From NCBI GenBank assembly GCA_004193545.1, contig RPGO01000029.1, positions 20,096-84,095 on the forward strand: 64,000 bases of DNA. Direction: 5' to 3'. A model generated the notes under the pieces. It did no database searches. It saw nothing but the letters and a program-made list of their open reading frames with translations, and was not told where the DNA came from. This document shows, piece by piece, positions 1-64,000 of the stretch (positions are counted from its first letter, which is position 1; every line of letters starts with the position of its first letter). This DNA is from Candidatus Argoarchaeum ethanivorans. Its GTDB lineage: Archaea > Halobacteriota > Methanosarcinia > Methanosarcinales > EX4572-44. A program made the position numbers and the translations under genes.

Positions 1-1362
1 TTCTCGACCGAACTCATTGTCTTCTTGAATCGCTGGACCAACGACTGACCAACCAGCGTCTTTGGCATGGATCATGAGCGCACGGGCTGCAGCAATCGCC
101 CTATTTCGTGCATCTTCACTGGAAGGGAGCGGCAACGGAACGAGCAACTCTGTAAACACCTTAGCTTCGTCAACATTATGATCGAGAAGATCACCGAGCA
201 GAGTGCCCATACAAACAGGCTTCAACTTCTCATCCTCTGCATTATTCAACAGAGCATCAGCCAGACGGTCATCCCAACAGTATTCAACCTCGCGGGTGAT
301 GAAGATGTGGTCATGTTCCTCATTCTGCTTATCGATCATAACCAGCAGGGCGCGAATAATATCATCAGGAGCGTGCTCGTACGCTAACTTCGTAAGCTTG
401 CGATGCGGGTTTTCATCCTCAACGCCACTCGATGTGGAGTAAGCAAGAATGATTGGTGCCCACTTCTTCCAGACATCAGTAGGGAGGGTAAAGATGAAAT
501 CAGGGGCTTCTTGCAACAGCAGCCGCAATGCCCTGTAGCCTGCAAACGCTATGGGGTATATGGTATTCGTGCCGAGCCACTCCTGTGTCTTTGGGTCCTG
601 CTCCAGTACATACCGCTTCGCAGTCTCCACAATTCTTGCTTTGGTTGCGGCATCAGCCACCTTCCACCCGGGAAGAACTGTAAGATCTGACTCAAGTTCA
701 TCCCCATAACGGGCGCGGTCCGGCTCAAGTGTCATCTCCCTGTTCAGATGCCACCATGCCGATAAGTTTCCAGACTCGCATTCATCCAAACATGAGGCGA
801 TTCGTTCCGCAGGCGGCGGATCTAAAATAGGGCGGGAATTGGCTTTATTCTCCCGTTCTTGCAGCTTCAAGTAATATGCCTTCATTTCTTGGGCTTCGGG
901 CGAGTTTAGCTCAACTGGACAATTCTTGAATTCATCGATTAACAGTGCCGCCAGATTATCGATTCGTAATAGGCATTCGTCCAGACTATCCAGAAAAACA
1001 TGAAGCTGATGTGTGCCATTTCTCCATGAAACAAATTCTTGACTTCCAAACAGTTTACGAAACAACATATAATCGCTTCCACACGAACGAAGATCCAACC
1101 AAAAGGTCGTACCACCTTCTTGTTCGAACCTGGTATTGATAGCGTTTCGTTCAGCGTCCATGGTCCGGGTCTTTCCAATTCCAGGTTCACCGAGCAGCAC
1201 CAAACACTGGATAGTTTCTATGGATTCAAACGTAACCACATCAGGATTGTAGATGTGTCCATACTCTGAATCCGGATCGTACAGATATCCGCGATCGGAG
1301 AGGTCGATGTTATCTGTCCTTGGGCACCAGAACCGCTTCCAATTATATCGCTCGTCAGACAT
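1..1362 (-). CDS. STAND/NACHT-like P-loop NTPase. Only the N-terminal 454 codons are in the window; the ORF runs off the left edge, so it is absent from the ORF track.
   Basis: Own translation from the ATG at 1362-1360 gives MSDERYNWKRFWCPRTDNIDLSDRGYLYDP... Walker A is LVLLGEPGIGKTRTM and the Walker B-like motif is LHVFLDSLDE. The frame is open to position 1, and the tail looks like helical repeats. Confidence 0.6.
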   Translation of the reverse strand, partial: MSDERYNWKRFWCPRTDNIDLSDRGYLYDPDSEYGHIYNPDVVTFESIETIQCLVLLGEPGIGKTRTMDAERNAINTRFEQEGGTTFWLDLRSCGSDYMLFRKLFGSQEFVSWRNGTHQLHVFLDSLDECLLRIDNLAALLIDEFKNCPVELNSPEAQEMKAYYLKLQERENKANSRPILDPPPAERIASCLDECESGNLSAWWHLNREMTLEPDRARYGDELESDLTVLPGWKVADAATKARIVETAKRYVLEQDPKTQEWLGTNTIYPIAFAGYRALRLLLQEAPDFIFTLPTDVWKKWAPIILAYSTSSGVEDENPHRKLTKLAYEHAPDDIIRALLVMIDKQNEEHDHIFITREVEYCWDDRLADALLNNAEDEKLKPVCMGTLLGDLLDHNVDEAKVFTELLVPLPLPSSEDARNRAIAAARALMIHAKDAGWSVVGPAIQEDNEFGRE

Positions 1363-1387
1363 CTTTACCCCCGTCACATTCATCAGC

Positions 1388-1723
1388 CTACATTTTCGAC
1401 TTTAGATTAACATGTATCTGGCATGTTTGTATCACCCCATCATACACATCTATAATCAGACTCACTTTTTTACTAATATTTAATACTCGTTCACAAAAAG
1501 CAGCAGTTAGAACACTGGTGCCAGCCCCAGGATCTAAAATACGAATTGTGTCATGGCGTATTTCAAATAGATTTGCCATAAATGTGCCCACCTTCTCGGG
1601 AGTGAACACTTGCCCTTTTTTCCTTATTCCAGCAGTGGGGGTTGTAGCATAGAGTTCAGACAACCTATCCGCGTACTCTAAAATTCCTTCCTGTTCGGAT
1701 CTTTTTGAAATTTTCATAAGCAA
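1388..1723 (-). pseudogene. N-terminal stub (111 aa) of an N6-adenine DNA methyltransferase (type I/IIG/BREX-like)
   Basis: It has QVFTPEKVGTFMA and the AdoMet motif I ILDPGAGTSVL, then terminates after about 110 aa. The catalytic NPPY/W region is absent. Confidence 0.5.
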
Positions 1724-1929
1724 ATCACATACGTGATATATTCAAACATTCAAACTCTTTACCTTTAGACCCATGGATAATTTTTCAGACAACTTAACAA
1801 TTATCCCTTGGTATCAAGCCATCCCACAAAAACCCATTCCAATCACACAGTCAACCAAACCTTCGCATGACCTCAACGATACGCTCCAAAAATAAAATAA
1901 TTTTTGGCTCTTCGCTGTTCAACACATAA

Positions 1930-3018
1930 TCATTCCCTGAGCATATATTCATCAATATTCTTTTCCACCATTTCTCTCTTTCTTCTATGCTCTTTGAGAT
2001 AATTATTAACTTTTTCTATGAAATATTCTTTAAGTTCTCCTGTTAACATGCTTCCGTCTCTGTAATCCTGTGCTATTTGTGCAAGTTTCCTGTCGTCTTC
2101 CTCAAAGAAATACTTTAAATAAAGAAAAGATACGTCTACATCCGGGTTGCCTCCTTTTTCCCTGTGTTCTTTGATGCTTGGCTGTCCACCCGAAAATGCA
2201 TATTTATGTACCTTACTGGCAACGGCATCTTCATCATCACTCAGCCATATAGCATTATTTCCACTGGAACTCATTTTCGGCCCTTCAAGCCCTGGTGCCA
2301 ATTTTTTGTGAATTGCAGCCGGCTTTTGAAAGCCAAACCTCTCTGCTATATCTCTTGTCAGCCTCATAAATGGATCCTGGTCTATCCCTATTGGCACTAA
2401 CGTTTGATGGGACCCCTCTATAAATTGTGGGTATAGTATGTGTGCTGCCTGCATCGCTGGATAGAATACCCAGCCAATGTTATTTTCCGGTTTCAATCCA
2501 AAAACAGCTTTTGCTGTAGAGTATGTGATCTTCTTGGCAACCTGGGAAGCATACCTGTATATCTTTGTGTGCTCGAAATCCTTGTGAACGATCGTTTTCT
2601 CCGGATCAAACCCCATTGCCAGTATATCCAGTATATTATCATCTGCAAATCTTTCCACATCCCCAACGTTCAGATACTCCTTTATATAGAATTTCTCGTC
2701 GTCTGATACAGGTATGTACACCGTGCATCCATACGTATCCTGGAAGTATTTTGGTATAGCATATAGAGTCAAATGTCCTATATGCATTCTCTCGGAGGGC
2801 CCTCTCCCACTAACTACAGAAACCTTTTCTTTGTTATCGTAAGCATTAAGCCATTTATCCAGATCCCTGTGAGAAAAACACATACCCCTTTTAACAGGAG
2901 GCGGCAGCGGCAGCTTCAATCTTGAAAACAGATGGTTATCTATAGACTGGGTGCCAAATTCTTCTATCAATCTATTATAGTCAATATCCCCCTCGACTTC
3001 CCACGGAGTTATGGGCAT
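1930..3018 (-). CDS. trpS: Tryptophan--tRNA ligase (archaeal type)
   Basis: 362 aa. It has the class I HIGH-like motif MHIGHL and the KMSKS-like motif KMSSS, and the overall layout of archaeal TrpRS. Confidence 0.93.
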   Translation of the reverse strand: MPITPWEVEGDIDYNRLIEEFGTQSIDNHLFSRLKLPLPPPVKRGMCFSHRDLDKWLNAYDNKEKVSVVSGRGPSERMHIGHLTLYAIPKYFQDTYGCTVYIPVSDDEKFYIKEYLNVGDVERFADDNILDILAMGFDPEKTIVHKDFEHTKIYRYASQVAKKITYSTAKAVFGLKPENNIGWVFYPAMQAAHILYPQFIEGSHQTLVPIGIDQDPFMRLTRDIAERFGFQKPAAIHKKLAPGLEGPKMSSSGNNAIWLSDDEDAVASKVHKYAFSGGQPSIKEHREKGGNPDVDVSFLYLKYFFEEDDRKLAQIAQDYRDGSMLTGELKEYFIEKVNNYLKEHRRKREMVEKNIDEYMLRE

Positions 3019-3029
3019 AATTGTATTTT

Positions 3030-3290
3030 CTATTCCTCGCTCAAACTCTCTGCAAGTTCGGTATCAATTATTATATAGTCCTTGGCTGAGCGTACTGATG
3101 CAAAAGGTATGTACATAATATTACCTTTCATTTTGAATTTGGTATCAGTGGCATGGTTTGGCTTTACTACCAGGTCTTTAAGTTCACCAGTTTTAGTATT
3201 TATTATTATATTTACAGCTGTTCCAAGTTCCACTCCATCCATGCTGGTTACAGATTTACGAGACATACTTTTTGCAAATACTTTTTCCAT
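3030..3290 (-). CDS. PRC-barrel domain protein
   Basis: 86 aa. The pattern VTSMDGVELGTAVNIIINTKTGELKDLVV is typical of small archaeal PRC-barrel proteins. Confidence 0.55.
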   Translation of the reverse strand: MEKVFAKSMSRKSVTSMDGVELGTAVNIIINTKTGELKDLVVKPNHATDTKFKMKGNIMYIPFASVRSAKDYIIIDTELAESLSEE

Positions 3291-3302
3291 GTTTTCTTCC
3301 TC

Positions 3303-6089
3303 TTATCTGTATCCTATATATGATTTTTGTTCTTTTGGTCTACCGCCTTTAAACTGGTCTTTGAGGCGTTCATAGTAATCCATTATGTTCTCTGCAAGAC
3401 TTGGGCGTACTTTTTTGAGTGCTTCTCTAAAGTGTTCCATTTCTACTTTTTCTGTGTTTATATCTTCTCTTAAAGCCAACATTACTGCTTCCCTGCAGAC
3501 TGCCTCTATGTCTGCTCCTGTATAGCCCTCTGTCAACTCTTTAAGCTCTTCGAAATCAACATCACTTGAAAGCGGTGTGTTTCTGGTATGTATCTTAAAT
3601 ATTTCAAAGCGTCCTTTTTTGGATGGCGGTTCAAGCAGCACCATTCGATCAAAACGTCCTGAGCGTATTAATGCAGGGTCTATAATATCGGGACGATTGG
3701 TGGCTGCTATGATGATCACATCTTCAAGTACTTCAAGACCATCAATCTCAGTCAGCAATTGGTTGACCATCCGCTCTATTGCTCGGTTCATTTCGTTGCC
3801 GCGTACCGGAGCTATAGCATCAATCTCATCAAAGAAGATAATCGATGGCGAGACCTGTTTTGCTTTTTTGAATATGTCTCTAATTGCTTTCTCAGACTCT
3901 CCCACCCATTTGGATACCAGTTGGGGTCCACGTATGCTGATAAAATTGGCTGCCGTTTCGTTGGCTACCGCTTTTGCAATGAGTGTTTTACCTGTACCGG
4001 GAGGCCCATAAAGGAGAATTCCTTTTGGTGGACGAATACCCATTTTTTTGAATTTTTCAGGTTGTGTAAGTGGCCATTCAACAGTTTCAAGTATGTCCTG
4101 TCGTACTTTTTCGAGGCCGCCAACGTCCTTCCATGTGTTTGTTGGAATTTCAATCAGTGCTTCCCGCATGGCTGATGGTTCAACTTCTTTTAGTGCATCA
4201 TCAAAATCTTTTTGTACAACTCTCATGCTTTCAAGAAGCTCTTTTGGTATTTCTTCATCAAGGTTTATCTGTGGAAGGTATCTGTGCAGTGCCTTCATCG
4301 CTGCTTCTTTGGCAAGGGCTGAAACATCTGCACCAACAAACCCGTGTGTTATTGAGGCGAGGTGGTCTAACATGGAGGCTGTTGAGTCTTCAATGACCTT
4401 TTTGATATATTCTGGCGAGACCACGTTTAGGTCTAACAGTGTCTCTTCGATTTTTCGTATTTTTTTGTCCTTTTGTTGTAGTATTTTATCCGGAAATATG
4501 TTTCTGATGTCTTCAGGTTCTCTGATGCTTTTAATGTGTTTGATTTCGCTTATGTCTGCTGCTATGGATTCTAGTATGCTTTTTTTCTCTTTTATTGCTT
4601 CATTTATTTCATTGATAGCAGCTATGTCTTTCTCCAATTTTTTAATATCGTTTTTATTATTATCTATTTCTTTTTCTAAATCTTCAATCCTGGATTTCAG
4701 ATGCTTTATCTGACCCTGTTTATTACTTATCACACTTAAAATTCTCTGAATTAACGGATCTTCAGCCTTTACCCTTTCCCCCTCCAATCTCTCAAGTTCA
4801 CCTTTAATCTCTTTTAACTCACGCTCAATATCACTCTTCTCCAATTCAAGAGACACTATCTTAGAAGTATTCTTAGAGATGCGCACAGTAGAATTTTTCT
4901 CAAAAGATGATAGTTCCTCCAAAAACACCTTCGCTACAACATCCTTTTCCCAGTGATAAATAGGCATCCCTTGCGTGTGTATCTGGAGTATTTCTTTTCG
5001 TTCTTCTCTATTAGGTGCGCCGATTTCTATTTCGCGATCGAATCTCCCTGGTCTTCGAAGTGCAGGGTCTACTGCATCGATTCGGTTGGTAGCACCGATT
5101 ACCACCACTTCCCCTCGCTCCTCAAGACCGTCCATCATTGTTAGAAGCTGAGCCACGACACGCCTCTCTACTTCACCTGTCACTTCTTCTCTTTTTGGTG
5201 CTATTGAATCGAGCTCGTCTATGAAGATGATGGCTGGAGCATTCTGGCTTGCTTCTTCAAATATTTCACGCATGCGATGTTCGCTCTCGCCATAGTATTT
5301 GGACATTATTTCAGGTCCTGCTATAGATATAAAATGTGCACCGGATTCGTTCGCTACCGCCTTTGCAATGAGTGTTTTGCCTGTGCCGGAAGGCCCATGT
5401 AGTAGAATGCCTTTTGGAGGCTCAATGCCAAGTTTGTTGAATATCTCGGGGTGTTTCATCGGCAGCTCTATCATCTCACGCACCCGCTGTATTTCTTTAC
5501 TTAAGCCGCCGACGTCTTCATAAGTTATTCCAGTAGCCATGCTTTCAAAACCACTAATGGGCTTTTCATGCAGTATCAGCTCTGTTTCACGGGTGATTAA
5601 TACTACTCCATCCGGCACTGTTTCTGCAGCTATAAGAGGTATAGCTTGTCCTGTTACTACTCGTCCAAGGAAAGGATGTTCCATAGTGCTCATCACAGGT
5701 ATTATATCACCTATGGCGATCGGTCGCTTCAATATTTGTTTTTTAACCATCCCGGGAGCGTCCCCGCCAAACTGAATTCTTGCACCCTCGGTTGGGGCAA
5801 GTACCACTTTTACTGCATCATGAACATCGGCTTTTTGCACTTTGACAACATCACCAATACTTGCTTCAGCGTTCTGTCGTATGAATCCATCAACACGGAT
5901 AGTCCCCTGGTCCCAGTCTGTTCTATCTGCTCGCCATACTTTTGCACCAGTGATTTTTTTACCCACTATTTCGATTATGTCTCCAGGCGAAAGCTTGAGG
6001 GTGAGCATGGTCTGGGGATCAAGTCTTGCAATGCCTCGACCTGAATCATTTGGATATGCTTTTGCAATTTTAAGTTTAATTTGTTGAAT
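3303..6089 (-). CDS. cdc48: CDC48/VCP-like double AAA+ ATPase with a large coiled-coil insertion in D1
   Basis: Two Walker A motifs ([16 protein letters not shown]) and two DExx boxes ([16 protein letters not shown]). The conserved N-domain [24 protein letters not shown] lies upstream of the track ATG at 6008, so the start is probably ATT at 6089-6087, behind GGAGG at 6102-6098. Confidence 0.9.
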
Positions 6090-6391
6090 ATGGCATTCCT
6101 CCTGAGATATAAATATACAACTTAGTCATGTACTACATTATATATATTGGTTTCTTTTATAGCTTCACACGTGAGGCTGTCAAATTACCTCGGAAATTTC
6201 GTATTTCTAATTTGACAGGTCTTTTTTGTTCTATTGAGGCTTCTTTGGTTTTGTCATTGGAAAGGTATATTGCCTAAGCAGACCTAAAGTTTTTATCTGG
6301 TTTTTTGTAATTATATTAGTCTGATCCAGTCGAAAATGTTGATAGCTGAAGCTGTGTTGGGGAACTCACAAGTTACCGGTTCTTTTCTGCA

Positions 6392-6475
6392 CTTGATTGC
6401 TGCGCAATCAAGAATTGAAAGCTACCTTGCTATTTTCTGCACAACGAAGTTGTGCAGTGCTCGCGCAATCAAGAA
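6392..6475. repeat. Cluster of palindromic hairpin repeats (classes C and A)
   Basis: cttgattgc-tgc-gcaatcaag at 6392-6412; ctgcacaac-gaa-gttgtgcag at 6437-6457; a half unit gcgcaatcaag at 6465-6475 that abuts the IS left end. Confidence 0.8.
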
Positions 6476-6480
6476 TTAAG

Positions 6481-7893
6481 TGACCGTTACATTACATGTT
6501 GGTGAATTTTAATAAGTTGATCGGTGTCTGAGTGTGATAAAATGTTTTGGAACATTAGATCTCAGACACCATCTGTAGCTGTTGTTTTTATTTCATAAAT
6601 ATTTACGTTTGTTACCAAAATATTTATAATACATAAAAATTATGTATATTATGTGATACCATGTTTTGGGATTTATTATGCGGAAAAAATAATCTACAGC
6701 TACAATTAAGCGATTTTGAAGATGAAAATTCAATTAAATCTTTAGAAACAACGATAAGAAATTTTAAATACAAAAATAAGTCCTCAAAAAGTGGATTTTG
6801 TAAACGATGTGGGAGCTACAAATTGATAGGTTGGGGTGGTTATAGAAGGAACATCCGGCACATGTATGCTAAGGATGAACGTGTTCGAGCGATTCGATTT
6901 AGGTGTAAGACATGTGGAAAAACATTCACAGTATTGCCCATTGGTGTTACTTTCTATAAACGATTTGGAGATAAAGATTATCAGGAAATGGTGGAACAGA
7001 GATGCAGTCGCGGCTCAGGTTATAGAAGATTATCGAGAAGAGGCAAAATCAAATACTGCAGCCATGTTACAATGTGGAGACAAATGCAAAAAACAGGACA
7101 ACAAACTCTTAATGCCTTTTTCGATCTTGGAGATTTAACATTTTCAGGCATAATAATAATTGATGAGAGGTGGCTTTCTGTAGGTAATGGAATCTTTCAT
7201 TTTGGATGTATTGCACTGGATGGAATAACCGGAAGAATGATTCTTGCAGAAGTCTATCCTGCATTTACGAAAAAAGAAGCAGAGGAATTCCTTCGATTGC
7301 TATCGAAATTAGTTGATGTTGAATTTTTGGTTGCAGATGATTCTGTAATTCAGGCTGTAATTAACAAAGTGTTTCCTGATGCTATCAGACAGTATTGCAT
7401 ATTCCATATCAAGAAGAACATTAAAAAAGCATTTCGTGAAACAAAATTGATGAAACTTTCAGGTGAAGCTGTTAAAGTTAGAAAAGAGATTTTGGATATT
7501 TTCAATGCAGAAACCAGTGATGAAGCAATTCGGAGATTAGCGATTTTAGTTGAAAAAAGACACACGTTGCCTCCGATGGCTCAAGATGTTGTGAACAGAT
7601 TAGTTGGTAAGATTGAATGTTTGTTCCGGTATCTTGATTACGACATTCCAAAAACATCCAATCAAGCAGAACATATTTTTTCCCTTTTTCAACCGATTAT
7701 TGATGCCGCAAAGAGTTTTTCAACGGGCGCTGGAAACTTTTTCAAGACTATTATGTTTTATAAAAATTTCCATTTCTATTCTTCGGGATCAAATAAAGAT
7801 AAGAATACAATGCATTCCATAGGAGTTAATTCAGATTCGATGTTTGATTTTATCCAATTGCCTTAAGAGCACCAACATGTAATGTAACGGTCA
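6481..7893 (+). mobile_element. Insertion sequence, 1413 bp, with perfect 24-bp terminal inverted repeats
   Basis: Left TIR tgaccgttacattacatgttggtg (6481-6504) is the exact reverse complement of 7870-7893. It holds a single transposase ORF. I could see no clear target-site duplication. Confidence 0.85.
6661..7866 (+). CDS. DDE-type transposase with an N-terminal zinc ribbon
   Basis: 401 aa. CKRCGS...RFRCKTCGKTF forms the zinc ribbon. Candidate DDE residues are IIIDERW, LVADDS and NQAEHIF. The IS family is not assigned. Confidence 0.75.
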   Translation: MFWDLLCGKNNLQLQLSDFEDENSIKSLETTIRNFKYKNKSSKSGFCKRCGSYKLIGWGGYRRNIRHMYAKDERVRAIRFRCKTCGKTFTVLPIGVTFYKRFGDKDYQEMVEQRCSRGSGYRRLSRRGKIKYCSHVTMWRQMQKTGQQTLNAFFDLGDLTFSGIIIIDERWLSVGNGIFHFGCIALDGITGRMILAEVYPAFTKKEAEEFLRLLSKLVDVEFLVADDSVIQAVINKVFPDAIRQYCIFHIKKNIKKAFRETKLMKLSGEAVKVRKEILDIFNAETSDEAIRRLAILVEKRHTLPPMAQDVVNRLVGKIECLFRYLDYDIPKTSNQAEHIFSLFQPIIDAAKSFSTGAGNFFKTIMFYKNFHFYSSGSNKDKNTMHSIGVNSDSMFDFIQLP

Positions 7894-7926
7894 AACAAAA
7901 ACGACACATCTTTATACAAACAATAG

Positions 7927-9762
7927 ATGACTGTTGTATGCTGTGATAAAATGTCAAGAAAAATGCTAAGAGTTGACCTAACATCAAAAACTTGTAAAGA
8001 AGAAGAAATCGATGAAGAAACTGCAAGAATGTTCCTTGGCGGAAGAGGTCTTGGAGTAAAGATACTATACGATGAACTGCAGGCTAATGTAGAGCCATTA
8101 TCTCAACAAAACATCATCGTAGTGGCAACAGGGCCTCTTACTGGAACGAAGAGTGCATCAAGCGGAAGGCACATAGTGGTTTCAAAAAGTCCAGCAACTG
8201 GTGGTCTAACGTTTGCAAGTGCAGGCGGTACATGGGCTACCGAGTTTAAAAAATGTGGATATGATGCAATTGTGGTAAAAGGAAAGGCTGAAAATCCGAC
8301 ATACATTTTAATAAATGATGAAAACGTTGAATTCAGGGATGCAGGCAAATTTTGGGGCAAACTTGTCAGTGAAGTGGATGATGGGATCAGAGCAGAAACT
8401 GATGAAGAAGCAAAAGTACTTCAAATAGGCATTGCTGGTGAAAAAAGATCACGTATGGCTGCAGTGATCAATGAGAAGTACCGTGCTGCCGGAAGGACAG
8501 GTCTTGGTGCTGTTTTTGGGAGTAAGAATCTTAAAGCAATCGTGGTAAAAGGCACAAAGGATGTAGAGGTTGCTAAACCTATCGCTTTTAGAAGAGCTGC
8601 AGACAAAGTGTTGAAGCTAATTTCAGAAAATGATGTTATGAAAGAGGGTGGGGCACTGAATACATACGGAACAACCGTGCTCACCAACATCATGAATGCT
8701 TCCGGAATATACCCAACAAAAAACTTCCAGACTGGAGTTTTTAAGGATGCAGATCTCATATCTGGTGAGCAAATAAAAAAAACAATCATGAAAGAGAAAA
8801 AAGCATGCTATGAATGTCCTACGGAATGTGGTCGCTGGATAAAAATAGAAAGCGGTAAATATGCTGGAACAGAAGGGGAGAGCCTTGAATATGAGTCGAG
8901 TTGGGCATTTGGCGGCGAATGTGGTGTGAATAATCTAAATGCGATCGCAAGAGCAAACTATCTCTGCAACGAGTATGGTCTTGATACAATATCAACTGGC
9001 TCAACAATAGGTTTCGCAATGGAACTCTTTGAGAAGGGAATCCTCTCAATCGATGATCTTGGCTTTGAACTGTCCTTTGGCGATGCAGATGCTATGATAA
9101 AAATGATAGAGCTAATTGCAAAAAGAAAGGGGTTTTTGGATGTACTCGCAGATGGGACAAAGCTTGCATCTCAAAAAATAGGAAAAAAATCAGAGTACTA
9201 TGCGATGCAGGTAAAAGGTTTGGAGCTTCCTGCCTATGATCCAAGAGGAGCTTTTGGTATTGGGTTAAATTATGCAACTGCAAACCGTGGAGCATGTCAT
9301 GTCAGCGGATACACGATCGCAGCCGAGATAATCGGGTCGCCACTAAAAGTTGACCCGGTTGATGCAAGCGAAGCCAAAGTGGATCTTACCATCCTATTCC
9401 AGAACCTCACTTCTGCGGTTGATTCGTCGAGCAATTGCCTCTTTTTAACCTTCGCGATAGGTGCTGATGAGTATGCAAACATGATCGCAGGAGTGACTGG
9501 CTGGGATGGGTACACACAAGATGAGTTTTTAAAGACAGGTGAGCGGATATTTGCACTGGAGAGACTGTTTAACAAGCGAGAAGGATTTGACCGAAAGGAC
9601 GACAAACTGCCTGAGAGATTTTTAATAGAAGAGATGCCAGAAGGTCCTGCAAAAGGAAAAGTGCATCCATTAGAAGACATGCTTACAATGTATTATGAGA
9701 GACGTGGCTATGATGAAGATGGATACCCTTCAAAACAAAAGTTAAATGAACTTGGGTTGTAG
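7927..9762 (+). CDS. aor: Aldehyde:ferredoxin oxidoreductase (tungstopterin AOR family)
   Basis: 611 aa. The N-terminus MLRVDLTSKTCKEEEIDEETARMFLGGRGLG is typical, as are the 4Fe-4S/pterin motifs CYECPTECGR and RGACHVSGY. The true start may be the internal MSRKM. Confidence 0.9.
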   Translation: MTVVCCDKMSRKMLRVDLTSKTCKEEEIDEETARMFLGGRGLGVKILYDELQANVEPLSQQNIIVVATGPLTGTKSASSGRHIVVSKSPATGGLTFASAGGTWATEFKKCGYDAIVVKGKAENPTYILINDENVEFRDAGKFWGKLVSEVDDGIRAETDEEAKVLQIGIAGEKRSRMAAVINEKYRAAGRTGLGAVFGSKNLKAIVVKGTKDVEVAKPIAFRRAADKVLKLISENDVMKEGGALNTYGTTVLTNIMNASGIYPTKNFQTGVFKDADLISGEQIKKTIMKEKKACYECPTECGRWIKIESGKYAGTEGESLEYESSWAFGGECGVNNLNAIARANYLCNEYGLDTISTGSTIGFAMELFEKGILSIDDLGFELSFGDADAMIKMIELIAKRKGFLDVLADGTKLASQKIGKKSEYYAMQVKGLELPAYDPRGAFGIGLNYATANRGACHVSGYTIAAEIIGSPLKVDPVDASEAKVDLTILFQNLTSAVDSSSNCLFLTFAIGADEYANMIAGVTGWDGYTQDEFLKTGERIFALERLFNKREGFDRKDDKLPERFLIEEMPEGPAKGKVHPLEDMLTMYYERRGYDEDGYPSKQKLNELGL

Positions 9763-9767
9763 TATGC

Positions 9768-10811
9768 ATGCCTGCATACGAAGAGCTTGAATCAGAGGTG
9801 ATAGAAAGTGGGATATGCACATGCTGTGGTGCATGCATTGCCTCGTGCCCACTTAATCACCTTCAATGGATTAATGGAATACCTAAAAGGCCAGAAAAAA
9901 AGGATGCATGCAAAGACTGTGAGACCTGCTATCATGCATGTTATAAGACTGGATTCAACGAAAGTAAGATAGAAGAGATGATCTTTGGGAGACAAAGGAG
10001 AGAAGAAGAGGCTATCGGAATATACCGAAATATTTTTGAAGCAAAGGTAAACGATAAGAAAATTCTCTCAAAATCACAGGATGGTGGGATTGTAACAGCA
10101 ATTTTGAGATACGTTCTGAATGCAGATATAATAGACGGTGCCATACTTGCAGAAAGTTATAAGTGGAAGCCTGAGCCAACAGTTGCAACAACATTTGATG
10201 GTTTTGTCAAAGCTTCGGGAACTAAGTATGGAACTACGCCAAACCTGATGAAGATCAGAACAGCTGTTATCGATCAAACACTCGACCGGGTATGCATCGT
10301 TGGAACACCCTGCCACATCAGATCAACAAGGCATCTTCAGTACATAAATTTCGAGCTTTATCCTGCAATAACTCTATTAGTTGGTCTTTTCTGCAGGGAG
10401 AATTTTGAATATGAGAAGATGCGCAAAAGAATAGAAGAGGATAGTGTTGACATTACTGAAATAACAAAGATCAGTGTTTCTAAGAATTTTTTTAATGCAT
10501 ACACAAAAGAGAACAAACTATCCTTCCCTATTACAGAGACAAGTGGTTGGGTTCCAAAACACTGTCTTGTCTGCGAGGATTATACCAGTGAACTGGCTGA
10601 CATATCAGTAGGATGCGAAGGATCTGGAGAGGGATGGTCAACTGTTATAATCAGAACAGAAACAGGAGAAAAGATATTTTCAGGATTGGAAAGAAGCGGA
10701 GTTATAACAACAAAGACACTTGGCGATCTCGATCATATCAAAGAAGTATCTATAAGAAAAAGACGTAAGGCAGAACACAGCAGGGAGACATTCAAGCTAA
10801 AAGAAGACTGA
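9768..10811 (+). CDS. FrhB/FdhB-family protein (F420-binding beta-subunit-like) with an N-terminal 2x[4Fe-4S] ferredoxin module
   Basis: 347 aa. CTCCGACIASCP and CKDCETCYHAC cysteine clusters; FrhB-like core with QDGGIVTAIL and GTPCHIRS. It starts 5 nt after the aor stop. Confidence 0.7.
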   Translation: MPAYEELESEVIESGICTCCGACIASCPLNHLQWINGIPKRPEKKDACKDCETCYHACYKTGFNESKIEEMIFGRQRREEEAIGIYRNIFEAKVNDKKILSKSQDGGIVTAILRYVLNADIIDGAILAESYKWKPEPTVATTFDGFVKASGTKYGTTPNLMKIRTAVIDQTLDRVCIVGTPCHIRSTRHLQYINFELYPAITLLVGLFCRENFEYEKMRKRIEEDSVDITEITKISVSKNFFNAYTKENKLSFPITETSGWVPKHCLVCEDYTSELADISVGCEGSGEGWSTVIIRTETGEKIFSGLERSGVITTKTLGDLDHIKEVSIRKRRKAEHSRETFKLKED

Positions 10812-10918
10812 TATAGAGTAAAAAAAGGCTCACAAGTAAGATTGATCTGTGGATAGATGCTGACTTTCAAATGTTACGAAGATTGATTGGGATATTGCTG
10901 TTAACTTAATCAATAAAG

Positions 10919-11001
10919 TGCGGGGGAAGGGATTCGAACCCTCGGACCTCTTAAGGAACAGGCCCTGAACCTGTCGCCGTTGACCGCTTGGCTACCCCCG
11001 C
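10919..11001 (-). tRNA. tRNA-Leu (anticodon CAG); CCA not encoded
   Basis: Manual fold. Acceptor stem GCGGGGG/CCCCCGC with discriminator A. Anticodon stem ACAGG/CCTGT with loop TTCAGGG. Long variable arm. T-arm GAGGG-TTCGAAT-CCCTT. Confidence 0.9.
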
Positions 11002-11149
11002 TGGTTTGGAAGTGCTGGTTGTTTTTATAGTTACATATCTCATGGAAAACCATCCATCATTTTCTGTTTGCTGTTCGTTGCGAACTTTAAAGAACAAACA
11101 CTCTTCTGTACTATCTCTATCTTTTAACTCCTTTCCTGTACCAGTTCCA

Positions 11150-11204
11150 GACGGTTCAGTAATCCATTCCGAGTTTCTTTATATAATCGGATAGTTTCAT
11201 TCCA
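11150..11204 (-). pseudogene. Short remnant of an HTH N-terminus from an IS607-like/MerR-type serine recombinase
   Basis: Own translation MKLSDYIKKLGMDY*TVWNWYRKGVKR* resembles MKLSxxAKxxGISYxTAWRWxKxG. It is broken by stops and nothing follows it. Confidence 0.3.
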
Positions 11205-11667
11205 CCATCTCTTTCTATAGTACACTACTTAAAAGTTTCTCTTGTGTAGGATTAAGGATACAAAGCAGGTTAGCCTTGTACTTGAAGGGGTGAATACGGC
11301 ACAGGCGAATTTGCTCTCTGCGGTTGATTTTGGTGATTTTCTGGTTCGGGTTAATTAATTTTAGTTAGATACCGTGATGAAATTAGCTAGTGCTACTCGC
11401 TTTTTTTGCATCTTTTAAACTTGGGTGTCCCACATTTATTGGCAGCAATCACCAACAACATTAAAATTACTATATATTAATAACTAATATGTGTTGTATA
11501 TTCCAAAACGCTTATAAATAATATTCTATGTCTATGTTAACATATCGAAGTGTTGTAATCAAAAACATCAAATCAACGACAATGATTCCGTTTTTAACCG
11601 CGATAAGATAAAATTATGTGCAGGCTAAATTATAAAATGGTGGAATAAATAAGATTAAGGAAAAAGT

Positions 11668-13386
11668 ATGATACAGGCAATGCTGCTGTGCATTGCGATG
11701 TTGTGTTTGGTACTGCCTGTGCAAGCAGGTGACCCAGCAACTGGTGTGTGCATAATAAAGTACGATATGGACGGTTTGACACTGGACGAAACAAATGTAA
11801 CGTACCAGTGGATGGAAGCAAATCTACCTATTCATGGTAGTGATTTGGCAAACCGCTACTATCGGGGACCAAGCTTTGATTTGGGCAATCTGTGGGATCC
11901 TGATGAGACTGCAAACCTCAAGAATAAAAGTCCGATGGTTGGGGCAAACGCCACGAGTTTGTGCGACCTTGTTGATGGAATGTTCCCAGGCGATGGGGAA
12001 GAGATTAAAGCATCTGATAGCTTCTCCGGGTGGTTTGCATGGGATGACATCTATGGCCACAGTTACCAACCCTGGCAGATGCCAATGCTTCTTACACGGC
12101 ACCACCGTGCAGATGCCAGTGTGTTTGGTAATTGGGATATGCACGAATACGTGGATGAAAACTACTGGCACTATTACCAGCCAGGTATTCCATCTCCAAA
12201 GGGACTATCTATAAAATGCGTTGATAAACCAACGATCTACAGCACTGAGCCACTTCCGCGAACATTGTCTGCGCCGTCATCAGTCATTTCATGGGGGCCC
12301 TACATCACAAACACCGATACAAACTCAACAACTATTAACTGGAAGTCAGAAGATGCGACTTTAGGAATAGTTAAGTACGCGATAGAGAAGTATTATGCTG
12401 AGAACGGTGAATACGACCACATAATCAACGATACCGAAAATAAACAACTACATCATCTTGTTATAAGAGATTTAACTCCGAACACGGTGTATCATTATCA
12501 GTTAACAGTTGGGACTGGTTCTACAGGCGACCGCACATTCAAGACATATGGCAATGGTTCATTCACCTTCATAGTCTACGGGGACACGAGAGAGCAGACT
12601 GGTTTATTCACGCAAATGGAGAGGCACAAACTCGTTGCAGACAGTATTGCAGAAGAGGAAAATATTTCATTTGTAATACATACAGGAGATTTTGTCTGCA
12701 GTGGAAACGACATGGATGAATGGAATGACTTCTTCGATGCCGGCAGAGCGATGCTGGCAAATACCACCTTGTATCCAGTGCTCGGGAATCACGAAGATAA
12801 TCACACGAACTATTACGATGCCTTTGGAATGTTGGGATGGTATTCTTTCGACTGCGGAAACGTGCACTTCACTGTGCTGGACAACAACGACTGGGCATCG
12901 CCGCACACGACAGGGCAAACGGAATGGTTACGAAACGACCTTAATACAAGTGCAACCTGGAAATTCGTGTCGTTCCACCATCCGATTTACAGCTCAAATG
13001 AACGACATTTGGGCGGCTGGAAAAACGATGTGTGGGAAAATATTTTCATAAACAACGGTGTGGATGTGGTATTCAACGGTCATGTACACGTTTACGAACG
13101 ATACGAGGAGAGTGGCATCCAGTACGTGGTCTTGGGCTGCGGGGGCGCACCATTGTACTCTCTTGCATCTGAGAAGATACGGGGCTACCAGAGCAGCTTT
13201 GAACATGCGCTTGGATACGCCAGAATTACGATAGAAGGAGATAAAGCGACAATGGAAGTGATAAAAGTTGCAGACGTATCAGAAGATAACAAAGTGGTTA
13301 CACATATCTATCCACCGGATACGGTATTCGAGACCGTTGTCCTTGAGCAAGCACACGGGATCTGCAGCGATGTGACCCAGGAGTGA
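11668..13386 (+). CDS. Secreted fusion protein: type-A SUOX-fold-like domain + purple-acid-phosphatase-type metallophosphoesterase
   Basis: Signal peptide. The N-domain is paralogous to the next four genes (VTYQWMEANL...FGNWDMHE). Phosphoesterase motifs are GDTREQ, GDFVCSGN, GNHE, HHPIYSS and GHVHVYER. Confidence 0.8.
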   Translation: MIQAMLLCIAMLCLVLPVQAGDPATGVCIIKYDMDGLTLDETNVTYQWMEANLPIHGSDLANRYYRGPSFDLGNLWDPDETANLKNKSPMVGANATSLCDLVDGMFPGDGEEIKASDSFSGWFAWDDIYGHSYQPWQMPMLLTRHHRADASVFGNWDMHEYVDENYWHYYQPGIPSPKGLSIKCVDKPTIYSTEPLPRTLSAPSSVISWGPYITNTDTNSTTINWKSEDATLGIVKYAIEKYYAENGEYDHIINDTENKQLHHLVIRDLTPNTVYHYQLTVGTGSTGDRTFKTYGNGSFTFIVYGDTREQTGLFTQMERHKLVADSIAEEENISFVIHTGDFVCSGNDMDEWNDFFDAGRAMLANTTLYPVLGNHEDNHTNYYDAFGMLGWYSFDCGNVHFTVLDNNDWASPHTTGQTEWLRNDLNTSATWKFVSFHHPIYSSNERHLGGWKNDVWENIFINNGVDVVFNGHVHVYERYEESGIQYVVLGCGGAPLYSLASEKIRGYQSSFEHALGYARITIEGDKATMEVIKVADVSEDNKVVTHIYPPDTVFETVVLEQAHGICSDVTQE

Positions 13387-13819
13387 TGTGGACGTGCTGG
13401 ATGCAACCGGTGTGTGGAACCGAGCAATGAATCCAACCCTCCTTCTTGATTGTTGCATATAGAGGGAACAAGAAACAGACACAATATTGTTCCCAGCTAT
13501 CTAAAAGCAGAGAAGATCAGTACAATCTATACAAATCTGTGTCTAAAGTATATTTTTAAAACATTGATTAATATAGATTTATATTAATCATTGATATATG
13601 CTGCGCATCTTCAAAACACTTATAAACAATGTGTTATGTCTGTGCTAACATGATGAGGTGCTGTAACCAAAAACATTGAATCAACGACAACGATTCTGTT
13701 TTTGGCTGCAACAAGATACGGCTATGCGCAGGCTGAATTGTGAAACCTGCATTTTAAAAATATTGTAAAGATGGAATAAATAAAATTGATGAAAAATATG
13801 ATATTAAGAGGTAATTAAG

Positions 13820-16800
13820 ATGGGAAGAGATACAGGAAAAGGTGTGATACTGGCAATGCTATTATGCATTGTAATACTGAGTTCGGCAGTGCCTGTGATA
13901 GCAGCCACGACTGAAGTGAATATAACAAAGTACGCCTCAGATGATACGACAATCTTGAACAAAACTACAGTAACCTACCAGTGGATGGAGGCAAACCTGG
14001 CGGTGCAGGGCGATGGTTTTGTGAATTACTCCAACCAGGGACCAGTATTTGAAGGAGATAAATGGGACACAACCGAAACAGTGAATCTCAAGGACAAAGG
14101 TTATGTGAAAGGAACAGACGTTAAAGACCTCTGTGAACTGGTTGGAGGCATGTCAGCAGGAGATGAGGTAAAGATCATTGCATCTGACGGGTTTAGCAAA
14201 TGCTTCGGCTACGAGAACGTCTATTCGCCGCAACAGAGACAGGGACCGATGGTTCTCTGCTGGTACAGAGATGGGGCTCACGTCCCCGATTATAGCGACG
14301 GGATACAACTTGTCTTCTTTGCCAATGATACTGTCTTTGGCAACTGGGATATGCACGAATGCATGGCTCCCGAGTACTGGTACAATTACAGCGGTGTTTA
14401 CCCTTCCACAAACGGACTATCCGTAAGGGATGTCTCTAATGTAGCGATATATTCTGCAATAGAAGCAGTCTTCAGCGATGCGGTCACGCTCACGGAAGGG
14501 AACTTCACCTTAACTGCCTACGATTCAGTGGTCGATTACGAGGTGAAACAGCTTACGCCACTGGGAGCTCTCGATGCAGCAGCGACCGCCAGCGGATTTG
14601 ACTACAACGTCACCGATAAGAAGTTCGCTGATAAAGGCATTCTGATGCTTGACGACATCGGAGAGTATCGTTACAACAATGTAAATGATACTGTGAAATG
14701 GGCATGGAGTTGCTCGGTAAACGGCAACGTCCTGGATGACTGGAGCTATCCGGATACCGAGGGCTTGAACGTCTATGAACTTCAGGACAACGACGTGGTG
14801 TACTACTTCTACGGCAATGTCAAGCTGCCCGATTATGGGGCTGAAGACGCCATAGCGGTGGTTAATATCACAGCAAATGCTGGAACCGGAATTGATGTAA
14901 TCTTCGATGGTGCCGTCGTACTGGAAGAGGGCAACTTCATGTGGTATGATACGGACGGCAATCCGCACGAGGTTGCCAACTTCACGCCTCACGGTGCGCT
15001 CGAAGTTGCTGCCAATGACGGCGCGTTTGGCTATAACGGGAGCTGGACAGGGTCTAAAAATACCGCCCTGATCGACTGGATCGAGGAATATGAGTATAAT
15101 AATAGCGTTACACCCAAACTGACCTGGAACTACCTGTTAAATGGCGTATACCAGAACTACTACTCTGACACCACCGGCGTGAGCAACAACCCGATCACAA
15201 ACGGCGATTATATTGAGTTCTACTACGGAACTGATCAAGAGACCACGGAAAACGCGACCGCAGTCGCCAGGATCACGGTGAACCCGACGATAGGTTGGAA
15301 TCTTGGACTCGTTGGTGCAATAAACGAAATGATGAATAAAACCGCGTTTGAAGATGGCATAGCATGTCACAATGCTTCATATACTGATGCCGAGAATAGA
15401 ACATGGGAAGGTATTCCACTTTGGTATCTGGTGGGTCGGGTTGATGATGAAATACAGCATGGAGCCAGCGCATTCAACGACACGCTCGCAGCAGGGGGTT
15501 ACAGTGTAAAAGTCATAGCAGGCGACGGATGGAGCACCTCCCTTGATATTGCTGATATCGCACGGAACGATGGATATATCGTTGCAAATAAATTAAACGG
15601 CTCAGCACTTCCTGAGAACACCACCTCAGGGAAGCCTTGCTGGCCTCTCCACCTCAAAGGCACTAACGTAACTGGCGGACAGCAGGTCGGAAACATCGTT
15701 GAGATCCAACTCGTCGGTCTGCCCAAACCACCGGAAGGATGGACACTCAAGCTGCTCGGTGATATCGGTGACATTATCACACAGGCGGAATTCGAGGATG
15801 CTGTTTCATGCTATCATAACGTGACGTACACCGACGGTAGCGATACCTGGGGAGGCATTCCGCTCTGGTGTCTCTGTAGTGCGGTGGACAACCTCGAGGC
15901 AAGCAGTCACTGGACGTTTAATGACTCTCTCGCGGCGACCAACTACACGGTCAAAGTAATCGCAGCCGATGGATATAACAGATCATTTAACAGTAGCGAG
16001 ATTGCCCGTAACAATGGGTATATCGTGGCAAATAGTCTGAACGGAGAGCCACTCGATTATTTGTACCCTCTCAAGCTCGTGGGTAGCGCCGTTACATCTG
16101 GTAAGGACAAGGTTGGTAACATCTCCGAAATTAACCTTGTTGAACTTATCACCCCACCACCTGACTCTGGAAGCTATAACCTCAATTTGAGCGGCAAGAT
16201 CATCGATGTGCTTTCTCAAGCAGAGTACGAGGCTGCATCCAAACTCTCTTGCCATGGAGTAAACTGGACTGATCCTGATACTGGAGATGTCTGGGAAGGT
16301 GTTCCGCTCTGGTTCTTCTGTGGCTGGGTGGACGACCGGATATCACACGGTCCGGATGGTTTCGATGACAATCAGGCAACCGCAGGATACAAGATCATCG
16401 TGAAAGCAGGTGACGGATATTCCAAAGAATTCGCAAGTGCAGATGTGGCACGCAGCGGGGGATATATTGTTGCGGACACGCTGAACGGAACACCACTCTC
16501 AAAAGATGGATCGTCCCCACCCTGGCCACTCAGGCTCGTGGGCAGTGAAGTATCCGGTGGAAGTAGGGTTGGCAACATTGCAGAGATCGAACTGACCGAG
16601 TTTGGTGCGTTAACAGAGGTACCCTCTGTCCACATCATCAAGTATGATACGGACGGTATTACTATTCTAAACGAGACCAATGTCACCTACGTGTGGATGG
16701 AGGCAAATCTCCAGGTCATTGGAGATGGCACAATGGCATACAGGTTCGAGGCTTGTGATTTCACCGAAGGAAACCACTGGGATCAGGATGAGACTTATCC

Positions 16801-17824
16801 CGGGGGCTTTAAGGTTGACAGGGTAGTGAAAGGGACTTCGGTTAAAGACCTGTGTGAACTTGTCGGAGGCATGATAGAAGGAACTGAGATCAAGCTGGTC
16901 GCCAGCGATGGGTATGAAACCAAACTGGGCTACGAAAACATCTACACCAACGAACTCTCGAGTGAGCAGCAGGAACGCCAGGGTGAGGCTTTCCTCGCAT
17001 GGTGGGCGAATGATCAGGGCTATGTGCCTGGCTATTCCAATGGAATGCGACTCTTCTTTACTGCAAACGCCAGCGATCATATCTTCGGCAACTGGGACAT
17101 GCACGAGTGCATGGACGAGGATTACTGGCACTACTACTGGAATGAAGGCATCCAGTACCCGTCATGTGGGGGTCTTTCTGCCAAGTATGTCAACACCATC
17201 AAGATATACAATGGCACAGAGGCGGACTGGACTCTCACGTTAGACGGTGCTATCAAGGATACCATCAGTAAATCCTACTTTGAGAATGCTCTCACCTGTA
17301 CGATGGGGGGACACGCCGCCGAATACACGGATAGCGAAGGCAGGACATGGGAGGGTTTACCTCTCTGGCTGCTCTGTGGCTGGGTTGATGATGAAAACTC
17401 ACACTCAGAAGGTGCATACAATGACACGCTTGCCGCAGCAGGATACAACATTACAATCATCGCGAGCGATGGACACAGTGTGACACTGAACAGCACAATC
17501 ATTACACGCAACGACAATATCATCCTTGCGAACAAACTAAAAGGAACAGTGCTCCCTGAGAAGTACTTTCCGCTCAGACTGACAGGTTCGGCTCTTGAGA
17601 AGAGTGAGATGGTCAGAAACGTTGTGAAGATACGTATCCCGGAGTTAATGCTGCGTGGCGATGCCAACCATGACGGAGCCCTCTCGACAGTAGATTCGGC
17701 ACTTGCCTTGCAGATGGCAGTCGGCGGCATCGAGACGGATCTTGTTGCTGATATGAGTGGAGACGGGCGGGTCACATCGGTGGACGCGCTGATGATCCTG
17801 CAAGCTACGCAGGATTCCGGTTAG
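13820..17824 (+). CDS. 1334-aa modular secreted protein: 2 type-A domains, 2 DUF4430-like domains, 4 type-B SUOX-fold modules and a C-terminal dockerin
   Basis: Signal peptide. Type-B modules begin near 15296, 15740, 16172 and 17229, each with the pattern W(E/G)G(I/V/L)PLW...DG(W/Y/H)S...(I/L)AN(K/S/T)LNG...PL(R/K/H)L. The second type-A copy is at 16629-17210. The dockerin GDANHDGALSTVDSALALQ...DMSGDGRVTSVDALMILQA is at 17653-17815. Confidence 0.8.
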   Translation: MGRDTGKGVILAMLLCIVILSSAVPVIAATTEVNITKYASDDTTILNKTTVTYQWMEANLAVQGDGFVNYSNQGPVFEGDKWDTTETVNLKDKGYVKGTDVKDLCELVGGMSAGDEVKIIASDGFSKCFGYENVYSPQQRQGPMVLCWYRDGAHVPDYSDGIQLVFFANDTVFGNWDMHECMAPEYWYNYSGVYPSTNGLSVRDVSNVAIYSAIEAVFSDAVTLTEGNFTLTAYDSVVDYEVKQLTPLGALDAAATASGFDYNVTDKKFADKGILMLDDIGEYRYNNVNDTVKWAWSCSVNGNVLDDWSYPDTEGLNVYELQDNDVVYYFYGNVKLPDYGAEDAIAVVNITANAGTGIDVIFDGAVVLEEGNFMWYDTDGNPHEVANFTPHGALEVAANDGAFGYNGSWTGSKNTALIDWIEEYEYNNSVTPKLTWNYLLNGVYQNYYSDTTGVSNNPITNGDYIEFYYGTDQETTENATAVARITVNPTIGWNLGLVGAINEMMNKTAFEDGIACHNASYTDAENRTWEGIPLWYLVGRVDDEIQHGASAFNDTLAAGGYSVKVIAGDGWSTSLDIADIARNDGYIVANKLNGSALPENTTSGKPCWPLHLKGTNVTGGQQVGNIVEIQLVGLPKPPEGWTLKLLGDIGDIITQAEFEDAVSCYHNVTYTDGSDTWGGIPLWCLCSAVDNLEASSHWTFNDSLAATNYTVKVIAADGYNRSFNSSEIARNNGYIVANSLNGEPLDYLYPLKLVGSAVTSGKDKVGNISEINLVELITPPPDSGSYNLNLSGKIIDVLSQAEYEAASKLSCHGVNWTDPDTGDVWEGVPLWFFCGWVDDRISHGPDGFDDNQATAGYKIIVKAGDGYSKEFASADVARSGGYIVADTLNGTPLSKDGSSPPWPLRLVGSEVSGGSRVGNIAEIELTEFGALTEVPSVHIIKYDTDGITILNETNVTYVWMEANLQVIGDGTMAYRFEACDFTEGNHWDQDETYPGGFKVDRVVKGTSVKDLCELVGGMIEGTEIKLVASDGYETKLGYENIYTNELSSEQQERQGEAFLAWWANDQGYVPGYSNGMRLFFTANASDHIFGNWDMHECMDEDYWHYYWNEGIQYPSCGGLSAKYVNTIKIYNGTEADWTLTLDGAIKDTISKSYFENALTCTMGGHAAEYTDSEGRTWEGLPLWLLCGWVDDENSHSEGAYNDTLAAAGYNITIIASDGHSVTLNSTIITRNDNIILANKLKGTVLPEKYFPLRLTGSALEKSEMVRNVVKIRIPELMLRGDANHDGALSTVDSALALQMAVGGIETDLVADMSGDGRVTSVDALMILQATQDSG

Positions 17825-17834
17825 AGGGAAAGGG

Positions 17835-19316
17835 ATGGAAAGAGCGCCATTGACAATACCGATGCCATTGATACTGTGCATCGGTATTGCGCTCCTGCTC
17901 TCAACGCTTCCGGCGCAGGCAGCCACAACTGAAGTGCATCTGGTAAAGTACGCCTCTGACGAAACAACTGTTCTGAACGAAAGAACGGTGACTTATGGAT
18001 GGATGGAAGAGAATCTGCCTGTGCAGGGCGATGGTGTTACACATTACTTCCACCAGGGACCCATGTTTGGGGAAAAGTTCGAGAACGATCCGTGGGACAT
18101 AAATGAGACGACAAATATAGATAGCAGGGATTTTGGTGCTGTAAAAGGGACCGATATTAAAGACCTATGTGAACTGGTCGGTGGAATGTCTTCGGGCGAG
18201 GAAATAATGATCCACGCGTCTGACGGCTTCAGAAAGTACTTTGGTTACGCAAATGTCTACGATCCAGACCCGAGACAGGGACAAATGGTGCTGACATGGT
18301 GGCGAGCTGATGATGGATACGTTCCAGACTATTCCACTGGGATGCGGCTCGTCTTTTTTGCTGGAGATCATGTATTTGGGCACTGGGATATGCACGAGTG
18401 CTTATCTCCTGAGTACTGGTACAATTACACGGACAGCGATGGCGGACACCCCTCGTCAGGCGGGCTATCTATAAAAAACATTGATAGGATAGTGATTTAC
18501 AGCATGATGGATCCACCGGAATTATGTTCAATCGATATTTCTCCAGCCAACCTGACACTGGATATCGGTTACGAACAGCAGTTCAACGCAATTGCGTATG
18601 ATCAATACGGCACAGAAATATCGAATATTATCTTTGTGTGGGCAAGCGACAATGAAACCGTTGGAACGATCAATGCTACAGGATTATTTACTGCACTCTC
18701 AGCCGGCAATGTCACGATAACAGCAGAGAATGAAACAGTGAAGGGGACAGTAAATGCAACAGTAAAGAGCCAAGTACCAGCATCAACGCCAACGCCAACC
18801 CCATCTCCAGATCCCACCCATCTGCCTGATCCTATTTTGACAATAATTAACATCTTACCATCATCAGTAACACTAAACATCAGCGGCACGCAGCAGTTCA
18901 ACGCAATTGCGTATGATCAACATTATAATGAAATGTTTGGAGTTACTTTCAACTGGACAACCAGCAATACAACAATTGGAACAATCAATAATACTGGATT
19001 CTTCAGAGCTAATACTATAGGGACAACAATGATAAAAGCTACAAATGGAAATGTGGATGGAACCGGGAGTGTGATGGTATCCAGTACAGAACCAGCCGAA
19101 ATACCTAAGGCAAAGGTAGCACCTTCTTCATCTCCTACCTCTGTCACCACTACGCCAAATGCAACCAAGATCCCTTTGCCATCCACAACACCAGCTCCTG
19201 TCCAAACATCTACACCAGTGCCATCATCATCAGTACAAGGATTTGAAGCGTTATCTGCAATAGGCGGATTGTTGGCAATAGCTTATGTGATTAAATGGAG
19301 GAAAAAAATAAAATGA
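17835..19316 (+). CDS. Secreted protein: type-A domain + 2 Big_2-like Ig domains + Pro/Thr linker + archaeosortase-type C-terminal anchor
   Basis: Signal peptide. Two repeats of QQFNAIAYDQ...TVGTIN.TG.F. PT-rich linkers. The C-terminus VQGFEALSAIGGLLAIAYVIKWRKK looks like PGF/PEF-CTERM. Confidence 0.75.
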   Translation: MERAPLTIPMPLILCIGIALLLSTLPAQAATTEVHLVKYASDETTVLNERTVTYGWMEENLPVQGDGVTHYFHQGPMFGEKFENDPWDINETTNIDSRDFGAVKGTDIKDLCELVGGMSSGEEIMIHASDGFRKYFGYANVYDPDPRQGQMVLTWWRADDGYVPDYSTGMRLVFFAGDHVFGHWDMHECLSPEYWYNYTDSDGGHPSSGGLSIKNIDRIVIYSMMDPPELCSIDISPANLTLDIGYEQQFNAIAYDQYGTEISNIIFVWASDNETVGTINATGLFTALSAGNVTITAENETVKGTVNATVKSQVPASTPTPTPSPDPTHLPDPILTIINILPSSVTLNISGTQQFNAIAYDQHYNEMFGVTFNWTTSNTTIGTINNTGFFRANTIGTTMIKATNGNVDGTGSVMVSSTEPAEIPKAKVAPSSSPTSVTTTPNATKIPLPSTTPAPVQTSTPVPSSSVQGFEALSAIGGLLAIAYVIKWRKKIK

Positions 19317-20107
19317 ATCAAAGAATAATATTTGTGATTTCGTTGTTTCTGTTGTTGGTATGCACGGTGTGTATTGCTCACGCGGATCCAACGACAGAAG
19401 TGCATGTGGTAAAATATGCTGAAGACGGGACAACCGTTCTTAATGAAACAGATGTAACTTATGAATGGATGGAGGCAAATCTACATGTCCAGGGAGACGG
19501 AGTAACGCATTACTACCACCAGGGACCCGTATTTGAAGGAGACAAATGGGATCAAAACGAGACTGCGAACTTTAAAGATAAGGGTGCTGTTAAGGGCACG
19601 GATATCATGGATTTATGCAATCTCGTTGGAGGAATGTCTCCTAGCGATGACGTAATGATCCACTCGCATGACGGCTACCACGTGGAGTTTGCCTACACGA
19701 GTGTCTACGAACCAGAAGCACGGCAGGGGCCAATGGTTCTCTGCTGGTACAATGGAAATGATACAAAGGTTGGTGAACGCCAGGGCGTTGGCTATCCGCC
19801 TGACTACTACACCGGGATGCGACTCGTCTTCTTCGCTGATAATCATGTCTTCGGTAACTGGGACATGCACGAGTGCCTGCCTGCGAAGTGCCAGCATTTC
19901 TATGAACTGTATCCCTCTACAAACGGGTTTACAGTGAAATGGGTGGACGAGTTGAGGGTTTATAGCGGTGGATATACTGATGATGAGGGAGGTCCTGCAA
20001 AATCCATGCCTGAGTCAGAACCAAGTTCGGCGCAGGGATTCAATGCCATTCCAGGGATTGCAGGACTCTTGCTGGTTGCATACATGCTAAGGAGAAGTAT
20101 GAAATGA
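19295..20107 (+). CDS. Secreted type-A domain protein with an archaeosortase-type C-terminal anchor
   Basis: 270 aa. It is a paralogue of the N-domains of the three preceding genes. The C-terminus is AQGFNAIPGIAGLLLVAYMLRR. Confidence 0.75.
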   Translation: MEEKNKMNQRIIFVISLFLLLVCTVCIAHADPTTEVHVVKYAEDGTTVLNETDVTYEWMEANLHVQGDGVTHYYHQGPVFEGDKWDQNETANFKDKGAVKGTDIMDLCNLVGGMSPSDDVMIHSHDGYHVEFAYTSVYEPEARQGPMVLCWYNGNDTKVGERQGVGYPPDYYTGMRLVFFADNHVFGNWDMHECLPAKCQHFYELYPSTNGFTVKWVDELRVYSGGYTDDEGGPAKSMPESEPSSAQGFNAIPGIAGLLLVAYMLRRSMK

Positions 20108-20676
20108 AAGTAGACAGCAGAATTTCCATTCTACCAACCTTAGTAATTACGATGGTGTGTATCGGGGTTATCATCACTGCAACAGGGTGCCTGCATCTTT
20201 CCGGAGTTACAGAGGAAAAAATCGACTGGAACCTGACACTTGTCGGCGATGAAGAAATGGTGCTGTCATTCGATGATATTACAGCAATGCCATCTTATAC
20301 CGGGCGTGGTGGATTCTTCTCGACTGTTGGTATGAAATATGGCCCCTTTGAATGCAAAGGCGTTCCAATAGAAGACCTTTGCGATCTTGTCGGAGGAATT
20401 GACGAATCGAGCACGATATGGATATCCGCACCAGATGGATATATGATGGTTTTTGACTACGACCAGATAAAATGCGATTTTAACACCTTTGACCCGGAAG
20501 ACCTTAGAGAGGTTCCGCATGGCGATCTAAAGCTGATATTGACATATTGGCAGGATGGCAAACTCCTCCCGGAAAATGATGGGAGACCTTTTAGAGTTTC
20601 CATAGTTGGAAAAGAAGACCTCATGACTGAAGGCAGTTACTGGGTTAAATGGGTAAACAGGATTGAGATCAGATGA
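20104..20676 (+). CDS. Small membrane-anchored or lipoprotein-like protein with a single SUOX-fold (Oxidored_molyb-like) domain
   Basis: 190 aa. The pattern DWNLTLVG...CKGVPIEDLCDLVGG...APDGYMMVF...LTYWQDGKLLPENDGRPFRVSIVG...VKWVNRIEI follows the PF00174 topology. It overlaps both neighbours by 4 nt (ATGA). Confidence 0.65.
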   Translation: MKVDSRISILPTLVITMVCIGVIITATGCLHLSGVTEEKIDWNLTLVGDEEMVLSFDDITAMPSYTGRGGFFSTVGMKYGPFECKGVPIEDLCDLVGGIDESSTIWISAPDGYMMVFDYDQIKCDFNTFDPEDLREVPHGDLKLILTYWQDGKLLPENDGRPFRVSIVGKEDLMTEGSYWVKWVNRIEIR

Positions 20677-21746
20677 GAACGGCTTATATGGTAACACTCT
20701 TATCTCTTTTGATAATTGTTGTTATCATTTTTGGTACAGTATTAACAGGTGAACAAAAGAAAACTGAATTGGATGTTATCTATGCTGGAAGTTTGATCGT
20801 GCCATTTGGGGAAATAGAACATCAATTTGAAAGCAGGCATCCAGACGTTGATGTGCGAATCGAAGGACACGGAAGCATCCAGGCAATCAGGCACATAACA
20901 GACATTCATGAGGAGTACGATGTGCTCGCGGTTGCAGACGAGAACCTGATTCCTGACCTGATGTATGCTACCGGCAATAATACAGAGAGCTATGCAGACT
21001 GGTATGTCAGATTTGCAAGAAATCAAATGGTTATTGCATACACCAACGAAAGCAGATACGCAAACGAAATCAACGAATCAAACTGGTATGAAATCCTTGC
21101 ACGACCGGATGTGAAGTTCGGGTTTTCAAATCCGATGCTCGATGCATGCGGATACAGAACCCTGATGATAGCACAACTCGCTGAATTGTACTATGACGAT
21201 CAAACAATCTTTGACAGGTTAATATCCTGCAATTTCAATCCGGAAATACCAGTAACAGAAAATAACGGAACCTACATAGTGCTCATACCGGAAATATTCA
21301 AGCCCCAAAGTAAAAAAATTATTATCAGGGGAGGGAGTGTGCAGTTGTTAGCACTACTTGACTTTGCCGAGATAGATTATATATTCGGATACAAAAGCGT
21401 GGCTCAACAACATGGATTGCGGTTTTTGGAGCTTCCAACCGAAATTGATTTGAGCTCGCCGGAATACGAAGACACCTACAAAAAAGTTATTGTCAGGCTT
21501 GGATTTCAACGGTTTACATCAGTTGGAACTGATCGGGTTGGTGAACCGATTTTCTATGCGATTACAATTCCGGAGAATGCACCACACCCGGAACTTGCTG
21601 CACAGTTTGTGGAGTTTGTGATAAGCGAGGAGGGACAGAGAGTGCTCAATGATATAAAGCAGCCCACGGTTATACCTGTAGCTGATAACTTTGACATGAT
21701 GCCTGATGAGCTCAAGGAGTGTGTGATTGAAGGACGCAAGCCTTGA
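20673..21746 (+). CDS. wtpA: Tungstate/molybdate ABC-transporter substrate-binding protein (WtpA/ModA-like); no permease or ATPase gene nearby
   Basis: 357 aa. The N-terminus has a TM or signal segment. VIYAGSLIVPFGEIEHQFESRHPDVDVRIEGHGSIQAIR and NPMLDACGYR are typical of archaeal WtpA. Confidence 0.75.
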   Translation: MRTAYMVTLLSLLIIVVIIFGTVLTGEQKKTELDVIYAGSLIVPFGEIEHQFESRHPDVDVRIEGHGSIQAIRHITDIHEEYDVLAVADENLIPDLMYATGNNTESYADWYVRFARNQMVIAYTNESRYANEINESNWYEILARPDVKFGFSNPMLDACGYRTLMIAQLAELYYDDQTIFDRLISCNFNPEIPVTENNGTYIVLIPEIFKPQSKKIIIRGGSVQLLALLDFAEIDYIFGYKSVAQQHGLRFLELPTEIDLSSPEYEDTYKKVIVRLGFQRFTSVGTDRVGEPIFYAITIPENAPHPELAAQFVEFVISEEGQRVLNDIKQPTVIPVADNFDMMPDELKECVIEGRKP

Positions 21747-21880
21747 TAATGGAGTAAGATAGAGATTATGACAATCAAAAGACCACTCTAAACCATCACC
21801 ACAGACTTTGTAAATATCCAAAGGCTTTTTATTATATAGAATATCTATTGGCGGCTTAATATTGAAGAGGTATACAAAAT

Positions 21881-23920
21881 ATGGATTCTATGTATTGGTT
21901 ATATATTGCACCTGTTGCAGGTATCATCAGCCTTGTTTTTGCAGGCTTGTTTGCCAGAAAAGTACTGAGCTACGAGCCCGGAACAAAACGAATGCAGGAA
22001 ATATCCTCGGCAATTCAGGAGGGGGCAATGGCATATCTGAATAGACAGTACAAGACGATTGCGATTGTAGCGGTTGTACTTGCTGTTGTTATTGCCATCG
22101 GCTTAAAGCAGCACGACGGTTTTAAAATAGCTGTTGGGTTTGTCATAGGAGCGATTTTCTCAGCTCTTGCTGGCTATATTGGAATGAATGTATCAGTACG
22201 AGCTAATGTTCGTACAGCAAACGCTGCGAAAAAAGGATTAAAGGAAGCACTTGGCGTAGCAGTCAAAGGTGGGGCAGTCACAGGTCTTTCTGTTGTCGGT
22301 CTTGCACTGTTTGGCGTTAGTGGATTATACTTATTATATGGTGGAGAGCCGGGAAAAGTTGACCTGATCGTAGGCTTTGGGTTTGGAGCAAGCCTTATCA
22401 GTCTGTTTGCAAGGGTTGGTGGCGGCATATTCACCAAAGCTGCTGATGTCGGAGCCGATCTTGTTGGAAAAGTAGAGGCTGGCATACCAGAAGATGACCC
22501 ACGAAATGCCGGAGTGATTGCAGATAATGTTGGCGATAATGTTGGCGATTGTGCAGGCATGGGGGCAGACCTATTTGAAACGTATGTGGTAACGATTCTT
22601 GCAGCAATGCTTCTCGGATCGCTTATCATAAAAGATATTGCTAATGCAGTCATATATCCCTTGGCGATCGGGTCAGTAGCAATATTTGCGTCGATTGCAG
22701 CGATATTCTTTATCCGCATCGGGGCTGGCAAAAATATCATGAACGCACTTTATAAAGGTGTTGCAGCATCCGCAATCATCTGCCTTGCAGCTTTCTTTGT
22801 AATCACGCAAACCTTATCAATTCCATTTAAATTTTATTATGCAACAATAATTGGCATCGTGATCATGGTATTGATGGTCATAATAACTGAATACTACACC
22901 TCTACAAAATACAGACCAGTAAAGAAAATAGCAGAAGCCTCTCAAACCGGTGCAGGCACCAATATCATTTCCGGACTTGCTTTTGGTTTTGAAAGTACAA
23001 CAGCTCCAGTATTGGTTATCTCGGCAGGAATCCTCGCATCCTTTTTCCTGACAGGAGGTGCTGCCGATCCAAGCATGGGTTTGTATGGTATTTCCATTGC
23101 AGCAGCAGCCATGCTTTCTGTAACAGGAATGATCATCACCCTTGACTCGTATGGACCAATCACCGACAATGCTGGTGGTATTGCAGAAATGGCCGGACTT
23201 CCTGAAAACGTACGGGAAACAACCGATGCACTTGATGCAGTTGGAAACACCACAAAAGCTGTAACAAAAGGGTATGCTATAGGCTCAGCCGCCCTCGGAG
23301 CACTTGCTTTGTTTGCAGACTACACTCATAAAGTAGAACTCCTGCCAGGGGATCTTAGCCTTGCTAACCCGCTTGTACTTGCAGGGCTTCTCATCGGCGG
23401 ACTCCTGCCATTTATATTCAGCTCAGTTACCATGAATGCGGTTGGTGATGCAGCTTTTAAGATAGTGGAAGAAGTACGCAGACAATTTAGAGAGATACCA
23501 GGGATAATGGAGGGAACAGCAAAACCAGAATATGGCAAGTGTGTTGATATCGTTACCAAGGCAGCCCTCCAACATATGATAGTACCAGGCATCATTGCAA
23601 TAGCAGTTCCGCTTTTTGTAGGACTCATACTTGGAAAAGTAGCCCTTGGTGGCATGTTGATAGGAGTTATTGTATCAGGGCTTCTCTTAGCTCTTACCAT
23701 GTCAAATGGTGGAGGTGCATGGGATAATGCCAAAAAACTCATCGAAGATGGACTTTATGGTGGCAAGGGTTCGGATGCACACAAAGCAGCAGTGGTTGGT
23801 GACACAGTTGGCGATCCATTTAAAGATACATCAGGACCTGCATTAAATCCACTGATAAAAGTAGTAAACATGATAGCAATACTATTCTCAGCTATCTTTA
23901 TCCACAGCGGGTTTTTGTGA
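21881..23920 (+). CDS. hppA: Membrane-bound proton/sodium-translocating pyrophosphatase
   Basis: 679 aa, polytopic. Signature motifs are [39 protein letters not shown] and [17 protein letters not shown]. Confidence 0.95.
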
Positions 23921-23949
23921 GAGGATGGGGGGCTTTCCCCACCCTTCAC

Positions 23950-25215
23950 TCACTGCTTTTTCTTCCATCGTGCACCTGCACCAAGTTTTATATGGTTTCG
24001 TACCCGTGGGCCAAAGCGTGTTGAATCAAGGGCACAGATTTCATAAGCAGGAATTATAGCACGTATAACAGGTATATCGATGCCTGGTCTACTGAGGTTT
24101 ACAATAATTGCTCTTGCAGATGTGGGAGCGAGTTTTTTAAGCAGCATCTGAATATTGTTGTATGGCTTGTTAGATGCCTGGTTTTCAAGCTCATCAAGTG
24201 TGGTTGTTTCTGTTTTATTTCGGTACCAGTGCCGATTTATGTTTTTGATGGCGTTGTACCCGACCCGCTGCTGCACCTCATCTCTCTCGTTGTTTTTGCG
24301 TGACCCATGTATTTGTACGAGTCTCGACTGTGCTGCCTCTGTTAATGCACGGTTTACCGCGACAGCAGGATCAAGGTGTGCACCTGCGCCGATGAGAAGT
24401 AATGTTGGATACTTCAACACAACGTCATCAACGGCTGCAAGAACGACGTGTATGCCGCTGTCCGCCGGAAGCAGCCAGAGGTGTACATCCACGCCTGCAC
24501 CAGCGAATTTTTTATAAAGCTGATATGGCACGCCGTCCTCTATAGACAGCAGGATTTTTTTTCCTGTGTTTTTGGTGTATTCTGCTATGCTGTAAGCGTC
24601 CCGTTCAACAACTTCAAGGAGTCCGTGAAGTACTGCTTCTTCCATGCAACTACCTGCAGCAAGTCCATTGGTTTCACTTCGAAACAAGCGATTGCTTCCT
24701 AGAGGCGGCTCGTATGGGTGATACACTGCATTTGCAGGCACAAGAATCTCTTCACTGGTAAGTAGATCGTTGCCCCACATCCATTCAAGTGGTGTGTTAA
24801 GCGACATTGCTCCCTGCAATATCAACTCGTTTGGATTAAGGACGGTTTCTTGTTTTTTTAGATTCAGGTATGAGTCAATAATATTCTCTTTGTAACTGTG
24901 TGGCGTCTCTATATCTGCATTGTTTCCTGGTGCTTCAGCAAGGCATCGCTCAACTGCCTCCATCAGTGCAGAAATTCTTGATTGTTTATCACTTGCACCT
25001 TTGCCTGAATAAACCGAGTTTGCTCCCCTGGCTGCGTTTTTTCGTGTGACAGAGCACACATCTATACCAACCCTATCAAGATTTGTGATGGGTGTAATAT
25101 TTGTAATTCCCAACTTTGCCTGAACAGCCTCTATGCGTGAAAGAGTGGTTTGTTCAGCAAGCACGCGATTAGTGCCATTGATGTAGGTAAGTGACGGATC
25201 AAGATGAATGCCCAT
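23950..25215 (-). CDS. ycaO: YcaO-domain protein (methanogenesis marker 1 type)
   Basis: 421 aa. The N-terminal docking region and the YcaO core (SGKGASDKQSRISALMEAVER) are present. No tfuA is adjacent. Confidence 0.8.
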   Translation of the reverse strand: MGIHLDPSLTYINGTNRVLAEQTTLSRIEAVQAKLGITNITPITNLDRVGIDVCSVTRKNAARGANSVYSGKGASDKQSRISALMEAVERCLAEAPGNNADIETPHSYKENIIDSYLNLKKQETVLNPNELILQGAMSLNTPLEWMWGNDLLTSEEILVPANAVYHPYEPPLGSNRLFRSETNGLAAGSCMEEAVLHGLLEVVERDAYSIAEYTKNTGKKILLSIEDGVPYQLYKKFAGAGVDVHLWLLPADSGIHVVLAAVDDVVLKYPTLLLIGAGAHLDPAVAVNRALTEAAQSRLVQIHGSRKNNERDEVQQRVGYNAIKNINRHWYRNKTETTTLDELENQASNKPYNNIQMLLKKLAPTSARAIIVNLSRPGIDIPVIRAIIPAYEICALDSTRFGPRVRNHIKLGAGARWKKKQ

Positions 25216-25282
25216 AACTCTTAACGTTCCGTAATAACACTAATATTATTACAGTTGAAAACAGATAAAACCTTCGATTAGC

Positions 25283-25413
25283 CGGGGCTGTCAACTTGTT
25301 GGGTATTATACCAGAACTCTAATTTCTTTCATACGTTCAAACCCAGAACAGTAGACATTATACCTGAATATACAACCAGGTCGAAACAATACCAACACCC
25401 AATAACTTTACAA
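25283..25413. repeat. Dispersed repeat family E, copy 1 (about 130 bp)
   Basis: By eye it is about 85-90% identical to 55494-55629. Both copies lie 50-70 nt upstream of a minus-strand gene start. Confidence 0.8.
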
Positions 25414-25571
25414 CCACGTTTTTGTCGTATCCAAACGCTTAGGAGACATTCGCACATTCTCTATGGATTATCATTATTGTACATTCTCTGTTTGGCTATT
25501 CAGACCAGCAAAAGGTTTTAACTGATGAGCGATGAATTCATATTCTATTGCATTGAACATTCGAGAATTAT

Positions 25572-26618
25572 ATGAAGTCATCCATTGAAATCGGGAAGAT
25601 AATTGGAATTCCAATAAAACTGCATATCACCTTACTGCTGGTGCTACCACTTTTTGCATACATCTTTTCAGTGAGCGAACAATTCGGTTTTGGCGGCGTA
25701 CCATCTCAAAGCCTTCGATATGGATTATCCATTACTGCAACACTGCTCTTGTTTCTGTCTATTTTGCTGGCGTTTGCTTAACGAACGATAGCTCGATAAC
25801 TGATACATTCGATTTCAATATAGCCAGCCAAGGCTGAAATCAGCTCTATGACAACCAACAGCTATTTTTAAACCGTCGTGCTGCTTTTAAGCCGATATGG
25901 CAATAACAACAACGAAATTACAACCGCTACAATCGCAATCGTCTTGTACTGTCTGTTGAATATGCCATTGCCCCTCTGGTGCCGAGGATAACCGCCGTTC
26001 GTTTTGTTTCCAGCATTTCCAATGGATGGCGGCAGAGTGCTTCGTGCATGGCTTGCAGGTCGGATGAGCTATATTGAAGCTACAAGAAAAGCGGTTTCCA
26101 TTGGCCAGATGCTTGCTATTGGCATGGGAATTCTCGGGTTGTTAGTAATTAACCCGTGGCTTATTTTAATTGCCTTTTTCGTATATATTGGAGCAGCAGA
26201 AGAAGGAAAATCTACAGAGATGTCAGTCTCGCTTGAAGGCATCAAGGTATCTAATTTGATGAGTAAGGAAGTTATTTCTGTTCCACCATCCATGAACCTG
26301 AACGAGCTTGTGGATACGATGTTTGAAAGAAAACACATGGGCTACCCAGTGGCGGAAAATGGCAATCTACTTGGTATTGTTACTTTTACTGATGTCAGTC
26401 GTGTCCCCTCCCAAAAACGTGGTGAAGTTGTGGTTGAAGAGGTAATGACCAAAAATATCATATCGTTGCACCCGGATGATCCGGCAGAAAAGGCTCTTAA
26501 ATTATTATTTACACATAACATAGGAAGACTGCCGGTATTAAGTGAACAGCGGCTCACAGGCATTGTTTCTCGAACGGATATAGTACACTCCATCCAGATT
26601 TTTGGTGGTAAACTTTGA
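25572..26618 (+). pseudogene. Site-2 protease (M50) with tandem CBS domains; the catalytic core has been replaced by foreign sequence
   Basis: The 5' ORF ends LLFLSILLAFA* exactly where HExxH is expected. The 3' ORF resumes at FPAFPMDGGRVLRAW (the M50 second motif) and is followed by two CBS domains. Confidence 0.8.
25770..26011 (-). other. Inverted, decayed copy of hppA nucleotides 21980-22224, embedded in the M50 protease gene
   Basis: In a manual alignment, the reverse complement of 25770-26011 matches hppA 21980-22224 at roughly 85% identity, with a few short indels. Confidence 0.85.
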
Positions 26619-27850
26619 TAGAGTACACTGTAAATGTAACTGCCAAGCAAGAAAAAGGCATCGTCGTTGTTGGAACAGCACATGTATCGGAAAAAAGCAT
26701 CAACGAGGTCAATGAAACAATAGAAAGAGAACATCCGGATATTGTTGCTGTTGAACTCTGCCAGGGTAGATATAAGGCTCTCGTAGGTAAACAGGAGGTA
26801 AAAGAAATACCTGTTAGGGAGTTGTTAAGTGCAGACAAGTTTCACTATTTTTTGATTCACTGGCTGTTGTCATACGTGCAAAAGAAGATTGGGGCCGAAA
26901 TGGGGGTAAAGCCTGGAGCTGAAATGCTTACAGCTATTGAAAAAGCAAAGCAGATTGAAGCAAAAATCGCACTGGTTGATCGAGACATCCAGATTACTTT
27001 GCAGCGACTCTGGTCAGGGATGACGCTATTTGAAAAGGCGAAAATAACGTTTGCAATTATTGCAGCAGGTCTTGGGATTGGTGGAACAAAAGAGATAGAT
27101 ATCAATACTGTAACAGATGCCGATATAGTAACCCAACTCGTGGAGGAGCTCCGAAAATATGCACCGTCTGCTGCAAAAGTGCTCATTGATGAAAGGGATG
27201 CCTATATTGCAAGAAATCTTTTAGACATCTCACACGACGGGCACGTGGTAGCAGTGGTGGGAGCAGGGCACAGGGCAGGCATACAAAAATATCTTGAACA
27301 TCCTGAAACACTGCCGGCTCTTGATAGCCTCACTACTTTACCAAAGAAACGATTTAGCATCCTGAAAGCTGCAACAATACTGATTATTATAACAGCAATT
27401 TTTATGCTTGCGGCGATGATTATCTATGGGCAAATCTCTCTTGCAACCATGCTTACAGCCATTGCCTACCTGTTTATCACACAGGGCGTACTATCAGCAA
27501 TAGGGGTAATTATAGCAAGAGGGCATCCGTTCTCTATACTTACAGCCCTCTCATTAGCATGGTTTGGTTTCATTCATCCATTCCTTGCTGTTGGCTGGCT
27601 CGCTGGACTTGTGGAAGCATATTTTAGACCACCTACGCATGGTGATTTTACCACGTTAGCTGAAGCTTCAAGCTTTAAAGAACTAATGAATAACAAACTA
27701 TTTCGTGTAATCATTGTAGCAGCACTTGCAAACATTGGAAGCATGGTTGGAACTTTTGTGGCTATACCTTTGATGGTGCACTACCTTGGCATACCAGACC
27801 CTCTTGAAATCATAAAACTAGCACTTGAAAATGTATTAAAACTGGTATAA
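26615..27850 (+). CDS. TraB/PrgY-family protein with a C-terminal membrane domain
   Basis: 411 aa. VVVGTAHVSEKSINEV, VAVELC and VVAVVGAGHRAGI are TraB-family motifs. It has a TTG start that overlaps the upstream stop. Confidence 0.75.
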   Translation: MIEYTVNVTAKQEKGIVVVGTAHVSEKSINEVNETIEREHPDIVAVELCQGRYKALVGKQEVKEIPVRELLSADKFHYFLIHWLLSYVQKKIGAEMGVKPGAEMLTAIEKAKQIEAKIALVDRDIQITLQRLWSGMTLFEKAKITFAIIAAGLGIGGTKEIDINTVTDADIVTQLVEELRKYAPSAAKVLIDERDAYIARNLLDISHDGHVVAVVGAGHRAGIQKYLEHPETLPALDSLTTLPKKRFSILKAATILIIITAIFMLAAMIIYGQISLATMLTAIAYLFITQGVLSAIGVIIARGHPFSILTALSLAWFGFIHPFLAVGWLAGLVEAYFRPPTHGDFTTLAEASSFKELMNNKLFRVIIVAALANIGSMVGTFVAIPLMVHYLGIPDPLEIIKLALENVLKLV

Positions 27851-28044
27851 GTATCGAGCTGAATCAAGATAGTCGTCTTCTTCCAGTTTCTCTATTTTTA
27901 TGGATATGTGGTATTCAGACATTTTCACCACATCAGCTGTTTTTGCACCGCCAGTAATCGCTTTTTCGTATGGGTTTTGGGCGATGTTTCACATTCGATT
28001 TGCCTTCGCATGTGTGTTGGAATTGAACAATCTCAACTATAAAT

Positions 28045-30945
28045 CTATCGCCCAGCCGCCGCCTGTAGAATTATTAATGCATCGAGGGATGTGATTTTGC
28101 CGTCGCCACTGACATCAGCAGCATCGTCGAACGAGCGGCTACCGGTGGCTATTTCGAGAGCGATCGCGGCATCTGCTGGTGTGAGTGCGCAGTCACAGTT
28201 GAGGTCACCTCTTATCGTTGGCACAAACCCCGCTTCATCCATAGCGTGTCTCACGTACGGATTTTGCATGAATTCACGCCACACTATTCCACTACGATAA
28301 TTCTCAATCATGAGCATGATCGCACCCTCATCAATTCCGATATACTCATCAGTCCGCCACGTCTGGCATCCGCCGAGAGAAACATTCGTATCAAGATTGA
28401 ACGCATCCTTAAAACCGTATTCACCCCATATTTTACCGCCATAAGTTTCGTACATATACCGCAAAGCAGGAATTGCAATATCAGGCGCTAACGCAACCGA
28501 TCCTCCAGCTCCAGTCGGTGGGATGGTTCCATCGTGCCAATAGCAAGGACAGCCCCCATAGCCAGTATACCCGCCAGGTCCATCACATGCAGTAAGTCCC
28601 CAGCAGTTCTCGCCATAAGTGGCATACACATCGCTGTTATCGATACAGAACAATCGGTTCTCTCTGACTGCGTTTATCGAGTTCTGCCAGTAGTTTGCAT
28701 AATCGTCATGTTTACACCTGAAATCAATCCAGCAGTGCGAATACTGATAGGTGAATAAACTTCCAGTCCAGCAATAGATAAAATTCTCACCGTCACAACT
28801 GTTTGAGGTGCTGCAGGGTAGTTTAAAGTCATCCATGTAAATCGCAGAACCGGATGTGGACGCATTGGTTCCCAAAATAGCAACTGTGAATCGGTTAACC
28901 TTCGTCTTATCCAGTACACCATCCTGCATTGTCAATTCCCACACTCTAAAGGATGAAACTGGTATATCAAGTTCATTCCAACCCGTCCAGTTCAAAGGCA
29001 ATTCGTATATCCAGTATTCCTTGCCATAATCTTCTTCGATCTTAATTCTCAATGTATTACTGGAATTATCACCATATATCCACAGATTTACACTATCGTA
29101 GTTAGCTCATGTACTTTTTTGCAGGTAGGCTCCGCACCGTTCCCCGCCAGTGCCATCGCCAATGGTATAGCCGATCTTCATCGAATAATCCCCGATTTTG
29201 CTATTGTTCGAGCGCGATATATCGATGGATGCGCCGGAACCGGAGTCTGCAAATGTTACCCAAGCACTCACATCATTATCTTCAAAATCGTCTACCATTC
29301 TGCCACAGTCCCTTCCGTACGTGCTTGCCCACGCATCCCAACTCCATTTCGGATCCGGAACCGGATGGGTTGGTGAGCCAATAGCCAAGAGGTACATAAT
29401 CATTGCTTCATTATAACCGCGCCAGTAGTCTGATGATAAGCCCTCTTCAGGAGTCCATTTCATTGCGATCGTATCAGTTCCGTTGAGCATCCACGTCCAG
29501 TTAACTCTTTCATAGAGCTCATTTGACAGGTTCATTATGCTCTCATTTTCTTTAAAATGCTCGCCGGCATGTAACACTCCTGCCATCAGGAGTGCGGTGT
29601 CAATGGACGATACCTCACAATCCCATTCACGCTCCCCCGTGCTCATGTTGATCCAGTGATAATAAAAACCTTCTTTATTATATAAATTGTTGAACGTTTC
29701 AAATATGGTTAATATCCGGTCAGATGCGTCCGTGCGATTTACCCACCCTCTGCTTTCTGCTATGCATATCGCCGAGAGGCCAAAACCCACCGACGCGATA
29801 CTGCAAGGGGAATCCGGTGTGCTTCTATCCCTAATCAAACCGTTTGTTTGGTTTACTTCGCTCCAGAAATAGTTAAAAGTGGCATGTTCTACCATCTCAA
29901 GAAAATCATCGTCTGATACGGGCATGTCAGACAATTCCAGTCTGATGTCATCCACGTAAATGGTGGAACCGGGTGGACTGTTTCCGGATACGACCAGTGT
30001 AAAGCGATTTATCTTCGACTTATCATAGATACTTTCTGCGGCCCCCTCAGCAACAAAGGATGAGAGCGGTATAACGAGTTTTTTCCACCCACTCCAATCT
30101 ATAATTGATGTGTACTTCCACCATTCTCCATTATACGCTTCCTCGAGCTTAATTTCCAGTGTATTGCCAGAATTGTCACCACACACCCACAAACTCACAT
30201 TGTCATAATTTACCCATGTATCCATCTGCCTGTAAACGCCGCACCAGTTTGTTTCATACCCGCTTATGTTGCAGCCGATCCTCATCGAGTAACTCCCGGA
30301 TTTACTGTTATTTGAAAGTGACAGGTTGATGGATGCGTTTTGGGTTGCAAATAGAGACCAATCGCCCACGTCAGCATCTTCGAAATCATCGATGATGGGA
30401 TTTGTCATGTCCGCTTTCGTGAGATATTTCTCGCCATCTGATGGGTCGTACTGATTGGAATATAACACAGGTGAAATCGCTGCCATCTGCAGGATCATGG
30501 GCGCATCGAGGGGTGTGACTTTGCCGTCGCCATCATTTTCGACAATGCTATTATTGATTATGTCACATGCATTATTTTCGATATAGACTCCGTAGTCTCC
30601 ATTTCTCATAGCGAACCCATCAATTGTGACATTATTAGCTGTTATATACGCACATTTACTGCTTCCCAAACCGAGTATATTTGAGCTCCCATTCTCCCCA
30701 ACAAGTATAAATGATTTGGAAATTGAAATACGCTCATAATAAGACCCGTTATAAACAAAAATCGTATCGCTTTCGTTTGCTGCATCTATTGCATCCTGAA
30801 TCTTCGTAAAGTCCGCACCGCCATTGACATCCACATACCAAATCTTTCCAGATGCTGTTCCAATAAACAACAAACTTAATATCGCCACTACAAAAAGAAC
30901 AGCCATCAACTTCCGTTTCAAAGCATTTTCAATTACCATCTTCAC
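28045..30945 (-). pseudogene. Secreted GH144/PF10091-like (putative beta-1,2-glucanase or 'glucoamylase') protein interrupted by one in-frame TGA. Domains: beta-helix, two CBM-like domains, dockerin.
   Basis: ORFs 29107-30945 and 28045-29052 are in the same frame and are separated only by the TGA at 29109-29107. Catalytic motifs are TFNYFWSEV..GLIRDRS..SIASVGFGLSA, then LFTYQYSHCWIDFR and WGLTACDGPGGY. The C-terminal dockerin is at 28048-28215. Confidence 0.7.
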
Positions 30946-30952
30946 ATCTCCT

Positions 30953-32161
30953 CTATTGTAATGCGAGCAGGCGATCCCTTCTTATCGAAGAATGTACAAA
31001 CTTGTTATCATCAAAGTCAAGCATTGATAATATTAATTTTTCTAATATCCGTTTTAGTTTTCTTTCATTATCTATATTCTTATTGAAATCATAAGATAGG
31101 ACGTTGCCATGAATAATATTATCTCTAAACTTCTTAAGTTCTCTAATTTCTGAGTTATATATCCCTAATTTATAACTTGTAAGTAGTGATTCTATTTTAT
31201 TTCCTATGGGTCTCCTATTAATACCGCCCACGTTACGCTCTAGCGTTTTTCTTTTTTTGTGATTTAAAGTCAGGTAAGTGTTTAGTTCTCCATTTTCTTT
31301 CTGGACAATGTAGGTATTTTTCTTTTCTTCGTCAATTATCACCCATTTACCCTCCCCTTCTTTCGTAATGGTAATATTCTTAGAAAATGAAATGCCTTCG
31401 GTTTCGACCATTTTCTTATTCAATCCTTCCGGAACGATGCCTTTATTCAACCCCTCTTCTAATTCTCCAGGTATACTAAACAACACCAAATCATTCCCAA
31501 TTAAAGCTTCAAATTTATGTCCAACGATTTTAAATTCATCATCTGAAATTATAAACTCTTTTTCATTTGCTTTTGCATGTGCATTTGCAAGCATCTCTAA
31601 TACAATCCAAAATATCGGAAACATCGTGGGAACAATCTTAATGTGCCTCTTATTCGCCACGTTAAACCAGTTGATAGCTCTAATAATCCCCGGCCTTTCA
31701 AACTGTGCTTCATTTCTAACTACTGGTATGGCTATTTTTATAAACTCTTCAATTCCTGCTGGGTGAATAATGGACGACCCATACGTTTTGTCAACCCCAA
31801 CAACAACCGACCTCAATCCCCTTTTTTCATGTCTGTTCCCGTTTTCTATTTCATAACAGATATAATGACGGAAAAAGACATCACGATCTTGTGCAAATGT
31901 CAATAACCTACCATAGTCAGAAAGTATGATCTCCGCTTTTTCAATTGCTTTGTTGTGAGTGTCCGCAGATAATGAGATTTTAGCCTTACCCGTTGGATAA
32001 TGAATCTTTTCATTCTTTATCTTTTCATATATCTCTTTATAATCCCCATAGGGAATAAACTCGATGTTATCATGGGTAAATCCACCATTTTTCCAAAATT
32101 CCATGTTATAGATATTTAACTCGACTTCGTAGTCCTTATCATCTTCTTTTTCTTTTTTCAT
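30953..32161 (-). CDS. HEPN-domain protein (C-terminal Rx4H) with a long uncharacterised N-terminal region; ApeA-like architecture
   Basis: 402 aa from an AT-rich gene. The motif FRDNIIHGN (R-x4-H) lies about 50 aa from the C-terminus. I recognise no other domain. Confidence 0.5.
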   Translation of the reverse strand: MKKEKEDDKDYEVELNIYNMEFWKNGGFTHDNIEFIPYGDYKEIYEKIKNEKIHYPTGKAKISLSADTHNKAIEKAEIILSDYGRLLTFAQDRDVFFRHYICYEIENGNRHEKRGLRSVVVGVDKTYGSSIIHPAGIEEFIKIAIPVVRNEAQFERPGIIRAINWFNVANKRHIKIVPTMFPIFWIVLEMLANAHAKANEKEFIISDDEFKIVGHKFEALIGNDLVLFSIPGELEEGLNKGIVPEGLNKKMVETEGISFSKNITITKEGEGKWVIIDEEKKNTYIVQKENGELNTYLTLNHKKRKTLERNVGGINRRPIGNKIESLLTSYKLGIYNSEIRELKKFRDNIIHGNVLSYDFNKNIDNERKLKRILEKLILSMLDFDDNKFVHSSIRRDRLLALQ

Positions 32162-32197
32162 AGACCGCCATCAACAGTTTATCATAGTACAAATGTT

Positions 32198-33310
32198 TCA
32201 GGATTCTATAAGTTTATCAACCTCTGAAGGATTGAATTCTTCAACTTCTAAAATATTATAAAGGAAATTAAACAGTTTCCCTCGAAGATCAAGAGATAGG
32301 TTGGGGTACCACACAGGACTTGCCACGACAAGAGTACGGAACACAAAAAAGGGCTGGATTACCTTGAGCAAAAAATAATCCCCTGTAAGCTCAAGATACC
32401 TCTCAAAAAACGCCTCAAACAACTGTTTAAAGCCGCCAGTAAAAGAGCCGTTGGTTTGCAGGGCGTAGAAAATATAATTCATAGCAAGAGACGACACATC
32501 ATCTGCTGCTTCGCCCCATTCACCACGACTTCGATCAAGTACTGTAAAATCAGTGCCCTCACGGAACATGATATTATATGGATGAAAGTCGCCATGCGTC
32601 ATGCACAATCTATCTGTATGGGTTTTAATCTTCCAGCGCCATTCAACACACTTTTGCTCAATCGCACACAACTCTCCCGGTGTAATATAAGAAAGGCTGT
32701 CTGGATAGCTATCTGTCAGACCCATTATGCATTCACCATGACCTACTGTATCACGAATCTTGCGCACATACAATTCAGGAGCAGTGTGCCTCTTTCGGTG
32801 GATTTTTGCAAGGTATTCAGCAAGTACCGTTGTTCGCTTCAAATCAAGTTCGCTTATCTCTCCCTTATTTTTTTTTATCTCTTCAAGGTCGCTAACATAC
32901 TCGCTGCCGTTAACAGTTCTCATCAACAGGAAGAACTCTTCTGCATCGCCTGTAGAACACAAACCGCCATCCTTTGTAAAGTAACCAACGTCAAGAGATT
33001 CCACGTGTCCCGGCATACGGTTAAACGTGTCATGCTGCCAGAGCAGTACCTGTGCACGATCAGAAAAATGATCATGCCCAAAACCAGACTGCACCCGCAT
33101 GCTCGAAAGTACGGCTGACTCTTCTTTTCCATCACGCTCAAAGGTAATCATATATGGTTTGCCATATCCAAAGCCTTTTACACCATCTTCCATCACATCT
33201 GGTGGAGCTGTGCCAAGCTCACTTATATTTTTAAGTTTAATATTTCCAAATACGCTTTTTAGATATTTTTCTACTTCTGTTACAAGCAGAGCTGAAACTG
33301 TTTCACTCAT
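32198..33310 (-). CDS. APH/choline-kinase-fold phosphotransferase
   Basis: 370 aa. The catalytic loop is HGDFHPYNIMF and the metal-binding segment is VLDRSRGEWGEAADD. Confidence 0.7.
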   Translation of the reverse strand: MSETVSALLVTEVEKYLKSVFGNIKLKNISELGTAPPDVMEDGVKGFGYGKPYMITFERDGKEESAVLSSMRVQSGFGHDHFSDRAQVLLWQHDTFNRMPGHVESLDVGYFTKDGGLCSTGDAEEFFLLMRTVNGSEYVSDLEEIKKNKGEISELDLKRTTVLAEYLAKIHRKRHTAPELYVRKIRDTVGHGECIMGLTDSYPDSLSYITPGELCAIEQKCVEWRWKIKTHTDRLCMTHGDFHPYNIMFREGTDFTVLDRSRGEWGEAADDVSSLAMNYIFYALQTNGSFTGGFKQLFEAFFERYLELTGDYFLLKVIQPFFVFRTLVVASPVWYPNLSLDLRGKLFNFLYNILEVEEFNPSEVDKLIES

Positions 33311-33409
33311 GTATAAGTTGTATCTTTTTTATCTATCAAATAGTTTCTTACACATAGACAAAGCTTATTTATGGAATAATTAATCTTACCATCAATCCTG
33401 ATTATTTAA

Positions 33410-34603
33410 TTGATTATCAGATGGTGCACAACAATGAATTATATTTCAAAAAACATATACTATGATTTTATTGAGCATAAACCTCTTGACATAGAAATCT
33501 GTGACGTTACTCTGCGGGATGGTGAACAAACACCTGGTACTGCTTTTACCACTGATGAAAAAATAAAGCTTGCTCTGAAGCTTGATGAAATAGGTGTCGA
33601 AACCATTGAAGCAGGCTTTCCTGTTGTATCCAACAATGAAAAAGAAACCATAAAGACCATTGTAGATCTTGACCTTAACGCTCGAATCTGCTGTCTTTCG
33701 CGCTCAAAAAAAGAAGATGTGGACGCAGCTCTCGAATGCGGAGTTGATATCATAAGCATCTTTATCGCAACGTCAGACATCCACCTGAAATACAAATACC
33801 ATTCAAGCTATGAAGAAATGAAACAAACAGCGCTTGAAACCCTCGAATACGCAAAATCGCATGGTATCATAGTAAGATTTGCTGCAGAAGACGCGACTCG
33901 CACCAGTGTGACCAGATTAAAAGAGATCTTCCTCGAAGCAGAATCCTATGGTGCAGACTACATAAGTATCGCGGATACTATAGGTATCCTCACACCCGCT
34001 ACAACAAAGTATCTCGTAACCGAGATAAAAAAAACAATCAAAAAAAGTCATCTCTGCATCCACTGCCACGACGACCTCGGCATGGCAACAGCAAACACCA
34101 TCACAGCAGCAGAAGCAGGAGCAAAACAACTTCACACCACAGTAAACGGCATAGGAGAACGCTGTGGCAATGCAAGCCTTGAAGAAGTGCTTCTTGCTCT
34201 CAGAATCGAACACAATATCGACAGGTACAGATTACCGCCCCTCCGTAACCTTTCCAGACTCGTTGAAGCATATTCAGGCGTGAAAGTAGCAAAAAACAAG
34301 TCAGTGGTCGGGGAAAATGCCTTTGCACACGAATCAGGCATCCATGTGGCGGCAATACTCGAAGACCCACGCACTTATGAGGCATATCCGCCAGAACTGG
34401 TTGGTGCAAAACGATGTTTCATACTTGGAAAGCACACCGGCAGAAAAGCGCTTCTTGGCATACTGCGGCACAGAGGCTACCACGACCTTACACATGAGCA
34501 GCTCTGTGAGCTTGTAGATATAATAAAAGAATGCAGGGAACGAAAACAGGAGCTCACTGTAAATCATGTCGATGAGCTGGTCAAAAAAGTGAAAGAGGTA
34601 TAA
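33410..34603 (+). CDS. Homocitrate/2-isopropylmalate/citramalate synthase family protein, short form without a regulatory domain (AksA/NifV-like)
   Basis: ICDVTLRDGEQTPG, HCHDDLGMATAN and HESGIH motifs. The likely true start is MNYISKN at 33434. Confidence 0.8.
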   Translation: MIIRWCTTMNYISKNIYYDFIEHKPLDIEICDVTLRDGEQTPGTAFTTDEKIKLALKLDEIGVETIEAGFPVVSNNEKETIKTIVDLDLNARICCLSRSKKEDVDAALECGVDIISIFIATSDIHLKYKYHSSYEEMKQTALETLEYAKSHGIIVRFAAEDATRTSVTRLKEIFLEAESYGADYISIADTIGILTPATTKYLVTEIKKTIKKSHLCIHCHDDLGMATANTITAAEAGAKQLHTTVNGIGERCGNASLEEVLLALRIEHNIDRYRLPPLRNLSRLVEAYSGVKVAKNKSVVGENAFAHESGIHVAAILEDPRTYEAYPPELVGAKRCFILGKHTGRKALLGILRHRGYHDLTHEQLCELVDIIKECRERKQELTVNHVDELVKKVKEV

Positions 34604-34627
34604 TTTAAGTGTTGGGAATTATATAGA

Positions 34628-35236
34628 ATGCAGAATGGCAAAATAAAAACAGGATATCACAACGACATGCAATATCTAAGAACTCTTGGAAGTTATTTTC
34701 TTGCTATTATCGTTATCTTTATTATTTCCCTTGCAGCAGGCTATTGTTACCCATTCTACTTTCCAGAAGAGGCAACAGCATCTTTTGAAGACATTGGTGG
34801 AATGTTTGAATGGATAACCGCCCTTCATCCTGTGTTACTTATGCTTGCTATTTTTGCAAACAATGCTCTAAAGAGTTTTGCTGCACTTCTGCTTGGTCTT
34901 GGCTTTGGCATTATTCCTGTGCTTTTTGTAGCTTCAAATGGTTTTATTGTTGGTCTGGTTGTAAATCTATCAAGCAAAACCGAAGGTTTGTTATTTACTG
35001 TGGCAGCTATCACACCTCACGGCATCATTGAGATTCCCATGATTTTATTAAGCGCTGCAATTGGACTGCGCCTCGGTTGTCTCATGTTTTCTGTAATTAA
35101 AGGAAAGACTGCAGATATAAAATATGAGGTTAAAAAGAGTGTTACATTTTACCTGCACTGGATTATGCCACTTCTTTTTCTTTCCGCACTAATAGAATGT
35201 TTTATAACTCCCTTGGTTATTCTGGTGGTGCTGTGA
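34628..35236 (+). CDS. SpoIIM-family (DUF95) membrane protein
   Basis: 202 aa. It has about five hydrophobic segments and [23 protein letters not shown]. Confidence 0.6.
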
Positions 35237-36672
35237 GAGACAACGACAACCCCCGGGCAAAACTTCCGTTAAAGGAAGAACTCAGTAAGTGGTATAACGA
35301 GCTTCTGTGGATGGCAGAGGTAATCGACGTGCGTTATCCTGTAAAAGGACTGTGTGCATGGTATCCATTCGGATTTAGTCTTAAATCCAACGTATATAAC
35401 ATCCTTCGAGAATTGCTAAATGTAGATCACAGCGAGGCTCTTTTTCCATTACTTATTCCAAAATCCGAGTTTATGAAAGAAGCTGAACACATCAAAGGTT
35501 TTGAAGATGAAGTGTACTGGGTAACACACGGCGGCACAGAACCACTGGAAGTTCCACTTGCACTGCGACCAACAAGTGAAACCGCCATCTATCCAATGTA
35601 CAGGTTGTGGGTTAGAAGCCATACAGACCTGCCTTTGTTGATATACCAGATAGTAAACACGTTTCGATACGAAACAAAGCACACCCGTCCTTTGATACGC
35701 CTGCGAGAGATTACTTCATTTAAAGAGGCTCATACGGTACATGCGAGCTGGGACGAGGCTTCTCTGCAGGTGGAAGCTGCCACTAAAATGTATCAACAAT
35801 TCTATCACAGACTTGCTGTTCCTACCATTGTATCAAAGCGTCCTGAGTGGGACAAGTTTCCTGGCGCTGATTATACGATGGCAGTGGATACGCTGATGCC
35901 GGATGGACGCACCCTTCAGATAGGAACCGCACACCACCTCGGTACTAACTTTGCCAAAACTTTTGAAATTACTTATGAAGACGTGGATGGCAGTAAACAG
36001 TATGTCAATCAAACCTGTTACGGCATATCTGAGCGGTGCATTGCAGCACTTATAAGTTTACATGGCGATAATCATGGTCTTGTGCTGCCGCCAGAGGTTG
36101 CGCCTGTGCAGGTAGTAATTGTTCCGATTATCTTTGGAGAAGGAAAAGAGGTGCTTGTTGCATGCAAGCAGGTTGAAACAGAATTAAAAGCTTCTGGGAT
36201 AAGGGTAAAGCTGGATAATAGTGATGAGCGGCCTGGTGCCAAGTACTATAAGTGGGAATTGAAAGGCGTTCCAATAAGAATCGAGATTGGACCAAAAGAT
36301 TTGCAGAAAAACTCATGCATGGTGGTGCGCAGGGACACGATGCAAAAACAGTCTACACCTCTTTTGAAGCTGAACCCAGTGGTCGAGGATTTGTTTAAAA
36401 AAATACACCAGCACCTGCTTGAATCGGCAAAAAAGCATCTTGATAAAAGTATTATCGATTGCAAGACGCTTGAAGAGGTAGCCGGGAAACTGTCTTTGGG
36501 GATTGTCAGGATTTCGTGGTGTGGTGAGCAGCCATGCGGTCTTGAGATAGAAGAAGCGACTGGTGCAAACATTCTTGGAGTACCTGTTGGAAATCTTGGA
36601 AAAATGGCAGGAGTGTGTCCTGTCTGTGGAAAATCAACAATGTTGAAAGTACTGATAGCTAAAACATACTGA
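35197..36672 (+). CDS. proS: Proline--tRNA ligase (archaeal/eukaryal type)
   Basis: [25 protein letters not shown], class II motifs, and a C-terminal zinc-binding tail (CPVCGK). The true start is probably downstream of 35197, for example the GTG near 35233. Confidence 0.9.
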
Positions 36673-37536
36673 GAAACTTCGGTTCTTGGACAGAACTAAG
36701 AAGGTGTAAGATGAAGATGAATGAATATCAGATACAAAAGAAGTCAATCGTCGGGCAGAAAAAGCTAAAGTGGACATTTTGAAACTTTTCAGAGGTGGAA
36801 AATCCAGAGAAAAGAGCCAGAGGGATTTTAGAAATGCACTGGAATGGCACACTCCAGTTCCCAGTCTATGAAGCTATTAGATGGGGTGAAATTAACAAAA
36901 GAAGTGATGAAATATGCGAAAAGATGGTCAAAAGACCGGATAATTCACTGAAGTGGGATGTTACCATCGAGTCTCGCATTCTGGTAGGTTATCTATTGTG
37001 GGGTAGCTATATTTGCATTTGGTTACCACTATTAAACTATTGGTGGTATTTTAAAAACGTTAGCTACTAAACATAAGAAATTAAAAATGGAAAATAGATA
37101 TCTATTTTCCATGTGCACTTATTCAACTGCCACAGCCACCATGATCATTACGATCGATTTTTGGGTATTCATTCTGTTACTCATATATTTCACACCTTAT
37201 ATTACGCTACACATCACTTTATGATATTTTATGCTATTGCGCGTAATTATTAACGCGCTGTGTTTGAGTTGCCTTTATAATTGTGAACTGCCTGTTTTCA
37301 TGCACAAACATGAAAACAGGCATTGTTCCATGTTGGCTATAATAAGCCACAATTCAGATGTTTTTTTATTCGATTGTATACATGCAGTATTTTTCTCATA
37401 TCACTGCTTTTTTATTTTTACATCTATTTATTCAAAGTTACTTCCAAATTGTTAACGAAAATTGTTAACAAATTTCTTTATGTTCTGATTAAATAAAAGA
37501 GGTTAAGAACGAAAGGTTAGTACTTATGATTCGAAT

Positions 37537-38000
37537 CTATGGTACATAATTATGGCATGGATACGCTGTTGGAAAAATTGCTCTGGCGTCCTGAATGCAA
37601 TAGAAGTTGCAATTCATAGGGTGTCTGATGGACTCCTCACCTGCTGGTGCTAAATCGAAGAGCGCTTGAGTTGAACATCCATTTCGTGTTTCGTGGGACG
37701 GAGATCTTCCTAAGAATATACGGAGTTTTTCTGCTGTTTTTATCAGTAAACTGTACTCTATATCCATTATAGATGCTATACCATCTTTAAATACAGAAGC
37801 ATATCAATATTTTGGATTTACTACCAAATCTAAAGGAATTATAAACTTTTTATTGCACTTTTTACACAGATACCTTCTTAGATATATTTTCTGTGGTCCG
37901 AACTCACCTAATAATACTTCTGTTTTATTACATGATTCGATCCACAGGACTGGCAAATCGGTCTTACAAGCTCGAAATGGTTTCTTGGAATGAATACAAG
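37537..38000 (-). pseudogene. Possible degraded transposase (zinc-ribbon N-terminus plus a following fragment)
   Basis: Own translation of 37830-38000 gives ...FGPQKIYLRRYLCKKCNKKFIIP, which resembles the zinc ribbon of the IS transposase at 6661. It is followed by the 76-aa ORF at 37537-37767. There are stops between the pieces. Confidence 0.3.
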
Positions 38001-38228
38001 TCTTTTATTTGTGTTGTGGGGTTGTATTCTTCCAGGTATCCATCTCTGCTATGATTTTACCGGGTTCCGGATCACCTTTTGAAAAATCGGAAAATTTGAG
38101 TTGTATATGGCAGATAAACTCTTCGAGGACAGATAACTCACCATACTTATGTTTTTTAGTCTATTTCTGAATATAGAGTTGAAATGTAAGTTTGTTTTTG
38201 ATTACGCAGTAATCAAGTGCGTTAGCAA

Positions 38229-38924
38229 TCAAGATTCGCCACGATCAAGGGTCAGGATTGTTTTTGGGTTTGCAGCTTCCCCAATAATAATGATTGCACC
38301 ATGCTTGATTTTAGCGGTTTTTACCTTCCCTACTATATCTGAAATAATTCCTCTTATTATTTTCTGGTCAAGCCAGAAAGCATGGTATACCACAGCAACA
38401 TCTGTATCAGGCGGGTATGCCACCCGGTCTATTATCTCCTGTATCTTTTCAACCCCGAGAAATATGACCATGGTAGCCAGATGCTTGGATAGTTCTTCAA
38501 TTGGCTCCTCTGGTCGTGTTACTATCACGGTTTGAGTAACACCTGGAAGTGTCAACTGTGTTTTTAGAAGTGCTGCTGATGCAAACATGGCTGAAATACC
38601 TGGCACCACTTCGACCTTAATACCTCTTTTTTCAAGTGCATGGATTTGTTCGAGCATCCCACCAAAAAGAGATGGATCTCCACTGTGGATGCGTACTACT
38701 GTTTTTTTCTGTTTAACATAAGTTTCTATCGTATCTGTGATTTCATCAAGTGTTTTTCCATAGCTGCTTATAATATCTGCTGCTGCAAGTTCGATGATTT
38801 CAGGAGCAGTTGCATCACCATAATGTATTACAAGGTCTGCTGTTTTAATAAGTCGTTCCGCTTTTATACTGAGCAGTTCCAATGTCCCAGGACCTGCGCC
38901 TACAAAATAAACCTGTGTTATGAT
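38229..38924 (-). CDS. Tetrapyrrole (corrin/porphyrin) methyltransferase, most like cobalt-precorrin-4 C11-methyltransferase CbiF
   Basis: The conserved N-terminus VYFVGAGPGTLELLS lies upstream of the track start (TTG at 38882). The only in-frame candidate starts are ATC at 38924 or ATA at 38921, behind AGAGGTG. VRIHSGDPSLFGGMLEQ and VVPGISAMFA motifs are present. Confidence 0.7.
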   Translation of the reverse strand: MITQVYFVGAGPGTLELLSIKAERLIKTADLVIHYGDATAPEIIELAAADIISSYGKTLDEITDTIETYVKQKKTVVRIHSGDPSLFGGMLEQIHALEKRGIKVEVVPGISAMFASAALLKTQLTLPGVTQTVIVTRPEEPIEELSKHLATMVIFLGVEKIQEIIDRVAYPPDTDVAVVYHAFWLDQKIIRGIISDIVGKVKTAKIKHGAIIIIGEAANPKTILTLDRGES

Positions 38925-38989
38925 TAAACACCTCTAAATGAATCTATTTTTTTGTCTGTTCATCTATCAAAAATATATTTGAACCATTG

Positions 38990-39730
38990 TTATCCATACA
39001 TTGGAAATTCTTTTCGTGGTGGTGGCACGCCCTCTGTATTCCTTACCTGGTCTGCCAGTTTTTGCATTTCCACCTCTATTTCTTTTGCCTGTTCAACAAG
39101 ATCTTGTATATCTATGTTCAGATTATATATTTTATTCAGTGCCTCTATTACTGCTATGGCTGCTCTTGGTTCTGGGTTTTGGCTGTTTGTCTCTCCAAGC
39201 AAGCTTATAGCAGGCATTTCTTGCAGGTGACATGCAATCATCATGCTGCCTGCTATACCTGAAATAGTCCCAACCTGAAATATCTCAACGGCATCCTTTA
39301 TTTTTTCGAGCATTTGACTGGTGGTCGCCGAGCCAAACACCTTGTGTTCCCCGCTCATCGTAGCTATACCTGCTATTGGCACGATTTCCTTTACGTTTAT
39401 TGTTTTAGCCCAGTCCACAATTTCTTTGCTGATATCATAAGCGACTGCTGGATGTATGGGAATATCTGAAATGATAATTAAGATATTGTGTTCAGTTGAT
39501 TCGTATATGCGTACTGGCATATTGATTATGCCATTTGATAAAACTGCTATTGGTGGGAAGTATCTTGAGTTGATCATGCCTTTTTGTACCATTTTGAGTT
39601 TATCTATCATGTACTGGCAGGCAATGTTTCCTATCAACCCGGTACCTGGGAATCCATTGAATAATATTGGATTCGTTGATTCAATTGGTTCAGAAATTAT
39701 CTGGTAGTTGTCATCCTTTTTGCTGTTCAT
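38990..39730 (-). CDS. PAC2-family (proteasome assembly chaperone-like) protein
   Basis: FNGFPGTGLIGNIACQYMIDKL is typical. I placed the start at MNSKKDD (ATG 39730-39728) because the longer track ORF would run into the hairpin repeats. Confidence 0.7.
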   Translation of the reverse strand: MNSKKDDNYQIISEPIESTNPILFNGFPGTGLIGNIACQYMIDKLKMVQKGMINSRYFPPIAVLSNGIINMPVRIYESTEHNILIIISDIPIHPAVAYDISKEIVDWAKTINVKEIVPIAGIATMSGEHKVFGSATTSQMLEKIKDAVEIFQVGTISGIAGSMMIACHLQEMPAISLLGETNSQNPEPRAAIAVIEALNKIYNLNIDIQDLVEQAKEIEVEMQKLADQVRNTEGVPPPRKEFPMYG

Positions 39731-39740
39731 GTCTGTCCCC

Positions 39741-39825
39741 CTGCACACAATGTGTACAGAAATTACCAGCACTGCAAAGCTGCGCTTTGCAGAAAAACTC
39801 TCGACTGCACAACTTCGTTGTGCAG
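39741..39825. repeat. Cluster of three palindromic hairpin repeats
   Basis: 39741-39759 ctgcacaca-a-tgtgtacag (one mismatch); 39772-39792 ctgcaaagc-tgc-gctttgcag; 39805-39825 ctgcacaac-ttc-gttgtgcag. They are separated by aaattaccagca-type linkers. Confidence 0.8.
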
Positions 39826-39850
39826 AACTATAATACCGGTAACCTTTAAC

Positions 39851-39995
39851 AATTCATTATTTACAGAATACGTGTTTTACGTTTCTTCTATGATAAATAT
39901 GTTTACAATCTTGATTACTACATAATCAGGATTCGTTATTTACACAGTAAGTATTTTACATTTCTTCTATGATAAATATGTTTACAATCTTGATT
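39851..39995 (+). repeat. Left boundary of the island: two tandem copies (L1 39851-39916, L2 39930-39995) of the sequence found at the asd 3' end
   Basis: L2 positions 39930-39977 are identical over 48 bp to 44980-45027. Flanking similarity extends to 39912 and 44962. L1 is a more diverged copy. Confidence 0.85.
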
Positions 39996-40006
39996 TAATT
40001 ATTATA

Positions 40007-40045
40007 CCCCGCTGCAGAGCAGCGGGGTGTGCCGTCGCAATTTGA
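40007..40045. repeat. Family D repeat (hairpin ccccgctgc-agag-cagcgggg plus the tail tgtgccgtcgcaatttgac)
   Basis: A near-identical unit lies at 55841-55881. The leader ttaattattatacccc is shared with 55729-55744. Confidence 0.75.
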
Positions 40046-40349
40046 CTGCAAACAATTGGAGTTTGTGCATCGTTCAAAATTATTGAAATAAGATAACATT
40101 CGTGGCACTAAAAATGGGCACAGATAAAACTACTAAGATGAGAATACAAATATGATTAATAAGAAATTAAATAAAAGCATATGGTTATTATACATAGAAC
40201 TTGGAATAATGATTGTACATCATAGTCAAATGTGTTGGATGACAGTATAAGCAAATGGAAGTAATCAATAAACTAAATTCAGTTAGAGATATGAAATAAG
40301 TATCTGAAGTAGATACATTTTTGAAGTATAAAATTATATAAAAAAATAT

Positions 40350-40991
40350 ATGACGAAAATATCGATATATTTGTCTGGAAGCATAAAAAAAGGGAAAGAC
40401 GACACAAAGAGGTCATTTTGGACTTATGATGATATGAAGTATATTATCAATAATATTCACGGATATGAAGTTAATATACTAAATCCAGCCACTGAGAACA
40501 TTAAGAGAAGTAATCCATTAGAAAATTTCGGAGCAGATTTATACCTTGTGAAAATGAGTGATTTTTTATTCACAGATTTAAGAGAAAAACGAGGAATTGG
40601 AGTTGGATCAGAAATGACTATGGCAAAATATTATAAAATCCCAGTAATTTCTATCTGTCCAAAAGAGAGTAATTACAGGCGATCTAAGCTCGAAAATGTA
40701 TGTGGTGAAGATTTGTATGACTGGATACATCCATTCGTTTTAGGTTTATCTGATAAAATAGTAGAGAATCTAAAGGAAGCTATCGAATGGGTAAATGAGT
40801 TCGTAAAACGCTCTACATACATTAAAGATTTAGATAAAAAACCTCATCCAGTTGATGAATTTCAGAAAATATCGAATAATTGGGAAAAAAATGACATTAA
40901 AGACTTCGGAATTATCGATGAGGCAATCCGTCTTTTTATTGAAAATCAATTAGATAATAGTGCTGAATTGGATGATGCTAATGGAAATTAA
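40350..40991 (+). CDS. Nucleoside 2-deoxyribosyltransferase-like (NDT/Rcl/MilB-type N-glycosidase fold) protein
   Basis: 213 aa. The N-terminal KISIYLSGSIKKG and the segment DLREKRGIGVGSEMTMAKYYKIPVISI fit the NDT-superfamily pattern (G..E.G.A...P). Assignment is by motif only. Confidence 0.55.
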   Translation: MTKISIYLSGSIKKGKDDTKRSFWTYDDMKYIINNIHGYEVNILNPATENIKRSNPLENFGADLYLVKMSDFLFTDLREKRGIGVGSEMTMAKYYKIPVISICPKESNYRRSKLENVCGEDLYDWIHPFVLGLSDKIVENLKEAIEWVNEFVKRSTYIKDLDKKPHPVDEFQKISNNWEKNDIKDFGIIDEAIRLFIENQLDNSAELDDANGN

Positions 40992-41604
40992 AGGCCGAAC
41001 TATATCGGAGGTGTGGGAGAAGAGTATACAACAGATTATCAAAGATGATTCTCCATTAATACCCACCCAACACGCTACAATGGCAAAAGAATTACAGAAT
41101 ATGATAATGATTGTTGATGAACCTTTTGGAGAACCGAGAGTTTCAAATAAATATTCGTTTCCCGAAAAATTTCAAAATGAATACTCCGAGTTTCTATTGG
41201 AACCATATGCTAAATCGGATATATTGCACTCACGAATATGTGAATATGGCGAAAGTAAATTGAATCAAATCGAGCAATGTATAAAAATACTTCAGGAAGA
41301 TTGGTATTCTCGAAGAGCCGTTATAACTTTATGGAACCCCAATGATGATTTATATTCATCTTTTCCACCATGTATCTGCTCATTTCAAATTATGATTAGA
41401 AAAAATAAAGTAGATTTGGTAGTAGTAATGCGAAGTAATGATGCATGGTTATCTGCACACCCAGATATGATTGCTCTTACAAACTTACAAAAGAAGATAT
41501 CAAAATTGATCGGATTAGAATGTGGGAGATATGTTCATCATGCAGTAAGCTACCACATATATGAATATGATTATCCAATGGCACTAAAGGTGTTTTTTGT
41601 ATGA
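40981..41604 (+). CDS. Thymidylate-synthase-family enzyme, short archaeal form; candidate pyrimidine-nucleotide C5-methylase or hydroxymethylase
   Basis: SRRAVITLWNPNDD, PPCICSFQIM (catalytic Cys), MRSNDAWLSAHPDM and HHAVSYHIYEYD. The start is probably MEIKGRT at 40981; the track ORF starts at 40960. Confidence 0.8.
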   Translation: MEIKGRTISEVWEKSIQQIIKDDSPLIPTQHATMAKELQNMIMIVDEPFGEPRVSNKYSFPEKFQNEYSEFLLEPYAKSDILHSRICEYGESKLNQIEQCIKILQEDWYSRRAVITLWNPNDDLYSSFPPCICSFQIMIRKNKVDLVVVMRSNDAWLSAHPDMIALTNLQKKISKLIGLECGRYVHHAVSYHIYEYDYPMALKVFFV

Positions 41605-42614
41605 GTACTCATTCAATTTTATATAATGGTAATGTAGAAATTGACACTCAGATGCTCAATAGCATTATACAGTCTGTTGTCACTTTTACTGACGATATCT
41701 GGATCAACTCAAATATTACCCTATCTAAAAATATGCCAACCACCACTTGGGAAAATGCTCATGATATTATAAGCCTTTTAGAAGATAAACAAATCATTAA
41801 AAGATGGAGTTTTCCACATTCAGAAATAAATGAAAAGAGTTGTGAAACAGGTAATAAAAATAGCCCTATTATAATCGACACCACTGCTAAATCAAAACCC
41901 AGCAGAAAAATTGATGAAATACCTTTCGATAAATATGAAGAAATAAACAATCAAATAAACAAGATTTTTCTTACGAACAAAGATTTATTACCAACTACAT
42001 CCCTTACTTATCAACCAATTCGAGATGTAAAAAACGAGATAGAAACCACCTCAAAGGTAATCTCTATAAGGAAAGAATATTGGTCAGTTGCAATTGCAAG
42101 TCTTCTCGGAGCAAATAGTTTGTTAATTGCTTCAAAATATAAAAACATGTGGCTTACTGCCTCAGAAAAATTGAGATATCCTTTAGTGGAAAAAGAGGTT
42201 ATTCAGCATATACTAGAAAATTATTGTTCAGTTCCCGATATGACTATGCTCAAACCCGAGGACATTATAAAACTGCACAATAAAAATAAAAATTTTAAGG
42301 AAAAAATTTGTGGAATTTGTGAAAATATTTCATCAGAATTCCAATGTATGTATGACATAGAGCCCTTAGGTCAAGCAATGCAAGATGGTATTTGGGAATA
42401 TGTAGACGAAATAAGTGGCGTGAAAAAATCAGGCACTATAAAAAATGTGGCGTATGCCATTAGTAGTATTTTCATTCCAGAATTATCTGCATTGCCATTT
42501 GTAGACGGATATATCACATGGCTTTCTAAAAAAAGAAAACACGGATATGTTTTTTTTCTCTCAGAATTAAAGAAAATTAATCGTCAACCTGTTAATAAAA
42601 GTCGGGTGCTATGA
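41601..42614 (+). CDS. Hypothetical 337-aa protein, no recognisable domain; translationally coupled on both sides
   Basis: An uninterrupted ORF with ATGA overlaps at both ends (41601-41604 and 42611-42614). Its AT-rich codon usage matches the other island genes. Confidence 0.6.
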   Translation: MSTHSILYNGNVEIDTQMLNSIIQSVVTFTDDIWINSNITLSKNMPTTTWENAHDIISLLEDKQIIKRWSFPHSEINEKSCETGNKNSPIIIDTTAKSKPSRKIDEIPFDKYEEINNQINKIFLTNKDLLPTTSLTYQPIRDVKNEIETTSKVISIRKEYWSVAIASLLGANSLLIASKYKNMWLTASEKLRYPLVEKEVIQHILENYCSVPDMTMLKPEDIIKLHNKNKNFKEKICGICENISSEFQCMYDIEPLGQAMQDGIWEYVDEISGVKKSGTIKNVAYAISSIFIPELSALPFVDGYITWLSKKRKHGYVFFLSELKKINRQPVNKSRVL

Positions 42615-44029
42615 ACAAAATTGTAAAATCTGAATGTGAAGTCTTACTGATATATCCACCCTATTTTCGATTGCTTGGTGAATTTAGAGCATGGTATCCA
42701 TTAGGTGTTGGATATCTAGCCTCTTATTTGAATTCATTTGGTATACCAACAAAAGTTTATAATGCTGATACTGAACTGTTTAAAAATGAAAATATCATTT
42801 CTTATAAAGACAAGTTTTATAAGTCCGAAGCAGTACTACCAAATAAAAATGAACAATTTATTCTTCATGAGATGAAGAATGTTTTAAAGTCATTACAACC
42901 AAGAATAATCGGAATAAGCGTCTTAACAGAAAATATTCCTTTGATAAACGATATAATTCAAGTCTGTCACGATAGTCTTTCAAATGTGCCCATTATAATT
43001 GGTGGGGCACATACCCTAATTAGTCAGAATCTAACCAAAGAGATTTGTGATTGGGATTACATCCTGATTGGTGATGCTGAAGAAAGTCTTTTTGCATTAG
43101 TAAAATATCTATTAGGCTTAAATAGTTCGCCTTCATTAAAAGAAATTGATGGATTAATATACAAAGAAGATGAAAGAATAAGGAATAATGGAATATTGAA
43201 GATAAGCGATAATTTAGATTGTTTGCCTTTTCCTAATTTGAGAGATATGTATTCCTTTAATATTGATTTGAAAGAAAAGTTTAAAAAAGTAATGATCTCA
43301 ACAACGAGGGGCTGTCCTTTCAAATGTACTTTTTGCTATATGAATAAGTATTACAAAGAAATGAGATATCGTAGTCCAGAGAGTGTAATTAAAGAAATTG
43401 AATTTAATGCATTTTCATTTGATATAACTAAATTCTATTTTATTGATGATTCTTTTGGGACTAATAAAAGTTTTTTTTATGATTTGTGCAATTTAATAAA
43501 TAGCCTCTCTTTCGACATAAAATGGTCATGCATGACACACGAAAAATTGATATCGAGAGAACGTTTAGAAACCATGAAGAAGGCTGGTTGTGATTCGATT
43601 CACTTGGGTATTGAATCAGGTAGTGATCGAATACTCAAGTTGCTAGGAAAAAAAACTACAGTAAGTCAAATTGAAACGAAAGCCAGACTTATTAATGATG
43701 CTGGATTAAAATTAAAGGCATTTTTTATGGTGGGTATGCCTACCGAAACTGAAGAAGATATTAAAAAATCTATGGAACTTCTGAAAAAAATCGAGCCACA
43801 TGAGGCTATTTTGCAGATATATGTACCATATCCAAATACAAAACTCTATGACTACATAAATGAAAATATATGTAACATTGCGAGCTTCTACAATTGGAGT
43901 AATTTCTATAAAGCGAAAATCAACTATCAAATGATAGGTGAAATACATCAAAAAAGATTTGATACTTTATTAAAAAACTTCTTTAACTTAGTCGAGGAAA
44001 TAAATGAAGAAAATAAAGTATACGGCTAG
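42611..44029 (+). CDS. B12-binding-domain radical SAM enzyme (class B rSAM)
   Basis: 472 aa. The N-terminal Rossmann-like part (VLLIYPPY, GISVLTEN, IIIGGAHT) is followed by TTRGCPFKCTFCY (CX3CX2C). Confidence 0.8.
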   Translation: MNKIVKSECEVLLIYPPYFRLLGEFRAWYPLGVGYLASYLNSFGIPTKVYNADTELFKNENIISYKDKFYKSEAVLPNKNEQFILHEMKNVLKSLQPRIIGISVLTENIPLINDIIQVCHDSLSNVPIIIGGAHTLISQNLTKEICDWDYILIGDAEESLFALVKYLLGLNSSPSLKEIDGLIYKEDERIRNNGILKISDNLDCLPFPNLRDMYSFNIDLKEKFKKVMISTTRGCPFKCTFCYMNKYYKEMRYRSPESVIKEIEFNAFSFDITKFYFIDDSFGTNKSFFYDLCNLINSLSFDIKWSCMTHEKLISRERLETMKKAGCDSIHLGIESGSDRILKLLGKKTTVSQIETKARLINDAGLKLKAFFMVGMPTETEEDIKKSMELLKKIEPHEAILQIYVPYPNTKLYDYINENICNIASFYNWSNFYKAKINYQMIGEIHQKRFDTLLKNFFNLVEEINEENKVYG

Positions 44030-44241
44030 AAGCCCTTCATTCACAAATCCTGGCAATCCATTGATTGTCAAGTTTGATCTTACTCACCTATCAAAGTATA
44101 TGCTATTAACTCCATTCACGCGAATTGTTCTACAACTTAGCATACATATACCCTATCGGGCGAAGTTGGGTCGTGCCTAATAAAAATGCTAATTATGTTG
44201 TTTTTATACAATATTGATCCAATAAAAGGGAAGGTTTATGA

Positions 44242-44802
44242 ATGAATCTTTTCGCCATTGTAGGGCCAAGCGGTAGTGGCAAAACCTCTGTAGTAAATGC
44301 ACTTAAGTCCTATGGTATTAAAACCATGGAAGAAAATTATATCGGATCTTACCCTTCTCGGTTTAGTAATAGGGAACTATTGTCAAAATGGTCATGGATT
44401 GCTCGCTGGATAGAATTGGTTTGGGATTTTAAACTTACGGGAACTACGGTAATAGTAAGTGATAGATGTCCTTTAGAGGTGGTACCATATGCAACTGAAG
44501 GAATTCTTCTTCTTGAGTCTCTCAATAGTACTATAATGGAATTCCAAAACCATGATGTTTGGATTCGAACGATATACCTTCGTGTACCTCTTCAAATTTG
44601 TTTTGAGCGATCCCGAGAAAGACTTCATAGAGAACCATGCAGACAAATCTATGGAGAAGAGGATTTAGATTACGTTACATCAATTTATGCATTTTATGAA
44701 AAGAGTGTCGGAAATCTATGGGACTTCACTATTGAGGCTTCTGAAAGATCTATTGAGGAGATTGTGGACGAGATAAGGCGAATTATTGATCGCAATAGTT
44801 AA
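44242..44802 (+). CDS. Deoxynucleoside/deoxynucleotide kinase-like P-loop kinase (dNK fold)
   Basis: 186 aa. P-loop IVGPSGSGKTS, SDRCP (ERS-like) motif, and lid ERSRERLHRE within IYLRVPLQICFERSRERL. Confidence 0.6.
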   Translation: MNLFAIVGPSGSGKTSVVNALKSYGIKTMEENYIGSYPSRFSNRELLSKWSWIARWIELVWDFKLTGTTVIVSDRCPLEVVPYATEGILLLESLNSTIMEFQNHDVWIRTIYLRVPLQICFERSRERLHREPCRQIYGEEDLDYVTSIYAFYEKSVGNLWDFTIEASERSIEEIVDEIRRIIDRNS

Positions 44803-44961
44803 TGCTTATATCATTCGGGACAAGAGTAATGAAGGACGACTTTATAAATATTAGGTTTGTGCCTTTTAATTTCATTGTTAATTAGAGCAACGAAAGAACT
44901 TTAGCTAACCTCATGCACCCTCCCGATGCCCCGTACAGAGCGAAGCGAAGTCCAGGGTCTG

Positions 44962-45043
44962 TGACTACTACGTAGTCAAGATTCGTTATTTACACAGTAA
45001 GTATTTTACATTTCTTCTATGATAAATGCGTTCACAATATTCC
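44962..45043 (+). repeat. Right boundary repeat of the island; overlaps the last codons of asd
   Basis: It matches 39912-39995 (48 bp perfect core at 44980-45027). The restored asd stop codon sits at 45034-45032, inside the repeat. Confidence 0.85.
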
Positions 45044-46059
45044 CTTTTTGTGAAGCAGTTCTGCGTTCAGTATACTTGCTCCAGCTGCACCTCGAATGGT
45101 GTTATCCCTACGACAATATATCTAATTCCTTCACGAATGCGTCCGACACTTACACTCATACCTCCTCCAGCATTACGATCCATGCGCGGCTGTGGTCGAT
45201 CTTCCTCATCTCTGACGATGATTACTTTTTCAGGCTCTGTTGGAAGGTCATGCAGATCGGTATCAAATCTTAAAAACGCATCTTTAACCTCCTCTGGTGT
45301 TGGATCATCTGCCATTTGTACCCACAAAGCTTCAGTATGCCCATCCATAACCGCAACTCTATTGCAGCTCGCACTGACATTGATGTCTGCATTAACAACC
45401 TGTGAACCATCAAACTCCCCCAAAAGTTTTAATGTTTCAGTCTCCATTTTCTGCTCTTCTTTTGGAATATAAGGGATGAGGTTGTCAATAATCGCCATTG
45501 ACGGTACACCATCATAGCCTGCACCCGAAACTGCCTGCATGGTTGCTACTTGAATATTTTTCAGTCCGAATCCAGTAAGAGCACAGAGACTTGTTACCAT
45601 GGTGATCGTACTACAGTTAGGGTTAGTTATTATGCATCCATCCCATTTACGCATATCCCGCTGCACATCGATAAGCCCAAGATGTTCGGGATTAACTTCA
45701 GGGATTAGCAAAGGCACATCAGGAAACATTCGATAGGAACTTGCATTGCTTGCCACGATAAAACCAGCTTTTGCAAAATCGGCTTCAATGGTATATGCAA
45801 GATCTGCAGGAAGTGCTGAAAAAACAATATCTGCATCTACCTCTTTTACATCTACCGGCACAATCACCTGTTCTGCAACGCCTGCTGGAAGTTCTCTCTC
45901 AACGCGCCATTTTGCAGCATCCTTGTATTTTTTTCCAGCACTTCGCTCGGATGCTGCGAGTGTGGTTAGCTCAAACCACGGGTGGTCTGTTAACATTGAA
46001 ATGAACTGCTGACCTACATTACCAGTAGCTCCAAGAACACCAACACGAATTTTTTCCAT
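45032..46059 (-). CDS. asd: Aspartate-semialdehyde dehydrogenase with an apparent 1-nt deletion near the 3' end
   Basis: [17 protein letters not shown] and the active-site region NPNCSTI. After the CCC run at 45106-45108 the track frame reads [12 protein letters not shown]. The other frame reads the conserved [24 protein letters not shown] and ends at 45032. Confidence 0.85.
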
Positions 46060-46438
46060 GACACCTGCCCCATAATAGGTTATTGTAAAACAGTTGTAAC
46101 GGCGGGAAGATGTATTAAATATTGTGGTGAAGTGAGACTGTCAGATTGCGTAGTGTTGCAGTTGAAAGGTTGGAATCTCTCTCATATTCAAACCCGGGGC
46201 GGCATTCACAAGACCGGTAAGCGCTCTGTGCACAATACCCCGCATCACAGGTGCAACCATTCTTCTTCCTGCCACTTTTACCAGTTACACTCGACTTTCA
46301 AACATGTGCGAAAAATCGGTAGTGTACTAACTTTCGTGACCTATCGCAATTTTATATTTTTTATGCACCCTACTGGTAGTGATTTTGAATGACACATCAA
46401 AATTATGTAAAATCGCCATCAATCTCGATGATTGTTAA

Positions 46439-46639
46439 TTCAACGTCACGGTTTATGGGACACTACCTAATAACGCTGGATGGTTTGTGGCAAGGCAAAC
46501 TGGTCATACCATAATGGTAAAACCTGGCTCTGTAGTTACACTTTCTGTTCCAAGACATAAAGAACTTGATAGGGGCACACTCAGAAAGCTTATAAAACTT
46601 GCTGGTTTAACCGTTGATGAATTTGTTGAGTTGTTATGA
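46439..46639 (+). pseudogene. HicA-like toxin remnant with no usable start codon
   Basis: Own translation gives ...NNAGWFVARQTGHTIMVKPGSVVTLSVPRHKELDRGTLRKLIKLAGLTVDEFVELL*. The C-terminal half matches the HicA consensus (VP.HKEL..GTL..I.KQAGL). There is an in-frame TAA at 46436-46438 and no ATG, GTG or TTG before the conserved part. Confidence 0.45.
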
Positions 46640-47014
46640 TGGTAGGATGTTTTACTACGATGCCTCAGTAATTCATTTGGGAGCTGGATTGTTTGGGTCG
46701 AGGCTATCGTTAATCTGTGTATTAAAAATTTCCGGAAGATGATGCAGTTCAGGTAAACCATTATTTGTGAGTTTTCTAAGTAGTGTTGCACACTGCATGA
46801 AGCGGCAAGAAGGGTGGGGGCGTAATAAACTACACTGTTTTTGGCTCTTAACCAAGCAGATTTGTAAGATTTGTATAAATATTTACCAAAATATTTTGTA
46901 ACCGTAAGCTTTGTATAATGTGCACTTATAAGAGTTGCACATGGGTATGTTGGTCATGGATTTTGAAGTTGTTGAGAAATATATTGGGACGCAAAATTAC
47001 AAAGGGAAACCAAA

Positions 47015-48022
47015 ATGTTTATAAGAAGAAAATCACTAACAAGCCCTGTACCTATAAGTACGGGGTATAGTGACTTTCAAAATACAAATAACAACCCCGA
47101 AGGAGGCACGGATGCTCTGCAATTCATTGCAGAGTGGGAAGGATGGGGCTTGAATATCAAAAACAAGAACAAGTGTATAATGCCTGAAATTAGCTATGAA
47201 AAAATAGTGATCGAAGCACTTAAAAAGGATGCTTTCAGTAGGAGAAGTTTGCCGATGATTGGCACCATAATCCTTGCAGCTATTTTTATTTTTACGCTAT
47301 TAGCGGACTTTATTTTCAAACTTCCAAGCAATTTAGTTCCATTTGCTATATGGGGATTTCTTTTTTTCCTTCTCAAAATCTTTCTTGTTTTACTGATATT
47401 TTGGATAATAACGCTGTTTTTTGGAGGGATAGTTATTAAACAGACAGGGGAAGATGCAAAGGGGGAGCAAATTTGTTTGAAAGAAGGTTTTAGCTTTGTG
47501 AAAAATAAAATGTTGAGTTTAATATGTGCAGGCATTCTAATCGCATTTATTCCTTCTGTAATTGATTTGGGTGTATCTAATATCCCTTATGTCGGAGGGT
47601 TACTAAGTTTTATTGTTTCAATTATAATAGCCCTGTTAGTTTTTGTGACCTACCCTTGCATTGTTTTAGGTGAAAGAGGAGCTATTGATGCAATTTCTGC
47701 AAGCATTCATCATTTCATCGAAAATAAACTTCAAATTTTTATTATATGGCTCCTCAGAAGCGTTATTGGCTTGGTCATCACGTTTATATTTGCAATTCCG
47801 TTTATTATAGTATTTATTTTATTTATATTCCCGATGTTACCTTTACAAGGGTTTCCATCATATTTTCCTTCAATGATGTCTGTTATAGTAATCACCTCAA
47901 TAACCATAGTTATTTTAGCGATCGGGCTATCAATAGCCTTGGTATTCTCTTACGGAGTAACTGCAAGGTATTACATTACAACAATTGGAAGAACAGATGA
48001 GGATGATAATGAAGGGATGTAG
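47015..48022 (+). CDS. Polytopic membrane protein of unknown function
   Basis: At least six hydrophobic segments. The start is uncertain; MPEISYEK at 47181 is an alternative. Confidence 0.5.
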   Translation: MFIRRKSLTSPVPISTGYSDFQNTNNNPEGGTDALQFIAEWEGWGLNIKNKNKCIMPEISYEKIVIEALKKDAFSRRSLPMIGTIILAAIFIFTLLADFIFKLPSNLVPFAIWGFLFFLLKIFLVLLIFWIITLFFGGIVIKQTGEDAKGEQICLKEGFSFVKNKMLSLICAGILIAFIPSVIDLGVSNIPYVGGLLSFIVSIIIALLVFVTYPCIVLGERGAIDAISASIHHFIENKLQIFIIWLLRSVIGLVITFIFAIPFIIVFILFIFPMLPLQGFPSYFPSMMSVIVITSITIVILAIGLSIALVFSYGVTARYYITTIGRTDEDDNEGM

Positions 48023-48182
48023 AATAAACACAAACTATAAATTTAATTTCATTTGTAATAGATAGGGGCAGTACACGGCAAATGGGATGCCTCGGAATTT
48101 ATTCCGAGTGTGGAGTGGTCGGGGCTATGCAGTAATCGGGAATGGAAGAATTTATAAGCATTTGAAGGTATTAGACACAACC

Positions 48183-48692
48183 ATGAGTGGTAATGTGTGG
48201 AAGTTTGGTGACGATATTGATACTGATGCAATCATTCCTGGTCGTTACCTTGTTATCAACGATCCTGTTCTGCTTGCAGAGCACGCTTTCGAGGGTGTGC
48301 GACCAGAATTTGCAAAACACGTGAAGACAGGAGATATTATCGTTGCAGGTAGCAATTTTGGCTGCGGCTCATCGAGAGAGCATGCTCCTCTTGCACTCAA
48401 GGGTGCAGGTATAAGTTATATTATTGGAAAATCCTTTGCCCGCATTTTTTTTCGAAATGCTATTAATATCGGGCTTGCTGTACTGGAATGTGCTGATGCC
48501 GATAAAATCAGAGATGCTGATGAGATCGAGGTTAATATCAACACAGGGGCTATCATCAATAAGACACTGAATGAAACCTATCACGCGATACCGCTTCCAG
48601 ATTTTCTCCAGACTATCGTGCGATGTGGCGGGCTTATTGAATATGCAAGACAGCTTGTATCAAAAAAAGGTGACGTTTATGACACAGTATAA
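48183..48692 (+). CDS. 3-isopropylmalate/homoaconitate dehydratase small subunit (LeuD/HacB family)
   Basis: [23 protein letters not shown] and [15 protein letters not shown] placed the start at the ATG at 48183. Confidence 0.85.
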
Positions 48693-49806
48693 AATTCCAG
48701 TTATTCCGGGCGATGGAATCGGTCCAGAGATTATTGCAGAAGGCTGCAATGTTCTTGATGCAGCAGGTGAAGAGTTCGGCTTTGATATTGAGTGGATATA
48801 CTATCCACATGGAGCAGATCATTATCTTGCCACTGGTGAATTAATTTCAGAGGACACACTAAAACAACTTTCATCCTATCCAGTGATTTACCTCGGTTCC
48901 GTGGGAGACGATCGAATAACCCCCGGAGTGCTCGAAAAAGGCATACTACTTGCTATGCGATTCTATTTTGACCAGTATATCAATCTAAGACCAGTAAAAC
49001 TTCTACATGGCGTGTGGACTCCCCTCAAGGATAAAATCCCTGAAGATATTGATTTTGTGGTTGTACGGGAGAATACCGAAGACTTTTACATAGGAATCGG
49101 GGGCAGGTTAAATAAAGGAAGAGCAAGGGATGTACTTGAAGTGCATCGCAGCATATATAATGCTAAATTCGAGCTTGATATTGAAACTGACAGCGAGGAG
49201 ATCGCATACCAGATCGGAGTTATCAGTAAAGAGGGTGCTCGACGTGTAATGTACTATGCTTTCAATCTTGCACAACAAAGGGGAAAACATCTCTCATCAG
49301 TGGATAAAGCAAATGTGCTGTCAGATATCTATGGATTCTGGCGCGAAGAGTTCGCAACCATTGCGAAAGAGTATCCAGAGGTTACAACCGATCTTAACTT
49401 TGTGGATGCTGTCACCATGTGGTTTGTCAAAAACCCTGAATGGTTTGATGTTGTAGTAACACCTAATATGTTCGGTGATATCATAACAGATCTTGGTGCC
49501 ATGGTGCAGGGCGGACTTGGGCTTGCCCCGGGTGGAAATATCAACCCAGAGGGTACAAGCATGTTTGAACCAATACATGGAAGTGCGCCAAAATACAAAG
49601 GGAAAAACAAAGTAAATCCTATAGCTACTATCTGGGCAGGCGCCATGTTAATTGAACAACTTGGAGAAAAACAGGCAGCAGATGCCATTGTCAGAGCCAT
49701 TGAGGAAAACCTTACAACAGGCAAGGTTAGAACTTATGACCTTGGTGGGAGTAACACCACCTCGGAAGTGGGTGATGATATTGCAAGTCTTGTAAGAAAT
49801 CTATGA
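48679..49806 (+). CDS. Isopropylmalate/tartrate/homoisocitrate dehydrogenase family (beta-decarboxylating dehydrogenase)
   Basis: [15 protein letters not shown], the tartrate-dehydrogenase-like N-terminal region, [12 protein letters not shown] and [14 protein letters not shown]. The start at 48679 overlaps the leuD-like gene by 14 nt. Confidence 0.85.
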
Positions 49807-50483
49807 GCCTTCCATACGTGTTTATCAATGCTGCAATGAGTGCGGATGGGAAGATTGCAAGCAGCGAGCGCAGGCAGTTTAGATTATCAGGCAGGCTCGA
49901 TTTTGCACGTGTTGATGAACTGCGCTCTAAAAGCGATGCCATAATGGTGGGAATTGAAACCGTCCTTTCTGATGATTCAAGTCTTACTGTAAAATCATCA
50001 CAGCTCAGAGAGATGAGACAGAGGGGGGGAATGCCTGAGAACCCGGCGCGCATTGTTATTGACAGCCGTGCTCGTACACCACCTGATGCAGACCTGTTTA
50101 AAAAGGGCAAAGGAGAACGCATCATTATCACCACAAGAAAAGCAGGTAAAGAAAAGCTTGCCATCCTTAAACAACAAGCAGCCATCATAATCGCTGGAAA
50201 TGACAAAGTGGACCTGCATAAAGCACTTAGAGAGCTAAAACATCGTGGATACAATACTATTATGGTCGAGGGTGGTGCCACTCTTAACTGGAGCCTTATA
50301 CATGAGGGCCTCGTTGATGAAATTTACACCTTTATCTCAAACCAAATCATCGGTGGTGCCACTTCTCCAACTCTTGTCGATGGCAGTGGGTATGCTGCTT
50401 CCGATGAGACTACCAGACTAACACTCATATCAGCAGAATCGTTGGATAGTGGTGTGCTGATCAAATGGCGCATAGCAAAATAA
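49803..50483 (+). CDS. 2,5-diamino-6-ribosylamino-4(3H)-pyrimidinone 5'-phosphate reductase (archaeal RibD C-terminal-type reductase)
   Basis: 226 aa. [27 protein letters not shown] and [12 protein letters not shown]. Confidence 0.8.
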
Positions 50484-50523
50484 CAGCCTGTGCAAAACAA
50501 ATAAACAAGCAGATGATAAAAAA

Positions 50524-50694
50524 CTGCACAACTTCGTTCTGCACAACTGCATACTCCGTATGCAGAGCTAACCGGCAACCTTTGATTCTTGATTGCGCAA
50601 GCACTGCATACTGCGTATGCAGAAATTACCAGCAACTGCACAACTTCGTTGTGTAGAAGGCAACTCGTGACTCTTGATTGCGCTAGCAATCAAG
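50524..50694. repeat. Largest cluster of palindromic hairpin repeats (classes A, B and C), between convergent genes
   Basis: Hairpins at 50547-50565 and 50604-50622 (ctgcatac-NNN-gtatgcag), 50636-50656 (class A, one mismatch) and 50673-50694 (cttgattgcg-ct-agcaatcaag). There are also degenerate units and accagca/accggca linkers. Confidence 0.85.
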
Positions 50695-50806
50695 TTGCGA
50701 AGCAATCGAGTGCATAGAAAATAACCAGCAAGAGAGTGTTCTGCGTTTATAATTTCCTATACGTTAAAAAAATTGATCTTGAAACACGACTAAAAAATTA
50801 TTGTTG

Positions 50807-51325
50807 TTATCTATTTACCCATTCATCCGACATGGTTATCTCTTCAAGTTTTTTCCTCGGCGTTGGTTCTGGAATGACTTTTGGATACCCAATTGACAGC
50901 AGCATGACCGCTCTGACACTCTCTGGTATGTTTAGTATTTTTTTTACTTTTTTCTCGTCGAATGCACCTATCCAGCAGGTACCAAGCCCTTCAGCGACCG
51001 CTTGCAGTGTCATGTGGTCTAATGCTATGGTAATATCAATAGGATAAGCAGATTGTCCAGAAGGCATGACGTATTCTGTATTAACAGAACACGCTGCAAT
51101 TACTACTGGCGCCTCACCAACAAATTTTTGCCCAAGTGCTGCATCTACGAGTGCTTCCCGTTTTTCTTTATCCTTTACTATAATAAATATGCGCTCCTGC
51201 AAATTTTTGGGGGATGGTGAAAGCCTTCCTGCCTCCAGTATTTGCAGGAGTTTTTCTTCTTCAATCTCTTGATCTTTAAACGCACGTATGCTGCGGCGAA
51301 GCTTTATTGTATTTAATACACCCAT
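50807..51325 (-). CDS. Nitroreductase-family flavoprotein
   Basis: 172 aa. IKLRRSIRAF, SPSPKNLQ and GTCWIGAFDE. Confidence 0.8.
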   Translation of the reverse strand: MGVLNTIKLRRSIRAFKDQEIEEEKLLQILEAGRLSPSPKNLQERIFIIVKDKEKREALVDAALGQKFVGEAPVVIAACSVNTEYVMPSGQSAYPIDITIALDHMTLQAVAEGLGTCWIGAFDEKKVKKILNIPESVRAVMLLSIGYPKVIPEPTPRKKLEEITMSDEWVNR

Positions 51326-51499
51326 GATAATCTACCTTCATCCGGATATAACGATTGTTATGTTACATTATCTTTATGGTTTTTTTGGATATATTCGTGC
51401 AGTCCCGGATATTTTGATTTTATGTGACTCCACTTCGTTTTCTAGATTTTCTCACAATTCTGCCCCCGTTCTTTTGAGAACTGCGTTCAACTTGCATCG

Positions 51500-51660
51500 A
51501 CCTGTATTCTTCGAGCAACTACAACAACGTCTCCTGTAATCAGGTGCAGAACAACGCAAAGGCAGGCTTCTATCTGTATGATGGAAGTACAGGCAACACC
51601 ATCGAGTGTAACAATATCATCACAAACAGTGTGTACAACGACACGAGTGATGGTTAGGAG
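51500..51660 (+). pseudogene. Fragment of a right-handed beta-helix (PbH1/NosD-like) surface protein
   Basis: Own translation gives SSNYNNVSCNQVQNNAKAGFYLYDGSTGNTIECNNIITNSVYNDTSDG*. It shows the PbH1 repeat periodicity but has no start and is stop-terminated. Confidence 0.35.
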
Positions 51661-51791
51661 TGGTAGTTTTACAGCAGCCAGTCAAATAACATAAGCACAG
51701 CCGGCAACTGGGCGGGAATTGCTGTACAAACATAATCGTTCTTGCTGCAAAATATTATATGTGGACAACACAATAGCATCTCTGGAAAATT

Positions 51792-53771
51792 ATGACATTT
51801 CATGCTCGACAGCAGCCAAAAGTTGATATTTCAAGTATTGATACAGTAGTTGTTGCATCAGAACTTTCGAAGCTCATCGTTGGTGCTAAGATTGGAAAGA
51901 TATACCAGCACTCGCCGGATGAAATACGGATAGTGCTTCGAGTAACTGGCAGTGGCCGCAGTGATCTTGTAATAGAAGCGGGACGAAGAATCCATTTAAC
52001 CAAGTATCCAAAGGAATCTGAAAAAGTGCCCCAGCCATTCCCAATGCTCCTTAGAAAGCACCTGACTAGCGGGAGAATTACAAAAATAGAACAATATGAT
52101 TTTGACCGAATAATCAAGATAGGTGTAGAAAGAGCAGGCGTTAAAACGGTGCTTCTTTGTGAATTTTTTGCACGTGGCAATATTGTGTTATTAAATGAAG
52201 AAAATCATATCATTTTGCCACTAAAATCGATTAACTATAAAGATAGAGCCATTCGCGGTGGGCAGATATACGAATTGCCGCCACCGCAATTGAATCCACA
52301 GACAGTGACAGTAGAAGAACTTACCGGGATTTTTGCCGCCTCGAATACTGATGTTGTGCGCACGCTTGCAACACGATTGAACCTTGGAGGGGTGTTGTCA
52401 GAAGAAGTATGCCTTCGTGCAGGTATTGATAAAAGCACCAGTGCCACCAAAATGTCTTATGAGTACTGTGAGAAGATTTACAGCGCTCTCTTGGACTTAA
52501 TGCTGCCTCTTTCTGTAAACAAGCTTGTACCACAGGTGGTAAAGCAGGATGGAGTAAACATTGATGTACTTCCTTTTGAACTGGAACAATACAAAGACTT
52601 TGAAAAAATATATTTCTCTTCTATCAACGATGCCCTGGATGAATATTATGGAAAAAGCGAAATAAAAAAAATTGTCACTCCCCAAAAAACCAGGCAGGGG
52701 TTGTATGTACGACGTCTTGCACAACAGGAAGCAAGTCTTGAAAAATTCAATAAGCAGGAGGAAAAGCTCACATCGACAGGAGAGCTGCTTTATGCTGAAT
52801 ACTGTCTGATCGATGATATTTTAACTACGATACGAGGTGCCAGGGAAAAGGACTATTCATGGGAAGACATTAAAAAAACACTTGCGAATACATCAGTCCC
52901 GACAGCATCGGTGATTGAGCGAATAGACTCAAGCACAGGAGAGATCACAGTAAATATCAATGGTGTTCGTATAAACCTTGATTATCGTCTCTCTGTTGAA
53001 CAAAATGCAGCAGCTTATTACAAACGTGCCAAAAAGTTTTCATCAAAGATCAATGGTGCGATTAAAGCGATAAGCAAGACCAGGGAGTTAATATCAAAAA
53101 AAGAAACGGTGGATGTAGTAACAAAGAAAAAGTTAAAGAGGAAAAAACCAAAATGGTACGAACAATTCAAATGGTTTTATTCTACTGATGGTTTTCTTGT
53201 TATCGCAGGACGCGATTCTGATACTAACGAGATTGTGGTTAAAAAATACATGGAGAAAAGAGACCTCTTCTTTCACACACAATACCCGGGATCCCCTGCC
53301 GTAATCGTTAAAACCGAAGGTAAAACCATGCCAGAGACAACACTCAAAGAAGCCGCACAGTTTACAGTATCCCATTCAAGCACATGGAAGTCTGGATATG
53401 CTGAAGGTGAATGCTATTTTGTGCTTCCGGAACAGGTATCCAAGACCCCGGAACATGGCGAGTTCCTGCCAAAAGGATCATTTATCATACGTGGAAAGCG
53501 AAATTATATGAAAGCAGCGGTTGGGATTGCAGTTGGCATCAACGACGAAAAATGTCTTTGTGGGCCCCCGGGTACTGTAAGAAACCGTGTTGACGCAATG
53601 GTAGAACTTGAGCCAGGTGCCTTCAATGGAAATGACATGTCAACAAAGATCTACAGAATTTTTGCAGAACAAGCAAAAGATGTGCGATCTCTTAAAATGT
53701 ATGCTTCACCTGAAATCATATCAAGATGTATGCCTCCAGGAGGATCACAAATAAAATCACTAAAACCTTGA
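51792..53771 (+). CDS. NFACT-family ribosome quality-control protein (Rqc2/FbpA homologue)
   Basis: 659 aa. It has the NFACT-N domain, a central coiled coil, and the NFACT-R/DUF814 region WFYSTDGFLVIAGRDSDTNE...FFHTQYPGSPAVIVK. Confidence 0.85.
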   Translation: MTFHARQQPKVDISSIDTVVVASELSKLIVGAKIGKIYQHSPDEIRIVLRVTGSGRSDLVIEAGRRIHLTKYPKESEKVPQPFPMLLRKHLTSGRITKIEQYDFDRIIKIGVERAGVKTVLLCEFFARGNIVLLNEENHIILPLKSINYKDRAIRGGQIYELPPPQLNPQTVTVEELTGIFAASNTDVVRTLATRLNLGGVLSEEVCLRAGIDKSTSATKMSYEYCEKIYSALLDLMLPLSVNKLVPQVVKQDGVNIDVLPFELEQYKDFEKIYFSSINDALDEYYGKSEIKKIVTPQKTRQGLYVRRLAQQEASLEKFNKQEEKLTSTGELLYAEYCLIDDILTTIRGAREKDYSWEDIKKTLANTSVPTASVIERIDSSTGEITVNINGVRINLDYRLSVEQNAAAYYKRAKKFSSKINGAIKAISKTRELISKKETVDVVTKKKLKRKKPKWYEQFKWFYSTDGFLVIAGRDSDTNEIVVKKYMEKRDLFFHTQYPGSPAVIVKTEGKTMPETTLKEAAQFTVSHSSTWKSGYAEGECYFVLPEQVSKTPEHGEFLPKGSFIIRGKRNYMKAAVGIAVGINDEKCLCGPPGTVRNRVDAMVELEPGAFNGNDMSTKIYRIFAEQAKDVRSLKMYASPEIISRCMPPGGSQIKSLKP

Positions 53772-53866
53772 GTTTGAAGACTCGAGATAACACCAGCTAC
53801 TAACCGGGACACTGCCCAAATAAAAAGGATACCTTTATTGCAGTTGTCTTTTTATTATAAAGACTT

Positions 53867-54859
53867 ATGAGTAAAAAAGTTGCTACTATTGGCGGTGACG
53901 GTGTTGGACCTGAGCTTGTCAAATGCATGCTGGATGTTGTTGATGCTACTTCTGTGAATATTGAATTTATTCAAATTGAAGCAGGTGCTACGTGGTGGAA
54001 AAAACATGGAGGTACAAGCCTTATTCCTAATGAAAGCTGGGAGGTACTTAATGAAGCGGATGCATGTTTCAAGTCCCCTACCACTACCCCGGGAGGTATT
54101 GGTTCTCCAAAGAGTGTAGCTGTGTCCATCCGCCAGCGGTTCAATCTCTATGCCAATGTGCGCCCGATCAAGACTTTTCCAAACACAAATCCGCCTCTTG
54201 GTGATGTGGACTTTGTGTGTGTACGGGAAGGAACAGAAGGTTTGTATGCCGGAAAAGAAATGCAGCTTAATGATAATATGCATATTGCCCTGCGTTTGAT
54301 TACACGAGATGCCTGTAATCGCGTAGCACGCTATGCTTTTGAAGAGGCAGATCGTCGTTGCTGGAAGACTGTTGTTGCAATTCACAAGAGTAACATTTTG
54401 AAGCAGACCTGTGGGGCTTTCCTTGAAGAAGTAAACAATGTATCGGTTGAGTATCCAGGAATTGAAGTCTGGGAATACCATATTGATAATATTGCTCAGC
54501 AGTTAATTAAAAATCCGCAGATATTCAACCAGTCAATTCTACTTTCAACCAACCTGTTCATGGATGTGATCAGTGAGGAGTGTTCCGGGCTTGTTGGGAG
54601 TATCGGTTTAATCTATTCCTCCAATATCGGGGACAATTATGCAATGTTTGAGCCTGCTCACGGGTCTGCACCAAAGTATGCAGGTATGGACAAGGTCAAT
54701 CCTGTGGCAACCATTCTTGCTGGAGCCTTGATGCTTGATATCTTGGTGAAAAGAGCATCAAGAAAACATTTTTCACTGCTGTTGATCAGGGTGATTGCAG
54801 AGAGGCGATTAGTAGCGCTAACCTACGATCTTGAAGGCAGTGCAAAGTCAGTGAAATGA
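53867..54859 (+). CDS. Isocitrate/isopropylmalate/homoisocitrate dehydrogenase family protein (LeuB/AksF-like)
   Basis: VATIGGDGVGPEL, FVCVREGTEGLY, NLFMDVISEE and GSAPKYAGMDKVNP. About 17 codons near the C-terminus look out of frame (see findings). Confidence 0.8.
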   Translation: MSKKVATIGGDGVGPELVKCMLDVVDATSVNIEFIQIEAGATWWKKHGGTSLIPNESWEVLNEADACFKSPTTTPGGIGSPKSVAVSIRQRFNLYANVRPIKTFPNTNPPLGDVDFVCVREGTEGLYAGKEMQLNDNMHIALRLITRDACNRVARYAFEEADRRCWKTVVAIHKSNILKQTCGAFLEEVNNVSVEYPGIEVWEYHIDNIAQQLIKNPQIFNQSILLSTNLFMDVISEECSGLVGSIGLIYSSNIGDNYAMFEPAHGSAPKYAGMDKVNPVATILAGALMLDILVKRASRKHFSLLLIRVIAERRLVALTYDLEGSAKSVK

Positions 54860-54903
54860 CGAGAGATTATAAAGGAATGAATGAAGCTTGATCGAGTAAA
54901 GCA

Positions 54904-55465
54904 CTAAGCGCTGCACAACTTCGTTGTGCAGAGATAAATTAACAGCACTGCTTCGTTGGCAGTTCTTGTTGTCCCTGCAACTACAATTGCATATTTTGCC
55001 CTTTTGCTGTTTGCATTTCCAAACGCCTGTTCTAGTGCCTGTTTAAATTCAGCATCAGAAATTCCGTCTCTTTTACATTCAACAATTAAATAATCGTGTC
55101 CATCTTCATCATAAACAACAATATCTGCCCTGTCATCTGGTACTCTCCCCTCAACCTTTACCTCAATATCAATATTTTCTTTAGGATATTTTTTTATCCA
55201 GAACAAGTTCCACAAAATAAGAAGCTCTTACTTTTTCTTCTGGATTTTTAAAACTTGTAGAATACTCTCTTTTACAAAAATAAGTAATTCTTGACTTATC
55301 GTCAGATAATTTAATGATATTTTCATTTATTCCCTTTTCAACATTTTCCATGAATGTAGTATCGTCATTATTTTCTTTTGTCATTTTCTCGCCCCCTCTT
55401 TCTTTAATTGTTCTTCCATCATAATCTCTACTTGTCGTGAAACTAATAAACATTTCTTCTTGCAT
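54904..55465 (-). pseudogene. HsdR_N-like (PD-(D/E)xK restriction-endonuclease-like) protein, frameshifted
   Basis: ORFs 55181-55465 and 54904-55215 join as ...YFVELVLDKKYPKENIDIEVKV... if the T7 run at 55189-55195 is read as T6. The nuclease core is ADIVVYDEDG...LIVECKR. The 3' end runs into a class A hairpin at 54911-54931. Confidence 0.6.
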
Positions 55466-55493
55466 AATTCTCTATACTTGTTATATAATTCGG

Positions 55494-55629
55494 AATTTAG
55501 GGGTTGTAAACTCTCCGGGTGTTATGCCAGAACTCTAATTTCTTTCATGCGTTCAAACACAGAACAGCAGACATTATACCTAAATACACAACCATGTCGA
55601 AACAATGCCAACACCCAATAACTTTACAA
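55494..55629. repeat. Dispersed repeat family E, copy 2
   Basis: It matches 25283-25413. Confidence 0.8.
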
Positions 55630-55687
55630 GCCCGGAATTTACTCTTAATCGCATAGGGTAACTTTTGATTCTTGACCCACGCAAGCA

Positions 55688-55939
55688 CTGTACAAATTCG
55701 TTGTGCAGAAATACCGGTAGCCTTTGATTTAATTATTATACCCCGCAGCTCTGCTGCGGTTGGGACAAAGAGGAGTATAGTCAGATGGAACTTTTAGATT
55801 TTTGAATAAGACTGGATAACAAAGCGACGGTATGGAACATGCCCCGCTGCTCTGCGGCGGGGTGTGCCGTCGCAATTTGACTCTTGATTGCGAAGCAATC
55901 AAGTGCAGAAAATTAATTCTTGATTGCGAAGCAATCAAG
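55688..55939. repeat. Composite repeat cluster: a class A hairpin, family D units split by an insert of about 95 bp, and two class C hairpins
   Basis: 55688-55708 ctgtacaaattcgttgtgcag; 55729-55759 and 55841-55881 family D; 55883-55903 and 55919-55939 cttgattgc-gaa-gcaatcaag. Confidence 0.8.
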
Positions 55940-56045
55940 GCAAGAGAACATGGTTGCGTTTATAATTCCCTGCACGTTAAAAAAATCATCCCATGTCCAT
56001 GTTTTCTCTTCAATATCTTCTAACATCGCTGGTGTTTTTCCTCTT

Positions 56046-56696
56046 TCAACGAAATTTTTGACGTGCTCCTCGATATGCTTGCCTAAGTATTACTCTCGTT
56101 GGTGTGGATCTGCCTTCTGGTATTGTATCCCCTTCTCGTATTGCTTCAAGAATTCCCCCAGACTTTACTGATGTAACTCTGGTGTAGGCTCTTCCTACCA
56201 TTTCTGGTACGTGAGAATCGCTTCCTCCAACCTGTGGTTTTCCAAGCTCTTCTGCCATTTTTTTTGCCTTTTTGTTTGAGCACCAGAATCGACATCTGGA
56301 ATTAAGCGTCTCAATTGCATCAATATTTAGGTCACCGACATATCCAAGATTTTTTGTGATACGTTTGAAGGGATGAGCTGCGATAGTCACACCATCCAGT
56401 TTTTGTGCTGCTTTTATTGTTTGCTGTGGTGTTTGTTTTGGTGGTAAATCTTCTGTTACACCAAGTACCAGCATGTGCCCCCGCGTGGTTGATACTTCAA
56501 TGCCAGGTATGATCTGAATCGCTGACTTCAGTTCCTTTGCGCGTGTCATAGCTGCGATAGCACCTTGTGTAGTGTCATGGTCACAGATGGCTATGCCAGA
56601 AAGCCCGACCAATTCGGCTCTTTGTATAATCCTGTCGATAGTTGAAAGGCTGTCCTTTGAATAAATTGAGTGAACATGCAAATCAAAGTCAATCAT
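56046..56696 (-). CDS. PHP-domain metal-dependent phosphoesterase
   Basis: 216 aa. DLHVHSIYSKDS, ICDHD and GGSDSH motifs. Confidence 0.8.
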   Translation of the reverse strand: MIDFDLHVHSIYSKDSLSTIDRIIQRAELVGLSGIAICDHDTTQGAIAAMTRAKELKSAIQIIPGIEVSTTRGHMLVLGVTEDLPPKQTPQQTIKAAQKLDGVTIAAHPFKRITKNLGYVGDLNIDAIETLNSRCRFWCSNKKAKKMAEELGKPQVGGSDSHVPEMVGRAYTRVTSVKSGGILEAIREGDTIPEGRSTPTRVILRQAYRGARQKFR

Positions 56697-56750
56697 ATTT
56701 TTCGAGTTCCTTTTATGACCACAAGATTACACAGCTCTATATAAATACAG

Positions 56751-57919
56751 TCAATCAAGTTTGAGTTGTTTCATGCGCTTTGAAGCTTCCTCTATACGCT
56801 CTACTGGTTGCGTGAGTGCAAAACGTATGTATCCCTCACCGCATTCTCCAAATCCAACACCTGGTGTTGCAACGATGCCAGCTTCATTTAACAGGAGTGT
56901 TGAAAATTCTATTGAAGAATATCCTTCCGGTACAGCCGCCCATATATAAAAGGTTGCTTTTGGAGGTTCAACTGCAATTCCTATATTGTGCAGCCCTTTA
57001 ACCAGTGCATCCCGCCGATTCATATATATTTTCCTCATGTTCCCTATACAATCCTGTGAGCCGCTCATCGCAGTTATGCCTGCACGCTGCACCGCTTCAA
57101 AAGCTCCTGAATCAATGTTTGTCTTTATCCTGCCAATTCCATCAAGGACATCTCTGTTTCCAACAGCAAAGCCAATACGCCACCCTGTCATATTATATGT
57201 TTTGGAAAGACTATGAAACTCGATTCCTACCTCTATTGCACCATCTACATTAAGAAAGCTCGGAGCATGGTATCCATCGAATGTGATCTCTGAATAGGCA
57301 TTATCAGAGAGCACAATGATATGATTCTCTGCTGCAAACTCTACAACTTCCTTGTAGAATGATTTGTCTGCTGTTGCTGATGTGGGTTGTTTGGATAGTT
57401 GAGGAACATGATCCTGGCTTTCTTTGCTATATTTTTTGGTATTGCCTGGAGGTCTGGCAGGAATCCATTTTCCTTACTAAGGGGCATCATGTATGGTGTA
57501 CCTCCAGCAAATATTGTTCCAACTTTGTACACAGGATACGCAGGGTCTGGCACAAGCGCGATATCTCCGGCATTCAAGAATGCAAGGGGTGCGTGTGCAA
57601 TCCCTTCTTTTGAACCAATGAGTGTGAGTACTTCAGTCAGTGGCTCAACGTTCACACCGAAATGCTCGCTGTACCATGTAGAAGCAGCCTCTCGAAACGT
57701 AATTAATCCTGTATACGATGGATAGGTGTGGGTGCTTGCATCCCTTGCTGCTTCGCAGAGAGATTCTACGATATGCGATGGGGTTGGCTGGTCAGGATCG
57801 CCAACACCAATATCAATAACATCAACCCCTTTTCTTACTGCTTCCTTCTTTCCTTCATCAATTGCTGCAAATAGGTAAGAGGGAAGCGAATTAATTCTAT
57901 CTGAATACATGTAACTCAA
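56751..57919 (-). CDS. dapL: LL-diaminopimelate aminotransferase (methanogen DapL type), split by a 1-nt frameshift
   Basis: The N-terminal ORF ends ...[21 protein letters not shown]. The +1 frame from the GGG run at 57384-57386 reads [40 protein letters not shown], which is contiguous with ORF 56751-57314. Confidence 0.8.
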
Positions 57920-58277
57920 ATATTCTCCATTTTTCTTGTGATCTTATTTCCCATATACTTGAGAAGTACTCTGTCAACAAAAAAACTGATAACTCCAATG
58001 ATTGGCATTATTGTATATATTATCTCGTGTTACCTAAGCTTTGGGATAACTTATCGGTCGATTATCTCATGATAGCCACCAATTGCAGAATTGTTATCTA
58101 TTGGTTTTCATCTTAGATTCTCTAAGGGTAATAGTGCCGTAGGAAGTAAAGCTATGGGATGGAGTTCCTGGCAGAGATTGTATAGAGGTATTCAGGGCGC
58201 AGCTAACTGGTTTCAGAACGTTTTGTGTGGTTGGATGGTTTACTGCCCTACTCAACCGAACACAGATAAAAAGAGCA

Positions 58278-60359
58278 CTAACCAATCATAATTTTGTAGA
58301 TGGTGGTTGAATTGTGCGCATCTTTATAGATGGGCTTAAATAACGATTCATTATTGAATTTTAACACACTGTTTCCATAATACTGCTGTTCCATGGTTCC
58401 AACGTATATATGAGTTATATTATATTTATTTATTAATGATAACACATCAGATCTGTTCCGGGTAGTATAGATCGTGTTCACATCGTTGATTCTTTGATTT
58501 ACCTGTGCTGTGTCAAACCGCCACATGATTTCGTGTCCAGCCCAGCCAATAACAGTGGGAATGCCTGTGTTAGTAGAAATACGACTGGATAGTGTGTAAC
58601 TTTCCCCCCAACGTTCAAGTATTACAACATCGCCTGCAAGGTTCAATCGCATCCACCTGATTGCATGATAATCCCCGGGATATATTTTTTCTAAATATGC
58701 CATGCCATCGAGGTTGGCTTCACCTGAAAACATAGTAGTTTTAAATAGTACTGTTACAGTTGGGAAAATCAGCCCACTAATGAGCAAGAGCACAACGAAT
58801 CCAAGCCACACCTTTTGCTTTACACCACCAAGCTTGTGTGCAATGTGATACACTGCATAAGCTCCTGCTACAGCAAATAAAATCAATACCTGTATGTATA
58901 ACTTGAACACTGTGTTGAACCTCTCGAAGGGTACGGTAAACGCATCGTTAATGTAGAATATTTCACAAAATAATGAGATAAGTAGTCCAGTAAGAACAAG
59001 TATCATAATAAATGACTCGTCATCTACTGGATCTTTTTTACGTGTTTTTCGCAGGTTGTATGCACACAGGAATATGAGAAATAGGAGTGGTGCAAGCAGT
59101 TGAAAACCTGTTCTGAATGAGACAAACGAGAGGATTGCAAAACACACGAGCACGCATACAATCCTGACCGGGCGCTCGTGCTTCAGTGTTGGCATACTAC
59201 GATGGAGCACAAAAAACACTAATGGTAGAAGGCATAAACCAAACACCAGTACGTAGTGCTGGATAATCGTATGCGTGCCGACCATATTGATGCCAGAAAC
59301 TCCAGTGTGATTGAAAGCTTCATAAAAAGGTGCAAATAAAAGCAGGCTTGAGATAACGATAGCCGAGAGTGTTGAAAACGCCTTCTTGTTCACGCCAGCA
59401 GCATAGAACACGAAAAAAGCAGTGATAAAGAGATAGGTCGGGTAATCCCATGAATTGGTTGGAAACAAAAATCCAAGCACAAAACCAGTACACACGCAGG
59501 TGAAAAATGACACGTTTTTCTCACGATACAGGTTCAGCAACAATACGAGGAGTAATAACTGCAAGGGTATTGCTGCAAGATGTGCATGCAGGTCTCCATG
59601 CAGAAAAGTGAAGCATGGAAACTCATTTGCAGTATCTGGTATCACTCGTGAACTTTCCCAGTAGTAAGGAATGTTCGATAAAACTTTGGAGTATGCAATG
59701 CTAAATGCGAGAAGCACTGACTTGAGATTGCCTGAGATTACCACAAAGAACGCTGTCAACATCGCATACTTTCGTTTGTTGGTAAGATTGTGTCCAAGTG
59801 ATGCAGCGGTATTAACTGCAAGAGCAAAAAACATCGAAAGACCAAGATTGTAGGCTACATCCATTGGTGTGCCGGTGAGCTTTGCAAGGCTTGATACCAT
59901 CAAATGTCCAAAATAATAATAAAAATCAAGATTCTCTCCTAAAAGCCATGGATCGAGTGGAGGAAAACTTTCTGCTCTGAAGACTGCATTTAAAATAGCG
60001 AAATCCATGAATTTCTCTGCTCCATTGATTTCAGGGTAAAAAGAGCGGATTAACGCAAACAAGAAGAAAGAGGCAGCAAACAGCAATTCATAGAAACTGC
60101 AAAATGGGGGAAGAGTCAGTTTCAGCCTCAGTTTCTGAAAAACAACAATTCCAAAGACAATTATAACAATGAATACGATGATTGTTTTATCAACAGAAAA
60201 AAGATAGGAGAGATACGTGAATAACGATAAACCAAGTATTTTTGAAAAACCATATCGATCTTTCAGTGCAGGGAATAAACGATAAGAAATGGGATAAGTG
60301 GCTGCCCCAAGTATAAAAATGGCAAGCAACCACAAGCACAGGTAGAAGATATTTGACAA
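58278..60359 (-). CDS. DUF2298 (Chlor_Arch_YYY) polytopic membrane protein, GT-C-like putative glycosyltransferase
   Basis: 693 aa with many TM segments. It has NLDFYYYFGH (the YYY motif) and a C-terminal soluble domain. The start is TTG. Confidence 0.7.
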   Translation of the reverse strand: MSNIFYLCLWLLAIFILGAATYPISYRLFPALKDRYGFSKILGLSLFTYLSYLFSVDKTIIVFIVIIVFGIVVFQKLRLKLTLPPFCSFYELLFAASFFLFALIRSFYPEINGAEKFMDFAILNAVFRAESFPPLDPWLLGENLDFYYYFGHLMVSSLAKLTGTPMDVAYNLGLSMFFALAVNTAASLGHNLTNKRKYAMLTAFFVVISGNLKSVLLAFSIAYSKVLSNIPYYWESSRVIPDTANEFPCFTFLHGDLHAHLAAIPLQLLLLVLLLNLYREKNVSFFTCVCTGFVLGFLFPTNSWDYPTYLFITAFFVFYAAGVNKKAFSTLSAIVISSLLLFAPFYEAFNHTGVSGINMVGTHTIIQHYVLVFGLCLLPLVFFVLHRSMPTLKHERPVRIVCVLVCFAILSFVSFRTGFQLLAPLLFLIFLCAYNLRKTRKKDPVDDESFIMILVLTGLLISLFCEIFYINDAFTVPFERFNTVFKLYIQVLILFAVAGAYAVYHIAHKLGGVKQKVWLGFVVLLLISGLIFPTVTVLFKTTMFSGEANLDGMAYLEKIYPGDYHAIRWMRLNLAGDVVILERWGESYTLSSRISTNTGIPTVIGWAGHEIMWRFDTAQVNQRINDVNTIYTTRNRSDVLSLINKYNITHIYVGTMEQQYYGNSVLKFNNESLFKPIYKDAHNSTTIYKIMIG

Positions 60360-60369
60360 AAAAATGGTC

Positions 60370-61380
60370 TTAGAGTATGATTTCTATGTCAAGTTCTTCT
60401 GCGAGTTCCTTGTATCGGTTGCGTATGGTTACCTCTGTTACTCCTGCAACATCTGCCACTTCGCGCTGGGTTCTTCTATCCCCGTTAAGGATGGATGCAA
60501 TATATATGGCTGCAGCTGCAACCCCGGTTGGGCCTCGCCCACTTGTGAGTTCTTTTTCAGCTGCCTGTCGCAGTATTTCCACGGTTTTGCTTTCTACTTC
60601 ACCTTTAAGATGCAATCCTGAGCAGAAGCGAGGCACATAATCTACTGGAGATGTTGGGGTTAGTTTGAGGCTTAACTCTCTGGCAACGAATCGGTAGGTT
60701 CTTCCGATCTCTTTTCTGCTAACTCTTGAGACTTCACCTATCTCATCAAGTGTTCGCGGCACGTTGCACTGTCGGCATGCTGCATACAAAGCCGATGCTG
60801 CCACACCTTCGATACTTCGACCGCGTATGAGGTTTTTTCCAACTGCCTTTCGATAGACAACAGCAGCAGTCTCTCTGATGTTTCGAGATAGTGCAAGGGC
60901 TGATGCCATCCGATCCAGTTCTGATAGTGCAAAGGCGAGGTTTCTCTCTGTTGCATTGCTGACCCGTATGCGGCGCTGCCATTTTCGCAGTCGATATAAC
61001 TGTGCACGGTTTTTAGCAGAAATGGATTTTCCATACGTATCCCTGTTTCGCCAGTCGATCATCGTGGACAAACCCTTGTCGTGGATGGTATAAGTCATGG
61101 GTGCACCAACTCTTGAACGTTTCATTCGTTGATCGTTATCAAAGGCTCTCCACTCCGGCCCCTGATCAATAAAGTTTGCATCTATTACAAGCCCGCAGTC
61201 ACTGCACACGAGTTCTGCTCTTTCATAATCATGAACAAGATTGTAGCTACCACACTCTGGACACTCGATTTGTGTTTTTTCAAGTTCAGATTTCTCTCTC
61301 TCTTTTTTTTGTTTGATGACTTCTTTTATTTTTTTTCGCTCAGACAGTATGTTCTCTCGTATCACTTCAGTTTCTGACAT
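60370..61380 (-). CDS. tfb: Transcription initiation factor TFB
   Basis: Zinc ribbon [28 protein letters not shown]-reader, and two cyclin folds. Confidence 0.95.
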
Positions 61381-61415
61381 TTAACATTCTCCTCTTGGGT
61401 TCGCTAATAAAAATT

Positions 61416-61655
61416 TTATTTTACATATAAATTTTTATCTTTTAGTTCATGTATCTTAAAATCCGACTTTTTAGAAGGTTTTATTGAAAAATATGGTCTC
61501 GACACCGGACCAAATATGTCTACGATTTTTCCAATCTTTTTTACCTGTTCATTCCAGACAGCAGTATTTAACGCGGTGTTTGTTAGTTTAGTAGCACTCC
61601 GTGCTATCAAGTTACCATTATGTATCGTATGAAGTATTACACCTAAACGCCTCAA
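61416..61655 (-). CDS. gar1: H/ACA RNP protein Gar1
   Basis: 79 aa. LGVILHTIHNGNLIARS and IGKIVDIFGPVSRPYFSIKP. It sits in the typical position upstream of tfb. The start is TTG. Confidence 0.8.
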   Translation of the reverse strand: MRRLGVILHTIHNGNLIARSATKLTNTALNTAVWNEQVKKIGKIVDIFGPVSRPYFSIKPSKKSDFKIHELKDKNLYVK

Positions 61656-61958
61656 GTATTCACCTCATTCACACCATTAATATAGATGTTATTAATAGTA
61701 TATAAAGTCTTCGCAAGCTATTTACTAATTAGCCTAACTCTTAACATCAACCTATAGTCAGAGACCTGATGGATTTCGGAGAAGCAAGATCATTCACATT
61801 TTTCATTGATTGATAACACAATAGCACTTGAAACAGGAAAGAATGAGTTCAATGATTACACAACGTTTATATACCGTTAATTCCAAATCAGAGCTTTAAT
61901 TGGCTGTATGTGGAATATTACTCCACTATTAGTCAACTTAGATAAACGAAGTGATTTT

Positions 61959-62177
61959 ATGGCAAAAATAAATATATTATCGTTTGCTCCAGTGGGGCGA
62001 ATTATCAAACGTGCGGGTGCAACCCGAGTTAGTGAAACTGGACGCGAAGCTCTAGCAGAGCATCTCGAAGAATACGGCACCAAGATTGCAAGACGCGCTG
62101 TTGATCTTGCAAAGCATGCTAAACGGGTGACTGTAACTGCAGAGGATATAAAGCAAGCCTTGAAAGATAAGTTATAG
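61959..62177 (+). CDS. Archaeal histone (HMf family)
   Basis: [69 protein letters not shown] placed the start at the internal ATG at 61959. Confidence 0.9.
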
Positions 62178-62196
62178 TCTGCAAAATATTACTATA

Positions 62197-62215
62197 TTTT
62201 TTTAATATTTTTTTT
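62197..62215 (+). terminator. Oligo-T tract, a candidate archaeal terminator after the histone gene
   Basis: A T7 run at 62197-62203 and a T8 run at 62208-62215, about 20-40 nt after the stop. Confidence 0.4.
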
Positions 62216-62263
62216 AACGTATATGAAAGTATAAACACACAACATCCTCTTGCTACTTATTTT

Positions 62264-62284
62264 CTGCACAACGAAGTTGTGCAG
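62264..62284. repeat. Solitary class A hairpin repeat
   Basis: ctgcacaac-gaa-gttgtgcag. It and its 5' flank (ttattttctgcac...) are identical to the unit at 6437-6457. Confidence 0.8.
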
Positions 62285-62329
62285 TTTCTTGACGTATAGG
62301 AAAGCACGAACGTCACTTTGCCTTTGTTC

Positions 62330-62620
62330 CCCCATCCTCGTCATCGTAGATGCTATTTATCTATCGTTGCGTTTGTCCGTTGCCACCCGGTAATTGTGCT
62401 TTGCGTCCACGAGATCGTTTTACCAGTTGTAGAAGTTCCAGTGGTAACTGCCGCCTGCTTGCAGCGTGAGATGCGCCTTGTACATGCCCACCTGTAACTG
62501 CTGTTGTACACGTAGATTGAGTCGCCTGCGGTGGCGTTGTCAATCGCGTGCTATATGGCATTCCGCTCGCGTTGAACGCACCGCCCGCGCGATACCAGCA
62601 GGTTTCACTCACGTACAGTT
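62330..62620 (-). pseudogene. Multiply frameshifted remnant of the N-terminus of a NosD/beta-helix surface protein
   Basis: Three frames together read CWYRAGGAFNASG / AIDNATAGDSIYVYNSSY / YKAHLTLQAGG. This follows the order of the N-terminus seen in the 29107-30945 protein (IQDAIDAANESDTIFVYNGSYYE). Confidence 0.45.
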
Positions 62621-62639
62621 TTTGTGAGTCCCCTGAACA

Positions 62640-62942
62640 TTATTTATTACCTGCACCAAGAAATCGCTGGAGTGTGGTTTCATTATGTGTGAATATATCC
62701 TCTCTTGCTTCTTTTTTATTTATCATAACAGCGATAAATGTTAACAGCAATCCTATCGTTGGAGAAATGTCCGGATTAATTGAGAGCATAAGACCAATTA
62801 ATGCAATGAAGCCTGCAATTAATCCGCGGAGTGCTCCCTTTCTGTAAGCATAAATATTGGTCCTATGAAATATGCGAATATCCCGCAGTGTCAGAAACAG
62901 TATCACCACAAAGGCAAGGGTTGAGATGTAAGCAGTAATCAT
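62640..62942 (-). CDS. Small membrane protein (3 TM segments), immediately downstream of the HARP gene
   Basis: 100 aa with three hydrophobic segments. There is no gap to the upstream stop. Confidence 0.5.
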   Translation of the reverse strand: MITAYISTLAFVVILFLTLRDIRIFHRTNIYAYRKGALRGLIAGFIALIGLMLSINPDISPTIGLLLTFIAVMINKKEAREDIFTHNETTLQRFLGAGNK

Positions 62943-63626
62943 TTACTTAGTTTCCCTTGTTTTAGATAGGTATTCACCAAGCATTAGAGGAAATGTTTTA
63001 GCATCAACAAAGCGGAGCCCGAGCTGTTCTGACCATCTGCAAATGCCCTCATCACTGGCAACGACTGCAGCATCAAGTTCCTTTGAAAGCAGGAGCACAT
63101 CAATATCAGGTGCACTGTCCAAAATGCCGTACCGCATAGCTGTTCTATATTTTTCACGAAATTTGTTGATAAGTGAGCCAATTACTTCTCGTTTTATCTC
63201 TGATTCAATATCCTTCCTGCTTTCAGCTTTAGTGGTGGTAAAAAGACATACGGTTGCTGCCTCAAGGATCATATTCTCAGCAATGTTCATTCCTTTGTTA
63301 ATTCGACTACGCATGTGATCTACGTATTCATAGAATATCTTTGAAGGTATTTTGACTTCATATCGGTCAGGTGTTTTTTTGACCAGCCATGTATCCATTT
63401 TTGCAATGACCATCTCATCACATTCATTATTCTTTGCAAACTCCAGGAGTTCGTTGTATACTGATGGGTAAGGAATGTAGCAGCTTATGCCAAGTCTGAG
63501 TCTTGCTTCTGCAATAGTATCCAGCATACTCGTTATATAAACATTGAAGGTTTGGTCACCTGTTTTTTCTCTTGCCCGCACATCTGTAAGTGCACTTGTG
63601 TCCAGAACAAATCGCTGTTTAAGCAT
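62943..63626 (-). CDS. HARP: protein-only RNase P homologue of Aquifex Aq_880 (PIN_5 domain; formerly 'RNA ligase partner')
   Basis: 227 aa. [72 protein letters not shown]. As far as I recall the Aq_880 sequence, the two are colinear. Confidence 0.75.
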
Positions 63627-63763
63627 TATCTCTAAACAAAGGTGTGTAAGGTTAAAATATTAACTCTCACAGGGCAACACACAAATGTTCAGTCAGGTAC
63701 AACAAATACATTTAAGTTACAGCAAATAGTATAGTACATTAAACTAATGGAGGCACAGAATAT

Positions 63764-64000
63764 ATGAACGCAAAAATATTAACAACGATCTTACTGCTTG
63801 CGCTAACCACATCCATAGCATCTGCGGACTGGTCACAGTTCCATCATAACCCAGAACGCACAGGAAATGTGAGTGGATATGCGCCTGTGACAAACACGAT
63901 TTTCTGGGAGACTGAACTCGGCTGTTTTGTCGAGGGTGGTGCATGTATATCAAATGGGCGTGTGTACGTTGCGAACCGGATCGGTGGGTCAGGGAAACTG
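63764..64000 (+). CDS. Secreted PQQ-like beta-propeller repeat protein; N-terminal 79 codons only, runs off the right edge
   Basis: GGAGG lies at 63749-63753. Signal peptide MNAKILTTILLLALTTSIASA, then DWSQFHHNPERTGN, which is typical of BamB/PQQ-repeat surface proteins. Confidence 0.6.
   Translation, partial: MNAKILTTILLLALTTSIASADWSQFHHNPERTGNVSGYAPVTNTIFWETELGCFVEGGACISNGRVYVANRIGGSGKL

Follow-up and report, generated by a model that had tools for sequence, protein, structure and literature searches.

An array of SUOX-fold surface proteins coupled to an altered WtpA-type binding protein points to a candidate archaeal system for extracellular tungsten or molybdenum capture

Gene array and domain architecture

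The window analyzed here, one strand of 64,000 nucleotides from Candidatus Argoarchaeum ethanivorans (GCA_004193545.1, RPGO01000029.1:20096-84095), contains a cluster of genes for surface proteins that ends in a wtpA gene. A sequence-only reading of this DNA had described five consecutive genes, and all five ORFs (G1 to G5) are present on the + strand, with wtpA following, at these positions:

G1, 11668-13386, + strand: Sec signal, degenerate type A domain, Pur_ac_phosph_N and Metallophos domains
G1 type A domain, aa 21-192: 28-aa deletion, 33-43% identical to other copies
G2, 13820-17824, + strand: 1334-aa multidomain surface protein, domain order A, C, C, B, B, B, A, B, dockerin-like tail
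G2 A domains, A1 13904-14467 and A2 16625-17224, + strand: internal repeats
G2 C domains, C1 14453-14872 and C2 14873-15280, + strand: internal repeats
G2 B domains, B1 15281-15727, B2 15728-16174, B3 16175-16624 and B4 17225-17644, + strand: internal repeats
G2 dockerin-like tail, 17657-17797, + strand: Dockerin_1 E 7e-4, 20.1 bits, below the GA of 22.9
G3, 17835-19316, + strand: signal peptide, type A domain, two Big_2 domains, Thr/Pro-rich linker, PGF-CTERM-like anchor
G3 type A domain, 17925-18503, + strand
G4, 19295-20107, + strand: minimal member with signal peptide, type A domain, PGF-CTERM-like C-terminal anchor
G4 type A domain, 19385-19966, + strand
G5, 20104-20676, + strand: 190 aa, N-terminal anchor and one PF00174 SUOX-fold domain
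WtpA*, 20673-21746, + strand: N-terminally anchored WtpA-family solute-binding protein of a G5-linked subfamily

Domains of two related types, A and B, had been placed in all five genes. Type A, a domain of ~190 aa, is common to G1-G4, and its copies are 32-56% identical in BLASTP comparisons among the window genes (E 1e-30 to 1e-82), but type B is found in G2 only, where the four copies show 46-51% identity to the first. G5 carries neither type, and has instead a third, canonical PF00174-type domain that is only 27-35% identical to type A (BLASTP E ~1e-8).

The varied fusions and anchors of these proteins agree with the earlier proposal of a diversifying cell-surface family. The phosphatase and Ig fusions stand: G1 matches Metallophos at 58.6 bits and Pur_ac_phosph_N (PAP N-terminal, fn3-like) at 33.4 bits, with the motifs of a calcineurin-like phosphoesterase (GDT, GDFV, GNHE, FHH, GHVH) readable in its sequence, and G3 matches Big_2 at 74.7 bits in two stretches. 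The proposed dockerin and archaeosortase signals score below threshold in the window (PGF-CTERM of G3 reaches 16.7 bits, with a GA of 18.8), unlike those of homologues, for which precomputed matches lie above it. G4 ends in a QGF motif followed by hydrophobic and basic residues (QGF...LLLVAYML-RRSMK), without a reported Pfam match, and in G5 the anchor is an N-terminal TM/lipobox-like (TATGC) segment. A DUF4430-like identity of the C domains is unproven: PF14478 matched 2 of 10 C domains at a best E of 0.12, and a C-domain profile retrieved no related sequence from the PDB.

The 4-nt overlap previously reported between G5 and wtpA is present, and a second 4-nt overlap joins G4 to G5. The true start of G4 is probably 19313, because translation from there would share an ATGA with the stop of G3, and GGAGG lies 10 nt upstream.

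Type A defines a large domain family that is without a Pfam model of its own. It comprises at least 469 clusters at 50% identity, and the domain is nearly always N-terminal in proteins of 207-3139 aa. The 620 homologues of G4 are mostly ~270 aa long, and many have a precomputed PF18204 match. Members containing type A are often misnamed 'argininosuccinate synthase' at NCBI.

SUOX folds without a molybdenum ligand

An assignment of these domains to the SUOX fold, first made for types A and B, is borne out for A, B and G5, on the basis of AlphaFold2 (AF2) models for A and B and of sequence matches for G5. G5 matches PF00174 at 32.4 bits (GA 24), its best PDB sequence matches are SoxC, SorA and plant sulfite oxidase, and the profile of its family matches SUOX enzymes only. 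Three of the four B copies give sub-threshold PF00174 matches (15-18 bits, E 0.002-0.016), and the B profile matches SorT, SorA and plant sulfite oxidase in the PDB. No direct match of type A to PF00174 was found; comparison of trimmed alignments by hhalign nevertheless relates G5 over its full length to both A (98.1% probability, E 1e-13) and B (93.5% probability, E 2e-7).

Comparison of the predicted structures by Foldseek, which had been proposed as a check against sulfite oxidase and related folds, gave the pterin-binding protein PruR as the best match of both models, at a Foldseek probability of 1.0. The type A model (from G4, pLDDT 75.5) has PruR as its top matches at E 2e-4, and the type B model (pLDDT 89.9) matches seven PruR chains (E 1.6e-5 to 1.5e-4, TM 0.56-0.69), followed by SoxC (2xts_A, E 5e-4, TMq 0.61).

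The canonical Mo-ligand cysteine, which the sequence-only reading could not locate, is gone from G5 and type A. When G5 is aligned with SoxC, the Cys of CAANGG corresponds to the first Phe of GGFFSTVG, and this column is Phe or Ala across 37 members of the G5 family; type A has a conserved Cys-free loop in this segment. Type B does contain a Cys-x(0-4)-His element, but it lies several residues upstream, off the aligned Cys position. The window genes encode proteins with ordinary Sec or anchor signals, and Tat-like RR motifs were found in only 2 of 113 A, 1 of 96 G5 and 0 of 48 B family proteins. Known exported Moco enzymes all use Tat, since their cofactor is put in place in the cytoplasm.

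It is unlikely that A, B and G5 proteins are molybdoenzymes, since they lack the Mo-ligand cysteine and hardly any of them has a Tat signal. The extracellular redox chemistry that had been suggested for this array would have them act as Mo/W-pterin oxidoreductases, or as redox proteins with other ligands such as the type B Cys-His pair, with wtpA supplying the metal. The membership of G5 in PF00174, the invariant His of type B with a mostly conserved Cys before it near the active-site hairpin region, and the reducibility of WtpA-bound molybdate (PMC10221389) all accord with such a role. Nevertheless, a search of the window genes and domains with Pfam found no fused heme, Fe-S or dimerisation domains, and the best structural matches are to a truncated, non-catalytic fold rather than to enzymes; together with the missing cysteine and export signal, this makes a redox function very improbable.

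The A, B and G5 modules are instead most likely extracellular ligand binders, because they have lost the cysteine, are exported by Sec and resemble the minimal non-catalytic fold of PruR. These three SUOX families would cross the membrane unfolded via Sec.

A conserved locus and an altered WtpA

The genomic context of the array was analyzed in the 80 species-level loci that matched G4 best, and the linkage figures accordingly describe the G4-orthologous A subfamily rather than every type A gene. In these loci, A is followed by G5 in 79 of 79 cases and by WtpA in 68 of 70, and 4-nt overlaps occur between A and G5 (55/69 loci) and between G5 and WtpA (54/73). The A-G5-WtpA unit is therefore conserved and translationally coupled, and its presence in Methanosarcinales, ANME-1 and Methanomicrobiales makes the link to wtpA far stronger than first suspected. 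A phosphoesterase is encoded near this triad in 50 of the 80 loci, and B domains, in B-rich giant proteins, lie within 10 kb of it in 46. Independent loci found with G5 as the seed have the order A-G5-WtpA-WtpB-WtpC(TOBE) plus the phosphoesterase. An association with the tungsten-dependent AOR, also proposed earlier, was seen in 0 of 80 related loci; in the window, an FrhB-like gene and a gap of 857 nt lie between the AOR gene (7927-9762) and the array. No description of an A-G5-WtpA module was found in the literature searched.

The window wtpA was previously called an orphan. The absence of a nearby cognate permease or ATPase is correct, as tblastn found neither wtpB nor wtpC in the 64-kb window, but a simple orphan it is not: WtpA* belongs to a subfamily of its own, which is always linked and whose metal site is altered. 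WtpB and WtpC directly follow WtpA in 22 of 60 loci. In 63% of related loci, as in the window, WtpA* has no permease or ATPase directly after it, and import by WtpBC is therefore assumed there. WtpA* is a clear family member by NF003196 (383.3 bits, cut-off 355) and TIGR03730 (363.7 bits, cut-off 242.75), and it aligns over ~300 residues with the solved MA_0280 and AF_0094 structures (E ~1e-89).

The differences lie in the binding-site motifs, where EGHGSIQ, NPMLDA and RGGSVQL replace EAAGSA, NPNDDP and RSMEMEL. In the window WtpA* and all 79 linked orthologues, the Glu of RSMEMEL equivalent to Glu218 is Ser and the second Glu is Gln, Tyr or Phe; the Asp carboxylate ligand is retained (NPMLDAxGYR), and the linked proteins have a conserved EGHGS with a new His. 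In A. fulgidus WtpA the ligands are numbered Asp153 and Glu218, which fits the 65-residue spacing in our alignment. In solved WtpA structures the metal ligands are Asp and Glu carboxylates around octahedral W (PMC10221389, PMC4139814). WtpA* thus represents a WtpA subfamily with a metal site unlike that in every solved structure, and because one of the two tungstate carboxylate ligands is lost, its ligand may be something other than tungstate or molybdate altogether.

These loci also bear on the possibility that A and B are general envelope or adhesion proteins (S-layer, dockerin/cohesin), that G5 alone has a functional connection to WtpA*, such as that of a chaperone or selectivity lid, and that clustering of the large proteins reflects co-regulation rather than a shared ligand path. 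Fusions to Ig, PKD, PEGA, dockerin and PGF-CTERM modules, the highly variable architecture and copy number, and the variable placement of the large proteins around the core triad would fit such a role. However, the short A protein orthologous to G4 is translationally coupled to G5 in most loci, B-rich proteins are near the triad in more than half of them, and the binding folds of A, B and G5 are homologous, with strongly conserved polar loops, which would not be expected of mere spacers. We consider a purely structural role improbable.

A proposed route for metal capture and import

Methanogens and anaerobic methane or alkane oxidisers need W or Mo for formylmethanofuran dehydrogenase, formate dehydrogenase and AOR-type enzymes, and free molybdate and tungstate are scarce in their sulfidic habitats. 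A conserved, coupled extracellular set encoded before a remodelled WtpA would be a concrete and testable candidate for acquiring these metals, and the module points to an undescribed extracellular W/Mo capture system in dozens of genomes of methanogens and methane or alkane oxidisers.

The best explanation at present, which we hold with no more than even confidence, is that W or Mo is captured at the surface, handed over via G5 to WtpA*, and imported by an ABC transporter. G2-G3-G4-G5-wtpA, with G1 just upstream, would be the form taken here by a conserved archaeal cell-surface module, whose components may reach to different depths in the envelope: giant A/B-repeat proteins with dockerin or Ig domains, short A proteins with PGF-CTERM anchors, and G5 at the membrane by its lipobox or TM segment. 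G4 and G5 would be co-translated with the specialised WtpA-type binding protein, next to which many genomes encode a WtpB permease and a TOBE-bearing WtpC ATPase. We infer ligand binding, its relay and the identity of the ligand, for which an oxyanion and a pterin-bound metal are both candidates; the co-clustered metallophosphoesterase would probably process or release it. The relay is modelled on heme transfer from NEAT-domain proteins to IsdE in Gram-positive bacteria.

A different cargo has also been considered, in which the modules bind molybdopterin, tungstopterin or their breakdown products, free or protein-derived, at the surface, the metallophosphoesterase cleaves the phosphate or dinucleotide, and the metal or a metal-dithiolene fragment passes to WtpA*. 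Molybdopterin is the native ligand of the SUOX fold, and the structures nearest to A and B are those of pterin-binding PruR proteins (PMC11194511). DGY is invariant in G5 and conserved as DG[YF] in type A, and these residues, with a C-terminal KW conserved in both, may correspond to the PruR pterin residues N102, Y104 and W160. The intact catalytic motifs of the phosphoesterase and the remodelled WtpA* pocket also fit. By contrast, A, B and G5 profiles detect no sequence-level match to PruR, the phosphoesterase is absent from 30 of 80 loci (some of them truncated), and a TOBE-bearing WtpC suggests an oxyanion substrate. Free Moco is, in addition, very unstable. Cofactor salvage is therefore a minority reading, somewhat more probable than a purely structural role.

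A more speculative combination, which we regard as doubtful, is that the surface SUOX folds retain an ancestral affinity for metal-dithiolene pterins and scavenge W/Mo-pterin from the environment, or some other complexed or thiolated W/Mo form dominant in sulfidic sediments, for processing by the phosphoesterase and transfer through G5 to a Glu-less, His-containing WtpA* tuned to a non-oxyanion or partly coordinated species. If this were true, A-G5-WtpA* would be an unrecognised type of metal-acquisition system.

Comparison with known systems

Surface capture followed by import can be compared with four known systems. The SUOX molybdoenzymes (sulfite oxidase, SorA/SorT, SoxC, YedY/MsrP; PF00174) have a fold homologous to that of the window domains and share the motifs W.G(V/I)PL, DGY, NG.PL and PLRL...VKW, whereas the window family lacks the Mo-ligand Cys, Tat signal and dimerisation or heme domains, and is predicted to be cofactor-less.

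Among WtpABC transporters (P. furiosus WtpA; A. fulgidus ModA/WtpA, 2onk/2onr; M. acetivorans MA_0280, 3k6u), WtpA* matches the equivalog model and keeps the Asp ligand, and some loci continue with WtpB and TOBE-bearing WtpC. It differs from their binding proteins in the change of Glu218 to Ser, the new His, the A and G5 genes that always precede it, and the lack of an adjacent permease and ATPase in most loci.

The Isd/NEAT relay offers an analogy in its sortase-type anchored surface proteins with variable copies of one ligand-binding fold, and in its membrane-proximal binder encoded in one cluster with a binding protein and ABC importer. Its fold is unrelated and its ligand differs from the putative one here, for which transfer is proposed by analogy.

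PruR, a periplasmic pterin-binding protein of Proteobacteria (Agrobacterium, Vibrio, Klebsiella; PDB 7kos, 7kou, 7kom, 7kp2, 7rkb), is secreted, has a SUOX fold lacking the Cys, binds a small ligand and acts together with a partner from its operon (PMC11194511). Like the window modules, it is small and almost wholly a truncated SUOX fold (PMC11194511), has neither the Mo-ligand Cys nor catalytic partner domains, and its gene forms a tight operon with that of its extracytoplasmic target. The former Cys position is a Pro-Trp motif in PruR rather than Phe or Ala as in the G5 family, and the partner of PruR is the diguanylate cyclase/phosphodiesterase DcpA, whereas here it is a WtpA-type binding protein with its ABC importer and not a DcpA (GGDEF/EAL) or TorS/BaeS-type protein. 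Unlike PruR, the window system is archaeal, and its fold has been multiplied into three families and giant multi-repeat surface proteins, so that the recently recognised class of cofactor-less SUOX-fold binders would extend to Archaea and to a transport context.

Organization and domain composition of the gene cluster

The proposal of five consecutive genes on one strand was borne out, as all five open reading frames are present and are followed by wtpA, whose product, with its G5-linked relatives in other genomes, is referred to here as WtpA*:

11668-13386, + strand: G1, upstream of G2 at a spacing of 434 nt
13820-17824, + strand: G2, where dense packing begins
17835-19316, + strand: G3, separated from G2 by a 10-nt gap
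19295-20107, + strand: G4
20104-20676, + strand: G5, overlapping G4 by 4 nt
20673-21746, + strand: wtpA, overlapping G5 by 4 nt

The listed G4 start at 19295 creates a 22-nt overlap with G3. Because an in-frame ATG at 19313 overlaps the stop codon of G3 as ATGA and has GGAGG 10 nt upstream, the real G4 start is most likely 19313.

Repeat types were defined by BLASTP comparisons among the proteins and of sliding G2 segments. Type A (~190 aa) is found as a single copy in each of G1, G3 and G4 and as two copies in G2 (32-56% identity), type B (~150 aa) in four copies, all in G2 (46-51% identity to the first copy), and type C (~135 aa) in two copies in G2. The five genes had been described as paralogues sharing types A and B; this holds for type A in G1-G4, but type B is confined to G2, and G5, which has a separate PF00174-type domain, is not a strict type A paralogue (27-35% identity). 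For the C domains, neither the suggested DUF4430-like identity nor a transcobalamin-like one was confirmed. Among Pfam matches, G1 contains Pur_ac_phosph_N and Metallophos domains, with all five metallophosphoesterase motifs readable in the sequence, and G3 contains two Big_2 domains plus a sub-threshold PGF-CTERM match; the dockerin match of G2 is also sub-threshold. The G1 A domain (window 11737-12243) lacks 28 residues, among them the GMRLVFFA strand; it is the most diverged A copy and may be degenerating.

Related proteins combine these domains in other ways. A large B-rich Methanoculleus protein (1206 aa, C-B-B-B-A-B) matches the domain order of the C-terminal part of G2, and the phosphoesterase of Methanomicrobiales is encoded on its own, with no A domain attached. 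Among relatives from ANME and Methanosarcinales (loci L011, L016, L017, L055, L061 and L065; proteins P0129-P0143), a G5-like PF00174 domain lies between B domains of one protein; this B-G5like-B order indicates that the three domain types recombine freely. In addition, the NCBIfam model NF041762 (GEGP-motif diheme protein) gave weak local matches to the products of 13820-17824 (aa 97-136) and 20104-20676 (aa 84-127) that fall on a KGT.v.DLC.LVGG...DG stretch, so this family may also include a SUOX-like module.

Predicted fold of the A, B and G5 domains

The sequence-only reading had assigned the repeats to the SUOX fold, and profile comparison and structure prediction agreed with it. G5 exceeds the PF00174 gathering threshold, its family (108 homologues of ~190 aa) is annotated as PF00174 in 108/108 cases, and the family profile matches only SUOX enzymes among PDB sequences (SoxC, plant sulfite oxidase, SorA and nitrate reductase). 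In hhalign comparisons of trimmed family alignments, G5 aligned over the whole domain with both type A (98.1% probability, E 1e-13) and type B (93.5% probability, E 2e-7). Strong matches obtained with untrimmed alignments were discarded as artefacts of neighbouring domains in fragmentary homologues. On trimmed alignments the direct match between A and B was weak (16% probability), so their relatedness rests on the G5 bridge and on their common PruR-like models. Family-level profiles were needed for these assignments, since HMM searches of PDB sequences with the window A and B alignments returned only chance matches; PF00174 matches of the B copies are sub-threshold, and the B family profile matches SorT, SorA and plant sulfite oxidase.

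The best Foldseek matches of the models of both type A (pLDDT 75.5, pTM 0.79) and type B (pLDDT 89.9, pTM 0.86) were crystal structures of PruR, a pterin-binding protein of Proteobacteria (probability 1.0 in each case), followed for type B by SoxC. PruR is a truncated SUOX fold that has no Mo-ligand cysteine; its ligands in the periplasm are non-Moco pterins, and its target is a partner encoded alongside it (PMC11194511). Taken together, the G5 family sequences, profile comparisons, B sequences and structure models predict that A and B are SUOX folds.

No Pfam model covers the type A family, which at 50% identity forms at least 657 clusters (E up to 1e-3), 469 of them with E up to 1e-10. Its domain is almost always the N-terminal head of host proteins of 207-3139 aa. 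Many type A/PGF-CTERM proteins in the family of the 19295-20107 product (P0039, P0046, P0060, P0081, P0086-P0088, P0100, P0106 and P0109) are labelled 'argininosuccinate synthase' by NCBI and UniRef, which looks like a propagated misannotation because neither sequence nor model supports it.

Enzymes or cofactor-less modules

The Mo-ligand cysteine had earlier escaped identification; in G5, the cysteine of the SoxC C-x-x-N motif aligns to Phe, and this column contains Phe or Ala throughout the G5 family. At the equivalent hairpin, type A instead has a long loop that is strongly conserved and free of Cys (GDG..HY.HQGP.F..D.WD..ET.N.KD). In type B, an invariant His follows a mostly conserved Cys; the pair lies several residues N-terminal to the aligned position and could form an alternative ligand site. 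Twin-arginine motifs are nearly absent across the A, B and G5 families, and ~40% of G5 proteins contain a lipobox-like cysteine. The known exported Moco enzymes travel through Tat, as they receive their cofactor in the cytoplasm, so Sec export of the A, B and G5 proteins argues for cofactor-less domains. Thus, despite profile matches to SUOX enzymes, a role for these modules as redox enzymes is less likely, and as judged from sequence they are very probably not molybdoenzymes.

Conservation of the A-G5-WtpA gene order

A scan with the A alignment, using one genome per GTDB species, identified 326 loci, of which the best 80, carrying G4 orthologues, were analysed; the following counts therefore describe the G4-orthologous subfamily. 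An A gene is followed by G5 in 79/79 loci with room for it, WtpA follows in 68/70, and WtpB and WtpC directly follow in 22/60. The 4-nt overlap recurs at 55/69 A/G5 and 54/73 G5/WtpA junctions. Phosphoesterase genes occur in 50/80 loci, B domains in 46/80, and A copies average ~3 per locus. Loci seeded independently with G5 homologues have the order A-G5-SBP-permease-ATPase(TOBE), SBP being a solute-binding protein, with a phosphoesterase nearby. The conserved order and junction overlaps reject the possibility that the wtpA gene is an accidental orphan. Of the two associations suggested for the array, that with wtpA is therefore conserved, but that with the tungsten enzyme AOR is not, as AOR occurs within 10 kb in 0/80 of these best loci.

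Carriers include Methanosarcinales (GoM-Arc1, ANME-2c, Methanosarcinaceae and Methanothrix), ANME-1/Methanophagales and many Methanomicrobiales (Methanoculleus, Methanoregula, Methanolinea, Methanofollis, Methanocalculus and Methanocorpusculaceae), and Methanocellales are present among the protein matches. One locus (L085) has a stand-alone gene for a 69-aa TOBE (molbindin-like) protein (607-816) a few kb upstream of its A-G5-WtpABC cluster, consistent with a Mo/W context. Some A-G5-WtpA contigs (L018, L057, L064 and L087; protein P0100) bear bacterial MAG labels (Clostridiaceae, Chloroflexota, Dehalococcoidales and Thermoanaerobacteraceae), which could reflect mis-binning or genuine transfer to bacteria; neighbours in L087 encode SLH and Shr-like_HID domains.

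A remodelled solute-binding protein

The window wtpA product exceeds the cut-offs of both NCBIfam WtpA equivalog models and aligns over ~300 residues with the solved MA_0280 and AF_0094 proteins (E ~1e-89). WtpA-type proteins coordinate tungstate octahedrally via one Asp and one Glu carboxylate (PMC10221389, PMC4139814). WtpA* keeps the Asp (NPMLDAxGYR), whereas the Glu-bearing RSMEMEL is replaced by R[GD]GS[VI][QYF]L in the window and in 79/79 linked orthologues, so that the Glu ligand is absent, and EAAGSA is replaced by EGHGSIQ, with a new conserved His in an EGHGS motif that is invariant in the subfamily. An unlinked WtpA paralogue in locus L015 keeps the canonical motifs, and unlinked paralogues in the same loci (L005-L087) have either these or yet other variants. 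By its sequence motifs, WtpA* is a separate WtpA subfamily, and the replaced Glu segment and new His suggest that its ligand or coordination probably differs from the solved structures.

Genomic surroundings

The remaining window is ordinary archaeal housekeeping chromosome (TFB, ProRS, H+-PPase, YcaO, Cdc48 and others), with no further Mo/W genes. The closest public sequences are from Candidatus Argoarchaeum ethanivorans (94%) and GoM-Arc1 Methanosarcinales MAGs (89%); DNA runs bearing the locus are metagenomes from marine sediment and cold seep only, and no RNA runs carrying it were found. The gene directly 3' of aor (9768-10811, after a 5-nt gap) encodes an FrhB/FpoF-like protein that bears a 2x[4Fe-4S] domain at its N-terminus and may be an electron-transfer partner of AOR, linked to F420 or ferredoxin; of the loci analysed, only the near-identical GoM-Arc1 relative L006 also has this FrhB-like gene upstream of the array. 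Just upstream of aor, a low-GC stretch (34%) contains a 401-aa ORF (6661-7866) that has a DUF6431 zinc-ribbon-like N-terminus and probably represents a mobile element of the transposase type. Two adjoining genes on the minus strand (28045-30945) encode Glycoamylase-family domains, the one together with a dockerin and the other with CBM_11, and indicate that the genome encodes dockerin-bearing secreted proteins beyond G2.

Proposed function and relation to known systems

The cluster thus contains three SUOX-derived, Cys-less, Sec-exported domain families with predicted modular surface anchoring (PGF-CTERM, dockerin, Ig and lipobox/TM elements). The A-G5-WtpA* core is tri-cistronic, translationally coupled and conserved in three orders; it often continues into WtpBC with a TOBE domain, and its SBP site is remodelled. 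Beside this transport linkage, a role for the anchored A and B proteins as pure adhesins is less likely than one in ligand capture. We propose that the SUOX-like modules would capture a ligand that contains W/Mo and hand it inwards to WtpA* and the ABC importer, by analogy with the NEAT/Isd heme relay, and that the phosphoesterase might process or release this ligand. This ligand could be the oxyanion, a thiolated species or a metal bound to pterin, the last being attractive because molybdopterin is the native ligand of the SUOX fold and the nearest structures bind pterins.

The module was not found described in literature on PF00174 with tungstate, methanogen WtpA, or the SUOX fold and molybdate transport, and it would interest workers on archaeal metal uptake and cell surfaces. 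Its nearest known counterparts are the PruR-like cofactor-less SUOX folds and WtpABC transport.

What the first reader, a model, noticed from the sequence alone, without database searches (positions are those of the whole stretch)
39851..45043. AT-rich island of about 5 kb bounded by direct repeats that duplicate the 3' end of asd; no integrase present
- The sequence at the asd 3' end (44962-45043, including the restored stop codon) recurs twice in tandem at 39851-39916 and 39912-39995. One copy shares a perfect 48-bp core with it.
- The intervening DNA is visibly more AT-rich than the flanks (no GC value was computed) and holds only the five-gene cassette.
- This is the footprint of site-specific integration at a gene 3' end (attL/attR). 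The two tandem left copies suggest two successive events.
- No integrase, replication gene or structural gene remains, so the island looks immobilised or domesticated.
Basis: seen in the sequence. Interest (0 to 1): 0.7.

Follow-up and report, generated by a model that had tools for sequence, protein, structure and literature searches.

The report
Strain-specific AT-rich gene island beside asd
One strain of the ethane-oxidising archaeon Candidatus Argoarchaeum carries a 5-kb foreign, AT-rich insert between asd and a PAC2 gene; its five uncharacterised nucleotide-modifying genes sit beside restriction and defence genes in other microbes, but the repeats around it are the host's own spacer units, not clear integrase sites.

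Summary
Three copies of a ~79-nt unit exist (39833-39912, 39912-39991, 44962-45041), two sharing a perfect 48-bp core. The DNA between them has 32.4% GC against 42.2% elsewhere. Four island-free versions of this locus confirm a strain-specific insertion: two related genomes, one 91%-identical metagenome relative, and the dominant population in the sample that also holds the island.

- Island-free genomes already carry two tandem units, so the extra left copy does not record a second integration.
- Only ~10 nt of asd lies in the repeat.
- The left flanking copy ends in an arm identical to the neighbouring host unit.
- The same island in other metagenomes lacks the unit.
- The insert sits 3' of a TTGAT, starts with a 53-bp IS200/IS605-type mini-element, and ends at a precise terminus (...TGTGAC) of a hairpin element that is multi-copy in cold-seep metagenomes.

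I favour an end-defined insertion mobilised in trans over integrase attL/attR, without certainty.

The cargo is a DNPH1/MilB-fold N-glycosidase, a cytosine-type thymidylate-synthase-like enzyme, an orphan protein, a B12 radical-SAM enzyme and an NMP kinase. In six of seven other contexts restriction or defence genes lie within 10 kb.

The parts
38990..39772 (-). PAC2-family (proteasome assembly chaperone-like) gene, the conserved left flank
   Evidence: Pfam PF09754 E=1.9e-52. Adjacent to asd in island-free L002 and L014.
39833..39912 (.). Unit A of the native intergenic tandem repeat
   Evidence: Present in the same position in island-free L014 and L002.
39912..39991 (.). Unit B-left. It combines a B-type left arm and core with an A-type right arm, and it starts with the hairpin TTGATTAC-TAC-ATAATCA.
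   Evidence: Its last 19-20 nt are identical to the right arm of unit A.
39930..39977 (.). Perfect 48-bp core, left copy
   Evidence: 0 mismatches; none of 100 shuffles gave a match.
39995..40047 (+). 53-bp IS200/IS605-type mini-element inserted 3' of TTGAT. It has a left-end start (TTAATTATTATACCC), a 10-bp-stem hairpin (40006-40028) and a right-end tail (GTCGCAATTTGACT).
   Evidence: The same ends bound a 154-bp element at 55729-55882. The same left end precedes a Y1_Tnp fragment in L014. Fold z=-4.0. Multi-copy in X2.
40048..40349 (+). Non-coding left part of the cargo. With the GAT at 39992-39994 it forms a hairpin GATGCAAAC..GTTTGTGCATC that the mini-element interrupts.
   Evidence: Sequence. 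The X3 contig shares homology from ~40043 onward but has a different left flank.
40350..40991 (+). Gene 1 (213 aa): nucleoside 2-deoxyribosyltransferase / DNPH1 / MilB / BcmB-fold protein, a probable (d)NMP N-glycosidase
   Evidence: AlphaFold2 pLDDT 84.8. Foldseek top hits 7o62, DNPH1, MilB and BcmB. Profile against PDB gives Rcl at E=0.005. PF05014 is found in 10 of 49 homologues.
40960..41604 (+). Gene 2 (214 aa): thymidylate-synthase-fold pyrimidine C5 (hydroxy)methylase. It keeps the catalytic Cys and has Asp at the uracil-specifying Asn position.
   Evidence: PF00303 E=2e-19. TIGR03283 scores below its cutoff. PDB hits are thymidylate synthases and CMP 5-hydroxymethylase MilA. The Asp and Cys are kept in 7 homologues.
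41601..42614 (+). Gene 3 (337 aa): orphan protein, always next to the thymidylate-synthase-like gene
   Evidence: 9 relatives among 5.8e9 proteins. About 70 representative clusters among 1.84e9. No Pfam or PDB match. The structure model failed at pLDDT 39.
42611..44029 (+). Gene 4 (472 aa): B12-binding radical-SAM enzyme, of the class B methyltransferase-like kind
   Evidence: PF04055 E=1e-28 and PF02310 E=6e-10. All NCBIfam matches fall below their equivalog cutoffs.
44242..44802 (+). Gene 5 (186 aa): P-loop nucleoside-monophosphate kinase-like protein
   Evidence: AAA_28, Thymidylate_kin and dNK are weak hits. PHROG thymidylate kinase E=7e-8. Homologous kinases sit in related modules L092 and L093.
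44884..44965 (+). Right-terminal hairpin element ('R element'): a conserved block, then GATGC, a variable hairpin, then TCTGTGAC. It gives the island a precise right terminus.
   Evidence: Depth reaches ~580 in X5 and ~86 in X3 against 5-8 for the island. Many contigs end at 44966 with different flanks. L091 keeps the form GATGC-hairpin-TCCGTGAC and then diverges. It is unique in the window.
44962..45041 (.). Unit B-right, next to asd. Its hairpin TGACTAC-TAC-GTAGTCA takes its first bases from the island terminus.
44980..45027 (.). Perfect 48-bp core, right copy
45032..46059 (-). asd (aspartate-semialdehyde dehydrogenase), the conserved right flank. It has a 1-nt deletion near 45106.
   Evidence: PF01118 and PF02774. 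Alignment with L002, L014 and L088. X2 holds both alleles.

Best explanation
A ~4.9-5.0 kb horizontally acquired segment (39995/40048 to 44965) is inserted in the asd-PAC2 spacer of one strain of Candidatus Argoarchaeum (GoM-Arc1).

THE REPEATS. The spacer is natively a short array of ~79-nt units, each starting with a TTGATTAC-N3-GTAATCAA hairpin. The 'direct repeats' are these host units. The left one is a B/A hybrid of the kind that unequal or ectopic recombination produces. They are not element-borne att sites.

THE INSERT. It lies exactly 3' of the TTGAT that opens a unit. It begins with an IS200/IS605-type mini-element. It ends at a precise ...TGTGAC terminus belonging to a hairpin element that is multi-copy in cold-seep metagenomes.

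INFERRED MECHANISM. An end-defined insertion without target duplication, mobilised by a transposase supplied in trans (IS200/IS605-like single-strand 'peel and paste', or something close to it), into an array that had gained a third unit. The allele then moved between strains by homologous recombination in the flanks.

THE CARGO. A five-gene operon that, by inference, makes or processes a 5-substituted cytosine nucleotide.
- The thymidylate-synthase-like enzyme (hydroxy)methylates (d)CMP.
- The DNPH1/MilB-fold enzyme cleaves or exchanges the base.
- The B12 radical-SAM enzyme alkylates further.
- The kinase phosphorylates.
- The role of the orphan protein is unknown.
Its neighbours elsewhere suggest a role in virus-host conflict.

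SHOWN: the insertion polymorphism, the foreign composition, the host origin of the flanking units, the termini and the protein folds.
INFERRED: the transposition mechanism, the third unit, the chemistry and the defence role.
For: EMPTY SITES.
- L002 joins window 39944 to 45030, and L014 joins within the core.
- The 91%-identical relative L088/L089 also lacks the island.
- Runs X2 and X4 have flanks at depth 11-32, the island at only 2.5-3, and an empty-site contig at depth 11-20.
- Runs X16 and X22 have the two-unit empty joint 39953->45006.

COMPOSITION. GC 0.324 against 0.422.

HOST ORIGIN OF THE REPEATS.
- Units A and B are tandem in the island-free genomes.
- The right arm of B-left is identical to that of unit A.

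MOBILITY OF THE CARGO.
- The island at 93-97% identity occurs in X1, X3 and X5 without the window's flanks.
- L087 shares 80% nucleotide identity over 40317-44068 in another context.

TERMINI.
- The right end is precise: X1 homology stops at 44966/7, and L091 stops at ...GTGAC.
- The 44925-44966 segment is up to ~100-fold deeper than the island and has many different flanks.
- The mini-element ends recur at 55729-55882, and its left end recurs next to a Y1_Tnp fragment in L014. All three copies follow TGAT.
- The right end of the mini-element (..TTTGACT) and the island terminus (..TGTGACT) share TGACT.
- In X3 the left end of the cargo again abuts a ...GGTGACT-like end.

CARGO FUNCTION AND CONTEXT.
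Against: - No island-free array with three units was seen in five sampled populations. The model therefore needs an extra, unobserved duplication.
- The two flanking cores are 48/48 identical, while the 14 nt just right of the island differ at 3 positions from the left copy. Both features are also typical of att sites.
- The hairpin at the island's right end does not resemble the mini-element hairpin. IS200/IS605 ends normally match each other.
- The cargo in X3 lacks the mini-element.
- The left boundary differs between contexts: ~40043 in X3, 40097 in X5, 40341 in X1 and 40317 in L087.
- No transposase gene lies in the 64-kb window.
- The junctions are not independently confirmed, because the available run data are k=31 contigs that break at these repeats.
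- The defence role rests on neighbourhood only. PADLOC gives no system match.
Confidence: 0.45

Rival explanations
1. Classical site-specific integration. A circular element carrying an attP that resembles unit B recombined with the chromosomal unit B (attB) through a tyrosine or serine integrase. This produced attL (39912-39991) and attR (44962-45041). The integrase was later lost or acts in trans.
For: - One event explains the extra unit copy.
- The 48-bp core is identical while both arms diverge.
- The empty site holds a single B unit.
- A homologous cassette lies 0.9 kb from a 451-aa Phage_integrase gene in L081-L083.
Against: - No integrase is present in the island, and tblastn with the L081 integrase found none in the window.
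- The supposed element arm of attL is identical to the host's own unit A arm.
- The supposed element arm of attR is absent from the island in X1 and L091, where homology ends at ...GTGAC(TA).
- No direct repeats of 20 nt or more flank the cassette near the integrase in L081.
- The core is absent from IMG/VR. The island DNA gives no match in the phage or plasmid collections.
Confidence: 0.2
2. Recombination-only origin. The cargo first landed beside a unit in some Argoarchaeum-lineage genome. It reached this strain either by Campbell-type single crossover of a circle carrying cargo plus one host-derived unit, or by allelic replacement through homologous recombination in asd and PAC2. The flanking repeats are by-products of ectopic pairing between units A and B.
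For: - B-left is exactly the B left arm and core plus the A right arm. This is the product expected from a crossover in the shared TTTCTTCTATGATAAAT stretch.
- The left arm of B-left is L002-like, and that of B-right is L014-like.
- The flanking genes are mosaic. PAC2 is 99.6% identical to L014 but 94.6% to L002. asd is 98.4% identical to L002 and 97.5% to L014.
- The island is a minority allele in one population.
Against: - It does not explain the primary insertion, the precise multi-copy right terminus or the TTGAT position.
- 80 bp is a short substrate for homologous recombination.
- No donor strain with the intermediate structure has been seen.
Confidence: 0.2
3. The island is ancestral at this locus, and the relatives lost it by recombination between the flanking repeats.
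For: Deletion between 80-bp direct repeats would leave exactly the two-unit empty site seen in L014, X16 and X22.
Against: - It is absent from three lineages, including the 91% outgroup L088/L089.
- GC is 10 points below the genome.
- The same cassette occurs in unrelated contexts.
- The truncated B unit of L002 and the repeat-filled spacer of L088 are not simple deletion products.
Confidence: 0.05
4. Assembly artefact. The island belongs to another replicon or organism in the sample and was threaded into this locus through shared repeats.
For: - Both junctions lie in repeats (the mini-element and the units).
- No Logan contig bridges either junction.
- Island depth in X2 and X4 is only ~10-25% of the chromosome's.
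Against: - The junction sequences are unique. B-right has its own left arm, GACTACTACGTAGTCAA.
- The ≥99%-identical island occurs only in the sample where this archaeon is abundant (X2, X4).
- A 5-kb replicon without a replication gene is implausible.
Confidence: 0.05

Closest known systems
Integrase-type genomic islands at the 3' ends of tRNA or protein genes (Islander-type islands; SGI1 at trmE; dusA islands)
   Same: A discrete, compositionally foreign block next to the end of a housekeeping gene. It is flanked by direct repeats, and relatives have empty sites.
   Different: There is no integrase. The repeats are pre-existing host tandem units. The coding overlap with asd is ~10 nt and lies outside the identical core. 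The repeat does not travel with the island in other genomes.
IS200/IS605-family elements and their miniature derivatives (PATEs/MITEs). ISDra2 inserts 3' of TTGAT (from my own knowledge, not tested here).
   Same: Insertion 3' of TTGAT, with no target duplication needed and no terminal inverted repeats. Hairpins sit near the ends. The right terminus is precise and multi-copy. A bona fide mini-element of this family forms the left edge, and a Y1 transposase fragment follows the same left end in a sister genome.
   Different: The insert carries 5 kb of cargo and no tnpA or tnpB. The left and right hairpins differ. Only the right end is shown to be precise in several contexts.
Integrase-less defence or variable islands in hot spots between conserved core genes
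   Same: A strain-variable insert between conserved genes. A second variable spot lies 2 kb away. The cargo's relatives lie beside restriction-modification, TIR, AIPR/Z1 and Mrr genes.
   Different: The defence function is untested. No PADLOC system matches.
MilA/MilB (mildiomycin) and BcmA/BcmB/BcmC/BcmD (bacimethrin) pyrimidine pathways
   Same: A thymidylate-synthase-fold C5-hydroxymethylase of the cytosine-nucleotide type sits next to a deoxyribosyltransferase-fold N-glycosidase. A methylating enzyme and a kinase are also present.
   Different: The methylase here is a B12 radical-SAM enzyme, not an O-methyltransferase. The kinase is P-loop, not ThiD-like. There is an extra orphan protein. 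The setting is an archaeal host and defence-island neighbourhoods. Sequence identity is very low (11-17% in the fold matches).
Phage pyrimidine hypermodification clusters (dCMP or dUMP hydroxymethylase plus kinases and further tailoring enzymes)
   Same: A thymidylate-synthase-like hydroxymethylase, an NMP/DNA kinase-like P-loop protein and a radical-SAM enzyme lie in one operon.
   Different: The cassette is not found on any viral contig or phage genome searched. It contains an N-glycosidase-fold enzyme, which would destroy rather than build the nucleotide.

Membership tests
Integrase-mediated integrative element (attL/attR island) | Direct repeats flank the inserted DNA | tested here: met
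   39912-39991 and 44962-45041 are 90% identical, with a 48-bp perfect core.
Integrase-mediated integrative element (attL/attR island) | Related genomes have an empty site with one copy of the att sequence | tested here: met
   L014, X16 and X22 have one B unit (plus the older unit A). L002, X2 and X4 have a truncated B.
Integrase-mediated integrative element (attL/attR island) | A tyrosine or serine recombinase gene lies in the element | tested here: not met
   The island has five genes and none is a recombinase. tblastn of the L081 integrase against the window gave E>4.
Integrase-mediated integrative element (attL/attR island) | The element-side arms of attL and attR are element-derived and travel with the element | tested here: not met
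   The inner arm of B-left equals the host unit A arm. In X1 and L091 the island ends at ...GTGAC with no unit sequence beyond.
Integrase-mediated integrative element (attL/attR island) | A circular excised form or regenerated junction is detectable | not testable with these tools
   Only k=31 contigs of the runs are available, and they break at the repeats.
IS200/IS605-family non-autonomous element | Insertion 3' of a fixed short target, without target-site duplication | tested here: met
   All three copies of the left end follow TGAT: CTTGAT, TTTGAT and TATGAT. Removing 39995-44965 restores a normal unit boundary, CTTGAT|TACTAC.
IS200/IS605-family non-autonomous element | Subterminal hairpins at both ends, recognised by one transposase | tested here: inconclusive
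   The left hairpin at 40006-40028 is strong. The right end has only an imperfect hairpin of different sequence.
IS200/IS605-family non-autonomous element | A Y1 (HUH) transposase is associated with the same ends somewhere in the lineage | tested here: met
   In L014 the same left end is followed by a Y1_Tnp fragment (PF01797, E=2e-6). This is shown for the mini-element only, not for the right terminus of the island.
IS200/IS605-family non-autonomous element | Both termini are precise in independent insertions | tested here: inconclusive
   The right terminus is precise in the window, X1 and L091. The left boundary varies: ~40043, 40097, 40317 and 40341.
Known anti-phage defence systems (PADLOC) | Proteins match the models of a described system | tested here: not met
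   Only the radical-SAM protein hits a candidate model (PDC-M51A, E=4e-14). The kinase hits are confined to its P-loop region. Genes 1-3 have no hit.
MilA/MilB- or BcmA/BcmB-type hydroxymethylase and N-glycosidase pair | A thymidylate-synthase-fold enzyme with the catalytic Cys, and Asp in place of the uracil-specifying Asn | tested here: met
   PPC(I/V)C and PDMIA are conserved in 7 homologues. Asp aligns with the Asn of PFNIAS in thymidylate synthase. MilA is among the top PDB hits.
MilA/MilB- or BcmA/BcmB-type hydroxymethylase and N-glycosidase pair | An adjacent deoxyribosyltransferase-fold N-glycosidase | tested here: met
   The confident model (pLDDT 85) matches deoxyribosyltransferases, DNPH1, MilB and BcmB at probability 0.98-1.0. 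The catalytic residues were not checked.
MilA/MilB- or BcmA/BcmB-type hydroxymethylase and N-glycosidase pair | Enzymatic production of free 5-hydroxymethylcytosine | not testable with these tools
   This needs biochemistry.

The most novel reading that the evidence does not exclude
The island is a cargo-carrying, transposase-less derivative of an IS200/IS605-like single-strand transposon. It ferries a previously undescribed antiviral system based on cytosine-nucleotide modification between cold-seep archaea, including an ethane oxidiser. The system comprises the thymidylate-synthase-like enzyme, the DNPH1-fold glycosidase, the orphan protein, the B12 radical-SAM enzyme and the kinase.
Probability: 0.2. 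Interest if true: 0.8.

Novelty: new variant of a known kind. Interest (0 to 1): 0.55.

Why it matters
- It documents strain-level gene flux in an uncultured alkane-oxidising archaeon. It also shows that long direct repeats around an island need not be integrase footprints, because host tandem spacer units can mimic them.
- The cargo is a compact, rare operon. Its orphan protein has only ~70 representative clusters among 1.84 billion proteins. Restriction or defence genes lie within 10 kb in six of the seven other contexts examined. If it is an immune or antimetabolite system built on a 5-substituted cytosine nucleotide, it would add a new chemistry to prokaryotic conflict systems.
- If the termini are truly transposon ends, it would be an unusual example of a multi-gene cargo moved by an IS200/IS605-like mechanism.

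Tried and rejected
- tRNA or tmRNA target: only a distant tRNA-Leu in the window, and none in six related loci.
- Rfam on the island at E≤5: nothing meaningful.
- The unit or core in viruses: 0 hits in IMG/VR.
- The right-terminal element in IMG/VR: 0 hits.
- Orphan-protein relatives on viral contigs: none.
- Island DNA and the orphan protein against the phage and plasmid collections: no match.
- PADLOC: no system.
- PHROGs: only the thymidylate-synthase and kinase families matched.
- Structure of the orphan protein: the model failed at pLDDT 39, so no fold search was run. A profile of 47 relatives gave no Pfam or PDB match.
- Direct repeats around the integrase-linked homologous cassette in L081: none of 20 nt or more.
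- Outgroup synteny in Ca. Ethanoperedens (L001) and other Methanosarcinales: PAC2 is not next to asd, so this was uninformative.
- Integron attC-like reading of the right-terminal element: considered and dropped, because the boundaries do not fit G|TTRRRY.
- CRISPR-repeat reading: dropped, because the upstream flanks share sequence and so are not spacer-like.
- Literature search for a described system with this gene set: none found.

Full report
1. WHAT IS IN THE SEQUENCE

Repeats. The repeat finder returns one family of three ~80-nt copies.
- 39833-39912, here called unit A, is 75% identical to the reference.
- 39912-39991, here called B-left, is the reference.
- 44962-45041, here called B-right, is 90% identical.

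B-left and B-right share a perfect 48-bp core, at 39930-39977 and 44980-45027. None of 100 shuffles produced a match.

Composition. The DNA between the repeats has GC 0.324 against 0.422 for the rest of the window. It is the lowest 5-kb stretch of the 64 kb. Outside it, 5-kb windows have mean 0.423, sd 0.025 and minimum 0.386. The five genes have GC3 of 0.26-0.29.

Gene content. Five co-directional ORFs fill the segment. No tRNA or Rfam family is present.

Two corrections.
- The real asd stop is TGA at 45032-45034 on the minus strand. Only ~10-12 nt of coding sequence lies in the repeat, and it lies outside the identical core.
- asd here lacks one base near 45106 that L002, L014 and L088 all have. 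This shifts the frame 24 codons before the stop. Run X2 contains both alleles.

2. ORGANISM AND EMPTY SITES

The asd protein finds two genomes at 97-98% amino-acid identity. L002 is GoM-Arc1-GOS. L014 is Candidatus Argoarchaeum ethanivorans. At the DNA level they are ~96% identical to the window on both sides of the island, and both lack it.
- L002 joins window 39944 to 45030.
- L014 joins within the unit.

A 91%-identical relative from a metagenome (L088/L089) also lacks the island. In its place it has a 450-bp array of short hairpin repeats between one good unit and one degenerate unit.

Public runs add population data.
- In runs X2 and X4, which come from one sample, the flanks have depth 11-32. 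An empty-site contig has depth 11-20. The island, at ≥99% identity, has depth only 2.5-3.
- Runs X16 and X22 have the joint 39953->45006, which is the two-unit empty site.

The island is therefore a minority, strain-specific insertion. By outgroup parsimony, absence is the ancestral state.

3. WHAT THE REPEATS ARE

The island-free genomes already carry unit A and unit B in tandem next to asd.

Aligning all units shows three things.
- B-left consists of a B-type left arm and core followed by ATATGTTTACAATCTTGAT. That arm is identical to the right arm of the adjacent host unit A.
- B-right ends in the asd-proximal arm.
- The left arm of B-left carries the L002 allele, and that of B-right carries the L014 allele.

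B-left is thus host DNA, of the form expected from ectopic recombination between A and B. It is not a foreign attP arm.

Each unit begins with a hairpin, TTGATTAC-TAC-GTAATCAA. This belongs to a family of 21-nt hairpins scattered through the window's intergenic regions. The commonest forms are CTTGATTGC-N3-GCAATCAAG and CTGCACAAC-N3-GTTGTGCAG.

4. THE EDGES OF THE INSERT

Left edge. Immediately after ...ACAATCTTGAT comes a 53-bp sequence at 39995-40047. It has a 10-bp-stem hairpin with fold z=-4.
- Its first 15 nt and last 14 nt also bound a 154-bp element at 55729-55882.
- Its first 15 nt precede a Y1_Tnp (IS200-type) transposase fragment in L014.
- All three copies follow TGAT.

This is an IS200/IS605-type mini-element. 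From my own knowledge, ISDra2 of that family also targets TTGAT. If the mini-element is removed, GAT joins GCAAAC... and completes a hairpin, GATGCAAAC..GTTTGTGCATC.

Right edge. The island at 93-97% identity is present in runs X1, X3 and X5 without the window's flanks.
- In X1 the homology stops at 44966/7.
- In the X3 contig (L091) the sequence is conserved to 44920. It then has a different hairpin, then ..TCCGTGAC, then unrelated DNA.
- The segment 44925-44966 reaches depths of ~59 (X1), ~86 (X3) and ~580 (X5), against 5-10 for the island. Many contigs end at 44966 with different continuations.
- It occurs once in the window and in no Argoarchaeum locus held.

The island therefore ends at the precise terminus of a hairpin element (GATGC, a variable hairpin, then TCYGTGAC) that is high-copy in some other cold-seep organism. 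That organism is plausibly the donor lineage.

Two further points bear on the termini.
- The mini-element (..TTTGACT) and the island (..TGTGACT) share the terminal TGACT.
- In X3 the left end of the cargo, GCAAAC, is again preceded by a ...GGTGACT-like end.

The left limit of homology differs among contexts: ~40043 in X3, 40097 in X5, 40341 in X1 and 40317 in L087.

5. HOW IT PROBABLY GOT THERE

Removing 39995-44965 restores a normal unit boundary, CTTGAT|TACTAC.

Four points favour an end-defined, transposon-like insertion mobilised in trans over an integrase attL/attR event.
- The unit does not travel with the island.
- The inner arm of B-left is host sequence.
- No recombinase is present.
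- The TTGAT position and the precise multi-copy terminus are transposon-type marks.

Four points weigh against this model.
- It needs a three-unit array before insertion, and none was seen in five populations.
- The 48/48 core identity with diverged arms is also what att sites look like.
- The left and right hairpins do not match.
- B-right carries a base change that makes its hairpin pair perfectly with the island's terminal TGAC.

I put the models as follows.
- Transposon-like insertion: about 0.45.
- Classical integrase integration: about 0.2.
- Recombination-only spread, either Campbell-type through a host-derived unit or allelic replacement: about 0.2. The mosaic identities of PAC2 and asd support this model.
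- Ancestral presence followed by loss: about 0.05.
- Assembly artefact: about 0.05.

6. THE CARGO

Gene 1 (213 aa) has no Pfam hit of its own.
- A 49-sequence alignment gives a confident model with pLDDT 85.
- Its best structural matches are nucleoside 2'-deoxyribosyltransferases, human DNPH1 (an hmdUMP N-hydrolase), MilB and BcmB (hmCMP/CMP N-glycosidases).
- A profile search of PDB sequences finds Rcl/DNPH1 at E=0.005.

Gene 2 is thymidylate-synthase-fold (PF00303, E=2e-19).
- It scores below the cutoff of every thymidylate-synthase equivalog model.
- The CMP hydroxymethylase MilA is among its best PDB hits.
- It keeps the catalytic Cys.
- It has an invariant Asp where thymidylate synthase has the uracil-specifying Asn.
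- From established thymidylate synthase and dCMP-hydroxymethylase enzymology, that Asp indicates a cytosine nucleotide substrate.

Gene 3 (337 aa) is an orphan.
- It has 9 relatives among 5.8 billion proteins.
- It has ~70 representative clusters among 1.84 billion.
- It has no Pfam or PDB match, and the structure model failed.

Gene 4 is a B12-binding radical-SAM enzyme. Gene 5 is a P-loop NMP-kinase-like protein.

The core of genes 1, 2 and 3 recurs with either the radical-SAM enzyme or an aldo-keto-reductase plus NUDIX pair, and often with the kinase. L085 has only genes 2 and 3. Its neighbours in the seven other contexts are as follows.
- L087: an MmeI-type restriction-modification gene and a ThsB-TIR gene.
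- L085: type I restriction-modification, Dcm and HhH-GPD genes.
- L093: AIPR, Z1, DUF4420 and HATPase genes.
- L094: Dam methyltransferase, Mrr and SMC genes.
- L092: an HsdR-N fragment and DACNV.
- L081-L083: a tyrosine integrase and a 1907-aa helicase.
- L096: only a Glu-synthase-like gene. This contig is short.

No copy lies on a viral contig, phage or plasmid searched.

My working model is that the operon (hydroxy)methylates (d)CMP, cleaves or exchanges the modified base, and further alkylates and phosphorylates it. This would give a modified pyrimidine used in virus-host conflict, or as an antimetabolite in the manner of bacimethrin or mildiomycin precursors. The model is inferred from folds and neighbourhoods only.

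7. VERDICT

This is a real, strain-specific, horizontally acquired island. The attL/attR reading is only partly supported. The cargo is an uncharacterised nucleotide-modification operon and is worth an experiment.

Noticed in passing
window ~45106 (asd, minus strand): asd lacks one base (GTAGGG-ATAAC against GTAGGGCATAAC in L014 and L088, and GTAGGACATAAC in L002). This shifts the frame 24 codons before the stop. Run X2 contains contigs with and without the base, so it looks like a real allele rather than an assembly error.
   Followed up: partly
window 36727-38233: A second variable spot lies between proS and the TP_methylase (cobM-like) gene. The window has 1.5 kb of AT-rich DNA with long hairpins (37087-37112, 37289-37322) and short ORF fragments. 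L014 has 265 bp with an IS200 left end plus a truncated Y1 transposase. L002 has a 6.6-kb block of radical-SAM, PD40 and hydantoinase genes.
   Followed up: partly
window 55729-55882: A 154-bp IS200/IS605-type miniature element with hairpins at both ends. It is inserted after TTTGAT and followed by two CTTGATTGCGAAGCAATCAAG hairpins.
   Followed up: partly
window 6392, 6437, 38198, 39772, 39805, 50547, 50604, 50673, 54911, 55883, 55919, 62264: Families of 19-22-nt perfect hairpins populate intergenic regions, in a REP-like manner. The forms are CTTGATTGC-N3-GCAATCAAG, CTGCACAAC-N3-GTTGTGCAG and CTGCATAC-N3-GTATGCAG. The mini-element inserts into the TTGAT of the first family.
   Followed up: partly
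L088 105-560: In a 91%-identical relative the same asd-PAC2 spacer holds ~450 bp of tandem 16-nt repeats (GCTGGCGCACTTGATT) and hairpin repeats between two units. The site is therefore a recurrent hot spot.
   Followed up: no
window 44925-44966 in runs X1, X3, X5: The 42-nt terminal segment reaches depth ~580 in X5, against ~5 for the island. Relatives have the form GAGCATC..GATGC, a variable hairpin, then GTGAC. The organism that carries these copies is unknown.
   Followed up: partly
L081 1-7110 and 15237-20924: A homologous cassette (70% nucleotide identity) lies 0.9 kb from a 451-aa tyrosine integrase. A 1907-aa DEAD/YjiV-type helicase and a >7000-aa surface protein are nearby. No flanking direct repeat of 20 nt or more was found.
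   Followed up: partly
L097 6535-8615: More distant members of the gene-1 family (45% identity) sit with a NUDIX hydrolase and a dioxygenase-like gene and have no thymidylate-synthase-like partner. The glycosidase-fold family is therefore broader than this cassette.
   Followed up: no
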